Shown: one piece after another, positions 1 through 30,853 of the stretch | Numbering within the stretch: position 1 is the stretch's first letter | How the letters are laid out: every line of letters begins with the position of its first letter | Virus record (IMG/VR): IMGVR_UViG_2619619129_000009 | DNA length: 30,853 bases | Reading direction: 5' to 3' (one strand) | Source: a virus | Taxonomy: Duplodnaviria; Heunggongvirae; Uroviricota; Caudoviricetes | Notes under the pieces: generated by a model | Told to the model about the DNA's origin: nothing | The model's input: the letters and a program-made list of their open reading frames with translations, nothing else | Database searches by the model: none | Position numbers and translations under genes: made by a program

Positions 1-219
1 TCACATCCACATAATTTGCTGCCCTGACGGCAACGGGTGCGGCCTTACGGCGTGGACTTCTCCCGGCTTCACGATGTATCGCTGTACCGACTCATAAGTG
101 ATGAACGTGGCGCTGCAATTCACGTTCTGACACTGGTGATAACGCTCTTTTGTCGTGTCAGTGATATAGCGGCTTGTACGCGCATGTGCGGCATGCTGGC
201 ATAAAGGACAATGAAACAT
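1..219 (-). CDS. ogr: Ogr late-gene transcriptional activator (zinc-finger); true start at internal Met MFHCPLC, 72 aa
   Basis: ORF-track protein has C-x2-C...C-x4-C pattern (CPLCQH...CQNVNC); trimming the 21-aa extension gives the P2 Ogr length; sits after D as in P2. Confidence 0.85.
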   Translation of the reverse strand: MFHCPLCQHAAHARTSRYITDTTKERYHQCQNVNCSATFITYESVQRYIVKPGEVHAVRPHPLPSGQQIMWM

Positions 220-300
220 CGCGAGCACCTCTTCCGGTTTTGTTGATGGTGCCATTTTAGTTAATTTATCCTTATAAAACAAACAGATAAATAAAACACA

Positions 301-1464
301 TCATTCATCATCTTCTGTTTCGTACTCCACATCAGAAAGCCTGACCTCAAGCTCCAAGGACGTCGTGAAGCCGCTATTATTCAGAAAATGTGTCACCTTA
401 GTGATTGTCCAGTCCTGCTCGTCTATGACGCGCTTAAAGCCTGACACTTTAACCGGTGTTTCCGTGTAAATATCTGCCCGACCGGTAGCCAGGCTGATGG
501 AAAACTCCGCGACGCCCCGTTGCAGTTTGTCCCACTTCGCCTGAGCGGCGCGCATGGCCTGCGCTTTCGTGGCATATACCGTGGTCAGGGCAAAAACGTT
601 ATCAGCCTCACCGGCCATGTATTCACCTTCGCGCGCTTCCGGTACTTTTGGCGCTTTCTTCTGCGTGACCAGTTTCGCTTTCGGGTGCTCCAGTGCGCGC
701 AGGTGTTTCTCTTTCTTTTTGCGTTTCAGTTTTACCTTCTGCTTTTGCGGCTTCGGGTCTTTGGTGTGTAACCACTTTGCAGTTACGCCGGTGTAGGCTC
801 CACGATCAGCAATCGCAAAATGATGACGGTCGCCGTCGCTGCGGGTGATGGTAATCTGCGGGATTTTTTTACCGCTGGCCGTCCCCCCCTGCCCCGCTTT
901 GAGAAACAACAGTTTTCCCATTTTTACCGACACCTCACCGCCGTTGCGTTCAGCAAGGCGGGTCAGGAATTTCGCATCGGACTCCTGCGACTGGTCGATG
1001 TGTGGAATTTTTATTCCGGCCAGTGACGGAGCAACACTGGCTTCCAGCCTGTTACGGGAGGCTATCGCCTCAACAATCGCACCGAGCGTGGTGTCATGCC
1101 AGGAGCCTTCACGGCGGGAATTGAGCGTCCCGCGGAAATCTGCACTCCGGGCGCGGATGGTAACCACATCCGGCGCACCCCGGTGTTCAACCTCATCAAC
1201 GGTGAATTTCCCTTTGCATACCAGGGCAAAACCTTTCCAGCCGATATACACCGTCAGGACAGCGCCACGAACCGGCAGCCCGACCTGCCCGTCGGCATCG
1301 TTCAGTTCAATATCAAGCTGGTCAGCCTCAAAGCCCCGGTTATCCGTCAGGGTCATGCTCATCAGACGGTCACTGATATTGCCGGTAATATCCCTGCTGT
1401 CGAGCATCAGCATGTAATCCGGTGTCAGCGTACTGCCTGCATCAAATGTCAGCGCATCCAGCAT
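301..1464 (-). CDS. D: Tail protein D (late control gene D), 387 aa
   Basis: 387-aa ORF, same length and position (between U and ogr) as P2 gpD. Confidence 0.85.
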   Translation of the reverse strand: MLDALTFDAGSTLTPDYMLMLDSRDITGNISDRLMSMTLTDNRGFEADQLDIELNDADGQVGLPVRGAVLTVYIGWKGFALVCKGKFTVDEVEHRGAPDVVTIRARSADFRGTLNSRREGSWHDTTLGAIVEAIASRNRLEASVAPSLAGIKIPHIDQSQESDAKFLTRLAERNGGEVSVKMGKLLFLKAGQGGTASGKKIPQITITRSDGDRHHFAIADRGAYTGVTAKWLHTKDPKPQKQKVKLKRKKKEKHLRALEHPKAKLVTQKKAPKVPEAREGEYMAGEADNVFALTTVYATKAQAMRAAQAKWDKLQRGVAEFSISLATGRADIYTETPVKVSGFKRVIDEQDWTITKVTHFLNNSGFTTSLELEVRLSDVEYETEDDE

Positions 1465-1943
1465 TATCCCGCCCCCGTCATACCCGTGAATTTAGTCGCC
1501 ATACTGCCAGCCTTACCGATGAGCGATTCTGCCTGTTTACCGATATCGCCATAAAGCGCGGCCAGTGACTCATCAACGCGGGTGAGCGACAGCGTAAAAT
1601 CAATTTTCCGTGGTGTGCCGTCTGCAAAGAAAATACTCCCTGTTTCACTCACCCTGCTGATGACATACATGCCGTAAATCATGCCGGTGCCATCCAGCAA
1701 CGGCCACGCCCGGCCTTCCTCTGCCATCAGTCTGAGCGTGGTCATCGTCAGCTTGCCGCCGGTCAGTTCGGGATAAAGCACACCGGCAAGCGTGATGTTT
1801 TCCTCGCCAACACCGAGAAACTGAAAGGCATCCCGTTTACCGATACGGGAATTTGACGGCCAGCGATAATCTGATTCACGCTGCATGGTCTGGTGTGGCA
1901 GCGTCTGGCGCATAAAAACAAACATACCTAACGCGAGCATCAT
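1464..1943 (-). CDS. U: Tail protein U, 159 aa
   Basis: 159-aa ORF between T and D, as in P2; stop overlaps D start. Confidence 0.85.
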   Translation of the reverse strand: MMLALGMFVFMRQTLPHQTMQRESDYRWPSNSRIGKRDAFQFLGVGEENITLAGVLYPELTGGKLTMTTLRLMAEEGRAWPLLDGTGMIYGMYVISRVSETGSIFFADGTPRKIDFTLSLTRVDESLAALYGDIGKQAESLIGKAGSMATKFTGMTGAG

Positions 1944-1957
1944 TTTTCGTCACCTCC

Positions 1958-4405
1958 TTAACCGTCATGCATCATGCTGGCACGGGCGCGCGCACGTTTA
2001 TCCCGCTCGTATTTTTCGAGCGCATCCTGTAACTGGCGGTCAAGCTGTGTCCCCGGCGCAGTACCACCCGTCAGGCTGATGTGATATTCGTTTTTACTCT
2101 GGTCTACATAAGAGCGGCCAGCCGGTGCCGTGACCGGCTGATAAGCCTGATAGCCTGCATAAGAGCTGGTCGCCGGAATATAACTACCGCTGCCATACGT
2201 GGCGGCTTGAGTTCTGGCGGCGGTCTGGTCAAGTGTGTCTGACTCTTTGTTGATAACACCGAGTTTTTCCAGTACCCAGTCAATACCGCTGCGCAGTTTG
2301 TTGAACGCATTAAGCGGCAGCATCAGCGCGTCAGCCAGTGCCTGCCCGAACATGACGCCCGTGTCACGGCAACGGTTCAGGGTGTCCTGGGTGGCTTTGA
2401 CCGGGGCAATCAGGTTTTTAAACCACTGCCACGCGGCCTGTAACTTTTCACCCAGCCAGTCAAACACCGGTTTAAGTGGCGTGAACAGTTCCCCCACCGG
2501 CGCAAATGCCGCTTTCAGCCCTTCAACCACACCGCCAAAGAATGCGCTGACAGGCTCCCAGTATTTACGGATAAGCAACGCCCCGGCGACAATGGCGGCC
2601 ACCACGACCACAACCGGCCAGCTAATCGCCCCGATGGCCGTCATAACAGCACTGCCAACCGTCGTGAAGACTGCCCCCATTGCGCCTGCTGCCGCGATGA
2701 TGGCATTGATGCCAGTGATAACCGGCCAGGCTACAAGACCAATGGCACCGATGATGCCAGTAAGCGCCAGCGCGCCACCGGCAATGATGCCAATGGTTGA
2801 CGCCAGTGATTTGTTTTTCTGTATCCAGCCGTCGAGTTTTAACACATACTTTGTGGCCGTCTGTGTGAGCTTACGCAGTGCGCCTTCCTGCTGGTCAAAC
2901 AGGTCTGTCCCTACCGCCTCATAAGCGGACTGAAACTCCTTAAAGTCACCGCCGAGGTTGTCCTGCATGATATTTACCAGCTCGGCAGTCTTCCCGTCTG
3001 AGGCTTTAAACGCAGCGGTCAGTTTGTCCAGCTTTCCGGTTGAGGCGGCAGTCATCAGCACGGCGGCGGCTGAGCTGGCCTCCTCCCCGAAAATGGTTTT
3101 CATGTATTCAGCCTGCTGGGCAGTACCGAGCCGGTTTTTCTCAAAACTGGCCTGCATTTCTTTCAGAATGGTAAATATTGGTCGGGTATTCCCTTTACTG
3201 TCTGAGGTTTTCACGCCAAGCTCTTTCAGTGCATCCCATGCTTTTCCCGTCGGTGCCTGCAGGCGGCTTAACACGGCACGGCTTCCCGTCCCCGCCATTG
3301 AGCCTGTGATTTTTGCATCATGCAGCGCCCCGACCATTGCGGCGGTTTCTTCAATGCTGACACCGGCATTTTTTGCCACAGGTGCGGCATAGGTCAGCGC
3401 ATCGCTCATGCCGTCAAAATCGGCGGCGGTTTTGTTCATCGTCATGGAGAGAACATCCCCGATATGAGCGACCTTATCGTTTGAAAGCTGAAAGGCGGAT
3501 TTCATCCCCATCAGCAGGGCGGCGTTTTCTTCCATCGTGCGACGGTTTGCCAGCGCCATATTCAGCGTGACCGGCGTTGCCGCCTGAATGGCATCAACAT
3601 CCCCACCCGCTTTCGCGATGATAATCTGTGCACCGGCCGCATCATCCGCCGAGGCGGCGGTATTGTCGCCGAGCTGGCGCGCCTGCTTGCGTAGCGCGGT
3701 CATTTCGGCGGAGTCTTTTGCCACACCGAGCACAGCCTGTAATTCTGAGTTTTTCTGCGCAAACTCATAACCGGGCATCAGCAACTTAACTCCGGCCATC
3801 GTTCCCGCAGCAGCAATCCCCACACCGGCAGCGCCCACTGAGGCCATATTTCCGGCCAGCTCCTTTCCGGCCTGATAACGCTGTTTTACTGCGTTAAGTT
3901 TTGCCTGTTGCGCACTGACACGCGCCAGCGCATCACGCTGACGGTTAAGCTGTGTGGTGGTTTCACTGATACGGTTTTTCAGTCCCTGCTCATCATGTGC
4001 AAGATTGCGGGTATTAATTCCCACAACGGCCAGTTCCCGCTGCTGGCGTTTAACGGAATCCGTCAGGCGGTTATATTTCGCCTGTAAGTCCTCCGCCGCA
4101 CGCTTTGCGGATTCCAGCACTTTCGCCTGAGCACGTGTCGGACGTTCGGTGTTTTTAAACTGTGTGGCAAGGGCTTCGGCCTCCTGCCGTGCCTTTTCAA
4201 GTGCATGACCAGTCACGGCGAGCTGTGCACTGGTCTTGCGAAATCCCTCAATACGGGATGCCTGACCGTTCAGCTCGCGCAGTGATTTTTGTGTTTCCCG
4301 GATATCCCCCGACAGCGATTTGCTCGCTGTGCGGATGGATTTAAACGGGCGGGATGCCTGGTCAACAGCCCTGAGCAATACCTGTAATTTTACATTGTTA
4401 CTCAT
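1958..4405 (-). CDS. T: Tail tape measure protein T, 815 aa
   Basis: 815-aa ORF with coiled-coil N-terminus and Gly/Ala-rich hydrophobic centre typical of tape measure; same length as P2 gpT; follows E/E'. Confidence 0.9.
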   Translation of the reverse strand: MSNNVKLQVLLRAVDQASRPFKSIRTASKSLSGDIRETQKSLRELNGQASRIEGFRKTSAQLAVTGHALEKARQEAEALATQFKNTERPTRAQAKVLESAKRAAEDLQAKYNRLTDSVKRQQRELAVVGINTRNLAHDEQGLKNRISETTTQLNRQRDALARVSAQQAKLNAVKQRYQAGKELAGNMASVGAAGVGIAAAGTMAGVKLLMPGYEFAQKNSELQAVLGVAKDSAEMTALRKQARQLGDNTAASADDAAGAQIIIAKAGGDVDAIQAATPVTLNMALANRRTMEENAALLMGMKSAFQLSNDKVAHIGDVLSMTMNKTAADFDGMSDALTYAAPVAKNAGVSIEETAAMVGALHDAKITGSMAGTGSRAVLSRLQAPTGKAWDALKELGVKTSDSKGNTRPIFTILKEMQASFEKNRLGTAQQAEYMKTIFGEEASSAAAVLMTAASTGKLDKLTAAFKASDGKTAELVNIMQDNLGGDFKEFQSAYEAVGTDLFDQQEGALRKLTQTATKYVLKLDGWIQKNKSLASTIGIIAGGALALTGIIGAIGLVAWPVITGINAIIAAAGAMGAVFTTVGSAVMTAIGAISWPVVVVVAAIVAGALLIRKYWEPVSAFFGGVVEGLKAAFAPVGELFTPLKPVFDWLGEKLQAAWQWFKNLIAPVKATQDTLNRCRDTGVMFGQALADALMLPLNAFNKLRSGIDWVLEKLGVINKESDTLDQTAARTQAATYGSGSYIPATSSYAGYQAYQPVTAPAGRSYVDQSKNEYHISLTGGTAPGTQLDRQLQDALEKYERDKRARARASMMHDG

Positions 4406-4825
4406 TCGTGTTTCCGCTTCGCCGGAGCGCCTTTTCGCGCCATGTGATGAGTTCGGTCAGGCTCATGGGATACAGTTCTGATGGCGGCCAGTGAAATATC
4501 ACTGCCACATCTGCCATCAGGTCATCGACCGACAGATTTTTCGGAAACGTCACTGCACCGAGTTCGGCGACAAAAAACCGACCACCTTACCGGCCAGCGC
4601 CACAAGGTCAGGCAGTTCCAGCGCGGCGACTTCCTGCTCGGTCAGCATCGGTGCCGTCATGCGCGGCAGCACTTTAATCAGTGCATCGACTTCGGAGTTT
4701 GCAACCGCAGCCAGACTGACACCGCGCAGCGTCCCGGCATTGGGTTTCATCAGCGTGACCTGTTCGATAACCTGCTCACCACGTTTGACCGGATTGTCCA
4801 GGGTAATGACATTTTCTTTGTTCAT
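4398..4825 (-). CDS. E': Tail assembly chaperone E+E' produced by programmed -1 ribosomal frameshift, predicted 142 aa
   Basis: Manual translation: slipping -1 at minus-strand GGT TTT TTG (4571-4579) gives an open frame to TAA at 4398-4400, total 142 aa, the length I recall for P2 E+E'; the E' stop overlaps the T start. Confidence 0.75.
4550..4825 (-). CDS. E: Tail assembly chaperone E, 91 aa
   Basis: 91-aa ORF directly upstream of T; contains the TTTTTTG slippery site near its 3' end. Confidence 0.85.
   Translation of the reverse strand: MNKENVITLDNPVKRGEQVIEQVTLMKPNAGTLRGVSLAAVANSEVDALIKVLPRMTAPMLTEQEVAALELPDLVALAGKVVGFLSPNSVQ
4571..4577 (-). other. Slippery heptamer TTTTTTG for the E/E' -1 frameshift
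   Basis: Plus strand reads caaaaaa at 4571-4577, i.e. TTTTTTG on the minus strand, in frame with E codons F-L. Confidence 0.75.
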
Positions 4826-4881
4826 GGTTTTCTCACTTCTGAATCGGGGTTAACCGGTCAGCCAGGCTGACCGGATGAAAA

Positions 4882-5400
4882 TCACAGGCCGATATTGCGG
4901 CGGTGTTGCTCCAGCCGGTCGACGCCGTTCACCTTCTCAATCATGTTGATGGTGTCGATTTCGACCAGCTCCTTACCGTCCATCGTCAGCCGGAAATAGG
5001 TGCAGACCACGGAGATTTTCGACTCGGTGTCTTCTCCCTGTTTACCCTCGCCGGTGTCGATTTCTTTCTGACGTCCACGCATGACCACTTCGACGGCCAC
5101 CGTTTCGCCGGTATCGTCGCGCTGGTAAGAGCCTGCAAAACGAATCGGCACGGCATCCACACCGGTTGCGGCGTAAAGCTCCCAGATAACCGAATCCGGG
5201 AAACCACCGAGCGACCACTCCATTGACAGCGCATCGTCATCAAGGCCGAGATCTACCGGTGCGCTGCCGTTCATCCCCGCACCGCGATAGTTTTCGAGCT
5301 TACGGGTCAGTTTTGGCAGCGTGACGGACTTCGCGACGCCCTGATAGCTGTAGCCGTTCAGAAAGACGTTCATTAACTTGAGTTTGCGCGGCATTGCCAT
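4882..5400 (-). CDS. FII: Tail tube protein FII, 172 aa
   Basis: 172-aa ORF after FI, matching P2 gpFII length and order. Confidence 0.85.
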   Translation of the reverse strand: MAMPRKLKLMNVFLNGYSYQGVAKSVTLPKLTRKLENYRGAGMNGSAPVDLGLDDDALSMEWSLGGFPDSVIWELYAATGVDAVPIRFAGSYQRDDTGETVAVEVVMRGRQKEIDTGEGKQGEDTESKISVVCTYFRLTMDGKELVEIDTINMIEKVNGVDRLEQHRRNIGL

Positions 5401-5412
5401 CGGTCAGGCTCC

Positions 5413-6603
5413 TTAATTGCTGTTAACCGAGGTGACCAGATTTGCCAGGTATTTATCGGTAATACGCTGGCGCAGGGTCAGGTTTTCAAGAGGAGGCACC
5501 GGTGTATAGTCGTAGTCGATATACAGTTTTCCGGCCTTGAGGGTTTCCGCATCGTTGGATTCTTCGCTGAACCAGCAGGTCGCATCCACAATATAGCCGT
5601 TTGTTTTCAGCTCACGGAATTTGGCATTGATGCCGTCAACGATGTCGCGAATCAGCGTTGCAGTGATGGGCTTGTCCACAGCCCACATGTGCGCCTCAGC
5701 CATCGTGTCGGCCAGCACCTGCGCGGTGCGGGTGTAGTTTTCAAAGAGGAACAGCGGGTCATCAGAGCAGGTACGGTTACCCCAGAAGCGGAAACCGTCA
5801 CGGCGAATCAGCGTTGTGACACCTGACTCGTTCAACAGGTCAGCATCAGTGCCGGACTCCTGCAAATCCCAGAATACAGAGGCACTGATGCCGGTAACAC
5901 CGTTTACCCCGACATTGGACAGCGTTTTATGCCAGCCCTGCTCCTGGTCGATTTTAGCGCGCAGACCCAGCGCACGGGCGGTGGCATACGCGGTGGCGGT
6001 GGTACTGGTGACCGTATCCCATGCGAGGAAATCCGGCCAGATGACCATCAGCTCACGCTGGCTGAAATTCTGGCGGTAAGCTTTCACCTCGGAAATGGTT
6101 TTACAGCCCCATGCGCTGATATATCCGAAAGCGCGCAGCTTCTGACAGACTGATGCCAGTGCAACAGCCACCTCTTTGGTATCCAGTCCCGGCACACCAA
6201 GAATACGCGGTTTAACACCGGTTACCGACTCCGCCGCCAGCAGGGCTTTCAGTCCGGTGTACTGACCGTTTTCGTCAGTGGTGCCGATGATATTGGAAAC
6301 GGTCTGCGCGAGTTTCGCTTCCTCGTCGTCGCCGGTGCCGTCTTCCACACGCACGACAACGGTGACCGGTTTTGACTGGTCGGCGATGGCCTGCAACGAT
6401 ACCGCCAGCGTGCCTTTTTTACCGGCCTTTGCAATTGCGCTCTGCACATTGGTAATCAGCACCGGTTTATTGAGGGGGAAGGTTTCCGCATCCGCATCGC
6501 TGGCCGTGCAGACCATGCCGACAATGGCGGTGGATACGGTGGAAATGACGCGGGTGCCGTCGTTAATCTCCAGCACCTGCACGCCGTGATGATAGTCACT
6601 CAT
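5413..6603 (-). CDS. FI: Contractile tail sheath protein FI, 396 aa
   Basis: 396-aa ORF, matching P2 gpFI length and position. Confidence 0.9.
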   Translation of the reverse strand: MSDYHHGVQVLEINDGTRVISTVSTAIVGMVCTASDADAETFPLNKPVLITNVQSAIAKAGKKGTLAVSLQAIADQSKPVTVVVRVEDGTGDDEEAKLAQTVSNIIGTTDENGQYTGLKALLAAESVTGVKPRILGVPGLDTKEVAVALASVCQKLRAFGYISAWGCKTISEVKAYRQNFSQRELMVIWPDFLAWDTVTSTTATAYATARALGLRAKIDQEQGWHKTLSNVGVNGVTGISASVFWDLQESGTDADLLNESGVTTLIRRDGFRFWGNRTCSDDPLFLFENYTRTAQVLADTMAEAHMWAVDKPITATLIRDIVDGINAKFRELKTNGYIVDATCWFSEESNDAETLKAGKLYIDYDYTPVPPLENLTLRQRITDKYLANLVTSVNSN

Positions 6604-6662
6604 CCGTTTAACTCCGTGGTTAATGGGTGAGTGATATTTTCAGTTGTGCCGGAGATGTCAGG

Positions 6663-7262
6663 CTATTTGTCCCGGTTGGCTAAGGGATGACACAATTTAT
6701 TTTTTGTCACGGAGGCGGGGAATTTTTTATAGAGCGTGGACAGGCCAATATCAAAAATCAGTGCCACGCGTTGACGTGATTCCCCTGCAGCCAACAACCG
6801 CCCGGCCTGCTCCCACTCACTCGCGGTGAGTTTCGGACGTCTGCCATCAATACGACCTTTAGCTCTGGCCGCTTCCAGTCCGGCGCGAGTCCGCTCGACA
6901 ATGAGTTCTCGTTCCATTTCAGCCAGGGCACCCATCACATGAAAGAAAAAACGTCCCATCGGCGTGCTGGTATCAATGGCATCCGTCAGGCTGCGAAAAT
7001 TAACGCCGCGTTCGCGCAGTTCCTCAACCAGAATGACCAGATGCCGCATACTACGCCCCAGCCTGTCCAGCTTCCAGACCACCAGAGTGTCACCTGCTGA
7101 TAATGTTCTGAGCAGTTTTTTCAGTCCCGGTCGGTCGGACTTCGTGCCGCTGATTTTATCCTCAAAAATCAGTTCACATCCTGCACACTCCAGCGCATTA
7201 CGCTGCAATTCCGTGTTCTGGTCATTTGTTGACACGCGTACATAGCCAATAAGCATGAGCAT
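6663..7262 (-). CDS. Site-specific DNA invertase, serine recombinase of the Hin/Gin/Cin/Pin family
   Basis: N-terminus LIGYVRVSTNDQN...L.RLGRS is the resolvase/invertase catalytic signature with the active-site Ser in VRVSTNDQ; C-terminal HTH; lies next to an invertible tail-fibre segment. Confidence 0.85.
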   Translation of the reverse strand: MLMLIGYVRVSTNDQNTELQRNALECAGCELIFEDKISGTKSDRPGLKKLLRTLSAGDTLVVWKLDRLGRSMRHLVILVEELRERGVNFRSLTDAIDTSTPMGRFFFHVMGALAEMERELIVERTRAGLEAARAKGRIDGRRPKLTASEWEQAGRLLAAGESRQRVALIFDIGLSTLYKKFPASVTKNKLCHPLANRDK

Positions 7263-7311
7263 CCCCCTGAATAAAAACCGGAGATGATGCCAGTTGCCCG
7301 TTATCTCTGCA

Positions 7312-7337
7312 TTTTCATAAACGTTGGTTTAGGAGAA
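7312..7337. repeat. Left 26-bp inversion crossover site (hix/gix-like)
   Basis: TTTTCATAAACGTTGGTTTAGGAGAA resembles the hix/gix pattern (...AAACC..GGTTT...); matches the reverse complement of the right site at 19 of 26 positions. Confidence 0.6.
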
Positions 7338-7682
7338 GCGGCGAAAAGGGATGTGGGCACAGGAGATAATCAGATACCGGATATGGGAGCATTCGCTTCT
7401 GGTTCGGGATGGTTCAGGCTACCAGGTGGATATATTGTTCAGTTTGGCACTTTTTCAGGAAACACGACCCGCTTTATCAGTGGACACTTCCCTATACCAT
7501 TCCCTAATCAGCCGATGGTTTCAGTCAGTGTTATGTCTGATGCCGTTCAGTCAGACCCGTCGAATCCTGCCCAGCAGGTTTTGTCTGTAAATTTTGAACA
7601 TATCAGTAATTCAGCGTGGCGTGTGGCAACCAGTGATATCTCACAGCAATACAGATTCAGTTATATTTCGATAGGACGGTAG
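7338..7682 (+). CDS. Alternative tail-fibre C-terminal module (Sv'-like), silent in this orientation; expressed only after inversion fuses it to the constant part of H
   Basis: Open frame continuing from the left crossover site; shares the L-G-E codons at the crossover with H; followed by its own assembly chaperone. Confidence 0.55.
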   Translation, partial: AAKRDVGTGDNQIPDMGAFASGSGWFRLPGGYIVQFGTFSGNTTRFISGHFPIPFPNQPMVSVSVMSDAVQSDPSNPAQQVLSVNFEHISNSAWRVATSDISQQYRFSYISIGR

Positions 7683-7684
7683 AA

Positions 7685-8125
7685 ATGCAGAAATATATTT
7701 TCAGTGCCGATAAAAATGCGTTTTTCCCTGTGGAGCTTAAAATCGCTTATCAGGAATCCGGCGAATGGCCCGATGATGGAATCGAAATTGACGACACTGT
7801 TGCCGCCGAATTTATGAAGGAAGCACCAGAAGGAAAATACAGAGGTGTCATCGACGGAATGCCAGCATGGATTGATATTCCACCGCCAACTCATGAGGAA
7901 CAAATTGCCGCAGCCGAACTGGAAAAGCAGCAATTGATTAATCAGGTCAACGAATACATAAACAGTAAGCAATGGCCTGGTAAAGCGGCGATTGGTCGCC
8001 TGAAAGGTGAGGAACTGGCGCAATATAATTTGTGGCTGGATTATCTGGACGCACTGGAGCTGGTCGATACTTCCGGTGCGCCAGATATTGAATGGCCTAC
8101 GCCTCCGGCAGTTCAGGCCAGATGA
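7685..8125 (+). CDS. Tail fibre assembly protein (Tfa/U'-like), partner of the alternative fibre module
   Basis: 146-aa ORF whose C-terminus (WLDYLDALELVDTSGAPDIEWPTPP) parallels the C-terminus of the opposite-strand Tfa (VLDYIDAVTATDTSTAPDVIWPELP). Confidence 0.75.
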   Translation: MQKYIFSADKNAFFPVELKIAYQESGEWPDDGIEIDDTVAAEFMKEAPEGKYRGVIDGMPAWIDIPPPTHEEQIAAAELEKQQLINQVNEYINSKQWPGKAAIGRLKGEELAQYNLWLDYLDALELVDTSGAPDIEWPTPPAVQAR

Positions 8126-8699
8126 CGTCCGGCGCTGTGCTGGTATCTGTTGCCGTCACCGCGTCAATATAATCCAGCACAGCGTTAAGTCGGGTGTTTT
8201 CTGGCTGCGTCAGCTTCCGCCCGGCCTGTAATTTCAGTTGAATCAGACTGATGGAAGCCATTGCAGCATCAATCAGCGACTGGCGCTGTGCTTCTGCCGC
8301 TTCTACTGCGGCGCTATGCTGTGCCTCGGTATCCGTCACCCATTTCTCACCATCCCATTTATCGTATGGCGTTAATGGGGCGATAGTGGTTGTATTTTCA
8401 GGGTAATCACCCGGAACTGTGATTTCTTTGGTATCTCCCGTTTCGGTACTATAGACAACTTCACCGCGATGGTCTGGCACATATTCCCATGAATTTAAAT
8501 CTACAGAGCGACAGATTGCATAACCAGCTTTATGTGTACCTGGTGCATCCAAACAGGAACATGCCGGGATACCGACGCCGACAGCGAGATATTCAGTTGA
8601 TGTAGAAATATATTCCCGCGTTTCGCCATCATAGTTATGTACGATGATTTCCCCATCATTTAAAGCGTAACCGTCTTTTCCCAAAATAGCCTGTTCCAT
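8097..8699 (-). CDS. G: Tail fibre assembly protein G (Tfa), 200 aa
   Basis: Immediately downstream of H on the same strand; conserved Tfa C-terminal motif. Confidence 0.8.
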   Translation of the reverse strand: MEQAILGKDGYALNDGEIIVHNYDGETREYISTSTEYLAVGVGIPACSCLDAPGTHKAGYAICRSVDLNSWEYVPDHRGEVVYSTETGDTKEITVPGDYPENTTTIAPLTPYDKWDGEKWVTDTEAQHSAAVEAAEAQRQSLIDAAMASISLIQLKLQAGRKLTQPENTRLNAVLDYIDAVTATDTSTAPDVIWPELPEA

Positions 8700-9980
8700 T
8701 TATGCAGCCCTCACAATGTAGTTAAACGCAATGTTCCGAGGTCGAGTTTCCCCTGAAACTCTTGGAACCCCACCATTAAAAGCTCTACCAGAAATTTTAT
8801 TGATTAAATCACTATCACCAGTGAACTCCGCGCTTCCATCTGGAATTGCAACATTGCCTCCACCTGCACCAATAAATCGCAGTCTTATAGCTTTATGGCC
8901 GTGGTCTTGCAATGCGTCGCCTTGAACAGACAGAATAGTCCTTCCACTATCCACCCCACGCCCGTCATCCCATCCACGGATAAACTCACCGCGCAAATCT
9001 GGTAATTTTAACTCTGGGTAAGCCTTTGCCAGTTCCGGGTATTCTTCAGCAGAAAAAGCCGCACCATTGCATTTCAACCAGCCTGTTGGCGGAGTGGCTG
9101 AAGGCCACGGAACAGGCACCCCAACAGGTAATGCTGAGCCTTCTCCCAAATCAAGGTATGCGAGAAGACCGGCAACATCCTTTCCACTCAAATGAGTCAG
9201 CGTCTCATCCAGTGGCTGCTTACCTGACAGCGCATTGTTAATGGTGGTGCTGAATTTCGGGTCATTGTTAATGGCCGCGGCAATTTCTTTCAGTGTGTCC
9301 AGCGTGGCTGGCGCGCCGTTAATCAGAGCGGTAATAGCAGCCTGAACAAACTCAGTGGTCGCAATCCGCGTGGTGTTATTTCCTGCGGCAGGCGTCGGCG
9401 CTTTTGGTTCTCCGGTAAATGTCGGATTATGTTTCTGCGCATACTGGGTATGAGGGTCCTGTGCGGCAATGTGTTTGCTCATCTGGTCATCCACATACAG
9501 CCTTAATTCCAGGACTTCATCATCCACGTATTTACGGGTCGCCAGTACCACCGACGGGTCGATTTTCAGCGTGATAGCTTCGGTATTCGTGACAACCAGA
9601 ATCATGCGGATAGTCTGGGTACGACCACTGCCTTCCTGCAACTGCGGTTTGTACGTTTCCGGGCAGTTCGCCACCGCAATGAGTACGCCTTCATCATCAT
9701 AAAGCCCAATCTCACGGATCCAGAATCCGCCCTCGTTCTCAGGGATGATTTGCTCCGCAATAATCTGGCTCTGGTTGTTCGGGTCAACACTCAGAAGATT
9801 CAGCGGCGCGATGCGTTTCTGGTTAATCAGTTTTGTCTGTGCCGGGTCTGGTGTCGGCAAGACACCATTCGCATCACCAACGGCCATTTGCGTCAGATTC
9901 AGCTTACTGCCGAGCATCGTCGCGTTAGCCAGCCGTGCTGCGCCCTGATTAGTCAGAATGGCGTAGTATTTCACTGTCAT
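8700..9980 (-). CDS. H: Tail fibre protein H in its current orientation: constant N-terminal part (about residues 1-280) plus variable C-terminal module, 426 aa
   Basis: Position between I and G; the crossover site lies inside the gene at codons L278-G279-E280. Confidence 0.85.
   Translation of the reverse strand: MTVKYYAILTNQGAARLANATMLGSKLNLTQMAVGDANGVLPTPDPAQTKLINQKRIAPLNLLSVDPNNQSQIIAEQIIPENEGGFWIREIGLYDDEGVLIAVANCPETYKPQLQEGSGRTQTIRMILVVTNTEAITLKIDPSVVLATRKYVDDEVLELRLYVDDQMSKHIAAQDPHTQYAQKHNPTFTGEPKAPTPAAGNNTTRIATTEFVQAAITALINGAPATLDTLKEIAAAINNDPKFSTTINNALSGKQPLDETLTHLSGKDVAGLLAYLDLGEGSALPVGVPVPWPSATPPTGWLKCNGAAFSAEEYPELAKAYPELKLPDLRGEFIRGWDDGRGVDSGRTILSVQGDALQDHGHKAIRLRFIGAGGGNVAIPDGSAEFTGDSDLINKISGRAFNGGVPRVSGETRPRNIAFNYIVRAA
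9141..9166. repeat. Right 26-bp inversion crossover site, inside H
   Basis: TTCTCCCAAATCAAGGTATGCGAGAA; inverted relative to the left site, 19/26 identity; encodes the ...DLGE... junction in H. Confidence 0.6.
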
Positions 9981-10588
9981 GCGTTTACTCTCAGGTTATC
10001 AATTAAATGAATGGCCGAGGCCGGGAAATAATCCCCTCCGACAATAATGGCCTCCGGGGTGTAGGGATAAACCGTCAGGGCGTCGCCGTGATAGCATCCC
10101 GCACCGGCAAAAATGTTGCCGGTTGTACTTAAACTGATAGCCAGTCCCGTCATATGGCGGCTTGCCGGTTTTGCATCAGCAACGAGGCGCTCCAGCTCCT
10201 GATACATTTCCTCGGTAATACCCTGCTCAAGCACGCCAACAACGATACGGAACGTCCCCGGCTCCTCGTTGAGCTGCCACCACTCCCTCACCTCAATCAG
10301 ATAGCCGAGCGGCTCCACCACACGCCGGATTGCGCCTATAGTGCCCTTATGGCAGTGAATGAAATACGCATCGCGGATAACAGCGCGTTTTGTCGCTTCC
10401 GGCCACTTATCATCCCAGCGGTCAACCGAAAATGACCACGCCAGCCACGGCAGCAGATTTGCCGGGCAGGTGTCCGGGTTCCACAGCTCACGAATACTGA
10501 CCGGCGTTTTTTCAATTTCCGCACAGGCTTTTGCAGCGGCGACTTCAAGCGGTGATGAGCCGGTCGGCAGCAGGCGCGAATCACTCAT
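9977..10588 (-). CDS. I: Baseplate assembly protein I (203-aa ORF; true start may be internal)
   Basis: Position between J and H as in P2. Confidence 0.8.
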   Translation of the reverse strand: MSDSRLLPTGSSPLEVAAAKACAEIEKTPVSIRELWNPDTCPANLLPWLAWSFSVDRWDDKWPEATKRAVIRDAYFIHCHKGTIGAIRRVVEPLGYLIEVREWWQLNEEPGTFRIVVGVLEQGITEEMYQELERLVADAKPASRHMTGLAISLSTTGNIFAGAGCYHGDALTVYPYTPEAIIVGGDYFPASAIHLIDNLRVNA

Positions 10589-11489
10589 CCGAGCCTCCGG
10601 TCACGACGCGGTATTCGGTACAGAAAGACGCCTGCGTACTGTTGAGCACGATGTCGGCCAGCGGTGCAGCCAGTTCGACACGCTGCACGCCTTCCACATG
10701 CAAAGCGGCATAAATGGCAGACAGACGGATGTCGCGCCCCAGCCGGTGCTGTGCCGTGATGTACGCTTCCAGTTTTTTCACGGCAGCAGCGCGGATGGGT
10801 TCGCTTTCGGGACCAGGGTAAAGGTAAAGCGTGGCGTTTATCTGGTATTCAACGATGGCGGCAGACTGCACGGTCACGCGGTCGGCCACCGGCCTGACGT
10901 CCTCGCCATTAAGGGCGTTACGCACCACCGCCAGCAGGTCTTCGGATGCGACACCGTTATTTTCACGTGACAGCACAGAGATGGTGACGCAGGCCGGAGA
11001 CGGACTGGTGACAGAGATATCCGCGACACGCCCGTCGGCACTGCGACCATGATACTGATAGGCTCCCACTGACCCGGCGACGCTTAAACCTTCAAACGCC
11101 TGCTGAATACGCAGACGATAATCGGTATCAGATTCCATCACTGCCGGTGTCGGCGGGATGGTCGAATCATCTGCCGGGGTGATAGTCAGACGCGTGGTGT
11201 TGTAATTGGCACCAATCACATCAAGGTCATTACCCGCGGCACAGGCCAGCATCACCGCCCGTGCGGCCTCATTCACACGCTGACGCCAGATAAGCTCACG
11301 ATAAGCGTTTTCCTCCAGCAGTTTGACGAGAGGCTCGGATTCCAGCGTCAGGGTACGGGCGACCGCCTCCTGCTGGTCTTCCGGGTAAAGGGAAATCAGT
11401 GTCGCCTTGCGTTCGGCAAGAATGGTTTCAAAGTCCAGCTCCTCGACCACATCCGGTGCGGGTAGCTGGTTCAGGTCGATAATCGGCAT
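10581..11489 (-). CDS. J: Baseplate assembly protein J, 302 aa
   Basis: 302-aa ORF, matching P2 gpJ length and order. Confidence 0.85.
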   Translation of the reverse strand: MPIIDLNQLPAPDVVEELDFETILAERKATLISLYPEDQQEAVARTLTLESEPLVKLLEENAYRELIWRQRVNEAARAVMLACAAGNDLDVIGANYNTTRLTITPADDSTIPPTPAVMESDTDYRLRIQQAFEGLSVAGSVGAYQYHGRSADGRVADISVTSPSPACVTISVLSRENNGVASEDLLAVVRNALNGEDVRPVADRVTVQSAAIVEYQINATLYLYPGPESEPIRAAAVKKLEAYITAQHRLGRDIRLSAIYAALHVEGVQRVELAAPLADIVLNSTQASFCTEYRVVTGGSDE

Positions 11490-11493
11490 GGTT

Positions 11494-11841
11494 TCAACTC
11501 ACAGGGATGGTTAACGAAAGTGGCTGGCCGGTGTCGTTGTGCTGACCGGTTAACGTGACCGTCATTCGCCCGTCAAAACTGCGCTCAGTGGTGACGGATG
11601 ACAGGGTGACGCGGGGTTCCCATTTCAGCACTGCCATGTAACAGGCGACCTTAATCTGCAACTCAAGCGCCGGAGTCTGCGGCTGGTCAATCATTGACGC
11701 CAGCAACGAGCCGTAATCACGACGCATCACCCGTGAGCCGACCGGTGTGCGCAGGATATCGCCGATACTCTGGCTGATATGCTCAAGGTCAGTGACAGTC
11801 AGGCCATCACTGCGATTCATTCCGAGATAACGCGCAGTCAT
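11494..11841 (-). CDS. W: Baseplate protein W (gp25-like), 115 aa
   Basis: 115-aa ORF, matching P2 gpW length and order. Confidence 0.85.
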   Translation of the reverse strand: MTARYLGMNRSDGLTVTDLEHISQSIGDILRTPVGSRVMRRDYGSLLASMIDQPQTPALELQIKVACYMAVLKWEPRVTLSSVTTERSFDGRMTVTLTGQHNDTGQPLSLTIPVS

Positions 11842-12473
11842 AGAGGTCCCCCTGTTGTGCCGCCACTGTCGCCGGGGTGTTTATGGGTATGCAGTACCTT
11901 ACCGTTTGATGAGAGTTCACCACCGGTATGTTCAATGTTGCCGTGCATCGTTCCGCCCTTCTGCACTTCCAGCGTACCGGTAATCAGCCTGTTGGTGCAG
12001 ACCACCTCCGGTGTGTCCAGGGTGATGCGGGTTGACGCTTTCACCATGACCACCGGCACCGTGGCAGTAACAGAATCAGAAGCCGTCACGCTGGCCGTTT
12101 TAATTCCGCTTACCGTGAGTGCACTGGTTTCGGGTTCATATTCAATCACCGCCCCGTCAGGGAAACGGATATGCAGGGCATCCGCCGACGCAGACGGCGC
12201 GGGGTTATCGCCGGAATAAATCCCCGGCAGAACGAACGCCGTGTCGAGTTCACCGCCCACGGCCAGAATCAGCACCTGTTCCCCCACGGAAGGTGCCCAC
12301 CATGTGCGCGAACGTCCGGCGCGATGTGTCAGCCACTGAAGCCAGTCGGTGCACATGCCGCCGGTCTGCACACGGCAGCGACCGGCGTTAAGGTCGGTTT
12401 CGACGATAATGCCGGTGCGGATCATGTTGCGCAGTGCGCGCGCGAGTTCCTGAATATTTGCGAGAGTGTTCAT
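11838..12473 (-). CDS. V: Baseplate spike protein V, 211 aa
   Basis: 211-aa ORF, matching P2 gpV length and order. Confidence 0.85.
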   Translation of the reverse strand: MNTLANIQELARALRNMIRTGIIVETDLNAGRCRVQTGGMCTDWLQWLTHRAGRSRTWWAPSVGEQVLILAVGGELDTAFVLPGIYSGDNPAPSASADALHIRFPDGAVIEYEPETSALTVSGIKTASVTASDSVTATVPVVMVKASTRITLDTPEVVCTNRLITGTLEVQKGGTMHGNIEHTGGELSSNGKVLHTHKHPGDSGGTTGGPL

Positions 12474-12539
12474 AACGGGAAGGATGCCGCCGGGTCATAC
12501 CGGCGGCAATGTGACGATGAGGTGTCGGGAATGGCACAA

Positions 12540-12992
12540 CTAACGGTCGAGGTGCGCCAGAATAATCTCTTCAATCATCTGCACATCCTCACCGGTAAAG
12601 CCGAGCAGGGGACGCGCCGGATAATCAATTTTCTTACCGTCTTTCCGGTTTTCTTCCGACAGACCGAACTGATGCACACTGGCAATTTTCGGCGACTTCC
12701 CGCCGTAAAATTCCATTGATGCCTGTTCCGGGCTGGCGCGGATAAGCAAAAAACGACTGGTGATAAGTTTCGCAAACATTTTTCGCTTAACACGACCAGT
12801 CTTTTTTCTGGCGCTCTGCTGCTGGCGTGGCGCGTAGGGTGTGCCGTCCGGGGCTTTCTGTGCCATCACCCGACGCTGCTGACTCTGACGCAGACGTTTC
12901 GCCAGTTCGGCACTCAGTCGCCGACGCCCTGACGGTGACAGCGATTCAATAAGTCCGGTCAGCCGGTCTTCAAAACGCTTAAACTCATTCAT
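12540..12992 (-). CDS. S: Tail completion protein S, 150 aa
   Basis: 150-aa ORF, matching P2 gpS length and order. Confidence 0.85.
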   Translation of the reverse strand: MNEFKRFEDRLTGLIESLSPSGRRRLSAELAKRLRQSQQRRVMAQKAPDGTPYAPRQQQSARKKTGRVKRKMFAKLITSRFLLIRASPEQASMEFYGGKSPKIASVHQFGLSEENRKDGKKIDYPARPLLGFTGEDVQMIEEIILAHLDR

Positions 12993-13452
12993 CCCACTTG
13001 CTCACCAGTTCGCCATTGATATACAGCTCCATCGGGCGGGTGACCGGCTCCGGCGGCAGAGGTTCCGGGATATTCTTCACATGCAGCGCGCCGTCCACCT
13101 CACTGACCAGCGTGCGCTCGGTCAGCATCAGGCTGATGCTGATATCAAAGCTGCTGTCATTGTTGATGTCTGCATAAAACGTGAAGCCCTTTTTCTGGCC
13201 TGCGTCGGTGGTCATGATGTCGGGCTGATTTTCCCGCAGCCACGCCAGCACCGGCACGATGAGCAGGTCAAAATCACCGGTAAAGTCGGTCACAATCACA
13301 TTGAGCGTGTAACGCTTTTCGAATGACAACGACGCCGCCAGCGTGGAGGCAATACTCCCGTTATCCACGAATATCCGCAGCATATCGGGGTTAGTTTTCA
13401 GCACCGTGACGGCATCAGTCAGCGCCCTGCGCAGGCTGTCGGGTTTGAGCAT
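12985..13452 (-). CDS. R: Tail completion protein R, 155 aa
   Basis: 155-aa ORF, matching P2 gpR length and order. Confidence 0.85.
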   Translation of the reverse strand: MLKPDSLRRALTDAVTVLKTNPDMLRIFVDNGSIASTLAASLSFEKRYTLNVIVTDFTGDFDLLIVPVLAWLRENQPDIMTTDAGQKKGFTFYADINNDSSFDISISLMLTERTLVSEVDGALHVKNIPEPLPPEPVTRPMELYINGELVSKWDE

Positions 13453-13705
13453 CGTTTTCGTCCTGACAGTGTTTAATCATTTTTACCTGGCTGGCACAGC
13501 GCGCCAGCGCGTTCTCAAGCTGCCGGATATCGGCACTTAAATCACCGTTCGTCTCCGGGTCGCTGCCCGGCATCGGGCAAAGACTCACTTTCGGGCAGGC
13601 GTTGTGGACAATCACTGGCGTCGGTGCAGGTGGGGCGCTGGTGCAACCGGCGCACAGCATCAGGCAGGTCAGCACCGTACCAGCGGCGAAAATCTTCGTT
13701 TTCAT
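13415..13705 (-). CDS. lysC: LysC, Rz1-like outer-membrane lipoprotein (o-spanin), 96 aa, embedded out of frame in lysB and overlapping the R start
   Basis: N-terminus MKTKIFAAGTVLTCLMLCAGC has a signal peptide with a lipobox (L-C-A-G-C), followed by a Pro-rich stretch. Confidence 0.7.
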   Translation of the reverse strand: MKTKIFAAGTVLTCLMLCAGCTSAPPAPTPVIVHNACPKVSLCPMPGSDPETNGDLSADIRQLENALARCASQVKMIKHCQDENDAQTRQPAQGAD

Positions 13706-13985
13706 TCAGTAACCTCGTGATGGTTTTCTCGCGCTGTGCTTCACGCTTCGCGGCGTTCTCCAGTTCCTGACGCAGTGCCACCTGCGCCAGCTCGTTTTTG
13801 TCTGCCCTGGTGAGTGCAACATGAAGCTGATTTTTCAGCATGGTGATGGTCGTCTGCTGCCCGCTGGCGACGTTGTTCGCCCTGTCCAGCGAGGCGCGCA
13901 GGCTGGCGTTTTCATGCTTCGCCAGAAACAGACCGGCCACCGCCAGTGATAACAACACAACCAGCACAATCATCAGCTTTGACAT
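13542..13985 (-). CDS. lysB: LysB, Rz-like inner-membrane spanin (i-spanin)
   Basis: N-terminal transmembrane segment (MIVLVVLLSLAVAGLFLA) then a charged coiled-coil region; position after lysA. Confidence 0.75.
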   Translation of the reverse strand: MSKLMIVLVVLLSLAVAGLFLAKHENASLRASLDRANNVASGQQTTITMLKNQLHVALTRADKNELAQVALRQELENAAKREAQREKTITRLLNENEDFRRWYGADLPDAVRRLHQRPTCTDASDCPQRLPESESLPDAGQRPGDER

Positions 13986-14398
13986 GGTTCCCGCCCCTCA
14001 AAACGCTGACGACAGGCCGTGCGTATCAACCGGAAGAACACCGACGCCACGAGGTAAATCAGCGCGGTAAAAATCCACCCGGCAGCGACCAGCGAGATAA
14101 ACGTCGCCACCATCACTACCAGAGCCACCGCCCGTCTGCGCCACGGCACCGGCTGCAAAAACAGCGACGTGACAATCTTCACGGCCAGCGATTCCGGCGG
14201 CAGCTCCCGCCCGTAGCGTTCCAGTACATACTCTGTGGCATACACGCCGACACCGCCGGCAACCACACAGATAACCGTCGCCAGAATCGCCCAGGCAGCG
14301 ACAAAACTGACGGCCACGCTCTGCGGGTAAATCAGGGACAGTGCCAGCATCAGCGCCAGCAACACGTTCAGCATCAGTGAAAGGGATAATTTCTTCAT
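13973..14398 (-). CDS. lysA: LysA lysis-timing membrane protein, 141 aa
   Basis: Multi-pass hydrophobic 141-aa ORF between K and lysB, matching P2 LysA length. Confidence 0.75.
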   Translation of the reverse strand: MKKLSLSLMLNVLLALMLALSLIYPQSVAVSFVAAWAILATVICVVAGGVGVYATEYVLERYGRELPPESLAVKIVTSLFLQPVPWRRRAVALVVMVATFISLVAAGWIFTALIYLVASVFFRLIRTACRQRFEGREPCQS

Positions 14399-14412
14399 GG
14401 TGTTTACTCCGT

Positions 14413-14910
14413 TTAAGCCGGTACGCCGCCAGCGGTACGCCAGACGGTGACCAGTTTTTCCAGTGAATGCTCACGCTGACCGTAACCGGCACCCGGCAGG
14501 GACGCCCAGATATTGCGACAGCGTGAAATGGCGCGCTCAATGCGTCCCGCCCGGATGTCATCCAGTGCACCGCGTTCGCGGATCAACTGAATGGCAAGTC
14601 TGTCCTGTGACAACGGACTGAAATCCGGCAGGGCAAGCTGTTTGCGGTAATGCGGCCAGAACAGGTAAAGCTGCTGATAGCGACCTGAGGCCGTGGATTT
14701 TTCACCGCGACGGTTAAACACCTTCGCCGGTCGGCCATGTGCGAACGGGTGGTCACTGTAGTCGGTGAAAATTTCCGGCTTCCCGTCCAGTCCGGTGACT
14801 ATCACGTCATAGCCCCGGTTTTTCGTCAGCGGGTGATTCGCCGTCCCTTCGGACACGGCCAGCATGTCGAGAAAGGCAGCGATATTCTGATGCGTGTTAA
14901 TTACCGGCAT
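14413..14910 (-). CDS. K: Endolysin K (lysozyme), 165 aa
   Basis: 165-aa ORF with N-terminal LAVSEGT motif of phage lysozymes; matches P2 gpK length and order. Confidence 0.85.
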   Translation of the reverse strand: MPVINTHQNIAAFLDMLAVSEGTANHPLTKNRGYDVIVTGLDGKPEIFTDYSDHPFAHGRPAKVFNRRGEKSTASGRYQQLYLFWPHYRKQLALPDFSPLSQDRLAIQLIRERGALDDIRAGRIERAISRCRNIWASLPGAGYGQREHSLEKLVTVWRTAGGVPA

Positions 14911-15191
14911 TACTGTTTCCCCCTGCCCTTAAAGCGGCGCTGAATGGCAATCTCAATCACCTGATAACCGGCGATACCCAGCATGGAGCCGATGCCGCAC
15001 ACCGCAGGCAGTGACAGGTCAGGAAACTGCACCAGAACAACACCGGCAACCATCGAGACAAAACCACCGAGCAACATGCGCCCGATAAACAGACGCGGGG
15101 TGATGGGTTCACCACCGGCAAGCACCTTGCCGACAACAATCAGCACCCCAATCATGAAAAGCGACAGGACGCTTTTTTCTTCTGCTGTCAT
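14910..15191 (-). CDS. Y: Holin Y, 93 aa
   Basis: 93-aa ORF with hydrophobic helices and a charged C-terminus (RRFKGRGKQ); precedes K. Confidence 0.85.
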   Translation of the reverse strand: MTAEEKSVLSLFMIGVLIVVGKVLAGGEPITPRLFIGRMLLGGFVSMVAGVVLVQFPDLSLPAVCGIGSMLGIAGYQVIEIAIQRRFKGRGKQ

Positions 15192-15194
15192 GCG

Positions 15195-15398
15195 TTACTC
15201 CCACAGATTGACAGTTTCAGCCACGGGCGCGGTCTGAACGTCGGGCAGTTCGACGGCGGTGCCGTGTGGCAGCACCGCACCCAGTTCAGCCAGTCCCGGA
15301 TTTGCGGCGAGCACGGTCTCAACCACACCCTCAGTGCGCCCGTAATACCGGACACAAATGGCGTCGAGCGTGTCGCCCTGTAGCGCAAAGGTCTTCAT
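15195..15398 (-). CDS. X: Tail protein X, 67 aa from internal Met MKTFALQ
   Basis: Trimmed ORF gives the P2 gpX length; its ATG overlaps the L stop (ATGA). Confidence 0.75.
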   Translation of the reverse strand: MKTFALQGDTLDAICVRYYGRTEGVVETVLAANPGLAELGAVLPHGTAVELPDVQTAPVAETVNLWE

Positions 15399-15907
15399 CA
15401 GATTTGACTCACGATGCAGCGCGGCTTGCCCTGGATGCGCGCCACTGCCCAGCGCATATCCCGCCACAGCTCATCAATGGTGCTGTCAATGCTGTCGGCC
15501 TTCTTGTCGCCTTTCGCACTGGCATCCACACCGCGATAACGTTCATAAAGCGACGCGGTCGCCATCGCACACACGGCGCGCTCGTAGTAAAAAACTTTGA
15601 TGCTTTCACCGTCGATGTCGTCCGCCGGGACGTCCGCCAGACGCGTAAAACCGGCGGCAATTTTCTGTTCGCGGTACTCGTACAGCTCCGCATTCGTCTC
15701 CGCCATGCCTGACTTGATGGCCTCACGCAGACGGGCGGGGGCGACGGTCTGCTCAAGGCGCATACGTTCCCGGACGCGCTTCGGGTCGATATCGGGAAAA
15801 AAGAACGTGTTTTTAATCACCGGCTCGTCGCCTGCCGGTTGCGGGATGACCACCGTACCCTCACCGGACACGGGAGCCTCCTTTCGCGGAATAATCAGCG
15901 TCATCAT
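15398..15907 (-). CDS. L: Head completion / capsid-stabilising protein L, 169 aa from internal Met MMTLIIP
   Basis: Trimmed ORF gives the P2 gpL length; position between M and X. Confidence 0.8.
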   Translation of the reverse strand: MMTLIIPRKEAPVSGEGTVVIPQPAGDEPVIKNTFFFPDIDPKRVRERMRLEQTVAPARLREAIKSGMAETNAELYEYREQKIAAGFTRLADVPADDIDGESIKVFYYERAVCAMATASLYERYRGVDASAKGDKKADSIDSTIDELWRDMRWAVARIQGKPRCIVSQI

Positions 15908-16006
15908 GACTACCTCTGAAAAGTCGGGCGGTGGACGCCGGTGCAGTGTCAGGTGATTCACCCTCACTGACCGGCGTGCCGCCCTGGCGCGGGGCGCATT
16001 CGGTTG

Positions 16007-16750
16007 TTAACTGGCTTTCTTTTTCGGGCGTCCACGTTTTGCCGGTGTCACGCTCCGGATCTTACGCGGGGCGCGGGTGGCCGCTTTGGGCTGCGGCTCC
16101 GGCTTCGGTTTCAGCTCCCGCTCCAGTCGTTCAATCTCTTTTTTGACGCCTGCCTGACAGTCGAGCTGTGTCGCACGTTGCAGGTGAGCCAGCGCACCGG
16201 CGGCATCACCACCGTCACGCAGAAACAGACCGGTGATTTTGTGCAGCTTTGCGCGCACTTCATCAGGCATGTCAGCCGTGGCGGTCAGTTCAAGGGTCTC
16301 CGTCAGCAGGCGGGTATCCACAGACTCACCGGCAGCGTGAGCGCGCATGGCCGCAAGCGCTACCTCCTCGGTGAACATGTACGGCGGGGTACGGCGGTGT
16401 TTACCCGGCATGGTCAGACCGTACTTCAGGGCATAACGGGCAATCTCCAGCGCACCGGCAATATCGCCGGTATCCAGACGCCACAGCATGACCGTCATCA
16501 GAATGTCATCCTGTGCACCTTTGCCCTGCTCCAGCACGCCGTTCACCCACGGCAACCAGAACGGCAGCAGTTCGCGTTTTTTCGCGGCCTTCAGCTCTTT
16601 TGAATAAATCGCTTTCAGTGTGCGCTGGTCTGCGGCGAGCTTAACCAGCATCTGCTCATAGACAGTTGCATGTCGCAGCGGGGCGGCTTCCCGCTGCGCG
16701 GTCATCGCTGCCGAGACCCGCATCATGTGGCGCTGTGCGGGACTCGTCAT
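16007..16750 (-). CDS. M: Terminase small (endonuclease) subunit M, 247 aa
   Basis: 247-aa ORF, matching P2 gpM length and order. Confidence 0.85.
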   Translation of the reverse strand: MTSPAQRHMMRVSAAMTAQREAAPLRHATVYEQMLVKLAADQRTLKAIYSKELKAAKKRELLPFWLPWVNGVLEQGKGAQDDILMTVMLWRLDTGDIAGALEIARYALKYGLTMPGKHRRTPPYMFTEEVALAAMRAHAAGESVDTRLLTETLELTATADMPDEVRAKLHKITGLFLRDGGDAAGALAHLQRATQLDCQAGVKKEIERLERELKPKPEPQPKAATRAPRKIRSVTPAKRGRPKKKAS

Positions 16751-16753
16751 CGG

Positions 16754-17827
16754 TTACGCTCCCGGCTCTGCGGTCGCTTTAGCCAGTGTGGAGAAATCAC
16801 CGACCTTAATTTTTTCCACCAGACAACCGGCGGCGTAGTCTTCCACCACGTAATCAATGTTCATTGACTCGTAGTTCTCCACGCGGTCGAGTTTCGGGTT
16901 TTCCTCAATCACGCGGCGATGGCTGTCATCCATGTAGTAGATGGACAGGTTTTCCAGCTTTGTGATGAGCATCGCATCCGCCGGGAAGTACGGGACGCGT
17001 ACCGCCGGCAGGTTACCGATGCGTTTCTGGCTGATGATGACGTCAGCGGCCAGCATTTCGCTGTTGTCCTGCTCCTTGTTGACGATGGGAAAATACTTGT
17101 CCGCCAGTAGCTGACGACCCACAATCACCACAAGGTCAGGGTCTTCCTGATACCACGGCTCAATCAGGTTGTTGGTCGCATCCATCACCAGTGCGTCAAG
17201 GCTGGCATAATCACCGCCCTTACCCACGCGGATAACCTCAGAGGTGGTGTGCCCTTCCTCGTCAGTGACCTTGCTCATCACGCGCGCCGGGGCTTCATTG
17301 CGGTATTTCTGCAGCCAGCCGACCGCCACATCCTGCAGCATCGGATTGCTGCTGCGGTCAGAGGTTTCGGCACGCCTCACGCCGTTAAAACCGGCCATGA
17401 TTAAATCAAGGGACTGGCGTTTGATAATGGCGTTACGGACACGGAGCTGGAAATCCTGATAACGCGCCCACAGGTCCAGCGTTTTGTAGCGGATATAAAA
17501 ATCGAAGTTAATCTGGTCGCATTCGTACTTGTTTGACGCCAGCTTCGAGAAGTCCTTCGGCTGACGCTCGGTGCCACCGGCGGTGTCGGTGGTGCTGGCG
17601 ATGGAGCCGGTGACACCGATGCCAATTTTTTCCCCTTTCATTTCGCTGACCGGCACAATGTTGATGCGGGTCAGAAAGTCAGAGGACTCCTGCATGGTGT
17701 TCATCAGGGTCTGGGTGACCGACGGTTCAACGGTGAATTTTTTCGACACATCACCGGCGTCGATGCTGTTCAGTTCGGCAACACGGGACAGGTAGGCATT
17801 AAATTTAAAGCGGGTTTCCTGGCGCAT
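16754..17827 (-). CDS. N: Major capsid protein N, 357 aa
   Basis: 357-aa ORF, matching P2 gpN length and order. Confidence 0.9.
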   Translation of the reverse strand: MRQETRFKFNAYLSRVAELNSIDAGDVSKKFTVEPSVTQTLMNTMQESSDFLTRINIVPVSEMKGEKIGIGVTGSIASTTDTAGGTERQPKDFSKLASNKYECDQINFDFYIRYKTLDLWARYQDFQLRVRNAIIKRQSLDLIMAGFNGVRRAETSDRSSNPMLQDVAVGWLQKYRNEAPARVMSKVTDEEGHTTSEVIRVGKGGDYASLDALVMDATNNLIEPWYQEDPDLVVIVGRQLLADKYFPIVNKEQDNSEMLAADVIISQKRIGNLPAVRVPYFPADAMLITKLENLSIYYMDDSHRRVIEENPKLDRVENYESMNIDYVVEDYAAGCLVEKIKVGDFSTLAKATAEPGA

Positions 17828-17885
17828 AGTTTTTCCTGAAATTAAGGGTTAATCGTGAAGGTTTTCCCGGACTGACTGACGCCGG

Positions 17886-18740
17886 TCAGCAGTTCGTCAT
17901 CAGGGCGTCACCGCCACCGCCGGTGGCCTTGCTGCGGCGCTGCTGGGTCAGACTTTCGGTGTGGTCGAGACTGTTTTTCAGGCGGGTGAATGCCTGACTG
18001 GTTTCATCCGCCCTGTCAGTCACATCCTGCTTAAGTGCGGAAAAGGCGGTTTCCATCTCAGCAAGGCGCTGCTCAGTGGCGCTCAGTTTTTCCTGCACAT
18101 GCTCAGCGACAGCGGTCACCGCTTCATGCACGTCATTCAGACGGGCGTCATCGCTCGCCTGTTTGCGGCCAAAAATGGATTTCACCTTTTCGGTCAGGGC
18201 GGTGAACACGGTTTCAGGCAGGTCTTCAAATTCCAGCTCAACGGGCGTTGCCACTGAAATCAGGTTTTCAGGGCTTAATTTGAAGCGGTTCAGAGGGTTG
18301 TGTTTTGCCGTGCGGCAGAATTCCAGGTATTCCGTGCCGAGGCTTGCCGGGTCATCGGTGACGGCCAGCCCCACCAGATAACATTTGCCGGTGTTGGCAA
18401 AGTTCGGCTGAATTTCCATTGAGGTATAGACCTTCTGCGCGGCCTTGTTCATCGCGATAAGGTCATCGGTCGGGGTGATTTTCGCAAACAGCGCCCATTT
18501 GCCTTTCAGCGCCGAATCATCGTCAATCTTTTCGGCCTTCAGTTCGGCCACATCACCATAACGTTTAAAAATACCGTCAGGCAGGATGCCGCGCAGATGT
18601 TCCAGGTTAATACGGCAACCATAGACACGCGGGTCAAAGGTTTCGGCCATTTCCTGAATATCCTGCGCACTGATGACACGCCCGTCACAGGTGTCACCCT
18701 CAACGCCGATACGAAAGAATTTTGAGACTTTTTTTGCCAT
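17886..18740 (-). CDS. O: Capsid scaffolding protein O, 284 aa from internal Met MAKKVSKFF
   Basis: Trimmed ORF gives the P2 gpO length; transcribed divergently from P. Confidence 0.85.
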   Translation of the reverse strand: MAKKVSKFFRIGVEGDTCDGRVISAQDIQEMAETFDPRVYGCRINLEHLRGILPDGIFKRYGDVAELKAEKIDDDSALKGKWALFAKITPTDDLIAMNKAAQKVYTSMEIQPNFANTGKCYLVGLAVTDDPASLGTEYLEFCRTAKHNPLNRFKLSPENLISVATPVELEFEDLPETVFTALTEKVKSIFGRKQASDDARLNDVHEAVTAVAEHVQEKLSATEQRLAEMETAFSALKQDVTDRADETSQAFTRLKNSLDHTESLTQQRRSKATGGGGDALMTNC

Positions 18741-18913
18741 TGTCAGGAGTCCTGAATAGTGATTAGAGGAGTCACATGTCGGCATCAGTTTCCCGACGAT
18801 GCACATCCTCCGCCATCAGTCCCGGATGGCTTATCACTGACACAACAGCACCTTAGCGAATCGCGGGGCGCGACTCAGTAGCCTTGCCGTGTATTCATCA
18901 CGGCGAGGTATTC

Positions 18914-20686
18914 ATGACCATCACCACAGACACCACTCTTTTACACGACCCGCGTCGTCAGGCGGCGCTGCTGTACTGGCAGGGGTTTTCCGTGCCGCAG
19001 ATTGCCGCCATGTTGCAGATGAAACGCCCGACGGTGCAGAGCTGGAAACAGCGCGACGGCTGGGACAGCGTTGCCCCCATCAGCCGTGTCGAAATGAGTC
19101 TGGAAGCGCGGCTGACCCAGCTCATCATCAAACCGCAGAAAACCGGCGGGGACTTCAAGGAAATTGACCTGCTGGGACGCCAGATTGAACGACTGGCACG
19201 GGTCAACCGTTACAGCCAGACCGGCAACGAGGCAGACCTTAATCCGAACGTCGCTAACCGCAACAAAGGCGAACGCCGCAAACCGAAAAAGAATTTTTTC
19301 AGTGACGAGGCCATCGAAAAGCTGGAGCAGATTTTCTTTGAGCAGTCTTTCGAATATCAGTTGCACTGGTATCGCGCCGGGCTTGAGCACCGCATCCGCG
19401 ATATCCTGAAATCCCGCCAGATTGGCGCGACGTTTTATTTTTCCCGCGAGGCGCTGCTGCGCGCCCTGAAAACCGGTCATAACCAGATTTTTCTGTCGGC
19501 CAGTAAAACGCAGGCGTATGTGTTCCGCGAATACATCATCGCCTTTGCCCGGCTGGTTGACGTTGACCTGACCGGTGACCCGATTGTCCTGGGCAATAAC
19601 GGCGCAAAACTGATTTTTCTCGGCACCAACTCCAACACCGCGCAGAGCCATAACGGCGACCTGTACGTCGACGAGATTTTCTGGATCCCGAATTTTCAGG
19701 TACTGCGTAAGGTGGCATCAGGTATGGCCTCACAGAGTCACCTGCGTTCGACCTATTTCTCCACCCCGTCCACGCTGGCGCACGACGCCTACCCGTTCTG
19801 GTCGGGTGAACTGTTCAACCGGGGACGCGCCAGCGCCGCCGAACGCGTGGAAATCGACGTCAGTCATAACGCCCTTGCCGGTGGGCTTCTCTGTGCAGAC
19901 GGCCAGTGGCGGCAGATTGTCACCATTGAGGACGCGTTGAAAGGCGGCTGCACGCTGTTCGACATTGAGCAGCTCAAACGTGAAAACAGCGCCGACGATT
20001 TTAAAAACCTGTTCATGTGTGAATTTGTTGACGACAAGGCGTCGGTGTTCCCGTTCGAGGAGCTGCAACGCTGCATGGTCGACACGCTGGAAGAATGGGA
20101 AGACTATGCGCCGTTTGCCGCGAATCCGTTCGGCTCCCGCCCGGTATGGATTGGTTACGACCCGTCACACCGTGGCGACAGCGCCGGATGCGTGGTACTG
20201 GCACCGCCGGTGGTGGCCGGTGGCAAATTCAGAATACTTGAGCGTCACCAGTGGAAAGGCATGGACTTTGCCACTCAGGCGGAATCCATCCGCAAACTCA
20301 CCGAAAAATACAACGTCGAATACATCGGTATTGATGCCACCGGCCTCGGTGTCGGCGTGTTCCAGCTCGTGCGCTCGTTCTATCCCGCCGCGCGTGATAT
20401 CCGCTACACGCCGGAAATGAAAACCGCAATGGTGCTCAAGGCAAAAGACGTTATCCGCCGTGGCTGTCTGGAATACGACGTCAGCGCCACCGACATCACC
20501 AGCTCGTTTATGGCTATCCGCAAGACCATGACCAGCAGCGGACGCAGCGCCACCTATGAGGCCAGCCGCAGCGAGGAAGCCAGCCACGCCGACCTCGCCT
20601 GGGCGACCATGCACGCCCTGTTAAATGAGCCACTCACCGCCGGTATCAGCACCCCGCTGACATCCACCATTCTGGAGTTTTACTGA
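18914..20686 (+). CDS. P: Terminase large (ATPase) subunit P, 590 aa from Met MTITTDTT
   Basis: Trimmed ORF gives the P2 gpP length; upstream of Q on the same strand. Confidence 0.85.
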   Translation: MTITTDTTLLHDPRRQAALLYWQGFSVPQIAAMLQMKRPTVQSWKQRDGWDSVAPISRVEMSLEARLTQLIIKPQKTGGDFKEIDLLGRQIERLARVNRYSQTGNEADLNPNVANRNKGERRKPKKNFFSDEAIEKLEQIFFEQSFEYQLHWYRAGLEHRIRDILKSRQIGATFYFSREALLRALKTGHNQIFLSASKTQAYVFREYIIAFARLVDVDLTGDPIVLGNNGAKLIFLGTNSNTAQSHNGDLYVDEIFWIPNFQVLRKVASGMASQSHLRSTYFSTPSTLAHDAYPFWSGELFNRGRASAAERVEIDVSHNALAGGLLCADGQWRQIVTIEDALKGGCTLFDIEQLKRENSADDFKNLFMCEFVDDKASVFPFEELQRCMVDTLEEWEDYAPFAANPFGSRPVWIGYDPSHRGDSAGCVVLAPPVVAGGKFRILERHQWKGMDFATQAESIRKLTEKYNVEYIGIDATGLGVGVFQLVRSFYPAARDIRYTPEMKTAMVLKAKDVIRRGCLEYDVSATDITSSFMAIRKTMTSSGRSATYEASRSEEASHADLAWATMHALLNEPLTAGISTPLTSTILEFY

Positions 20687-21720
20687 TGAGCAAGAAAAAA
20701 GGGAAAACACCGCAACCTGCGGCAAAAAAAATGACCGCCAGCGCCCCGAAAATGGAGGCATTCACCTTTGGTGAGCCGGTGCCGGTACTCGACCGCCGTG
20801 ACATTCTGGATTACGTCGAGTGCATCAGTAACGGCAGATGGTATGAGCCACCGGTCAGCTTTACCGGTCTGGCAAAAAGCCTGCGTGCTGCCGTGCATCA
20901 CAGCTCACCGATTTACGTCAAACGCAATATTCTGGCCTCGACATTTATCCCGCATCCGTGGCTTTCCCAGCAGGATTTCAGCCGCTTTGTGCTGGATTTT
21001 CTGGTGTTCGGTAATGCGTTTCTGGAAAAGCGTTACAGCACCACCGGTAAGGTCATCAGACTGGAAACCTCACCGGCAAAATATCCCCGCCGTGGCGTGG
21101 AAGAGGATGTTTACTGGTGGGTGCCGTCCTTCCATGAGCCGACACCTTTCGCGCCCGGCTCCGTGTTTCACCTGCTGGAGCCGGATATTAATCAGGAGCT
21201 GTACGGTCTGCCGGAATATCTCAGCGCCCTTAACTCTGCCTGGCTGAATGAATCAGCCACGCTGTTCCGCCGCAAGTATTACGAAAACGGCGCTCATGCC
21301 GGATACATCATGTACGTCACTGATGCCGTGCAGGATCGCAACGATATCGAAATGCTCCGCGAAAACATGGTTAAGTCAAAAGGCCGCAACAACTTTAAAA
21401 ACCTGTTTCTCTATGCCCCACAGGGAAAAGCCGACGGCATTAAAATTATCCCGCTCAGTGAAGTGGCGACGAAGGACGATTTTTTTAATATCAAAAAAGC
21501 CAGTGCCGCAGACCTGCTGGACGCGCACCGCATCCCCTTTCAGTTGATGGGCGGCAAGCCGGAGAACGTCGGGTCGCTGGGTGATATTGAGAAAGTGGCA
21601 AAGGTCTTTGTCCGCAATGAGCTTATCCCGTTACAGGACAGGATCCGCGAGATAAACGGCTGGCTCGGTCAGGAGGTCATCCGCTTTAAAAACTACTCAC
21701 TGGACACTGACAACGGCTGA
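20686..21720 (+). CDS. Q: Portal protein Q, 344 aa
   Basis: 344-aa ORF, matching P2 gpQ length; start overlaps the P stop; next to cos. Confidence 0.9.
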   Translation: MSKKKGKTPQPAAKKMTASAPKMEAFTFGEPVPVLDRRDILDYVECISNGRWYEPPVSFTGLAKSLRAAVHHSSPIYVKRNILASTFIPHPWLSQQDFSRFVLDFLVFGNAFLEKRYSTTGKVIRLETSPAKYPRRGVEEDVYWWVPSFHEPTPFAPGSVFHLLEPDINQELYGLPEYLSALNSAWLNESATLFRRKYYENGAHAGYIMYVTDAVQDRNDIEMLRENMVKSKGRNNFKNLFLYAPQGKADGIKIIPLSEVATKDDFFNIKKASAADLLDAHRIPFQLMGGKPENVGSLGDIEKVAKVFVRNELIPLQDRIREINGWLGQEVIRFKNYSLDTDNG

Positions 21721-21725
21721 ACATC

Positions 21726-21747
21726 GCCGCCTGCGGGCGGCTTTTTT
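21726..21747 (+). terminator. Rho-independent terminator after Q
   Basis: GC stem gccgcc/ggcggc with a 4-nt loop, followed by TTTTTT, right after the Q stop codon. Confidence 0.6.
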
Positions 21748-21889
21748 ACAGCCCGTCATCACGCCCTCACACACTCACCACCGCACAAAACAGCCCGCAG
21801 ACACACCAACGCCCCGGCGCACAATCTAAACGCCATCACGACGCGCTCAGACGCTGAAAAAATAAAATCAGCACCACCGCCAGCGCGCA

Positions 21890-21908
21890 GTGCTTTCCCC
21901 GCCTCGCC
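21890..21908 (-). other. cos: cos cohesive-end sequence
   Basis: Plus strand GTGCTTTCCCCGCCTCGCC is the reverse complement of GGCGAGGCGGGGAAAGCAC, which I recall as the 19-nt P2/186 cohesive end; lies beside Q as expected. Confidence 0.6.
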
Positions 21909-22093
21909 CGCCCGCTTCATGGGGCGTTTTTAATGCAGTTGCATGAACACTCCAAGAGCACACCATCGCTAGTGATAACTAACAATAAAAGCGACTTCTG
22001 ACGCATGCAAATCCATGCACATGATGGCATTTTTCATGATCTATGCGGTATGCTATCCGCTTCAATTTTTAACACTTGTTAAGGGAGCTAGAC

Positions 22094-23236
22094 ATGGACA
22101 TTATTGATTTAAAATCTCAACTAGAAAATGAAGATAATGCCAAGAAAAGAGCAGAGTTGCTTGCTCAGCTAGAGGTGATAAAGCAAAACGCTGAAGAGCA
22201 AATTCGTGCTGAGCAAAAGGATGTGGATTTTGAGACCAAAGAATTTACCGTTGAGTTATTAGTTAATAAGTATCATAGCGGATTAGAGGATGATACTAAC
22301 GAACTCTTTGTTCCTGATTATCAAAGGGATTTTGTTTGGAGTGAAAAAAGACAATCAAGATTGATAGAGTCTTTGATTTTGGGTTTTCCTATACCATATA
22401 TATTTACAGCAGATGTTCTCTCCGAAGATCCCGATTTAGATGGGCGAATTGAGATTGTTGATGGCTCACAGCGAGTTAGGACTATACACGCTTTTATCCA
22501 AAATGAATTAGTTTTACAAGATCTGAAATCTTTAGACGCCCTTAATGGTTTCAAATTCCAAGATTTACCATTATCACGTCAACGTCGTTTCATGAGAATT
22601 CCTGTCCGCGTTATAGAATTGAGTTCTAAATGCAATGAAGAAACCCGTAGAGATCTTTTTGAACGTATTAACTCTGGCAGCGATATATTGAAAGATATGG
22701 AAGTCCGTAAAGGATCAGAACTTGGTTCAACAAATTTATATACACAGGTTATTAAGCCATGCTCAACAATACCTAAATTTAAAGAATTAGCCCCTTTATC
22801 TCAGACTAAAGAAAAACGAGATGAACGGTTAGAATTTACATTAAGATTCTTTGCCTACTTAGATAAGTACAAGAACTTTGATCATTCCGTACGGGATTTT
22901 CTAAATGACTATATGTTAGAAAATCGAGATATAGACGAAACTAAACAAAACTCAATGAAACAAGAGTTTGCTAATGTTCTATCTTTTGTTGATAACTATT
23001 TCCCAGCAGGATTCAAGAAAACTATTACTGCAAAATCTACACCTCGAGTTAGATTCGAATCTCTCGCTGTTGGCGCAGCACTTGCATTACGTGAAATCCC
23101 TGACCTTGTTCCCAAGAACTTGGATTGGCTAAGCTCAGAAGAATTCAAACGATTGACCACTTCAGACGGAGCTAATAGTCGCGTGAAGGTAATTGAACGA
23201 ATTGAATATGTTCGGGATAAATTATTAGAGGATTAA
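22094..23236 (+). CDS. DUF262 (ParB-like / GmrSD N-terminal domain) protein, about 380 aa; candidate defence NTPase/nicking component
   Basis: Motifs PDYQRDFVW and IVDGSQRVRT (DGQQR-like) seen in the translation; start chosen at the ATG 8 nt after an AGGGAG Shine-Dalgarno; AT-rich relative to the phage backbone. Confidence 0.7.
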   Translation: MDIIDLKSQLENEDNAKKRAELLAQLEVIKQNAEEQIRAEQKDVDFETKEFTVELLVNKYHSGLEDDTNELFVPDYQRDFVWSEKRQSRLIESLILGFPIPYIFTADVLSEDPDLDGRIEIVDGSQRVRTIHAFIQNELVLQDLKSLDALNGFKFQDLPLSRQRRFMRIPVRVIELSSKCNEETRRDLFERINSGSDILKDMEVRKGSELGSTNLYTQVIKPCSTIPKFKELAPLSQTKEKRDERLEFTLRFFAYLDKYKNFDHSVRDFLNDYMLENRDIDETKQNSMKQEFANVLSFVDNYFPAGFKKTITAKSTPRVRFESLAVGAALALREIPDLVPKNLDWLSSEEFKRLTTSDGANSRVKVIERIEYVRDKLLED

Positions 23237-23237
23237 C

Positions 23238-23918
23238 ATGGATCGTTTTCGTGAGGATTTTGACGAAAGGTCAGGAGAGATCTTGGCCTATTTAGATCTT
23301 TTGAAATTTATTGAGTATGCCGGTGCAGAACTGATATCATCTGATGATAAAGAACATAAGTTCTCCATTACTGCTCAATCACGAAAAACTCTAAAGGGGG
23401 CAGTATATATTCTATTATATAACCTCATTGAATCAACAATGAGAGAAGCTATCTGCCTTATTCATGAGACTATTTATGATAGAAACGTAGAATTTGACAA
23501 ACTCAGGAAAAATATCAGGTCAGAAATATTAAAAAGATTAAAAAATGAATCTGTAAATATTGAAAGTTTAGTTAACCGTCTTACTAAAGGTATATCTTGC
23601 GGTATATCTTATGGCACTTTCAACAAAAAGAAAATATTCTCAGGAAATATTGATAGAGAGGAAATCAAAGAAAAATCGAAAATATATGGTTTTTCAACAT
23701 ATTCTGATTACACTCACACTAAACATGGTGAAAAATTAGCCACTGTCAAACAACATCGTAATGATTTATCTCATGGCAATGTATCATTTGCTGAGATTGG
23801 AAAAAATGTTTCATATCAGGACTTAGAGAATATTTCATTAGAAGTAATCGCCTATCTTGATGCAATCGCGAATAATATAGAGCACTATATAAATAATAAT
23901 GAATATTTAGAACAATAG
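23238..23918 (+). CDS. HEPN-like putative nuclease, 226 aa, translationally coupled to the DUF262 gene
   Basis: C-terminal HRNDLSHG contains an R-x4-H HEPN-type motif; start codon 1 nt after the upstream stop with a GAGGA RBS; family assignment is from recalled pattern, not a search. Confidence 0.5.
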   Translation: MDRFREDFDERSGEILAYLDLLKFIEYAGAELISSDDKEHKFSITAQSRKTLKGAVYILLYNLIESTMREAICLIHETIYDRNVEFDKLRKNIRSEILKRLKNESVNIESLVNRLTKGISCGISYGTFNKKKIFSGNIDREEIKEKSKIYGFSTYSDYTHTKHGEKLATVKQHRNDLSHGNVSFAEIGKNVSYQDLENISLEVIAYLDAIANNIEHYINNNEYLEQ

Positions 23919-23924
23919 TAATAA

Positions 23925-23947
23925 GGCCTGCAAAGCAGGCCATTTTA
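23925..23947. terminator. Bidirectional rho-independent terminator between the convergent HEPN and methyltransferase genes
   Basis: Perfect stem ggcctgc / gcaggcc with loop aaa, flanked by T-rich runs on both strands. Confidence 0.65.
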
Positions 23948-24973
23948 TCATTCTAAATGGTTCTTGATTGATTGCCCAATTGCTTTTCCTAGTTCCACAG
24001 GAACAGCATTACCTATCATTTTCCCAATACTTCTTATAACAAACTTGTCTTTGTCTTCTACAAAGATATAATCCATCGGAAAAGTTTGCAATAAAGCAGC
24101 CTCTCTAAGAGAAATCGCTCTATGCTGTTCTGGATGTCCAAAACGTCCATTTCCGAAACCATAACAAAGAGTTGTAATTGTTGGACTCGGCTTATCCCAA
24201 GACATGCGCCCATATACACTAGCATATCCTTTACCGCTAGATTTCATATGACAAGCAGCAATCAGCTCCTTCGGCCAGTCCTTCCATGTACCACCAGGAA
24301 CAGAGTGTATAATTCTTTTTTTATTAATCGGATTTAATTTACTGGCTCTATGTAATATATCATTTGGATCTGTTTGGCCATCTTCTAACGGAGGAAGATT
24401 TCCTATTGCATCTCTAACTGTTTTCAAAATAACATCGTCACGTTTTACTAACTCAATCGCCCCCAATTTTGAAGCCAACAATACATGACGGGAACGGTTT
24501 TGTGGGATTCCATATTCGACACAATCAACCTTCGACGCCCAAACATAATAGCCCAACTTTAACAATGAATTATAAAAATCATTATAAACTTTATGTTTAG
24601 TTACATCAGGAACGTTCTCCATTGTTACGATTTCTGGAGATACTTCGCGAATTAAACGTTCGAACTCATAAAGAAGAGGCCATTTTTTATCATCAGCCTT
24701 ATCTTTTCCTTGAGTATATTTTGAAAAAGGTTGGCAAGGTGCGCATCCTGCCAATACTTTTACAGACGCATCACCATAAAGCCTCAGCAGTTCCTCTTTT
24801 GTTACTTTAGCGATATCTTGCTCAATAAACTTAGATTTATTGTTTCTTTCATAGGGAAACCGACATTCCCCCTCAAGGTCTATGCCTGCAACGACATCAA
24901 GCCCCGCAAGCTGTAAACCATGAGTTAATCCGCCAGCACCACAAAAAAGGTCTATCACCTTTACAGTCATCAT
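23948..24973 (-). CDS. DNA (cytosine-5)-methyltransferase, 341 aa
   Basis: Motif I DLFCGAGG, motif IV GCAPCQPFS (catalytic Pro-Cys), motif VI ENV (TMENVPD) seen in the translation. Confidence 0.85.
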   Translation of the reverse strand: MMTVKVIDLFCGAGGLTHGLQLAGLDVVAGIDLEGECRFPYERNNKSKFIEQDIAKVTKEELLRLYGDASVKVLAGCAPCQPFSKYTQGKDKADDKKWPLLYEFERLIREVSPEIVTMENVPDVTKHKVYNDFYNSLLKLGYYVWASKVDCVEYGIPQNRSRHVLLASKLGAIELVKRDDVILKTVRDAIGNLPPLEDGQTDPNDILHRASKLNPINKKRIIHSVPGGTWKDWPKELIAACHMKSSGKGYASVYGRMSWDKPSPTITTLCYGFGNGRFGHPEQHRAISLREAALLQTFPMDYIFVEDKDKFVIRSIGKMIGNAVPVELGKAIGQSIKNHLE

Positions 24974-25056
24974 TCACTCCAAATCTATACGATGCTCAGT
25001 ATACATCCCTTTCTACAAAATCTCGAGGCCTAACTTATAAACTCCTATTGATTGAG

Positions 25057-27396
25057 TTAACGCTTCACTGAGTTTGACTCTAATACTGTTGAGAATCCCG
25101 GCCACTCATCAGCGACCTGATAAGTAAAATGTTTCCCGTCATAATTTACGGTCGCCCCACGCGCCAGCGCCTCAAGCTCCCATCGCTGCGGCCTGATACC
25201 GTTCTGAGCGAGGTCAACGCGGATACGGGTAATTTGCATTCGTTCCGACCGGGTCAGTCTGGCCGATGGTGCCATTTCATACTGTTTTAACGGGCTTCCG
25301 TTTCTCTGCTGACGATTTGGTGTTCTCAGCCCGTGTTTTAATGCGCCCCTGAGCGCCCTCACGACCTCCGGGTCATTCCATTCGATAACACCGTCATCAA
25401 CCAGATTAAGCACTGCTGCGGCGTGCTCAGAAGGCGTGGGAGCCGGTAACGAAGTATCACCGCTGGTGAGCTTTCCACAGTTATTGACAGGACTCCGAGG
25501 CGCGGCGATGCCGCTTTTTAAAGTCAAAGGCTCAACGACCGGAACTTTCGGCACAATGCGCCAGTCCGTCGTTCTGGTGATATGAATATGACGCGCGCCG
25601 AGATGCGGCGCGTAAATGCCGACCACTCTCTCGACCTCTTCCTCGTACTCGTTAACGTCATCCGACAGACTACGGGCGACCCTGACAGTCTGACAATCGC
25701 GCGGGACATTTGCCCCACCCTGCGCGCTGATATACAGCGCAAAATCACCACTGTCTGCGGCGGCGCGTGCAGCCTCGACGCGCTCGTCAAACTCATCAGC
25801 AATGCTGACGCCGCGAGGCAATTTGCGTAGTTCACGGTAAGCCCCCATTGTCGGCAGGCCAACCGTTTTAAATTGCGGAATGCGCCACGTTGACGCCCAT
25901 GCGGTAACAGCCGCTGCAGTGTCTTTCAGCGGCCTGCCGGTGTCGTTATCGAGCTGACCATCCAGTGCATAGCCGTCGATGTTTTTTGAAATGTATTTCG
26001 CGATATATCCCGCAGCACCGCCCCGGTTAAGGTGTTTTGCCTGAAAACGGTTTCGCGCGGCTCCTCTTTCGTCGCCATCCTCTTTGAGCGCATAGCGACG
26101 CATGATTTCGATAATCTGGTTACGCTGGCGTGGATGACAAAAAAGCATCATATGCCAGTGCGGCGTTCCGTCGTGGTGTGGCTCGACGACTCGCAAACCG
26201 TAGACCTGTAAATCATTATCCTTGAATGCCGTGCGCATCAGGCTCCAGATACGGCAGAGATAACGCTGCGCATCCTTTGGATTAAATGCCTCATCGTTCC
26301 AGCCGTGATTAAGCTGAACGGTTTTACTTTCGCCTTTTCCGACCTGACGTGTCGGGTGATACTTTGACGGCGCGGTCAGCGTGATAAACATCCCCACATC
26401 ACCCTCTGCGGCGGCGTAACGCTCAATACCGGCAATGGTGTTCATCAGCTCCATCCGGCGAATTTCAGGATTAGAAATACTGCCCATCACCTTACTGATA
26501 AGGTCGATGCGCTCGCCGGTTTCCCTGTTTTCAAGGTCACACGATTTAAGAAATTCCAGATTTGCCTGGCGGCGCGCACGCACATCACGAATGGCGTGTT
26601 TACTGGCATAAGGAGAACGGTCTTTATTGACCTCCCCGACAGCTATCAGTAACGCCTCATGCCAGCGCATACGCTGGCCTTTAAGCTGATGAGTCCACCA
26701 CTCATCGTTAAACAGGCGGGCAATGGCAGAATATGCCTGCCTCGTGGTCATCTGTCCTTTACGGTATTTTTTCCAGTAGAGCGGGGAAATATTGAAAGCA
26801 CGTGCAGCGCCAGCAACATGACCATACAGGTGAGCCTGCGCCTCATCCGTAAACAGCGATTCTTTTTCACCATGCGCATCCACCCATGCATCGCAGAGTT
26901 CCTCATACATCATGAAAAGCTGCGATGAGATACGGGCGGCAAACTTTTTCAGCTCCTTGTCATTCATTCCCGGCAGGCGCGCATAGTGGTCACGCTCTGC
27001 CAGAAACAGCAACGACGCGTCGGTGTTCATTTCATGGCGCTGATTCACACGCTCAATGCGCGGCCATAAACGACGCTGAAAAGTAGATGTGAGGAAATAA
27101 AACCCGTGCACCGGGCTTTTATTGCGCCGGATGTAGTCATAGCGTGAAGTAAACAGCGAGCGCAAAAAGTAAGGCAGGCGGTTAATCGTGGATAAAACAC
27201 CTTGCACCTGACGCATCTCGTCACGTGTAAGAGGTCTTTCGCGCCCGACAGCCTCGCGTGGCGCGTTCCATGCATAAGCACCGGTAAACGCCTTACCGGT
27301 GCCTGCGGCAAATGCTGACGGAGGGACAAAACGCCCGGAGGCTTTAACGGCCATATGAGCCAAAAGCCTCTGAACAACGCCTGCTGAGTTGCTCAA
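25057..27396 (-). CDS. A: Replication initiator A (rolling-circle HUH endonuclease); 779-aa ORF, true start possibly the internal Met at 27354
   Basis: HUH motif (PHWHMMLF) and tyrosine motif (YIAKYISKN) seen; size and position match P2 gpA. Confidence 0.85.
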   Translation of the reverse strand: MSNSAGVVQRLLAHMAVKASGRFVPPSAFAAGTGKAFTGAYAWNAPREAVGRERPLTRDEMRQVQGVLSTINRLPYFLRSLFTSRYDYIRRNKSPVHGFYFLTSTFQRRLWPRIERVNQRHEMNTDASLLFLAERDHYARLPGMNDKELKKFAARISSQLFMMYEELCDAWVDAHGEKESLFTDEAQAHLYGHVAGAARAFNISPLYWKKYRKGQMTTRQAYSAIARLFNDEWWTHQLKGQRMRWHEALLIAVGEVNKDRSPYASKHAIRDVRARRQANLEFLKSCDLENRETGERIDLISKVMGSISNPEIRRMELMNTIAGIERYAAAEGDVGMFITLTAPSKYHPTRQVGKGESKTVQLNHGWNDEAFNPKDAQRYLCRIWSLMRTAFKDNDLQVYGLRVVEPHHDGTPHWHMMLFCHPRQRNQIIEIMRRYALKEDGDERGAARNRFQAKHLNRGGAAGYIAKYISKNIDGYALDGQLDNDTGRPLKDTAAAVTAWASTWRIPQFKTVGLPTMGAYRELRKLPRGVSIADEFDERVEAARAAADSGDFALYISAQGGANVPRDCQTVRVARSLSDDVNEYEEEVERVVGIYAPHLGARHIHITRTTDWRIVPKVPVVEPLTLKSGIAAPRSPVNNCGKLTSGDTSLPAPTPSEHAAAVLNLVDDGVIEWNDPEVVRALRGALKHGLRTPNRQQRNGSPLKQYEMAPSARLTRSERMQITRIRVDLAQNGIRPQRWELEALARGATVNYDGKHFTYQVADEWPGFSTVLESNSVKR

Positions 27397-27619
27397 CCTG
27401 CGCGTTTAAATCAGCAAAAGACTTTGCGCTTCCGGTCAGAATATCGTGATGCATCAGGCCGGAAACGAGCTGGCTTAATTTCGGATAATAACCAACCACC
27501 GCCAGCCATTCCTGACCGGCGTTTTTACCGCTTTCCGCTCTCTTTTTCTCGTGGAGAATAAACTGAAAGCTGTCACTGGTAACGACATAACGTTCGCCAA
27601 TTTCAATACGAATACTCAT
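27344..27619 (-). CDS. Hypothetical early-operon protein (P2 orf83 position), 91 aa
   Basis: Small ORF directly upstream of A, overlapping the next ORF stop. Confidence 0.5.
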   Translation of the reverse strand: MSIRIEIGERYVVTSDSFQFILHEKKRAESGKNAGQEWLAVVGYYPKLSQLVSGLMHHDILTGSAKSFADLNAQVEQLSRRCSEAFGSYGR

Positions 27620-27840
27620 GCCGTTCTCCGGTAATGTTTGTTTTTTGCTTCAAAGACTGACTGGCAGGAAACACAACGCGTGGCTGACGGATAAGCCGCA
27701 CGACGGGCAGCAGGTATTGGCGCGTCACACTCTTCGCAAACCAGCGCAGAAGCACCGCAATGTTTTACCCTTGCCGCGTTAATCTGGCGCTCCAGTAATT
27801 CAGCCTGTTGTTCCTGAATAAAATCTACGTTGTCCGGCAT
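27616..27840 (-). CDS. TraR/DksA-family C4 zinc-finger protein (P2 orf82 position), 74 aa
   Basis: CEEC-x17-CVSC four-cysteine pattern typical of phage TraR/DksA-like proteins. Confidence 0.6.
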   Translation of the reverse strand: MPDNVDFIQEQQAELLERQINAARVKHCGASALVCEECDAPIPAARRAAYPSATRCVSCQSVFEAKNKHYRRTA

Positions 27841-27918
27841 TACCAGCTCCTTTTGTCGTTAAGTTTTTTAAATTCATCAGCGCAATAGCTGGCAATTTCT
27901 GTCGTTAATTTCGTCAGT

Positions 27919-28146
27919 TCATCCACGGAGGATGATTTGCTTGTGAAATACAGCGCGTTTAACAAGTAAATTGACCACATCAGACAGGAGGTTTAATTCA
28001 TTCTGATAAATCGCGATAACAGATTCAGTTATGTCGCGCTTTTCTTTATCAAGACCAAGTTGAATAAGAGACAAATCGCCATTTTCCATAACGGCGATTT
28101 TTAAGGCGTTATTCAGTAATACAACTGAACGAGAACAGGACATCAA
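27919..28146 (-). CDS. Hypothetical early-operon protein, 75 aa
   Basis: Small ORF in the early operon, overlapping the upstream ORF by 4 nt. Confidence 0.45.
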
Positions 28147-28400
28147 AGCACCTCCCCGCGAGACAATCCGATATTGTGAAATTTTTCCGACTCCTGACTG
28201 AGCAGCTCGACTATCTCCACGCGGGATAACTCCGCCTTTGTGATGTGGCGAATCATGGCGTCAAGATGAGAAGAAAAGCGCGTCGCAGCATCAGCCTGTG
28301 CTTCGGTTCTGGCCTGTTGCAGCAGTAATGCGTATTTACCGCACTGATTTTCAGAAACTGTATGCATGACTTTCTCCAGGCAAAAAGAAGCCCCGCACAA
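28143..28400 (-). CDS. Hypothetical early-operon protein, 85 aa
   Basis: Small ORF in the early operon between B and the downstream ORFs. Confidence 0.45.
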
Positions 28401-28430
28401 TTAAGTGCGTTAAAAACTCTGGTTAATTAC

Positions 28431-28931
28431 TTAATGCAGATATTGCTCTGGTTTTACCGACGTCAGAATTGTCGGTGCATACTCAAACAGGCTGAATAAT
28501 TCACGTAATGCACGGAATAAAGCATCACGCCAGTAACATGATTCTTCATTAATGCGCCAGTACGGCTGATTGAATTCTTTTTCTGTCAATCCCGCATGCA
28601 TAAATAAAGTACGACGCTGACTGACTGTTAAAAAACTAATATATGCATACTCACTTGCGCCGACCTGACGGCGTTTTGAGAATGCGCCACGCAATTCATC
28701 AATTGCACAAACCAGTCGTTCACGTTCGACGTCGTTCATTTCTTCAAAACGCATCGTTGCGTGACGCTGTTTTAACTGTGCATGAAAGCAAACCGTTAGC
28801 CGTTCGCGCTCCATCATCTGATTATAATAATCACATGTATCCTGCCAGCGAGGGACGGCAAGATGCTTGCCAATTATCCGGCGCATAGCTGCTGGCTGTT
28901 TTTCAACGAGATTGAGCGTCATCACTGTCAT
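28431..28931 (-). CDS. B: Replication protein B (helicase-loader-like), about 166 aa from internal Met
   Basis: Size and position (between cox-proximal small ORF and A) match P2 gpB; no motif check possible. Confidence 0.6.
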   Translation of the reverse strand: MTVMTLNLVEKQPAAMRRIIGKHLAVPRWQDTCDYYNQMMERERLTVCFHAQLKQRHATMRFEEMNDVERERLVCAIDELRGAFSKRRQVGASEYAYISFLTVSQRRTLFMHAGLTEKEFNQPYWRINEESCYWRDALFRALRELFSLFEYAPTILTSVKPEQYLH

Positions 28932-29125
28932 TTCCATACCCTCCGGCTTTTCAGAAAGGTCAGAGCCTTTTTTAACGGACTCTGTTTTTTGGTGCGGATA
29001 ATGATTCCCTTACGCCCCTTACCGTGGGTGATGGTGAAGTCAATCGCCCTGGGGCTTTCGTTACGCAATAACTGAGCAATACAACGCGGCTCATTCATAA
29101 TCACAACCCCATCCACAAAAGCCAT
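28928..29125 (-). CDS. Hypothetical early-operon protein (P2 orf78 position), 65 aa
   Basis: Small basic ORF between cox and B. Confidence 0.4.
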   Translation of the reverse strand: MAFVDGVVIMNEPRCIAQLLRNESPRAIDFTITHGKGRKGIIIRTKKQSPLKKALTFLKSRRVWK

Positions 29126-29388
29126 GCATCACGCTGTTCAACCGGTCGGTTATAAAACGCCTCACGTACAGCGCGATTAAACTCAGGAATGAAAACCCAT
29201 TTTTCACCGGCACGAGCCTTCGGTTTGCAAGGATCACGCAATTCAATAATTGGTAATTTATTTGCCTTCACCATTTCACTGACGGCTGTCTTTGGCTTCC
29301 CTAATAAATCAGCAAATTTATCCACATGAACCGCATCAAGCGGATACTGAATCACATAATTTTCAGCGTCCATATATGGTACCCTCAT
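29101..29388 (-). CDS. cox: Cox-like excisionase / transcriptional regulator
   Basis: First gene of the early operon, divergent from the repressor; C-terminal motif RAGEKWVFIPEFN...RDAWLLWMGL resembles my recollection of P2 Cox. Confidence 0.7.
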   Translation of the reverse strand: MRVPYMDAENYVIQYPLDAVHVDKFADLLGKPKTAVSEMVKANKLPIIELRDPCKPKARAGEKWVFIPEFNRAVREAFYNRPVEQRDAWLLWMGL

Positions 29389-29450
29389 AGGATCCAGCCC
29401 TTTCTAAACCACTCAAAACCGTTTAGATGCTGGTTTATTCTCAAATCAAT

Positions 29451-29503
29451 GGAACCTATATAGGTTCCAGTTTTGAGGGAATTTAGTCCCTATATAGGCA
29501 CCA
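29451..29503. promoter_or_regulatory. Immunity-region operator candidates: 18-bp perfect palindrome GGAACCTATATAGGTTCC (29451-29468) and a second CCTATATAGG copy (29489-29498)
   Basis: Palindrome and repeat read directly in the cox-C intergenic region where divergent Pe/Pc promoters and repressor operators are expected. Confidence 0.55.
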
Positions 29504-29509
29504 TGTCAA

Positions 29510-29803
29510 ATGAAATTAAGCGAAAAGATTAAGGCCTTGCGTGAGGCTGAAGGGCTAAGCCAATCAAAATTCTGTGAAATCATAGAGTTACCGCTAAGCA
29601 CACTTAAAAAATATGAAGGAGGAAACTTTGAACCCGGTGGCACAGCTTTGCTAAAAATCACTATGCATCCCACATTCCAAAAATATGCTCTATGGCTTAT
29701 GACAGATAAAACCGCGCCGGACGCAGGACAAATCGCACCGGCTCTCGCGCACATTGGGCCAGAGTCAACAGAGTCCAACCACTCCGCGAAAAGGATTGGC
29801 TAA
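29510..29803 (+). CDS. C: Immunity repressor C (HTH), 97 aa
   Basis: Small ORF divergent from cox and upstream of int; HTH-like segment LSQSKFCEIIELPLSTLKKYE. Confidence 0.75.
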   Translation: MKLSEKIKALREAEGLSQSKFCEIIELPLSTLKKYEGGNFEPGGTALLKITMHPTFQKYALWLMTDKTAPDAGQIAPALAHIGPESTESNHSAKRIG

Positions 29804-29842
29804 CTCTATATAAAGATTACATTTTCACCATTTGCTACCAAG

Positions 29843-30853
29843 ATGGTGAATACAGCGCCGGAGGGCTTTCTTATGGCAATTAAGAAGCTCGATGATGGTC
29901 GCTATGAAGTGGACATTAGACCTCGCGGTCGCGACGGAAAACGCATCCGCAGGAAATTCGAAAGAAAAGCTGAAGCACTAGCATTTGAGCGATACACAAT
30001 CGCCAATGCCAGTCAGAAAGAATGGGGAGGCCAGCGAGCAGACCGCCGGACTTTGAGTGAGTTGCTGGACATCTGGTGGAAATATCACGGGCAAAACCAC
30101 GAGCATGGAACAAAAGAGTTTAATCATCTACTCAAAACCATCAGCGGCATAGGTGATATACCAGTGAGCAGGATGAGCAAAAGGGCTTTGATGGATTATC
30201 GTTCCATGCGACTACGTGATGGTATCAGTGCCGCAACGATAAACCGTGACATGTACCGATTATCCGGCATGTTCACAAAATTAATTCAATTGGATGAATT
30301 TTCCGGGCAACACCCAATTCACGGACTGCCGCCACTGGCGGAGGCCAACCCTGAAATGACGTTCCTGGAAAAAGCAGAAATCGAAAAACTATTAAATGTT
30401 TTGGCTGGTGATGACTTACTTGTCGCGCTTTTATGTCTGAGCACCGGAGGAAGATGGACGGAAGTTGCCACGCTAAAACCAGCACAGATTACAAATTGCA
30501 GGGTTACCTTCCTGAAAACCAAAAACGGTAAAAAGCGAACCGTGCCGATTTCTGAGGAACTGGAGAAAAAAGTTAAAGAGGAGGCCAGCGCCAAATTATT
30601 CAAAGTTGATTATGAGAAATTTTGCGGGATTTTACGCAGAGTGAAACCTGATATACCACCCAATCAGGCAACCCACATCCTGCGGCATACATTCGCAAGC
30701 CATTTCATGATGAATGGGGGCAATATAATCGCACTGCAACAGATTCTGGGACATGCGAGCATTCAGCAGACGATGGCCTATGCGCACCTTGCGCCTGACT
30801 ATCTGCAAAATGCCGTCGCTCTGAATCCACTAAAAGGCGGAGTGACGTTATAA
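29843..30853 (+). CDS. int: Tyrosine integrase (alternative start at 29873, MAIKKL)
   Basis: C-terminal catalytic region HILRHTFAS...GHASIQQTMAYAHL carries the R/H/Y tyrosine-recombinase residues; last gene before the window edge. Confidence 0.9.
   Translation: MVNTAPEGFLMAIKKLDDGRYEVDIRPRGRDGKRIRRKFERKAEALAFERYTIANASQKEWGGQRADRRTLSELLDIWWKYHGQNHEHGTKEFNHLLKTISGIGDIPVSRMSKRALMDYRSMRLRDGISAATINRDMYRLSGMFTKLIQLDEFSGQHPIHGLPPLAEANPEMTFLEKAEIEKLLNVLAGDDLLVALLCLSTGGRWTEVATLKPAQITNCRVTFLKTKNGKKRTVPISEELEKKVKEEASAKLFKVDYEKFCGILRRVKPDIPPNQATHILRHTFASHFMMNGGNIIALQQILGHASIQQTMAYAHLAPDYLQNAVALNPLKGGVTL

Follow-up and report, generated by a model that had tools for sequence, protein, structure and literature searches.

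Does the mirror-image arrangement of tail-fibre genes beside a recombinase gene at positions 6663–9980 form an inversion switch, and could the copy found here still operate? The locus lies in a 30,853-nucleotide stretch of viral DNA (IMGVR_UViG_2619619129_000009), which is referred to as the window. The favoured reading, at a probability of roughly 85%, is that the tail fibre of a P2-like E. coli prophage is switched here by site-specific inversion of the Pin/Gin type.

Both the order of its genes, which is that of P2, and the high identity of its tail, baseplate, capsid, and replication genes mark the source element as a P2-like (Peduoviridae) prophage of E. coli. Identity to P2 was 95% for V, W, J, and most of I and 98% for the pF/FI part, and the gene order was shared, which bore out the P2-type tail proposed in an earlier note on this DNA. 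Deposited Peduovirus genomes showed 97% identity to the prophage across 74–87% of 25 kb, and a contig of SRR1186671 was 100% identical to window 2163–11756. Genes for integrase, gpA, portal, terminase, capsid, lysis, and tail were found, and the prophage is apparently complete. The invertase-to-H block (6663–9980) lay with the sheath gene FI on one side and G/Tfa on the other, at the place of fun(Z) in P2. The DNA homology to P2 ended at window 10155 and picked up again at 6683. The earlier note had placed the replacement at Z/fun; the position was correct, but the replaced part is larger, beginning at the 3' end of gene I and taking in H, G, and fun(Z) as far as the pF promoter. The features of the locus were as follows.

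6663–7256, minus strand: DNA invertase, Pin/Gin-type, 197 aa when translated from the second ATG, its probable start (the ORF reaches 7262)
7172–7235: putative Fis-dependent recombinational enhancer, two Fis-like 15-mers inside the 5' part of the invertase gene
7221–7235 and 7172–7186: the Fis-like 15-mers, centres 7228 and 7179
7312–7337, plus strand: crossover site A, invertase-proximal, TTTTCATAAACG TT GGTTTAGGAGAA
7325–9153: invertible segment, ~1.83 kb between the centres of sites A and B
7338–7682, plus strand: silent fibre C-terminus, Gp53-like_C (Pfam PF21882, E 1.9e-9)
7685–8125, plus strand: TfaP-like chaperone of the silent module, 146 aa (Caudo_TAP, E 1.2e-34)
8097–8699, minus strand: TfaE-like chaperone of the expressed module, 200 aa (Caudo_TAP, E 2.5e-31)
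8700–9980, minus strand: tail fibre gene H, 426 aa in the present orientation
8700–9140, minus strand: variable C-terminus of H in the present orientation, collar-type (Collar PF07484, residues 287–334)
9141–9166, minus strand: crossover site B, inside H, in the fibre sense TTCTCGCATACC TT GATTTGGGAGAA
9167–9980, minus strand: constant N-terminal part of H, ~272 aa (Phage_tail_fib, E 1.4e-62)

The gene at the Z/fun place encoded a small recombinase of the serine type, with a resolvase catalytic domain at the N-terminus (Resolvase PF00239, E 3e-52) and a helix-turn-helix at the C-terminus (HTH_7 PF02796, E 5.6e-13), in agreement with the Hin/Gin-family serine invertase named in the earlier note. 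The protein was 87% and 79% identical to e14 PinE and Mu Gin, respectively, and 84% identical to a protein named 'serine-type DNA invertase Fin'. Residues 1–182 aligned with the Gin structures 3UJ3 and 4M6F (E 1e-93). The catalytic serine lies within the motif YxRVST, and Ser9 of Gin corresponds to Ser10 of Hin. In the window invertase, which aligned end to end with Gin, the motif YVRVST with Ser9 (IGYVRVSTNDQ) was intact, so the disrupted catalytic motif that formed part of the stated grounds for refuting the switch was not found. The basic residues of helix B, Lys46, Lys47, and Arg50 (LKKLLR), and the Gln/Arg/Leu patch of helix 1 of the DNA binding domain (EQAGRLL) were also present; these positions were assigned manually by way of the Hin numbering in PMC3798978. 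The corresponding Hin residues, Lys47, Arg/Lys48, and Arg/Lys51 together with Gln151, Arg154, and Leu155, are specific to the Fis/enhancer-dependent invertases (PMC3798978).

A putative enhancer was located inside the invertase gene. Its two Fis-like 15-mers have counterparts at the same codon positions of Mu gin and e14 pinE, and the gin counterpart of the second is identical to it. The 15-mers were spaced 48–49 bp centre to centre, at a distance of about 97 bp from the centre of site A; the geometry expected from PMC3798978 is two Fis sites with the closer crossover site ~100 bp away. A Fis-bound enhancer within the 5' coding region is suggested by this conservation. In the codon-identity profile of the window, gin, and pin genes, the first 15 codons ranked highest (0.64, against a mean of 0.32), but two later bins were nearly equal (0.56 and 0.58) and three sequences are too few to demonstrate an embedded element. 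The promoter and terminator scan of 6500–8800 gave no excess over shuffled sequences, and neither an invertase promoter nor a segment terminator could be assigned there.

The two crossover sites were 26 bp long, imperfectly palindromic, and of the pix/gix type. A loose invertase-site consensus matched twice in the window, compared with 0.03 matches expected from shuffles. The central dinucleotides on the plus strand were TT at site A and AA at site B, so that the two sites stood in inverted orientation. Site A matched 25 of the 26 positions of the e14 pix site adjoining pinE. The sites were found by reading the sequence and by the consensus search; a generic inverted-repeat search missed them because sites A and B are identical at only 19 of 26 positions and share only short exact runs. 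The junctions were TTTTCATAAACGTTGGTTTAGGAGAAGC and TTCTCGCATACCTTGATTTGGGAGAAGG in the window state and TTTTCATAAACGTTGATTTGGGAGAAGG and TTCTCGCATACCTTGGTTTAGGAGAAGC in the inverted state. A third crossover site, as in the shufflon of the other EPEC P2 prophage, was also considered, and only the two sites lay within 3 mismatches of the consensus.

The mirror-image block described in the earlier note, with a constant H N-terminus and two C-termini each accompanied by a Tfa, was present at the coordinates listed above. The N-terminal part of H was 36% identical to residues 27–364 of P2 H, and this similarity stopped at the crossover site. The collar-type tip shared 58% identity with the StfE fragment of e14 and resembled a 'short tail fiber' chain (PDB code 9cuy) and T4 gp37 (PDB code 2xgf), whereas the gp53-like module had no match when PDB sequences were searched. 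The frame of the silent tip is supplied by an ORF at 7284–7682 on the plus strand, the first 14 codons of which lie outside the fibre. The expressed and silent chaperones were 87% and 56% identical to e14 TfaE and TfaP, respectively. The two convergent tfa genes shared an overlap of 29 bp. The two tips were unrelated (no blastp match), and the identity between the two Tfa proteins, 35%, was confined to their C-terminal parts. The tips belong to different domain families, Collar and Gp53-like_C, and may differ in the receptor that they recognize.

Inversion in silico at both sites produced a continuous fibre ORF of 394 aa with the second Tfa 2 nt downstream, as the earlier note's reading of the plus-strand module demanded; both orientations of the segment were compatible with the reading frame of H. 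In E. coli E-93, the annotation includes the same fused fibre of 394 aa (1185-nt CDS).

The inverted orientation, for which the earlier note had called, exists in nature. The loci of E. coli E-93 and BS74R-D, both 97% identical to the window locus, were identical to each other over 6457 bp except for locus positions 2240–4096, which were the exact reverse complement. This stretch was bounded by the predicted crossover sites, and site A coincided with the inversion breakpoint. Natural inversion has occurred at exactly these sites in near-identical prophages. At a coverage threshold of ≥80%, 29 of 5426 complete E. coli genomes carried the window form and 25 carried the form inverted in silico. 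In IMG/VR, the gp53-like half-site was joined to either outer half, with three contigs in one state and four in the other.

These observations bear on the reading that the mirror-image block is a static mosaic, a relic left by recombination with an e14-like element, in which the invertase and sites are non-functional in all members and the plus-strand genes are dead cargo. The gp53-like module is listed in public records as a free-standing 132-aa ORF, and the limited identity of sites A and B points in the same direction. However, serine invertases require matching central dinucleotides rather than overall identity of the sites. All ORFs of the inversion locus were intact, both states were frequent across genomes, and a homologous segment of 1,888 bp in EPEC E2348/69 is invertible experimentally, with a mixed population that was 93% forward (PMC4272514 Table S1). 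The static mosaic is almost certainly wrong, being already contradicted for the family by the exact reverse-complement difference between the two otherwise identical loci and by the EPEC experiments.

The inversion switch would work as follows. Dimers of the invertase would bind both 26-bp sites, one just upstream of the invertase gene and one within H, and the sites would synapse on the Fis-bound enhancer proposed in the 5' coding region of the invertase gene. The invertase would cut at the central TT and rotate the half-sites, by which the 1.83-kb segment is inverted. In the present orientation, the constant 272-aa N-terminus of H is continuous with the collar-domain tip, and the TfaE-like chaperone follows. 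After inversion, the same N-terminus would be joined in frame to the gp53-like tip (394 aa), followed by the chaperone of that tip. A lysogen population would then release virions with two receptor specificities, a bet-hedging of host range like that of Mu G, P1 C, and e14 P.

A different role was considered, in which selection acts mainly in the lysogen and not in the virion: inversion would alter the set of fibre and chaperone fragments made by the prophage, and those fragments would interfere with the adsorption of other phages. Such an effect is reported for PinQ and PinR of cryptic prophages (PMC12529663; bioRxiv 10.1101/2025.03.28.646004), and the cassette is related to the P segments of e14 and of cryptic prophages. 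The prophage, however, looks complete and H is placed in the late V-W-J-I-H operon, so that a role in the host range of the virion is the direct reading. A role mainly in the lysogen is very improbable here.

Within the inversion switch, two rare changes distinguished the window copy. Residue 137 of the invertase was Asp instead of Gly, which changed GRIGGR to GRIDGR, and site B carried A for G at position 16 (window 9151), three bases from the cleavage centre. Together, these changes suggest that this copy may switch poorly. It is possible, but rather unlikely, that the switch is present in an attenuated or phase-locked form, with G137D lowering or abolishing activity and only the collar-type fibre expressed. 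Residue 137 lies in the hinge leading into the minor-groove-binding GR motif, and the site on the H side would have begun to drift.

Several observations are consistent with such attenuation. Position 137 was Gly in Gin, PinE, and four relatives, as well as in all 118 alignable cluster representatives, and the Asp137 allele was found in none of the 389 complete E. coli genomes that carried the relevant stretch of the gene. Residue 137 was the only difference between the window invertase and the allele of E-93 and BS74R-D, which is a demonstrable flipper. The site B variant had no exact match in either state in the 5426 complete E. coli genomes or in IMG/VR, and the IMG/VR scans for junctions containing the variant likewise gave no match. 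At all six Asp137 loci with a visible neighbourhood, which represent few lineages and are partly clonal, the gp53-like module was silent.

Other observations oppose a locked state. The exact Asp137 protein was present on 12 contigs, among which the segment content took at least three forms; this indicates that the allele has persisted and spread. By alignment, the equivalent residue of gamma-delta resolvase is Phe, and position 137 is therefore not conserved in the wider family. Single changes in a site are tolerated, since an EPEC site with four consensus mismatches in its outer half still inverts (PMC4272514). The six like-oriented loci are weak evidence, because active loci can be 90–93% forward. 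Activity of the window copy itself as a switch is inferred. If the attenuation were real, the copy would provide a natural allele with which the role of the hinge preceding the minor-groove GR motif of DNA invertases could be mapped. The combination of G137D with an altered crossover site, which could represent a natural loss-of-switching variant, was the only point of modest interest.

The practical consequences concern annotation and prediction. The 132-aa 'gp53-like domain-containing protein' should be annotated as a silent fibre cassette and not as a free-standing gene, and host-range prediction should credit the prophage with two receptor-binding tips. Dozens of complete E. coli genomes carried the same cassette. 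The arrangement is no novelty: P2-like prophages often have it, and it has appeared in print (PMC4272514, PMC7953296, bioRxiv 10.1101/2024.10.15.618418). Invertases at the Z/fun hotspot of P2 are described in the 2024 preprint and, as Fin, for Fels-2. Conceptually, nothing was new, because invertase-driven fibre switching in P2-like prophages is on record from experiments in EPEC and from comparison in Fels-2.

When the locus was compared with P2 (NC_001895), the P2 H gene contained a relic gix-like 26-mer at 13857, where its similarity to the window H stops. P2 has one fibre tip, one chaperone, and no invertase, and its fun(Z) lies on the opposite strand. The EPEC E2348/69 locus (NC_011601 2977580–2979467) shared the collar tip, a 603-nt tfa, a 441-nt tfa, the gp53-like tip, the invertase, and the sheath gene, and its two orientations coexist (PMC4272514 Table S1). 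The EPEC segment was 88% identical to the window in nucleotides and its invertase 82% identical in amino acids. The EPEC element differs in being a remnant, in which the N-terminus of H is replaced by an integrase fragment and the distal site is more degenerate.

Fels-2 is likewise P2-like. Its invertase Fin (Salmonella LT2 STM2702) lies beside alternative fibre C-termini in the prophage, as in the window, and an inversion of the tail fibre is seen between LT2 and LT7 (PMC7953296). The host and the fibre modules are different.

The Mu G segment (S-U / S'-U') shared the logic and gene order of the locus, with the invertase downstream of the fibre gene on the same strand, as well as 26-bp sites, Fis-like 15-mers at equal codon positions, and an invertase (Gin) of 79% identity. 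The tips were unrelated, and only the C-terminus of Tfa showed similarity (32%). The segment is 1.8 kb here and 3 kb in Mu (PMC3575834), and the window sites belong to the pix rather than the gix type.

The layout of the Mu G and P1 C segments to which the earlier note likened the block was thus recognizable, but the nearest relative is the Pin/P-segment of e14 rather than Mu or P1. PinE, TfaE, the StfE tip, and TfaP of e14 were 87, 87, 58, and 56% identical to their counterparts, respectively, and the pix site agreed at 25 of 26 positions. The convergent tfa genes overlapped by the same 29 bp, and the order of constant part, tip, tfa, tfa', tip', and invertase was shared (e14 genes pinE, stfE, tfaE, tfaP, and stfP). 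The e14 element of E. coli K-12 is a defective lambdoid element, whereas the window contains a complete P2-like prophage. The constant N-terminus was P2-H-like in the window and is StfP-like in e14, and the second tip was gp53-like instead of the StfP tip. The C-terminal tail of the window invertase was 13 residues longer than that of PinE and was partly encoded by the P2 pF promoter DNA.

The window was a complete P2-like prophage, with 97% identity to deposited Peduovirus genomes across 74–87% of its first 25 kb, and with the gpA replication gene and an integrase at its far end. The tail region was organized as follows.

11838–12473, minus strand, late tail gene V
11494–11841, minus strand, late tail gene W
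10581–11489, minus strand, late tail gene J
9977–10588, minus strand, late tail gene I
8700–9980, minus strand, late tail gene H (fibre)
8097–8699, minus strand, 200-aa Tfa, after H in the late tail order
7685–8125, plus strand, 146-aa Tfa, convergent with the 200-aa Tfa gene (29-bp overlap)
7284–7682, plus strand, Gp53-like ORF, with a Gp53-like_C domain in its product
6663–7262, minus strand, serine recombinase (Resolvase and HTH_7 domains)
5413–6603, sheath gene FI, after the recombinase and followed by the rest of the F operon

In reference P2, the corresponding interval contained H and G followed by a terminator, fun(Z) encoded on the other strand, and then the pF promoter and FI. At the DNA level, the window lost its homology to P2 at 10155, within gene I, and regained it at 6683, which indicates that the block from the 3' end of I through H, G, and fun(Z) was exchanged whole. 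The gene order, the domains, and this comparison confirmed the earlier note's claim that an invertase and a mirror-image fibre/Tfa block lie at the P2 Z/fun place.

Exactly two places in the 30.8 kb fitted a loose invertase-site consensus, against 0.03 expected. Site A, next to the invertase (26 bp, 7312–7337), was found by reading both strands as TTTTCATAAACG TT GGTTTAGGAGAA, and site B, inside H (9141–9166), read TTCTCGCATACC TT GATTTGGGAGAA in the fibre sense. The central dinucleotides on the plus strand were TT and AA, which places the sites in inverted orientation and fits the 2-bp staggered exchange made by serine invertases. The codon phase was identical at both sites. When 7324–9154 was inverted in silico, H residues 1–272 were joined to ...GLGEAAKRDVGTGDNQ... 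in an unbroken 394-aa protein, and the start of the 146-aa Tfa fell 2 nt past its stop codon. A broken fibre ORF was the main outcome that would have counted against the earlier note's reading, and it was not obtained. The expressed collar-type tip was similar to a 'short tail fiber' chain in the PDB and to the T4 gp37 tip, the silent gp53-like tip had no match among solved structures in a PDB sequence search, and sequence comparison found no mutual similarity between the two tips.

Two E. coli loci, from strains E-93 (China) and BS74R-D (Switzerland), were each 97% identical to the window. Over the 6457 bp compared they were identical to each other outside 2240–4096, and this segment was reverse-complemented exactly, without a single mismatch, with the predicted sites at its edges. 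Among 5426 complete E. coli genomes, the window arrangement was found in 29 and the in-silico inverted sequence in 25 (at least 80% coverage). Queried with an 80-bp junction of the collar module, also at a minimum of 80% coverage, 160 genomes showed the expressed state and 250 the silent state. In IMG/VR, 3 contigs had the half-site of the gp53-like module fused to the invertase-side outer half, and 4 had it fused to the H-side outer half. The same cassette was present at 88% nucleotide identity in EPEC E2348/69 (NC_011601, 2977580–2979467); Table S1 of PMC4272514 lists this locus as a phase-variable inversion that was 93 ± 4% forward in the colonies sequenced. This direct comparative evidence indicates that the cassette family flips, and the exact E-93/BS74R-D inversion and the inverting EPEC homologue support the interpretation of the block as an invertible fibre switch.

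Contig L011 (IMGVR_UViG_3300014527_000031) contained two sites of the invertase-proximal type (47–72 and 1838–1863), which were inverted and shared the same outer half. It may represent a multi-site, shufflon-like arrangement, as reported for the other EPEC P2 prophage.

The invertase aligned end to end with crystallised Mu Gin (E 1e-93), with identities of 79% to Gin and 87% to e14 PinE, and contained the catalytic Ser9 within IGYVRVSTNDQ. The basic helix-B residues Lys46, Lys47, and Arg50 and the Q/R/L patch of DNA-binding domain helix 1 (EQAGRLL) were retained; both features are reported to be conserved only in Fis/enhancer-dependent invertases (PMC3798978). Two Fis-like 15-mers were located in the invertase gene, GTGTCAACAAATGAC (centre 7228) and GTGCAGGATGTGAAC (centre 7179), and both were present in gin and pinE at matching codon positions, the second being identical in gin. 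Their centres were 48–49 bp apart, and 97 bp separated the first from the midpoint of site A; this spacing and distance match the geometry described for Hin, whose two Fis sites lie about 100 bp away from hixL (PMC3798978). We infer a putative Fis-bound recombinational enhancer within the invertase gene.

At window 6663–6700 the invertase ORF entered a stretch homologous to the late promoter pF of P2, and its stop codon lay 20 bp into this stretch, which accounts for a 13-residue C-terminal extension relative to PinE and for the position of the gene immediately before FI, in the same orientation. The homology restart at 6683 corresponded to P2 17572, within the annotated activator-binding site (17555–17583), and no terminator was predicted in the invertase–FI interval.

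The window invertase differed from the flipping E-93/BS74R-D invertase only by G137D (GRIGGR to GRIDGR; codon 6846–6848). Gin, PinE, and four further relatives all had Gly at residue 137, as did 118/118 alignable cluster representatives. Two residues further on is the Gly-Arg that, in Hin, enters the minor groove. In the alignment, γδ resolvase had Phe at the matching position, which is thus not conserved in the wider family. In site B, the G at position 16 was replaced by A (window 9151; plus strand T, relatives C), three bases off centre, which changed LAYLGLGEG of H to LAYLDLGEG. These two changes raise the possibility of a switch attenuated or crippled in this copy. The D137 allele was absent from the 5426 complete E. 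coli genomes, the site B variant was missing from those genomes and from IMG/VR in both orientations, and the gp53-like module was silent in all six D137 loci with a visible neighbourhood. However, active loci can be 90–93% forward, and the EPEC site that inverts is far more degenerate than site B. Attenuation would fit these observations, which come nowhere near proving it, and we consider it unlikely.

An exact copy of the D137 protein was encoded by 12 contigs from draft genomes or metagenomes, whose segments were of at least three kinds. Three contigs with this invertase (L016, L018, and L019) had an invertible segment different from that of the window, with a 420-aa H that lacked a collar domain and two further ORFs, one of 77 aa and one, gp53-like, of 169 aa. 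The breaks in homology to the window fell precisely on the inner edges of the two crossover sites (9140 and 7340), so these sites double as module-exchange boundaries.

The invertible fibre switch is real and was rightly interpreted, and it was already known from published inversions and deposited relatives. Two invertible loci in EPEC P2-like prophages were read as alternative fibre C-termini (Goldberg et al. 2014, PMC4272514), and the Fels-2 tail fibre adjoining fin was inverted between LT2 and LT7 (Zaworski et al. 2021, PMC7953296). Deposited P2-like phages of the same layout as the window (MET_P1_103_31, O157:H43 T22 P2-like prophage, 500465-2, pro483, and Klebsiella KP12) have an annotated DNA invertase gene. 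NCBI holds exact sequences of the invertase, H, and the gp53-like ORF, and a Logan contig from SRR1186671 was 100% identical to the window across 9.6 kb.

The matches of related phages to the window ended at ~21950–22022, and 22076–24973, between the portal gene and gpA, corresponded to the P2 old/tin hotspot. Its cargo is probably an anti-phage defence of known candidate type.

within 22076–24973, DUF262/GmrSD_N protein, 386 aa (best PADLOC matches NsnA, E 2e-54, and PD-T4-2_A, E 5e-35)
within 22076–24973, HEPN_MAE_28990 protein, 226 aa
within 22076–24973, minus strand, C5 cytosine methyltransferase, 341 aa

When compared with the e14 P segment, site A matched the pix site adjoining pinE at 25/26 positions. 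Identity to the e14 proteins was 87% for the 200-aa Tfa (against TfaE), 56% for the 146-aa Tfa (against TfaP), and 58% for the expressed collar tip (against the StfE fragment). The tfaP/tfaE overlap in e14 was 29 bp, exactly as at the 3' ends of the convergent window genes (8097–8125); an imperfect inverted repeat (8133–8184) adjoined the window overlap. Judged by sequence, this is a Pin/P-segment cassette. P2 itself (NC_001895) has in H a relic gix-like 26-mer, TTATCGAATATCTCGGTTTACAGGAA (13857–13882), which matches Mu gix at 23/26 positions and sits where the protein similarity between P2 H and window H stops. This placement suggests that the P2 fibre tip was derived from an invertible cassette.

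Follow-up and report, generated by a model that had tools for sequence, protein, structure and literature searches.

The closest known systems to the locus analysed here include two invertible segments of Escherichia coli, that of the e14 element of strain K-12 and that of a P2-type locus of EPEC strain E2348/69. The P-segment of e14, whose genes are pinE, stfE/tfaE and ycfK(stfP)/tfaP, flips in culture (PMC4272514); our statements on the original mapping of pix are based on the K-12 record and on the same paper. At the EPEC locus (L136), which is homologous to ours, the segment measures 1,888 bp (2977580-2979467; PMC4272514, Table S1) and clonal cultures contain both of its orientations side by side (main text and Table S1 of PMC4272514). 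The Hin invertase, known from flagellar phase variation in Salmonella, cuts within the centre of its hix sites (PMC2724282), and its Fis-bound enhancer lies within hin itself, separated by about 100 bp from the closest site (PMC3798978, PMC2724282).

The DNA considered here, a stretch of 30,853 bp that we refer to as the window, very probably belongs to a P2-like (Peduovirus-type) prophage in which an invertase of the Pin/Cin/Gin type flips a 1.83-kb cassette to swap the ends of the H tail fibre together with their chaperones.

Results

The crossover sites

The left crossover site, which is pix/cix-like, occupies positions 7312-7337 on the plus strand and reads TTTTCATAAACGTTGGTTTAGGAGAA, that is, TTTTCATAAACG TT GGTTTAGGAGAA. 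Its outer half (7312-7323) remains with the invertase flank upon inversion, while its inner half (7326-7337) is part of the invertible segment. The right site, at 9141-9166, is oriented on the minus strand: its plus-strand letters are TTCTCCCAAATCAAGGTATGCGAGAA, with the reverse complement TTCTCGCATACCTTGATTTGGGAGAA, and read on the minus strand it consists of TTCTCGCATACC TT GATTTGGGAGAA. The central dinucleotide TT is identical in both sites, as religation after a 180-degree rotation requires (7324-7325 on the left; 9153-9154 on the right, where the plus strand shows the complement AA). An earlier note on this DNA had described the two sites as inverted and matching at 19 of 26 positions, and its coordinates and letters proved exact; the pair is also the longest inverted repeat found by a repeat search of positions 6600-10000.

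A match of 19/26 is by itself at chance level, since shuffling this 3.4-kb region yields about six windows with at least 19/26 identities, the best reaching 19-21. The significance of the sites comes from the fit of both to the palindromic consensus of Hin/Gin/Cin/Pin invertase sites. A scan with this consensus (TTNTCNNAAACCNNGGTTTNNGANAA), allowing up to three mismatches, gave exactly two matches in the 30,853 bp, where 0.03 were expected; both are the sites described above, with one mismatch in the left site and two in the right, and none of 100 shuffled sequences reached two matches. Alignment to hix, gix, cix and pix, a check that the note had recommended, showed that both sites fit this group, the nearest being the pix of e14. 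The observation of the paired sites is confirmed. The shared core TT(A/G)GGAGAA is indeed present but corresponds to the end of the inner half-site and is not the point of exchange. A scan of genome contigs for further site alleles with the 15-mer TTGGTTTRGGAGAAG returned only chance matches in unrelated phyla, this pattern being too short for 596 Gb.

It could be argued that the inverted repeat amounts to a Leu-Gly-Glu coding motif shared by two diverged fibre modules, plus some chance likeness, with no recombination site at all. Such a reading would account for the chance-level inverted match within 3.4 kb and for the overlap of the matching part with conserved codons. However, the fit to the palindromic consensus, of which 0.03 instances were expected, also covers the outer halves, which are non-coding-like, and the left outer half lies outside any started fibre reading frame. 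An invertase gene, moreover, adjoins the left site, and the exact natural inversions ending in the sites that are described below refute the coding-motif explanation, to which we accord practically no probability.

The fibre cassette and its reading frames

The invertible segment, as delimited by in-silico and natural inversions, extends from central dinucleotide to central dinucleotide (7324-9154; 1,831 bp). H, as the tail-fibre gene is called in P2 nomenclature, is found at 8700-9980 on the minus strand and encodes 426 aa. Its constant N-terminal part, residues 1-276 (9155-9980, minus strand), lies outside the segment and matches the Pfam family Phage_tail_fib over residues 1-150 (1.4e-62). 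The currently expressed variable C-terminal part (8700-9152, minus strand) lies within the segment, matches Pfam Collar over residues 287-334 (7.2e-15) and has 89% DNA identity to stfE of e14. The currently expressed tail-fibre assembly gene, which is TfaE-like (8097-8699, minus strand; Pfam Caudo_TAP, 2.5e-31), has about 91% DNA identity to tfaE of the same element.

The silent set is encoded on the plus strand and comprises an alternative fibre C-terminal module (7329-7682; Pfam Gp53-like_C, 1.9e-09) and its own tail-fibre assembly (chaperone) gene (7685-8125; Pfam Caudo_TAP, 1.2e-34), the 3' ends of the two chaperone genes overlapping by 29 nt. The alternative module has no start of its own, and the ATG at 7284, upstream of the site, is an artefact of ORF finding or annotation. 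In NCBIfam, the fibre and chaperone proteins had no match and the invertase only sub-threshold ones. RefSeq relatives label the silent cassette as a free-standing 'gp53-like domain-containing protein', with an ATG upstream of the crossover site.

Inversion of 7324-9154 in silico, followed by translation as the note had advised, produced an open, in-frame fusion: H becomes an uninterrupted protein of 394 aa (...LLAYLGLGEAAKRD...), in which the alternative module is joined in frame to residues 1-276 and no stop codon intervenes, and the chaperone gene at 7685-8125, encoding 146 aa, comes to lie directly downstream. The constant part of H is the same in both in-silico products, and the two states are a 426-aa H with a 200-aa chaperone or a 394-aa H with a 146-aa chaperone. 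In its build the locus matches the invertible tail-fibre cassettes of Mu, P1, e14 and P2-type prophages: the N-terminus of the fibre is constant and encoded outside the segment, which itself holds both C-terminal modules, with a Caudo_TAP gene behind each and the frame kept in either orientation. Relatives with the flipped arrangement have this 394-aa fusion annotated as the tail protein. The interpretation originally put forward, that inversion swaps the fibre C-terminus while preserving the reading frame, is thereby supported.

Both sites had also been said to encode Leu-Gly-Glu in frame, and this is what we see: residues 278-280 of H are LGE, and the plus-strand ORF across the left site reads ...NVGLGEAAK... 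in frame. The tripeptide is encoded by the inner half-site and moves with each module; every module starts with Leu-Gly-Glu because the inner half-site reads so in the fibre frame. Residue 277, which immediately precedes it, changes with orientation, from Asp to Gly in the window. The proposal that the recombination joint sits at the L-G-E codons was right as to the location of the sites, but the joint does not fall within the Gly and Glu codons and lies a few bases upstream.

Natural inversions and the point of exchange

Among complete E. coli genomes covering at least 80% of the locus, 30 have it in the orientation of the window and 25 in the orientation obtained by in-silico flipping. Three pairs of loci are related by an exact inversion. 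L001 and L002, from strains isolated in China and Switzerland, are identical over 6,507 bp save for the inversion; L005 and L006, two prophage copies in one genome, are likewise identical over 6,453 bp; and L011 and L135 form a pair over 3,450 bp. L007 and L008 were rejected as a further pair, having additional differences elsewhere. The two genome orientations, the three exact pairs and the phase variation of the EPEC locus establish that the segment inverts, at the level of the locus family. The predicted unflipped junction was found at 90/90 in seven genomes. Neither the predicted recombinant junctions of the window (A20 left, A16 right) nor its present left junction had an exact match in the genome collection, and the window is thus without a flipped partner there.

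The inversions seen among genomes might instead have arisen through RecA homologous recombination at short inverted repeats, independently of the adjacent invertase. In relatives the repeats do have 14-16 identical bases, and prophage fibre regions are highly mosaic, but an identity of about 15 bp is far below what makes an efficient RecA substrate. The approximately 1:1 ratio of orientations and their coexistence in clonal cultures at the homologous locus (PMC4272514) imply high-frequency switching, and the breakpoints fall in that part of the canonical sites which includes the centre, next to an intact invertase. We consider recombination by RecA to be very unlikely and attribute the inversions to the invertase.

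The L011/L135 pair places the breakpoints within site positions 13-19 (TTGGTTT, including the central TT), a resolution of 7 nt; what confines the exchange to this interval is an A/G polymorphism at position 20, which travels with the module, the outer halves keeping to their flanks. Position 19 is two bases into the Leu codon. Among relatives, the outer halves are unchanged in both orientations and never move. The possibility that the A20 allele, present in the window, L009 and L011, stays with the left flank was ruled out by the XH989/EC15 pair, which shows that it moves with the module. The most probable point of crossover is the central TT (positions 13-14), which precedes the Leu codon by 3 nt, as suggested by the mechanism of the invertase family, by Hin biochemistry and by the P1 record, where the crossover in cixL and cixR is annotated as falling between the two T's at the centre.

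The invertase gene and a predicted Fis enhancer

The serine DNA invertase gene (6663-7256, minus strand; 197 aa from the ATG at 7256) adjoins the left site and is transcribed away from the invertible segment. The start proposed by the ORF finder, at 7262, would add 2 aa; in RefSeq relatives the annotated gene begins at the second ATG. The protein has the Pfam domains Resolvase (3e-52) and HTH_7 (5.6e-13) and is 87% identical to PinE of e14, 82% to the invertase of the EPEC P2 remnant, and 80% to both Cin of P1 and Gin of Mu. Its ORF is intact, and the catalytic motifs YVRVSTNDQ and DRLGR are invariant with respect to Cin and Gin. A simple scan of 7257-7345 for sigma-70-like sequences revealed no convincing invertase promoter. 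Rci shufflons rely on a tyrosine recombinase and 19-bp sfx repeats. Both a shufflon (Rci) and multiple inversion of the Min type (p15B Min, EPEC three-site) were ruled out for the window, which has two sites only and a serine recombinase.

The earlier note had suggested searching the 5' end of the invertase gene for a Fis-binding recombinational enhancer. Homology predicts one at 7167-7238 (minus strand), within invertase codons 7-30, where 55/72 positions are identical to the annotated enhancer of P1 cin and 55/72 to Mu gin. This stretch contains two Fis-like G-N13-C 15-mers, at 7221-7235 (GTGTCAACAAATGAC) and 7172-7186 (GTGCAGGATGTGAAC), both of which have counterparts at identical gene positions in Mu gin. 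Measured from centre to centre, the first 15-mer and the left site are 96.5 bp apart; the corresponding distance is 95.5 bp in Mu gin, in pinE of e14 and in the EPEC P2 remnant. Homology to the P1 cin enhancer thus argues for the predicted element, but the same bases encode a conserved catalytic motif and are under coding constraint, so that their conservation is not independent evidence of an enhancer.

A private change in the right site

At position 16, the right site has a private G-to-A change (C to T at plus-strand position 9151) that results in Gly277Asp in H. Over 90 nt, nothing else distinguishes the window from its nearest relative, and a search of 5,426 complete E. coli genomes found no exact match to the right site of the window. 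A16 lies at a distance of 3 bp from the site's centre and breaks the GG at positions 15-16, which is otherwise invariant in relatives, cix, gix and pix.

These properties of A16, namely its being the sole difference from the nearest relative, its absence from the complete E. coli genomes and its disruption of an invariant GG, could indicate that the locus is a true switch by descent whose present copy has been locked or strongly attenuated by impaired synapsis or cleavage, leaving the fibre fixed as collar-type with Asp277. On the other hand, the central dinucleotides are still identical, and the invertase reading frame is unbroken and retains every conserved motif. Natural hixR, furthermore, departs from the consensus at inner positions and is nevertheless functional, and the contacts of the DNA-binding domain are further out in the half-site. 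A locked or strongly attenuated copy thus appears unlikely, though not negligibly so, and we favour the reading in which the present copy would still flip, as the behaviour of its family leads one to expect. That A16 might act as a natural lock or rate-modifying mutation, biasing or freezing the switch in the collar-type state, is a speculation in which we place only low confidence. If true, A16 would be a natural allele for studying the effects of a base 3 bp from the cleavage centre on serine-invertase catalysis.

Discussion

H is made up of a constant 5' part and an invertible cassette holding two convergent fibre-end/chaperone sets, and our analysis suggests a mechanism for its switching. 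The invertase, encoded just outside the cassette, would bind the two 26-bp imperfect palindromes as dimers. Its activator would most likely be host Fis, acting from an enhancer that lies within the initial ~90 bp of the invertase gene, some 100 bp from the left site. Both sites would be cut at the central TT with a 2-nt stagger, after which one pair of subunits would rotate by 180 degrees and the strands would be religated, each flip linking the other module, in frame, to codons 1-276 of H. By analogy with other members of the family, a lysogen population would be expected to release two types of particle differing in receptor specificity. Acting in trans, the invertase could also recombine pix, gix, cix or hix sites located elsewhere in the cell.

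Host-range switches of this kind are already well known in phages, and the locus, an ordinary example, has little significance beyond annotation, where it should be viewed as a single phase-variable fibre gene that has a choice of two 3' cassettes. The pair of loci that confines the exchange to TTGGTTT provides comparative support for exchange at the centre of the site in the P2-type group and leaves the mechanism unchanged.

The e14 element resembles the window in its invertase-side site, which has the outer half TTTTCATAAACG and a central TT, and in its layout, in which about 55 bp separate the site from the 5' end of the invertase gene. The fibre parts are also close, with 91% DNA identity for tfaE and 89% for the collar-type end. 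The inner half-site differs, being GGTTTGGGAGAA in e14 and GGTTT(A/G)GGAGAA in the window and its relatives, as does the second module, StfP/TfaP in e14 and gp53-like in the window; the private A at right-site position 16 further sets the window apart. Whereas e14 is a lambdoid remnant, the window contains a complete-looking P2-type prophage with an intact constant part of H. The P2-type locus of EPEC E2348/69 has the same succession of sheath, invertase, site, two convergent fibre-end/chaperone sets and site (PMC4272514), its modules having 89-91% DNA identity to those of the window and its invertase 82%; the EPEC sites are TTTTCTTAAACGTTGGTTTGGGAGAA and ...CCCTTGGTTTGGGAGAA. This EPEC copy, at 2.977 Mb, is however a remnant, with a truncated integrase gene in place of the constant part of H, and the other EPEC P2 locus has three sites and four states, compared to two sites in the window.

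The Cin/cix system of P1 and the Gin/gix system of Mu share with the window invertases that are 80% identical, 26-bp sites and the same half-site consensus; in the same register, the inner halves encode Leu-Arg-Glu in P1, Leu-Gln-Glu in Mu and Leu-Gly-Glu in the window. They also have in common the alternative S/U versus S'/U' logic. P1 and Mu carry an enhancer towards the 5' end of the invertase gene, where one is predicted for the window, and both the layout of Mu gin and its site-to-enhancer spacing (95.5 bp) resemble those of the window (96.5 bp to the predicted enhancer). P1 and Mu nonetheless belong to different phage families from the window, and their segments, of 4.2 kb and 3 kb respectively, are larger. 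In P1, cin is transcribed towards the segment and cixL overlaps the 3' end of cin, unlike in the window, and in Mu the central dinucleotide is TC instead of TT. Lastly, Hin belongs to the same recombinase subfamily and acts on 26-bp sites but, unlike the invertase of the window, it flips a promoter, its gene is located inside the segment, and no coding modules are recombined.

Two fibre modules in a P2-like tail gene block

The region belongs to the tail genes of a P2-like prophage. Read from high coordinates to low, its minus strand carries the genes for tail protein I (9977-10588), the 426-aa fibre protein H (8700-9980; Phage_tail_fib N-terminal domain and Collar domain), a fibre-assembly protein (8097-8699; Caudo_TAP), a serine recombinase situated beyond the invertible segment (6663-7256/7262; Resolvase and HTH_7) and the tail sheath (5413-6603). 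Facing them on the plus strand are an ORF encoding a gp53-like fibre C-terminal domain (7284-7682) and a second fibre-assembly (chaperone) gene (7685-8125; Caudo_TAP). When 7324-9154, the stretch that begins and ends with a central dinucleotide of the two crossover sites, is inverted in silico, H codons 1-276 run on into the plus-strand module with no intervening stop codon, yielding a 394-aa H (...LLAYL|GLGEAAKRDVG...) followed 2 nt past its stop codon by a 146-aa chaperone gene, while the collar module and its chaperone become silent and adjoin the invertase. Because the fusion is open, with neither a frameshift nor a stop at the joint, the proposal of the earlier note that inversion would exchange the fibre C-terminus in frame holds.

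The convergent chaperone genes share 29 nt at their 3' ends (8097-8125), and just past the end of the plus-strand chaperone gene is a 23-nt inverted repeat (8133-8155 / 8162-8184, 78% complementary) that could serve as a terminator for whichever fibre/chaperone set is expressed. Between the left site and the start codon of the invertase, on the minus strand, a weak terminator-like hairpin followed by a T-run (7276-7295) might keep transcription leaving the segment from running into the invertase. In RefSeq relatives the silent cassette is annotated as a CDS of its own, either 'gp53-like domain-containing protein' or 'phage tail protein', with an ATG upstream of the crossover site and a reading frame that passes through it (2185-2583 both in L002, the Swiss locus of an exact-inversion pair, and in L009, a further relative locus; window 7284-7328). 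This stand-alone CDS is an artefact of how an invertible gene fragment was annotated.

The remaining window carries P2-type terminase, portal, gpA replication and integrase genes. The P2 'old/tin' hotspot (22076-24973), which lies between portal and gpA, holds three cargo genes: a GmrSD_N (DUF262) protein (PADLOC NsnA 2e-54, PD-T4-2_A 5e-35), next to it a HEPN protein (MAE_28990-like, 2.8e-29) and, on the strand opposite to these two, a C-5 cytosine DNA methylase. The set has the appearance of a PD-T4-2-like defence pair accompanied by a methylase.

Crossover sites and natural inversions

The two 26-mers originally proposed as crossover sites, 7312-7337 (left, beside the invertase) and 9141-9166 (right, in H), were quoted exactly; they are inverted, match at 19 of 26 positions and each read Leu-Gly-Glu in the frame of their own fibre module (H residues 278-280). 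An inverted 19/26 match is unremarkable by itself, as a shuffled 3.4-kb region gives on average about 6 windows at this level, with best scores of 19-21. As imperfect palindromes, both sites conform to the consensus for invertase sites, TTNTCNNAAACCNNGGTTTNNGANAA, and a search allowing up to 3 mismatches returned exactly two matches in the 30,853-bp window, the two sites themselves, against an expectation of 0.03. The central dinucleotide (positions 13-14), read in the direction of the segment, is TT in both.

Both orientations occur in nature. A megablast search of 5,426 complete E. coli genomes with 6600-10050 as query found the window arrangement in 30 genomes (at least 80% coverage) and the in-silico flipped query in 25. 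Strains E-93 (China) and BS74R-D (Switzerland) are base-for-base identical over 6,507 bp apart from the exact inversion, and isolate F163 (NZ_OY754349.1) carries two copies of the prophage region, at 4.64 Mb and 1.77 Mb, that are identical over 6,453 bp with the fibre segment in opposite orientations. The predicted unflipped junction has a 90/90 match in seven genomes. Whichever way the segment points, in all loci read the outer half-site next to the invertase is TTTTCATAAACG and that next to H is TTCTCGCATACC, each remaining with its flank. In a homologous P2-type locus of EPEC E2348/69, at 2,977,580-2,979,467, both orientations are reported to coexist in clonal cultures, the forward one at 93 ± 4% (PMC4272514, text and Table S1); the locus boundaries coincide with the central dinucleotide of either site.

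The pair XH989 and EC15, identical over 3,450 bp except for the exact inversion, is informative because their two inner half-sites, on the segment side, differ at position 20 (TTA versus TTG, both Leu). This polymorphism travels with the module, and exchange must therefore have taken place within site positions 13-19, TTGGTTT. In EC15 (NZ_CP060919.1, L135 2271-3756), an IS26 insertion truncates the constant part of H, which is now joined to rhaS; both the invertible cassette and the invertase remain intact, and their orientation is the reverse of that in XH989, likewise a Hangzhou isolate.

The earlier note had placed the joint at the Leu-Gly-Glu codons, essentially correctly though a few nucleotides out. 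These codons span site positions 18-26, and the XH989/EC15 pair excludes exchange at positions 20-26; since, in addition, the P1 record sets the crossover in cixL and cixR between the two T's at the centre, and Hin is described as cutting inside the centre of hix (PMC2724282), the joint is placed in codon 276 (CTT). The first codon to switch is 277, GAT (Asp) in the expressed form of the window and GGT (Gly) after inversion. Leu-Gly-Glu comes from translating the inner half-site, whose counterparts, read in this register, give Leu-Arg-Glu in P1 and Leu-Gln-Glu in Mu.

Position 16 of the right site (window 9151) is A, versus G in every relative and in cix, gix and pix. This G-to-A change on the H coding strand converts Gly277 to Asp and, over 90 nt, is all that separates the window from the nearest genome; no such variant of the right site was present in the 5,426 complete E. 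coli genomes, and the window's left junction (position-20 A with this flank and module) had no exact match in the E. coli collection. A change at so constant a base might have locked this copy or attenuated its inversion, a reading that we consider quite improbable.

The invertase and its predicted enhancer

The invertase has intact catalytic motifs. Its identity to PinE of e14 is 87%, to the EPEC P2-remnant invertase 82%, and to P1 Cin and Mu Gin 80% each. The e14 DNA that runs from the 5' part of pinE across the spacer to the neighbouring pix site aligns with 6873-7338 at 86%, and the outer half of pix is identical to that of the window. The Cin enhancer is annotated in the P1 record at cin nucleotides 19-90. 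Its equivalent here, 7167-7238, is a predicted enhancer by homology: it is identical to P1 at 55/72 positions and to Mu at 55/72, conservation that is not independent evidence because the catalytic Ser motif is encoded by these bases too. The stretch holds two G-N13-C 15-mers whose positions in the gene match those in Mu gin. The one closer to the site has its centre 96.5 bp from the site centre, compared to 95.5 bp in Mu, e14 and EPEC; the enhancer-site spacing in the Hin system is about 100 bp (PMC3798978).

Relation to known systems

The finding first made from the sequence is correct and the mechanism well supported: the locus belongs to the classical family of enhancer-dependent invertases, here put to use in switching tail fibres. 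A multiple-inversion system is ruled out because the window has just two sites. A tail-fibre switch of this kind is already known; the invertase and both chaperones appear as annotations in phage records of 93-97% identity, and a recent survey remarks on invertases and inverted neighbours at this P2 hotspot (bioRxiv 10.1101/2024.10.15.618418). The closest systems are Pin/pix of e14 and the P2-type prophage loci shown to phase-vary in EPEC.

Follow-up and report, generated by a model that had tools for sequence, protein, structure and literature searches.

On balance, the segment between cos and gene A of this P2-like prophage is probably a mobile, self-contained three-gene defence cassette that is gated by methylation and forms lysogenic-conversion cargo at the old/tin hotspot of P2. 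In the mechanism that we propose, a C5 methyltransferase with its own promoter would mark the DNA of host and prophage as 'self' by methylating a fixed short motif, and an NsnA-like DUF262/ParBDB protein would act as an NTPase that binds DNA and senses its methylation state. On unmarked DNA, such as that of an incoming phage, the DUF262 protein would activate the co-translated MAE_28990 HEPN protein, which would most likely cut RNA rather than DNA and halt the development of the phage, perhaps at the expense of the infected cell. A narrower version, offered tentatively, is that of a restriction-modification (R-M) system whose restriction arm spares DNA, with DUF262 reading 5-methylcytosine and unmarked DNA licensing the HEPN RNase. 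The same version, put forward with equal caution, has a possibly abortive response encoded on a 3-kb plug-in that several temperate phage families may have spread, and of which a cyanobacterial offshoot would have dropped the methylase.

The cargo slot between cos and gene A

The window, meaning the whole stretch of 30,853 nt that was analysed, is 100% identical to an E. coli O169:H41 prophage, the RefSeq annotation of which agrees on the gene layout; this prophage is P2-like, is integrated beside cpxP and carries its cargo in the gpA-cos-portal slot. The left limit of the slot is the 19-nt P2 cos cohesive-end sequence GTGCTTTCCCCGCCTCGCC, located as an exact string at 21890–21908, which we take to be the reverse complement of the P2 cohesive end, and it is at cos that the linear record of L-413C terminates. 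The portal gene Q occupies 20686–21720 and gpA 25057–27351; since cos ends at 21908 and the stop of gene A is at 25057, the island at 21909–25056 corresponds almost exactly to the cos-A space, as the sequence-only reading had placed it. Homology to the backbone of L-413C, which has different cargo, covers 21890–21949 and starts again at 25077, and the variable cargo is therefore located at approximately 21950–25076. The conserved backbone stub 3′ of cos (21909–21949, plus strand, 95% identity to L-413C 1–59) includes a terminator-like hairpin at 21909–21926, followed by a T-run. Translations and the resumed backbone homology define a right junction at 25034–25076, where gene A ends in cargo-linked sequence instead of its usual last codons (C-terminus ...STVLESNSVKR in the window versus the canonical ...STVMEWK), and where the orf91/DUF3850 gene, present at this position in L001 and L-413C, is missing.

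The GC content is 0.30–0.39 over 22001–25000 versus 0.51–0.58 on both sides (500-nt windows), and amounts to 0.363 for 21909–25056, compared with 0.554 for all sequence left of cos and 0.538 for gpA, so that the earlier estimate by eye of roughly 35% versus 55% was accurate. The segment spans about 3.1 kb, and the genes that flank it have 54–58% GC. The GC3 values of cargo genes 1, 2 and 3 are 0.27, 0.24 and 0.28, respectively, with 0.72 for the terminase, 0.64 for the portal and 0.56 for gpA; by GC and by GC3 alike, the segment stands out as foreign, in agreement with the suggestion of horizontally acquired cargo.

This locus, reaching from gene A (with or without orf91) to cos/portal, is the P2 old/tin hotspot 1 (Odegrip 2006; Rousset 2022; Vassallo 2022), described in the literature as P2 defence hotspot 1 (PMC9519451; PMC9122126). 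Its variability in P2-like prophages, also claimed beforehand, was borne out by alignment, as the Peduovirus flanks are ~95% identical and the cargo differs, with Fic/VbhT, DUF4209, DUF4238, retron Ec48 and the L-413C hypothetical protein among the other Peduovirus cargo. Among phage records, 79 match the flanks only (coverage ≤22%) and have other genes in the slot. The present cargo allele is rare, with 9 occurrences in the 5426 complete E. coli genomes. It consists of exactly three long, intact open reading frames, at 22094–23236 and 23238–23918 on the plus strand and 23948–24970 on the minus strand. Their Pfam matches are GmrSD_N, HEPN_MAE_28990 and DNA_methylase without any match to old or tin, as had been expected, and compared with the described hotspot 1 cargo they are not old, tin, PARIS, a retron or Fic. 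The accessible part of Rousset et al. makes no mention of DUF262 or of a methylase. An Rfam scan of the island gave nothing credible, with a single chance miRNA match (E 0.099).

The three genes and their control elements

Gene 1 (22094–23236, plus strand) encodes a 380-aa NsnA-like DUF262 protein (ParB/Srx-fold NTPase), as indicated by Pfam, PADLOC and its motifs, with the ATG at 22094 preferred as start over the TTG at 22076 because of the RBS AAGGGAG. The motifs QRDFVW (Q77–W82), DGSQR (D123–R127) and FERIN (F189–N193) are intact, and QRxxxW, DGxQR and FxxxN are invariant; the C-terminus is a helical ParBDB-type domain that matches the DNA-binding region of NsnA. The only Pfam match of the protein is GmrSD_N (residues 69–212); neither DUF1524 nor HNH was found in gene 1, and Pfam detected no DUF1524 anywhere in the island. 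In PADLOC the protein scores better against NsnA (2.1e-54, residues 17–380, full length) than against PD-T4-2_A (5.3e-35, residues 79–377 to model positions 55–355 of 363). A search of the PDB found no sequence-related solved structure for gene 1 or gene 2.

Gene 2 (23238–23918, plus strand) starts 1 nt past the stop of gene 1, and the two genes are therefore likely to be translationally coupled. The 226-aa product is a predicted nuclease effector of the MAE_28990 family (PF18737), and has the HEPN fold with conserved Rx4-6H by which this family is recognised, here R174-N-D-L-S-H179, with RNDLxH as the invariant motif. No PADLOC model matched gene 2 even at E ≤10, and the same was true for three further family members. 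HEPN domains are typically RNases. The recognised DNase folds (PD-(D/E)xK, HNH, GIY-YIG and PLD) are not present in the trio, and classical DNA-cutting restriction is not evident, since tested HEPN domains are RNases.

Gene 3 (23948–24970, minus strand, alternative start at 24973) encodes a 340-aa C5 DNA cytosine methyltransferase that matches PF00145 over its full length (4e-58), as well as TIGR00675 (4e-37) and the PADLOC models DrmMII (4e-91), MTase_II (1e-88) and DruM (1e-71). The conserved motifs I, IV, VI, VIII and X are all recognisable (DLFCGAGG, 7–14; PCQ, C79; ENV, 118–120; QNRSR, 157–161; GNAVP, 320–324), and the catalytic set is thus complete. M.HaeIII and M.HhaI align with the catalytic core but not with the target recognition domain (TRD), and sequence matches in the PDB (M.HaeIII, M.HhaI and DNMT1) are confined to this core. 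The names of 8000 homologues and of the cluster members are all generic and give no specificity, and NCBIfam gave only the dcm superfamily, with a negligible match to E. coli Dcm (PRK10458). The DrmMII match may hint at a CCWGG-type specificity, in view of what Ofir et al. 2018 reportedly found. Among the methylases of all trios, the median identity of the TRD is 58% versus 50% for the N-terminal catalytic core, and a TRD that is at least as conserved as the core suggests that one specificity is common to them. When the three proteins were submitted to PADLOC, as had been advised, only an orphan methylase and incomplete NsnA and PD-T4-2_A systems were returned.

The DUF262-HEPN operon is preceded by a conserved control region on the plus strand (22001–22054), which comprises CGCATGCAAATCCATGCACATGATGGCA, the invariant ATGGCATT and a −10-like TATGCT at 22049–22054, with no canonical −35 hexamer found within 22001–22054. 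The blocks are invariant among the P2-like, Tatumella and Klebsiella lambdoid copies, and a near-identical element is located 5′ of an unrelated cargo gene in L-413C; the region presumably acts as a promoter. The methylase gene forms a transcription unit of its own, convergent to the HEPN gene and divided from it by a bidirectional intrinsic terminator GGCCTGCAAAGCAGGCC at 23925–23941 (7-bp stem, 6 G-C pairs, T-runs on both strands). Upstream of the methylase is a σ70-like promoter match on the minus strand (24998–25026, TCGAGA-17-TATACT, 9/12 positions, a consensus match only), which is spanned by the nucleotide homology of the cassette, reaching 25033 for the Klebsiella copy and 25027 for the Tatumella copy. 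The promoter assignments are tentative, since a promoter scan returned 12 sites versus 10.2 in shuffled sequence, which is no excess.

Distribution and linkage of the trio

Relatives of the HEPN gene were found in 381 species-representative genomes. The DUF262 gene is immediately upstream and on the same strand in all 80 HEPN-relative loci (80/80, species representatives), and an orthologous C5 methylase (51–87% identity) is located within 140 bp in 37 of the 78 assessable loci; beyond these species-level loci, all phage-borne copies also carry the methylase linkage. The methylase-bearing loci span Gammaproteobacteria, Cyanobacteria, Bacteroidales and Acidobacteria, the order of the genes is rearranged in some of them (L035, L058 and L076) with adjacency kept, and searches from the methylase side again reached HEPN and DUF262 neighbours. 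The tight, conserved linkage to a methylase by which Type II restriction-modification is recognised is hence found here.

The trio occurs in different types of mobile element, including the nin region of a Klebsiella lambdoid prophage, Moraxella Mcat phages (adjoining a cI-like repressor), a Vibrio islet adjoining a resolvase and an integrase island of P. aeruginosa that also carries a Vsr gene, as well as in many cyanobacterial chromosomes, such as Microcystis locus L040. The cassette was found in prophages of E. coli, Shigella, Salmonella and Klebsiella, and the P2-like and lambdoid phage cassettes form one 2.9-kb block of 76–77% nucleotide identity. A second, deeply diverged trio allele is located in the same P2 slot; identities for the P24B2 allele are 72% for the methylase, 45% for DUF262 and 30% for HEPN, and in the P24B2 phage record the methylase is frameshifted. 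The sequence-only reading had proposed that occurrence of the trio outside prophages, among housekeeping neighbours, would speak against cargo. Such loci do exist in Vibrio and cyanobacteria, but do not refute that interpretation, as they show that the trio is an autonomous mobile module and leave its status as cargo here unaffected.

In approximately 40 cyanobacterial loci, the DUF262-HEPN pair is intact and lies among housekeeping genes, with no methylase beside it. In the DUF262 tree, the loci without adjacent methylase represent a single cyanobacterial clade plus one recent loss in two sister species, where the methylase is lost in Aphanizomenon (L012) and only a remnant is left in Dolichospermum (L013), with full-length partner genes in both. 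On both of its deep branches the pair is linked to a methylase, and the linkage is therefore ancestral.

Comparison with known systems and competing explanations

PD-T4-2 combines DUF262 with a small HEPN protein (RiboL-PSP/MAE_28990 clade), has validated anti-T4 activity in E. coli (PMC9519451), and was protective as a 1.8-kb two-gene clone from E. coli ECOR65 without a methylase (Vassallo et al. 2022; PMC9519451). The cassette shares with it a two-gene E. coli operon with a DUF1524-less DUF262 gene first and a HEPN gene of the same clade second, but PD-T4-2B is ~165 aa versus 226 aa for the HEPN protein here, the two being related at Pfam-clade level only; PD-T4-2_A was detected, whereas PD-T4-2_B and a methylase-free two-gene module were not. 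Gene 1 is also of the NsnA type of Menshen (NsnABC; Millman 2022; Li et al. 2025), with ParB-DUF262, ParBDB and the same three motifs, although the NsnB ABC-ATPase (AAA_15 and DUF3696) and the NsnC inPIN-nuclease are lacking and a HEPN protein takes the effector position; membership of Menshen was rejected despite the NsnA match, as these core partner genes are absent. Menshen loci often adjoin methylases, which raises the question of whether DUF262 may target unmodified DNA (Li et al. 2025).

DUF262 domains are modification-sensing NTPases in GmrSD, BrxU and SspE (PMC10952713; PMC12065111), which share the NTPase fold with gene 1, BrxU and SspE being the closest solved structures, and SspABCD-SspE combines a DNA-modification module with a DUF262 reader in the logic proposed here for the trio. 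The trio differs from them in having no DUF1524 His-Me nuclease, its nuclease being a separate HEPN protein, in that its mark would be 5mC instead of phosphorothioate, and in not being a single-polypeptide Type IV enzyme. GmrSD was rejected because the DUF1524 nuclease is absent in the island, and DISARM and Druantia were rejected because only the methylase matched, without DrmA/B/C or DruE, helicase, DUF1998 or PLD genes. PrrC-EcoprrI likewise couples a HEPN RNase to a methylation-based self/non-self system, but PrrC is an ABC-ATPase-HEPN fusion within hsdMSR (Type I R-M), whereas the partner here is DUF262 and the methylase a monomeric C5 enzyme. A precedent is the ParB-HEPN-methylase gene association in Table 1 of Anantharaman et al. 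2013 (PMC3710099), a computational finding and the first record of the same three-gene association, with gene 2 falling in PF18737; it consists of one table line with the generic idea of a multi-pronged R-M plus RNase, without experiment, phage or P2 context or linkage analysis. A literature search covering DUF262+HEPN+methyltransferase, MAE_28990 and PD-T4-2 since 2023 found no experimental study of the trio.

It is possible, though we think it unlikely, that the slot holds independent cargos, namely a methylation-blind, PD-T4-2-like DUF262+HEPN pair for defence or abortive infection, and an orphan methylase that benefits the phage, for instance by shielding P2 DNA from host or competitor restriction or by epigenetic regulation. 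The protection conferred by the two PD-T4-2 genes alone would fit this, as would the large cyanobacterial clade that holds just the pair, the L012 and L013 loci that kept it after losing the methylase, the convergent methylase with its own promoter-like site and terminator, and the discordant divergence of the P24B2 methylase from its DUF262 and HEPN partners. What speaks against independent cargos is that adjacency recurs in four phyla and at least five unrelated kinds of mobile context and persists in reordered loci, that methylase-seeded searches return to HEPN/DUF262 neighbourhoods, and that methylase-less loci trace to one clade; nor would such cargos be expected to move together as a single 2.9-kb block.

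Two further explanations assign DUF262 a different role. The already published hypothesis of Anantharaman et al. 2013 amounts to classical R-M with a second line, in which DUF262 cuts unmethylated DNA and the HEPN RNase is held inactive until the restriction arm is blocked or overwhelmed, as for PrrC and EcoprrI. We regard this as improbable: GmrSD, BrxU and SspE cut via the DUF1524 His-Me domain that is absent here, DUF262 being the NTPase and sensor, and the C-terminal domain of gene 1, which matches the NsnA ParBDB, yielded no metal-dependent nuclease motif, even though its DUF262 region has a weak PADLOC match to a Type II REase (REase_II, 3e-5; 2.5e-8 for the second allele). Nicking of DNA has been reported for certain proteins with the ParB/Srx fold, which counts in favour of such cutting. 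A Type IV-like system, in which DUF262 would sense modifications on phage DNA (5hmC, glucosyl-hmC or 5mC), as GmrSD, BrxU and Dazbog do, and the methylase would be unrelated, is very improbable; such sensors are well documented and PD-T4-2 was selected against T4, the DNA of which has glucosyl-hmC, but a 5mC sensor permanently tied to a 5mC writer would attack its own host, and the conserved linkage and TRD argue that the methylase belongs to the system.

The P2 hotspot is well described, DUF262+HEPN has a validated relative in PD-T4-2, and the association of the three genes was published in 2013 (PMC3710099). If the methylase is independent, the cassette is one further ordinary cargo of the P2 hotspot. 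If it gates the DUF262-HEPN pair, the cassette would join methylation-based self-marking, as in R-M, BREX and Dnd/Ssp, with HEPN RNase effectors such as PrrC, Csm6/Cas13 and toxin-antitoxin systems, and would make the mechanisms of PD-T4-2 and of the Menshen sensor NsnA directly testable in a compact, E. coli-native trio. The models used by defence finders miss the trio (PADLOC v2), and prophage-borne immunity would consequently be under-counted in E. coli, Shigella, Salmonella and Klebsiella, which bears on phage therapy and on the interpretation of methylomes in these clinically relevant host bacteria.

Position, boundaries and surroundings of the cargo

The window is a P2-like prophage, the queried segment of which was 100% identical to E. 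coli O169:H41 strain 2014EL-1345-2, where the prophage adjoins cpxP. Sliding windows gave a GC content of 0.30–0.39 across 22001–25000 versus 0.51–0.58 outside, and the AT-rich island proposed by eye in the sequence-only reading at 21909–25056 was borne out by computation, with 36.3% GC in this interval versus 55.4% for all sequence left of cos and 53.8% for replication gene A. The GC3 values of the cargo genes (0.24–0.28) likewise differed from those of their neighbours (0.56–0.72). The proposed limits were also accurate: the 19-nt sequence at 21890–21908, which we take to be the P2 cohesive end (cos), ends at 21908, and gene A stops at 25057. Since the backbone of L-413C, a P2-like phage with another cargo in the same slot, matches over 21890–21949 and then again from 25077, the variable cargo spans about 21950–25076. 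The predicted count of three genes proved right (22094–23236, 23238–23918 and 23948–24970). Several groups have already described the classical P2 old/tin locus as a defence hotspot, and the cargo is a real, intact, horizontally acquired insertion of defence type in this well-known slot.

The right cargo junction falls within the final codons of gene A (25057–25076), the product of which ends in STVLESNSVKR in the window versus the canonical STVMEWK in L-413C and the GN04592 prophage. The cargo junction has therefore altered the end of the coding sequence of this replication endonuclease. At the right edge of the cargo, orf91/DUF3850 is absent. At 22001–22054, 5′ of the first cargo gene, the element CGCATGCAnnTnnATGCACATnATnGCA stands ahead of two invariant blocks, ATGGCATT and TATGCT; in L-413C a near-identical element lies before an unrelated cargo gene (L083, about 110–140), and the cassette of a Klebsiella lambdoid prophage has a weaker copy in front of it (L084, about 6900–6960). 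Possible roles of the element are a promoter or operator common to cargoes of the hotspot, or a handle by which cargo is exchanged through recombination.

A drop in GC content to 0.45–0.50 also coincides with the region 6663–8699, which contains a Hin/Gin-type DNA invertase on the minus strand (6663–7262; PF00239, 3e-52), an alternative tail-fibre C-terminal gene in the opposite orientation (7284–7682, plus strand), and two tail-fibre-assembly genes (7685–8125, plus strand; 8097–8699, minus strand). The arrangement resembles an invertible segment controlling host range, of the Mu G or P1 C kind, within the P2-like prophage.

Anatomy of the three-gene cassette

Gene 1 (22094–23236, plus strand) has an ATG preceded by a good RBS and encodes a 380 aa DUF262/GmrSD_N protein; Menshen NsnA is its best match in the defence library (full length, 2e-54) and PD-T4-2_A the next (5e-35). 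The DUF262 motifs QRDFVW, DGSQR and FERIN are invariant in 24 homologues, and a Pfam search for a DUF1524/HNH domain in this protein found none. The closest solved structures to its AF2 model are BrxU and SspE, with weak scores because the model itself is only moderate. Gene 2 (23238–23918, plus strand) starts one base past the stop codon of gene 1 and encodes a 226 aa HEPN protein of the MAE_28990 family (PF18737, 3e-29), in which R174-N-D-L-x-H179 is unchanged in 30 homologues with identity down to 33%; no PADLOC model matches this protein. PHROGs lists the products of both genes as families without known function. A hairpin at 23925–23941, with a 7-bp G+C-rich stem and T-runs on each strand, separates this operon from the convergent gene 3 (23948–24970, minus strand), which encodes a complete C5 cytosine methyltransferase of 340 aa with all catalytic motifs.

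Some HEPN copies are truncated in the databases. Many Salmonella enterica members of the cluster sharing at least 90% identity with the window HEPN protein are 57–129-aa partial fragments at contig ends, and short-read assemblies apparently often break within this 31%-GC gene. In one lambdoid copy, from K. pneumoniae DAGMDY010000001.1 (L086, 8346–8828), the HEPN call is N-terminally shortened to 160 aa, with the DUF262 and methylase genes intact.

Linkage of the three genes across genomes

Of 381 species-representative loci detected that encode a HEPN relative, 80 were taken for analysis, and in 80/80 a DUF262 gene was directly upstream on the same strand. Flanks were long enough for assessment in 78 of these, and 37 carried a full-length methylase ortholog (51–87% identity) within 140 bp, mostly convergent as in the window, upstream in two Acidobacteria and downstream on the same strand in one Bacteroidales MAG. 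Searches begun from the methylase again gave HEPN and DUF262 neighbours. A lambdoid prophage of Klebsiella pneumoniae (487 index blocks) carries the trio in its nin region, with proteins 85–87% identical to those of the window. Other copies lie in a P2-like slot in Tatumella, beside the cI-like repressor of nine Moraxella Mcat phages, as a small islet near a resolvase in Vibrio jasicida, and in an integrase island of P. aeruginosa, where a Vsr gene is added. The P2 and Klebsiella lambdoid copies share 77% nucleotide identity spanning 22094–25033, and the trio therefore moves as one block. The cassette is widespread in Enterobacterales prophages and beyond; it is rare in E. coli, with three alleles in 9, 4 and 3 of 5426 complete genomes.

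In the P. aeruginosa island (JTSM01000020.1, 5001–7662) the Vsr endonuclease gene lies between the methylase and HEPN genes. Vsr (very-short-patch-repair) mends T:G mismatches left by 5mC deamination, and its presence fits with 5mC being actively formed.

In a neighbour-joining tree of DUF262 proteins, both deep branches carry methylase linkage, and the methylase-less loci form one cyanobacterial clade, bar one sister-species pair nested in a methylase-bearing clade, one member of which retains a methylase remnant. Across all trios, the methylase target-recognition region has a median identity of 58% versus 50% for the N-terminal catalytic core, and this conservation argues for one predicted specificity common to all of them. 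At eight loci from Microcoleus and other Oscillatoriales (L036, L049, L056, L061, L062, L069, L074 and L078), HEPN is preceded by a gene for a protein of just 177–265 aa or so, which matches the DUF262 domain alone (query residues about 24–194) and lacks the C-terminal DNA-binding half; there is no adjacent methylase. Occurrence of this short gene in several species suggests either a 'mini' form that is stable or a state of decay that they share.

In phage P24B2 and in E. coli prophages, the P2 slot contains a second allele that has diverged deeply, with identities to the window genes of 45% (DUF262), about 30% (HEPN) and 72% (methylase). The methylase in the Peduovirus P24B2 record (NC_049387.1, 2579–3605) is frameshifted near residue 226, with DUF262 and HEPN intact, and three prophage copies (L091–L093) have an intact methylase of 375 aa; the frameshift may reflect an error in sequencing or a loss that is tolerated.

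Candidate mechanism and relation to known systems

In GmrSD, BrxU and SspE, the DUF262 domain is an NTPase that detects whether DNA is modified and governs the nuclease attached to it (PMC10952713, PMC12065111). HEPN domains with Rx4-6H were metal-independent RNases in every defence context tested (PMC3710099). PD-T4-2 consists of a DUF262 protein and a small HEPN protein from the Pfam clade to which the gene 2 product belongs, and has been validated in E. coli as a defence against T4 (PMC9519451). These precedents, combined with the conserved methylase linkage, lead us to favour a methylation-gated model as the best supported, in which the methylase would mark self DNA, the NsnA-like DUF262 protein would read the mark and the HEPN protein would be the effector, most likely cutting RNA. 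On balance, the three genes probably constitute a single defence system that depends on the methylase; the narrower version, with an RNase activated by unmarked DNA, is put forward tentatively.

The main rival holds that the DUF262-HEPN pair is a methylase-independent, PD-T4-2-like system, with the methylase a hitch-hiking or phage-serving orphan. We consider this rather unlikely, even with the methylase-free cyanobacterial clade, the methylase losses in the sister-species pair (L012 and L013), the frameshifted P24B2 methylase and the ability of PD-T4-2 to function alone all speaking for it. The 2013 hypothesis of a ParB DNase with a back-up RNase is less likely, because the domain with which known DUF262 enzymes cut DNA is missing here, and a Type IV, modification-dependent reading is highly improbable, since a sensor that attacks 5mC would be self-destructive when linked to an enzyme that makes it.

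Assignment to the systems suggested by PADLOC matches was considered and rejected in each case: the cassette contains neither NsnB nor NsnC of Menshen; it lacks the DUF1524 of GmrSD; only the methylase matches DISARM and Druantia; and strict PD-T4-2 membership fails on an unmatched B component and the presence of a methylase. The cassette combines a dedicated C5 methylase with genes for a PD-T4-2/NsnA-like sensor and effector. Anantharaman et al. (PMC3710099) had already listed this three-gene association in a single line of a table, and the literature searched yielded no experimental work on the trio. The location and general nature of the cassette are expected; how methylation, DUF262 and HEPN may be coupled is a tractable question.

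Follow-up and report, generated by a model that had tools for sequence, protein, structure and literature searches.

The window analyzed here, by which we mean the whole 30,853-nucleotide stretch of viral DNA, contains a prophage cargo island with three genes, which we call A, B and M. The features of the island and its borders, with positions counted from the first nucleotide of the window, are as follows.

20686-21720: portal gene Q
21890-21908, minus strand: P2-type cos cohesive-end sequence GGCGAGGCGGGGAAAGCAC, a single exact match with 0 expected by chance
21950-25050, no strand: low-GC cargo island, with a GC fraction of 0.34-0.39 versus ~0.55 in the prophage backbone (composition profile)
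22094-23236, plus strand: gene A, 380 aa, with ATG at 22094 and TAA stop at 23234-23236
23227-23240, plus strand: A-B junction, with the Shine-Dalgarno sequence GAGGA within the end of A, the TAA at 23234-23236, one base and the ATG of B
23238-23918, plus strand: gene B, 226 aa, a stand-alone HEPN protein of the MAE_28990 family
23925-23941, no strand: bidirectional intrinsic-terminator-like hairpin GGCCTGC-AAA-GCAGGCC that separates the convergent genes B and M; T-rich runs occur on each strand
23948-24973, minus strand: gene M, 341 aa (340 aa from the second ATG at 24970), convergent on B
25057-27396, minus strand: replication gene A (GPA) of the prophage

The neighbors of the island are portal, terminase and GPA genes. 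The 19-mer at 21890-21908, which we take to be the P2 cos end, forms the left border of the cargo slot and lies between portal gene Q and the island. With cos and the portal gene on one side and the replication gene on the other, the cassette occupies the P2 tin/old defense hotspot. This slot, as defined in PMC9519451 and PMC9122126, holds tin, old and many validated defense systems, and we find the same gene trio in it in about 20 divergent P2-like viral contigs. A promoter scan returned no sigma-70 promoter between cos and position 22094, and a search of PLSDB for plasmid carriage gave no match for the cassette. The terminator scan called the hairpin at 23925-23941 on both strands, with a total of 8 sites in the region versus 2.5 expected. 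An inverted-repeat search for the crossover sites of an invertible tail-fiber segment yielded weak pairs only.

The DUF262 and HEPN proteins

Gene A is preceded by GGGAG, and its homologs begin at the methionine encoded at 22094 (MDI[IL]ELK), which makes initiation at an upstream TTG (22076) unlikely. The protein comprises a short helical N-terminal region, a ParB/DUF262 NTPase-like domain and an all-helical C-terminal domain of the "ParBDB" type of NsnA, and it matches the Pfam family GmrSD_N/DUF262 (PF03235) with E = 4.7e-26 (92.6 bits; gathering cutoff, 33.2). All three DUF262 motifs, as defined in PMC12065111, are intact: QRxxxW (Q77, R78 and W82, within YQRDFVW at residues 76 to 82), DGxQR (DGSQR, residues 123 to 127) and FxxxN (F189 to N193). 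The motif residues are invariant in 32 homologs, except for F189, whose conservation is at least 90%. An earlier sequence-only reading of this locus had taken YQRDFVW and DGSQR as hallmarks of DUF262 and had held that the protein lacks a fused C-terminal nuclease; both observations are borne out, with no DUF1524 or other nuclease domain in A at E ≤ 1 in Pfam, and with DUF1524/HNH likewise unmatched in B and M at that threshold.

The structural model of A has its best matches among BrxU, SspE, DndI-type DUF262 proteins and ParB-like proteins, with BrxU as the best PDB match and with no nuclease fold among these matches. Among PADLOC profiles, NsnA scores best (2e-54, residues 25 to 374), and PD-T4-2_A (PDLC04027) is matched at 5e-35, with residues 73 to 371 of A covering positions 55 to 355 of the 363 in the profile.

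Gene B matches the Pfam family HEPN_MAE_28990 (PF18737) with E = 2.8e-29 (103.2 bits; cutoff, 26.8) over profile positions 6 to 211 of 211, and it matches HEPN_RiboL-PSP, also from Pfam, at 8.5e-9. The DUF262 and HEPN profiles are thus both matched above their gathering scores, and the Pfam E-values of A and B are far beyond chance. The sequence HRNDLSHG, previously noticed as an HEPN-type motif in this 226-aa protein, occupies residues 173 to 180 and contains the catalytic-type motif R174-N-D-L-S-H179-G. Its R-N-x3-H-G pattern is invariant among relatives, as are the motifs Y61-N-L-x-E65, F134-S-G-N137 and Y150-G-F152. Structure prediction places the conserved Rx4-6H motif inside an all-helical HEPN fold, which agrees with the assignment proposed for it before. 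No PADLOC profile matches B at E ≤ 1.

As had also been pointed out, B begins one nucleotide past the stop codon of A. With the GAGGA sequence lying within the end of A, the junction reads as a translational-coupling arrangement, and in 60 of 85 related loci the gap between the two genes is −4, −1 or +2 nt. DUF262 motifs I to III and the R-N-x3-H-G motif of HEPN show little or no variation among relatives, including clades that have no methyltransferase. To our knowledge, HEPN domains are RNases, and the "split nuclease for restriction" that had been suggested for the pair therefore probably means RNA rather than DNA cleavage.

A C5-methyltransferase co-inherited with the A-B pair

Gene M encodes a C5 cytosine DNA methyltransferase, with a full-length match to Pfam DNA_methylase (4.4e-58) and a match to TIGR00675 dcm (3.8e-37), and with all of its motifs present (I, FCGAGG; IV, PCQ; VI, ENV; VIII, QNRSR; X, GNAVP). 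Its PDB relatives are M.HaeIII, M.HhaI and DNMT1, and its best PADLOC match is DrmMII (4.4e-91); neither these relatives nor DrmMII fix the target specificity of M, and its names in protein collections are generic. Orthologs of M with 50 to 87% identity adjoin A-B not only in phages but also in other phyla. When methyltransferase relatives at 60 to 72% identity were sampled, all four were found in the same trio (in E. coli, P. aeruginosa, Stenotrophomonas and Shewanella), one of them with an added Vsr mismatch-repair gene, which implies real 5mC production.

A and B form an obligate pair, with A directly upstream of B in all 85 genome loci and all 36 viral loci. The same methyltransferase lineage adjoins the pair in each of the 34 informative viral loci, and an orthologous C5-methyltransferase is adjacent in 38 of the 85 genome loci (gammaproteobacteria, cyanobacteria and Acidobacteria), with M convergent on B in 36 of these 38. 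Among the convergent pairs measured, B and M share a 4-nt 3' overlap in 22 of 35, and the pairwise identities of A, B and M correlate with one another (rho, 0.84 to 0.90). The order with A upstream and a convergent M downstream also recurs in Vibrio, cyanobacteria and phages. Because A-B is accompanied by an orthologous C5-methyltransferase both in phages and in different phyla, M is a component of the module, and the unit is one of three genes and not two; as in restriction-modification (R-M) systems, a cognate methyltransferase is linked to the restriction component. The sequence-only reading had envisaged a split DUF262-HEPN defense pair, and this proposal fits the domains and the tin/old hotspot but drew the unit too narrowly: the methyltransferase next door had been mentioned only as an experimental variable, whereas the evidence of co-inheritance makes it a part of the system.

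A-B pairs are also found without a methyltransferase, in whole cyanobacterial clades, where they lie next to acnB or clpB. In Dolichospermum sp. (L017) a methyltransferase remnant is all that is left, and in Aphanizomenon flos-aquae (L016) there is none, with A and B intact in both. These methyltransferase-less clades retain all catalytic motifs and look functional. A third conserved gene at such loci was considered and rejected upon sequence inspection, as the recurrent neighbors are acnB-like and clpB-like housekeeping genes, indicating synteny and not a system component. Phage P24B2, which had seemed to carry a different, short methyltransferase, has in fact the same C5-methyltransferase, disrupted by one frameshift near residue 227, and intact copies of this type are present in E. 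coli prophages.

The distribution of M bears on the PrrC-like two-layer model of Anantharaman et al. (2013), in which A would be a ParB-fold DNase that restricts unmethylated DNA while M protects the host, so that A and M make up an ordinary R-M pair, and B would be a latent suicide RNase that is held by A and freed when a phage anti-restriction protein neutralizes A. Chromosomes stably retain A-B pairs that have no methyltransferase, which one would not expect if A were an unprotected DNase. Moreover, characterized DUF262 domains are NTPases and sensors that leave cleavage to a separate DUF1524 HNH domain (PMC10952713 and PMC12065111), which is absent here, and the model of A matches no nuclease fold, so that we regard a DNase role for A, and with it the two-layer model, as unlikely.

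Relatives among catalogued and validated systems

The architecture has been catalogued before: Anantharaman et al. (2013) listed an MAE_28990 "ParB + HEPN + DNA methylase" operon (Table 1, PMC3710099), and Rousset et al. (2022) included precisely this combination of three domains in their list of P2 hotspot loci. The window cassette belongs to this MAE_28990 HEPN operon family, with which it shares the Pfam families and the three genes and, in the case of the loci of Rousset et al., also the prophage slot. These entries are catalogue items or predictions that give no phenotype, target site or mechanism. The trio is absent from the file of tested systems of Rousset et al., and we found no experimental study of it in the searched literature, where MAE_28990 is mentioned only by the 2013 paper. 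The opinion that the genes cannot be assigned to a named system has nevertheless to be revised, since the cassette can be placed by its membership in the operon class of 2013, its presence in the P2 hotspot list of 2022 and its relation to PD-T4-2.

PD-T4-2 is a validated defense system from E. coli ECOR65 (RCO39066.1, contig QOYX01000002; Vassallo et al., 2022) that protects E. coli from T-even phages, both in the native strain and in K-12. Based on PADLOC profiles and the published HHpred table, we observe that it resembles the cassette in having a DUF262 protein (~363 aa, no DUF1524) followed by an HEPN protein, with both systems located in E. coli accessory loci. The best HHpred hits of PD-T4-2B are HEPN_RiboL-PSP and HEPN_MAE_28990, which points to a clade-level relation to B. 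PD-T4-2B is the shorter protein, with two ORFs spanning 1540 bp and hence roughly 150 to 165 aa versus the 226 aa of B in the window. The PADLOC profile PD-T4-2_B matches neither this B nor five other MAE_28990 partners (E ≤ 0.1), and PD-T4-2 is not among the best 120 homologs of A. PD-T4-2 furthermore lacks a methyltransferase and does not need one to function, whereas the window cassette comes with a dedicated, co-inherited C5-methyltransferase. Since A-B persists without a methyltransferase in other clades and PD-T4-2 works in this way, unmethylated DNA need not make A-B toxic to its own cell, and the role of methylation may not be just that of a "self" label that keeps the system from firing.

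PD-T4-2, which was selected on T4, protects against T2, T4 and T6, and this range would suit a type IV-like reading, in which A-B, like GmrSD, recognizes modified phage DNA (hmC or glucosyl-hmC) and M is mere co-resident cargo that, for example, shields phage DNA from host restriction. The same reading is favored by the type IV enzyme BrxU being the best PDB match of A, and by Rousset et al. having tagged a Vibrio locus with DUF262, DUF262/DndB and HEPN_MAE_28990 as "Type-IV restriction." We consider it very unlikely, however, given that the same methyltransferase lineage is tied to A-B, with 4-nt convergent overlaps, in non-phage chromosomes of several phyla, that all sampled close relatives of the methyltransferase belong to the trio, and that a sensor dependent on cytosine modification would risk self-attack next to a cytosine methylase.

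An addiction or stabilization module without a real anti-phage role, with B as the toxin, A as the antitoxin or M as the antidote, and with retention of the prophage as its main effect, is a highly improbable account of the cassette. R-M modules are known to act as addiction modules, and the best structural matches of B are the HEPN toxins of HEPN-MNT toxin-antitoxin pairs. Against this stand the location in a documented defense hotspot, the protection that PD-T4-2, the closest tested relative, confers in its native strain, and the vertically inherited chromosomal A-B pairs beside housekeeping genes, which have no element to stabilize. The cassette could also serve in addiction and defense at once.

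PD-lambda-5 (Vassallo et al., 2022), a ParB/HEPN plus methyltransferase system with broad defense that was called a compacted RM+Abi system, shares with the window cassette a ParB-fold module, an HEPN-like region, a DNA methyltransferase and a prophage location. It differs in that ParB and HEPN are fused (~500 aa), in having ParBc and not DUF262, and in its methyltransferase, which is Dam-like (MethyltransfD12) and not of the C5 type. Its similarity to HEPN is marginal (DUF4145, 35% probability), and the PADLOC matches listed for A and B include no PD-lambda-5 profile; PD-lambda-5 is an analog of the cassette and not a homolog. A host deleted for mrr was required for PD-lambda-5. Menshen (NsnABC) resembles the cassette through A, which is of the NsnA type (ParB-DUF262 plus ParBDB, following the domain description in PMC12065111), but the island contains neither the NsnB ATPase nor the NsnC inPIN-nuclease effector, and A is followed by HEPN and methyltransferase genes instead. 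With GmrSD, BrxU and SspE, A has in common a DUF262 NTPase-like sensor with DGxQR and a helical domain next to it, and SspE is, like A, genetically linked to a DNA modification system. The DUF1524 HNH/His-Me nuclease that defines the GmrSD type, whether fused or adjacent, is missing from the cassette, in which HEPN is provided in trans and the partner is a C5-methyltransferase rather than SspABCD.

A possible route from DNA sensing to RNA cleavage

We infer that this allele acts in defense, and it is quite probable that the cassette is an anti-phage module of some kind. As to how it might work, we lean, with the scales about level, toward a model with R-M logic, in which M marks self and A, reading DNA with the help of NTP, governs the HEPN RNase B, for a restriction-like or abortive outcome. 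M would methylate resident DNA at its target sites and thereby set the self mark. A, with its ParB/DUF262 NTPase-like domain and helical, putatively DNA-binding domain, may read the status of the DNA, with NTP binding or hydrolysis serving as the switch; GmrSD/BrxU and SspE use the same two modules to sense the modification state. B, a predicted HEPN RNase and the sole recognizable nuclease of the system, would be made in a fixed ratio to A via translational coupling and is probably bound to A. Upon encountering DNA that lacks the cognate mark or is otherwise foreign, A would release or activate B, and activated B would then cut RNA, so that phage gene expression is blocked or the infected cell is arrested (abortive infection). 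This is in line with the prediction of Anantharaman et al. (2013; PMC3710099) that R-M-linked HEPN proteins are the RNase arms of multi-pronged defense.

More tentatively, and less likely than not, the cassette could be seen as an R-M system without any DNase, in which the DUF262 NTPase would sense C5-methylation and signal to the HEPN RNase, with discrimination taking place on DNA and execution on RNA, and in which the methyltransferase-less sisters (the cyanobacterial pairs and PD-T4-2) may have been retuned to other DNA cues.

GmrSD, BrxU and SspE respond to modified and not to unmodified DNA (PMC10952713), and such behavior of the known DUF262 sensors would favor a methyl mark that licenses the system, as in Ssp. 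In a licensing scheme of the Ssp/Dnd kind, the host methyl marks set by M would load or activate A, A-B would attack unmarked incoming DNA or its transcripts, and loss of M would switch the system off without being lethal. SspE, a DUF262 protein, is indeed stimulated by the self modification (phosphorothioate) that its partner genes produce (PMC10952713), and the structural model of A matches both SspE and a DndI-type DUF262 protein among its best hits. Decay of the methyltransferase is also tolerated beside intact A-B, as this scheme predicts (L016, L017 and the frameshifted M of phage P24B2). Yet the methyltransferase-less clades keep all catalytic motifs and PD-T4-2 defends without a methyltransferase, which means that sensing cannot, as a rule, rely on this mark, and we consider licensing to be quite unlikely.

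If the model of a DNA-reading A that controls the RNase B holds, this ~3-kb cassette would offer a clean test of how a nuclease-less DUF262 protein senses DNA and switches a separate effector, a question left open by PD-T4-2, PD-lambda-5, Menshen and Dazbog, and the sister clades with and without the methyltransferase would provide a natural comparison for the part that methylation plays in the decision. Current defense finders would miss the cassette, since with the PADLOC profiles gene A alone scores, as an orphan NsnA or PD-T4-2_A. Prophages of clinical Enterobacterales commonly carry the cassette, which would bring to its host the cytosine methylation activity predicted from M, and at least 1000 public contigs, from Salmonella, Shigella sonnei, E. 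coli and Klebsiella, encode the exact A and B proteins.

The DUF262-HEPN gene pair in a P2-like prophage

The window is a P2-like prophage, in which terminase and portal genes are followed by a 19-mer that we take to be the P2 cos sequence and then by a 3.1-kb island with a GC content of 0.34-0.39 in the composition profile, whereas the backbone has about 0.55. Further downstream, at 27344-29803, is an ordinary P2 early region.

Features of the prophage and its cargo island (window coordinates)
18884-20686: terminase P
20686-21720: portal Q
21890-21908: 19-nt P2-type cos end, after P and Q
22094, + strand: ATG start of gene A, preceded by GGGAG; homologues share this Met
23234-23236, + strand: TAA stop of gene A
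23238, + strand: start of gene B, with GAGGA embedded in the 3' end of gene A
23925-23941: bidirectional terminator-like hairpin, directly 3' of gene B
23948-24973, - strand: complete C5 cytosine methyltransferase (MTase) M, past the hairpin and convergent on gene B
25057-27396, - strand: P2-type replication endonuclease gene A, beyond the island
29101-29388, - strand: Cox homologue (Phage_Cox, 1.2e-23)
29510-29803, + strand: C-type HTH repressor
29843-30853, + strand: integrase

The interval between cos and the replication gene is the slot of tin and old in P2, a hotspot for anti-phage systems as demonstrated by Vassallo et al. 2022 and Rousset et al. 2022 (PMC9519451). Of 5426 complete E. 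coli genomes searched by megablast, 2156 have the island flanks and only 9 the whole island. Public contigs of Salmonella, Shigella sonnei, E. coli and Klebsiella nevertheless encode the exact A and B proteins in at least 1000 cases.

The sequence-only reading had described genes A and B as a translationally coupled DUF262 and HEPN pair; the feature is real and was read correctly, down to the gene junction. In the profile search, protein A (380 aa) matches Pfam GmrSD_N/DUF262 (4.7e-26) and no other Pfam domain, and carries the full set of three DUF262 motifs described in PMC12065111, QRxxxW (Q77, R78, W82), DGSQR (123-127) and FxxxN (189-193), which are conserved among 32 homologues. Structure predictions of both proteins agree with the domain reading, by which A is predicted to combine a ParB-DUF262 domain with a helical 'ParBDB' domain as in NsnA-type proteins, consistent with the ranking of PADLOC profiles on A (NsnA first, 2e-54 over residues 25-374; PD-T4-2_A second, 5e-35). 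Protein B (226 aa) matches HEPN_MAE_28990 (2.8e-29) and HEPN_RiboL-PSP (8.5e-9) in Pfam, and its motif R174-N-x3-H179-G is invariant in relatives down to 30% identity, as are Y61-N-L-x-E65, F134-S-G-N137 and Y150-G-F152. A belongs to the sensor-type DUF262 proteins and lacks a nuclease domain, and B, with its intact active-site motif, is the sole nuclease-like component of the trio.

A methyltransferase as third component

The proposed two-gene unit holds as far as the pairing of A and B, which is obligate and translationally coupled; the pair is not the whole, since a dedicated MTase makes the unit one of three genes. M matches PF00145 (4.4e-58), with motifs I, IV, VI, VIII and X readable in the translation, and is no chance neighbour. 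The order A, B, convergent M recurs around distant B homologues in unrelated surroundings (Vibrio jasicida, the cyanobacterium Brasilonema, metagenomic contigs). Scanning one genome per species gave 388 B relatives; of the 85 non-redundant loci analysed, 80 were retained from this set and the rest were context and phage loci collected before. A lies directly upstream of B in 85/85, and an orthologous MTase, 50-87% identical to M, is adjacent in 38. This MTase is convergent on B in 36 of the 38, with a 4-nt 3' overlap in 22 of 35 measured pairs, and upstream and co-directional in the other two, both from Pyrinomonadaceae. The proteins A, B and M show strongly correlated pairwise identities (Spearman's rho 0.84-0.90). 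Among 36 IMG/VR viral loci with B, A is upstream in all 36 and the MTase adjacent in 34/34 whose neighbourhood is not cut by a contig end; about 20 of these loci are flanked by a portal gene on one side and a replication gene on the other, both of P2 type, in phages that are quite divergent (Q 57-99%, GPA 30-99% identical). Four relatives sampled from the MTase side, with 60-72% identity, all lie within the same trio; their sources are E. coli, P. aeruginosa, Stenotrophomonas and Shewanella.

The P. aeruginosa locus among these (L131, JTSM01000020) carries a gene for a Vsr very-short-patch repair endonuclease (5028-5438) between the MTase and HEPN genes; the A-like gene call there is just 158 aa long, and some 225 bp separate the locus from the contig end. 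Vsr usually accompanies active 5mC methylases, and its presence is as expected if the MTase makes 5-methylcytosine in vivo.

The isolated P2-like phage P24B2 (L008, NC_049387; 2021-3041) carries a second trio allele in the same P2 slot, also observed in loci L127-L129. Relative to the window, its A, B and M are 45%, 30% and 71% identical, and the far better conservation of M suggests module shuffling. In the deposited P24B2 genome the MTase has a single frameshift at about residue 227 and is recorded as a protein of 234 aa and an ORF of 37 aa; E. coli prophages hold intact copies of 375 aa. Complete E. coli genomes hold the second allele in four cases and a third in three. Nine Moraxella catarrhalis phages (Mcat24-32; L009, 4216-7883) carry the trio directly 3' of a CI-like repressor gene (HTH_3 plus Peptidase_S24), so the cassette serves as prophage cargo far beyond the P2 family as well.

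In the dendrogram of A, loci without an MTase group into clades of their own, one in Nostocales beside an aconitase-B-like gene and one in Microcoleus beside a clpB-like gene (neighbours named by inspecting their sequences), with the catalytic motifs of A and B retained. This distribution indicates vertical chromosomal inheritance. Within the MTase-plus cyanobacterial clade, A and B are intact in Dolichospermum sp. (L017), where only an 83-aa MTase remnant is left, and in Aphanizomenon flos-aquae (L016), where the MTase is absent. The MTase thus always accompanies mobile copies of the MAE_28990-type pair, and some long-resident chromosomal copies are without it. In Microcoleus and related genomes with the clpB-like neighbour, A is in many cases shortened to some 177 aa (L052, L059, L063, L064, L071, L076, L080, L086, L089), the DUF262 half alone, beside a full-length B with its motifs; this short A could be a split or decaying sensor.

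Known relatives and proposed mechanism

The sequence-only reading assigned the pair to no named system, a view superseded by the literature: the three-gene system was predicted in 2013 and catalogued in 2022, and some of its relatives have been validated. Anantharaman et al. 2013 proposed R-M-linked HEPNs as PrrC-like RNase arms; our literature search found MAE_28990 mentioned in no other paper. Rousset et al. 2022 label a Vibrio locus of DUF262, DUF262/DndB and HEPN_MAE_28990 'Type-IV restriction' in their Vibrio table, and their file of tested systems has no DUF262 entry. Vassallo et al. 2022 validated PD-T4-2, a DUF262 protein with an unannotated small HEPN (HHpred: RiboL-PSP 97.8%, MAE_28990 96.9%) that protects from T-even phages in K-12 and the native strain; it comprises two ORFs over 1540 bp and no MTase, whereas the window cassette has one. 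They also validated PD-lambda-5, a ParBc/HEPN fusion with a Dam-like MTase and broad defence, and DefensePredictor work validated a different, single-protein MAE_28990-type HEPN. The trio is an untested variant, not new in kind. In the PADLOC library, neither the window's B nor five related B proteins match PD-T4-2_B, and profile-based finders would therefore be expected to report no more than an orphan NsnA or PD-T4-2_A.

A pair resembling PD-T4-2 lies in Klebsiella phage ST16-OXA48phi5.4 (L090, NC_049450, Peduoviridae; 2863-4766), where an NsnA-like DUF262 protein (1.5e-61) and, next in order, a 220-aa HEPN_RiboL-PSP protein, without MTase, are placed between tail-fibre and tail genes, the second P2 cargo slot.

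A dedicated C5-MTase is found with every mobile copy, and the location is a defence hotspot. As the best-supported model we infer a sensor-to-RNase scheme, in which M would mark self DNA and A would read DNA status through an NTP-dependent switch, modelled on DUF262 sensing in GmrSD/BrxU and SspE (PMC10952713, PMC12065111), and gate the HEPN RNase B, which, once released, would halt phage gene expression or abort infection. As to the direction of the methyl signal, 'methylated = self' fits the finding that mobile copies always carry M, and an Ssp-like licensing role of methylation, or an infection-specific trigger, fits the loci in which A-B stay intact although the MTase has decayed, as well as the independence of PD-T4-2 from any MTase. 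A PrrC-like arrangement, with A as a DNase and B as back-up, is a less likely alternative and lacks support because neither a nuclease domain nor a nuclease fold is detectable in A. The main value of the trio is as a compact model of methylation-linked, DUF262-controlled HEPN defence.

A probable tail-fibre inversion region

Elsewhere in the window, a serine invertase gene adjoins two + strand tail-fibre ORFs.

Features of the probable inversion region (window coordinates)
6663-7262, - strand: serine invertase (Pfam Resolvase 3e-52, plus HTH_7)
7284-7682, + strand: tail-fibre C-terminal piece (Gp53-like_C)
7685-8125, + strand: tail-fibre assembly protein (Caudo_TAP)
8097-8699, - strand: assembly gene of the expressed tail fibre
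8700-9980, - strand: expressed tail-fibre gene

An inverted-repeat search gave only weak candidate crossover sites. Both + strand ORFs adjoin the invertase and lie in the opposite orientation to the expressed tail-fibre and assembly genes, and the region (6663-9980) looks like an invertible host-range switch of the Mu Gin/P1 Cin type in a P2-like prophage.

Follow-up and report, generated by a model that had tools for sequence, protein, structure and literature searches.

The stretch of DNA analyzed here—30,853 nucleotides of an IMG/VR virus record, in the following called the window—represents a P2-like prophage in reverse orientation. Table 1 shows its P2-type backbone, which runs from the integrase, the repressor-like HTH gene, and cox through the replication endonuclease gene A to the portal gene and terminase gene P; scaffold, capsid, and tail genes lie left of the latter. 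Between gene A and the portal gene sits a cargo island, whose GC content in the composition profile is ~35% compared with ~55% in the flanks. The island bears a cassette of three genes: a C5 DNA cytosine methyltransferase and, convergent with it, a DUF262/ParB-like protein followed by a HEPN protein of the MAE_28990 family.

Table 1. Features of the cassette and of its surroundings in the window
Feature	Position	Strand	Basis or remark
Terminase gene P	18884-20686	+	Upstream of the portal gene
Portal gene Q, P2-type	20686-21720	+	Pfam Phage_portal; left flank of the hotspot
Conserved P2 backbone, portal gene to cargo	21721-22022		Similarity to P2-like phages and E. coli genomes
Terminator-like hairpins in the P2 backbone stretch	21724-21741 and 21909-21926		Terminator scan
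Cargo island with three-gene cassette	22023-25056		Low GC (composition profile)
DUF262/ParB-like protein, full-length NsnA-like, 380 aa	22094-23236	+	Predicted NTPase and DNA-modification reader
HEPN protein of 226 aa, HEPN_MAE_28990 family	23238-23918	+	Predicted RNase effector
Bidirectional intrinsic terminator hairpin	23925-23941		Common to the convergent methylase and DUF262/HEPN pair
C5 DNA cytosine methyltransferase, 341 aa, ATG start	23948-24973	-	Pfam, NCBIfam, motifs
Weak match to a sigma-70-like promoter, 5′ of the methylase gene	24998-25026	-	TCGAGA-17-TATACT, 9/12 matches
Replication endonuclease gene A	25057-27396	-	Pfam Phage_GPA, E 3e-124; borders the hotspot on the right; co-directional with the methylase
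cox	29101-29388	-	P2-type backbone
Repressor-like HTH gene	29510-29803	+	P2-type backbone
Integrase	29843-30853	+	P2-type backbone

The portal gene and the island are separated by ~302 nt of conserved backbone, which align at 90–97% identity to P2-like phages and to genomes of E. coli (2156 of the 5426 complete ones); by the known map of P2, this stretch is presumably cos-proximal. The whole island is found in only nine of the 5426 genomes, and all nine—including a copy with 89% identity—carry the trio complete, while a sequence search found the whole island in none of the deposited phage records. The cassette is here cargo of the P2 defense hotspot between gene A and the portal gene, the site where phage P2 itself bears tin and old. 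Many defense systems have been found in this hotspot by Rousset et al. 2022 and Vassallo et al. 2022 (PMC9519451), the main text of the former mentioning neither DUF262 nor a methylase.

The methylase matches the Pfam model DNA_methylase (PF00145) with an E value of 4.4e-58 and 197.7 bits (cut-off 22), the alignment spanning its residues 5–337 and positions 2–323 of the 324-position model, and it scores 128.7 bits against the NCBIfam model TIGR00675 (dcm; cut-off 100.65). The motifs FCGAGG, PCQ, and ENV, from which the first-pass annotation had recognized the enzyme, are confirmed in the translation as motif I (residues 10–15), motif IV (residues 79–81, with the catalytic Cys80), and motif VI (residues 119–121), and are joined by QNRSR (residues 158–162, motif VIII) and GNAVP (residues 321–325, motif X). 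PCQPFS and ENV show no variation among 39 orthologs, 38 of which also retain GNAVP. The protein thus bears all catalytic motifs of a C5 cytosine methylase and is predicted to generate 5mC in DNA. Its best-conserved part is formed by residues 221–300—the putative target-recognition region together with motif IX—where the mean column conservation over the 39 orthologs is 0.79–0.90 compared with 0.59–0.80 in the catalytic N-terminal half. Because this region is the most conserved one, the methylase family might share one common recognition motif. In a sequence search of the PDB, the catalytic core aligns to M.HaeIII and M.HhaI, and the C-terminal region with motifs IX and X (residues 211–339) matches DNMT1; no target motif can be deduced from these matches, from the generic names in the source databases, or from NCBIfam, which gives the dcm superfamily only. 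In three independent loci—one of P. aeruginosa (L087), a viral one (L119), and one of Pyrinomonadales (L079)—a Vsr (very-short-patch repair) gene is part of the cassette or its direct neighbor. As companions of C5 methylases, Vsr enzymes repair the T:G mismatches that result from 5mC deamination. The Vsr genes in these cassettes therefore argue for real 5mC in the host genome.

The reading frame of the DUF262 protein opens at TTG 22076; ATG 22094 is its likely true start, since it is preceded by the Shine-Dalgarno sequence aagggag and since PGAP calls a protein of 380 aa in a relative. The HEPN gene begins 2 nt past the DUF262 stop codon. Its product matches the Pfam model of the MAE_28990 family, carries the Rx4-6H motif, and has an RNase-type fold, which makes it a predicted RNase. 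Domain and profile searches detected neither a nuclease domain nor DUF1524/HNH in the DUF262 protein, and no PD-(D/E)xK, HNH, GIY-YIG, or PLD domain in either partner. With a DNase fold detected in neither of them, the sole predicted catalytic effector of the pair is the RNase-type domain. Hence, the earlier description of DUF262 and HEPN as a nuclease-like pair fits the fold of the HEPN protein but overstates the case for the DUF262 protein. Among the PADLOC models, the latter matches NsnA (E 2.1e-54) better than PD-T4-2_A (E 5.3e-35), and the model 'REase_II' matches its DUF262 region only (E 3e-5). For the HEPN protein of the window, there is no PADLOC match even at E ≤ 10, and for the HEPN variants of loci L081 and L085 there is none at E ≤ 0.01. 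Used as profiles against the PDB, the HEPN alignment gave no match, and the sole match of the DUF262 alignment was a remote DUF262 protein of 818 aa. PHROGs labels both partner proteins as 'unknown function', and RefSeq gives the three genes separate names.

The convergence of the methylase with the pair and the bidirectional terminator common to both, as originally proposed, are borne out in detail. The hairpin GGCCTGC-AAA-GCAGGCC lies inside the 29-nt gap between the convergent stop codons, forms a stem of 7 bp with 6 GC pairs, is followed by T-rich tails on both strands, and is scored as a terminator on both strands in the scan; the fold over 56 nt has a z of -5.0. A 65-aa ORF on the minus strand (23746–23943), which overlaps the terminator and the 3′ end of the HEPN gene, was put down to chance, given the AT-rich DNA. 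The promoter-like match 5′ of the methylase is uninformative, as the scan of the region yielded 12 matches with 10.2 expected by chance. The P2-like prophages examined, that of the window included, have the methylase gene behind gene A in the same direction; one to three small genes are interposed in some of them. As the terminator scan of the window gave no match between gene A and the methylase gene, transcripts of the early operon may run on into the latter. A lambdoid prophage of Klebsiella shows a comparable layout: its replication and nin genes run in the direction of the methylase, and the pair faces the other way. This gene order suggests that early lytic transcription can boost the methylase and thereby mark replicating phage DNA; the pair would have a promoter of its own that is usable in the lysogen.

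Two readings had been offered for this neighborhood: the methylase might be the protective modification component of an RM-like module whose effector is the pair, or it might be an independent orphan methylase by which the phage shields its DNA from host restriction, located beside an unrelated, modification-dependent pair. Co-occurrence of the three genes across genomes had been suggested as a check, and we have run it. A scan for the HEPN protein in one genome per species, covering 185,579 species, gave 474 relatives, the best 80 of which were analyzed at the level of the locus. DUF262 is encoded directly upstream of HEPN in all of these best 80 loci. An orthologous methylase with 50–87% identity adjoins the pair in 35 of the 78 informative species loci among these 80—two of the 45 methylase-negative loci, L004 and L062, are left out as uninformative, as their contig ends at HEPN. 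The 35 methylase-positive loci are nearly always convergent, with gene ends that touch or overlap, and span five phyla: Gammaproteobacteria (Tatumella, Methylococcaceae, Motiliproteus, Vibrionaceae, Cellvibrionaceae, and Pseudoalteromonas), many Cyanobacteria including Microcystis aeruginosa (L040), Bacteroidales, Acidobacteria, and Planctomycetes. The gene order deviates in four loci: in three, the methylase precedes the pair and is transcribed in its direction, and in one it comes after the pair, again on the same strand. Inherited synteny alone thus does not account for the linkage. IMG/VR viral contigs contributed 43 loci, and the methylase is present in all 41 that reach past HEPN—among them HEPN variants only 28–33% identical to the query and six methylase-first orders.

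The converse search, which starts from the methylase, leads to the same neighborhood. Its homologs lie in an E. coli P2-like prophage (72% identity; a second allele in the P2 hotspot), in a prophage of Klebsiella whose replication and packaging module is of the P2 type (72%), and in an integrative island of P. aeruginosa (60%). A HEPN_MAE_28990 gene adjoins all three of these methylase homologs for which the genomic context was examined, and an intact GmrSD_N/DUF262 gene is present at the two of E. coli and Klebsiella; in P. aeruginosa, the contig breaks off within the gene upstream of HEPN, and the similarity of this gene to DUF262 is apparent only from our own search. The commonest close homologs of the DUF262 protein likewise belong to the same trio with the same spacing, located in the nin region of a lambdoid K. 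pneumoniae prophage—found in 487 indexed blocks of the collection searched—and in P2-like prophages of Salmonella. The cassette occurs in prophages of two families and in hundreds of Klebsiella and Salmonella assemblies. Every mobile element examined carries the pair together with the methylase. Pairwise distances of the methylase correlate with those of DUF262 (Mantel r = 0.94) and of HEPN (r = 0.88), values which 0 of 2000 permutations reached; as the correlation partly stems from shared phylogeny, it serves as supporting evidence only. In locus L081 of E. coli, a close methylase (distance 0.27) is combined with a very divergent pair (HEPN distance 0.76), so the modules can be exchanged. Taking all variants together, 16 E. 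coli genomes carry the cassette.

We consider it highly probable that methylase, DUF262, and HEPN form one functional unit. Judged by its distribution, the trio is a self-contained, horizontally mobile cassette of ~3 kb that moves between prophages and bacterial chromosomes. An independent orphan methylase would fit the location on the strand of the phage early operon, directly after gene A; true orphans exist in the early operon of related P2-like prophages, e.g., one of the D12 class upstream of gene A in locus L135, and added 5mC could incidentally protect from some host enzymes. However, the methylase accompanies the pair in all 41 viral loci, the trio is kept in non-phage chromosomal settings of five phyla, the methylase distances co-vary with those of the pair, and overlapping gene ends are a conserved trait of the convergent junction. 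A trio that travels as one cassette speaks against the orphan reading, which we regard as very improbable. The co-occurrence favors the other reading and strongly supports the methylase as a companion modification gene of the pair, not a stand-alone phage anti-restriction enzyme.

A three-component operon of this type has been predicted before. Table 1 of Anantharaman, Makarova, Burroughs, Koonin, and Aravind 2013 (Biol Direct 8:15; PMC3710099) contains, as a one-line computational entry, the MAE_28990 HEPN/ParB/DNA methylase operon. It comprises the same three components as the locus described here, where ParB-like and methylase genes adjoin the HEPN gene as well, and the organism after which it is named, Microcystis aeruginosa, is represented among our methylase-positive loci (L040). 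The entry bears neither a phage context nor methylase-less lineages, and its mechanism is given only generically as a multi-pronged combination of RM plus HEPN. Within the literature library searched, no further paper names the MAE_28990 family, and literature searches found no experimental study of the DUF262/HEPN/methylase trio.

Of the characterized systems, Menshen (NsnABC; Millman 2022; Li et al. 2025) has only the NsnA-like component in common with the cassette. NsnA is described as a ParB-DUF262 sensor (PMC12065111), and the DUF262 protein of the window is a full-length NsnA homolog, with a ParB-DUF262 region and a helical ParBDB-type C-terminal half. In contrast to Menshen, the island encodes neither the NsnB ATPase nor the NsnC effector and has HEPN in their place. 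BREX, Type I or Type III R-M systems, or methylase genes accompany about 28% of the Menshen loci, and Li et al. 2025 ask whether linked methylases let ParB-DUF262 target non-modified genomes (PMC12065111). On the level of domain types, PD-lambda-5 is also similar: a small, prophage-borne module of a ParB-like protein and a DNA methylase, here a D12 N6-adenine methylase, with broad validated defense and described as a 'compacted RM+Abi' prophage system (Vassallo et al. 2022, PMC9519451). It differs in consisting of two genes, in its N6-adenine instead of C5-cytosine methylase, and in that any HEPN-like region would lie inside the ParB-like protein, for which the HHpred analysis of the authors gave remote low-probability matches to DUF4145 (35.6) and HEPN_RiboL-PSP (8.0) (PMC9519451).

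The pair is also found without a linked methylase. In a neighbor-joining tree of DUF262, the methylase-positive state is present in all phyla, and the negatives form one derived cyanobacterial clade and the pair of loci L011/L012. For the cyanobacterial clade of ~40 loci, a crude motif screen found no methylase within ~7 kb; candidates appeared in only three of the methylase-less loci screened, several kb distant, and in L074 an unrelated C5 methylase lies 2.6 kb away. Methylase-less pairs directly adjoin the aconitase gene acnB (Nostocales), clpB (Microcoleus), or, in other hosts, secA, carB, a CobN-type chelatase gene, and ABC transporter genes. The idea that a methylase of another type replaces the missing one at these loci was rejected, as the neighbors are housekeeping genes and the screen candidates are only distant. 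The methylase-less clade retains all motifs of DUF262 and HEPN, and its pairs are under purifying selection, with dN/dS values of 0.08–0.48 in methylase-less versus 0.05–0.25 in methylase-positive loci. In L012, an intact pair is located beside a 5′-truncated methylase remnant.

A validated counterpart of the methylase-less state is PD-T4-2 of E. coli ECOR65, a DUF262 plus HEPN system, whose 1.8-kb clone without a methylase protects against T4 in K-12 and in the native strain (Vassallo et al. 2022, PMC9519451). It resembles the pair of the window as an E. coli operon of DUF262 followed by HEPN, and its PD-T4-2_A model matches the DUF262 protein. It differs in the lack of a methylase and in size, as its two ORFs span 1540 bp versus 1825 bp in the window; moreover, its PD-T4-2_B model misses the HEPN protein of the window at E ≤ 10, and the DUF262 protein of the window scores higher against NsnA. 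The cyanobacterial clade, L012, and PD-T4-2 together indicate that the pair can exist and be selected without a linked methylase.

By its gene content, the cassette is not a classical restriction–modification system: it encodes no detectable DNase, and the linked methylase can be lost while the pair stays intact. Under strict RM logic, loss of the methylase would be lethal. Of the first reading put forward for the locus, the companion methylase hence stands on the strength of the co-occurrence, whereas a classical RM system with a nuclease effector is not upheld given the missing DNase, the methylase-less clade, and PD-T4-2. An unlinked methylase of equal specificity in the methylase-less hosts could reconcile these pairs with strict RM logic. 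Cyanobacteria are rich in conserved solitary methylases.

For the trio, we propose a methylation-gated system with 5mC as the self label, DUF262 as the reader, and the HEPN RNase as the effector—a model which, in our judgment, has an even chance of being correct. The methylase, for which the fold and the catalytic motifs are evident and the activity is predicted, would place 5mC at one fixed motif in the resident chromosome and the prophage DNA. The DUF262 protein, by homology an NTPase with a helical DNA-binding C-terminal domain, would sense the methylation state of DNA. The solved DUF262 relatives BrxU, SspE, and DndI read DNA modifications. Upon encounter of unmarked DNA, e.g., that of an incoming phage, the DUF262 protein would switch on the co-translated HEPN protein, which in turn would cut RNA and block phage growth, probably at a cost for the infected cell. 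Methylation would act as a self label just as in RM, but with an RNase as executioner instead of a DNase. In both types of prophage examined, the methylase runs with the early/replication operon and the pair runs against it, by which replicating phage DNA could become methylated during lytic growth. That this RM-like immunity, with its 5mC self label and RNA-acting effector, proceeds with no DNA cleavage whatsoever is a tentative and somewhat doubtful extension of the model. If the recognition motif is fixed across the family, hosts with a matching housekeeping methylase—such as those of the cyanobacterial clade—might possibly drop the linked methylase and keep reader and effector.

The role of DUF262 as a reader of DNA modification is shared with SspABCD–SspE, DndBCDE–DndI, and GmrSD/BrxU, and in Ssp and Dnd the reader is encoded together with the enzymes that write the self mark. 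The readers SspE, DndI, GmrSD, and BrxU, however, carry a DUF1524/HNH DNase or nickase, while none is detected in the DUF262 protein of the window; the mark of Ssp and Dnd is a phosphorothioate as opposed to the predicted 5mC here; and GmrSD and BrxU, whose target is modified DNA, come without a partner methylase. In an Ssp/Dnd-like scheme, the DUF262 protein would bind host 5mC, and the mark would license or position the complex. Methylation would then be required for activity instead of blocking it, and the pair alone would be inert and non-toxic. Such inertness is hard to square with methylase-less pairs whose motifs are intact under purifying selection, and PD-T4-2 is active without a methylase, so that we regard this scheme as unlikely.

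Less likely still is a PrrC-like guard, where the methylase and the ParB-like protein—the latter as a DNase—would constitute a first-line RM system, and the HEPN RNase would be restrained until a phage disables them. This corresponds to the model of Anantharaman et al. 2013 for RM-linked HEPN genes (PMC3710099), and ParB-fold proteins are nucleases in some families. Yet, the DUF262 protein bears no detectable nuclease or DUF1524/HNH domain, can be aligned from end to end with NsnA, a predicted sensor, and is translationally coupled to HEPN, from which it is never found apart in the best 80 of the 474 loci.

The type of cassette is already known in outline from the prediction of 2013, and the locus in the window adds a member to it. 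As the trio is one module, tools for annotation and defense finding should call its genes together; PADLOC v2, which lacks a model of the HEPN component, would return nothing or only stray NsnA and MTase_II matches. What could be new is a DNA methyl mark that gates an RNase, along with natural lineages that lack the methylase. The cassette is compact (~3 kb), widespread, and positioned in a proven defense hotspot. The methylase-less clade offers a natural comparison for the dropping of a modification gene. If the methylation-gated mechanism holds true, self-recognition by DNA methylation would be tied to an RNA-targeting effector—an arrangement for which Vassallo et al. have used related terms in describing PD-lambda-5 as compacted RM+Abi.

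The trio formed by the C5 methylase, DUF262 and HEPN genes has no fewer than two other alleles in the same gene A–portal defence hotspot of P2-like prophages in E. coli, present in 4/5426 and 3/5426 complete genomes (locus L081; also H51–H57). In the P2-like prophage L081, the methylase is near that of the window (72% identity, distance 0.27), and the DUF262/HEPN pair has strongly diverged from its counterpart there (distances of 0.55 for DUF262 and 0.76 for HEPN). This placement of a close methylase beside a very divergent DUF262 and, above all, a very divergent HEPN suggests that methylase and pair are swapped as separate modules.

A lambdoid Klebsiella pneumoniae prophage (L132) carries the cassette too, placed within its nin region and flanked by replication genes on one side and by RusA and antiterminator genes on the other. 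Gene order and gene sizes match those of the window, and the DUF262 proteins share 85% identity. In the index of the assembly collection, 487 blocks contain the L132 DUF262 protein, which makes it far more common among Klebsiella than is the allele of the window among E. coli. For the DUF262 gene of the window itself, the mechanical ORF call starts at TTG 22076; ATG 22094 is the more likely start codon, as it is preceded by the motif aagggag and agrees with the 380 aa given by PGAP and by most database homologues.

In each of three unrelated lineages (L087, L119, and L079), a gene for Vsr, the very-short-patch repair endonuclease, lies within the cassette or next to it; in two of them, it directly separates the HEPN from the methylase gene. 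Further modification-type genes are found in the early operon of related P2-like prophages, just upstream of gene A (L135 and L131). Unlike the cassette methylase, they qualify as candidates for a true orphan or an anti-defence role.

Enterobacterial cassettes show signs of damage: one Salmonella locus (L137) carries an insertion sequence, a Klebsiella HEPN gene (L134) is truncated to 160 aa, and many Salmonella assemblies bear only partial HEPN fragments of 57–129 aa at contig ends (protein cluster of P0001). Such damage could stem from IS insertions or from mere assembly breaks.

Coordinates of cassette loci, accompanying genes, and the tail-fibre region (locus-internal, or of the window)
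Feature	Locus	Coordinates	Remark
Trio allele	L081	6001-8987	P2 hotspot
Cassette	L132	5001-7886	
Vsr gene	L087	7028-7438	
Vsr gene	L119	6447-7022	
Vsr gene	L079	8665-9072	
D12-class (Dam-like) methylase gene	L135	10970-11143	Salmonella
Phosphoadenosine-phosphosulfate reductase family gene	L131	12364-13371	E. coli GN04592
IS (rve transposase)	L137	6933-7973	between HEPN and methylase genes
Truncated HEPN gene	L134	6346-6828	
Serine recombinase/invertase gene	window	6663-7262	Pfam Resolvase + HTH_7
Short tail-fibre C-terminal ORF and two oppositely oriented tail-fibre assembly genes	window	within 6663-8699	adjoining invertase gene
Main tail-fibre gene	window	8700-9980	immediately past the 6663-8699 segment

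Elsewhere in the window, the invertase/tail-fibre region shows a lower GC content of 0.47–0.49 and looks like an invertible segment for host-range switching of the Mu G/P1 C type.

In Nostocales and Microcoleus, the pair without a linked methylase resides at a fixed site adjoining housekeeping genes, namely beside acnB (L022, L025, L033, L037, L041, L050, and others) or beside clpB (L053, L060, L070, and L072). Several Microcoleus genomes (L049, L057, L063, L064, L071, and L077) encode a DUF262 protein shortened to about 180 aa together with a full-length HEPN protein. The fixed site of this methylase-less pair looks like the outcome of vertical inheritance and domestication.
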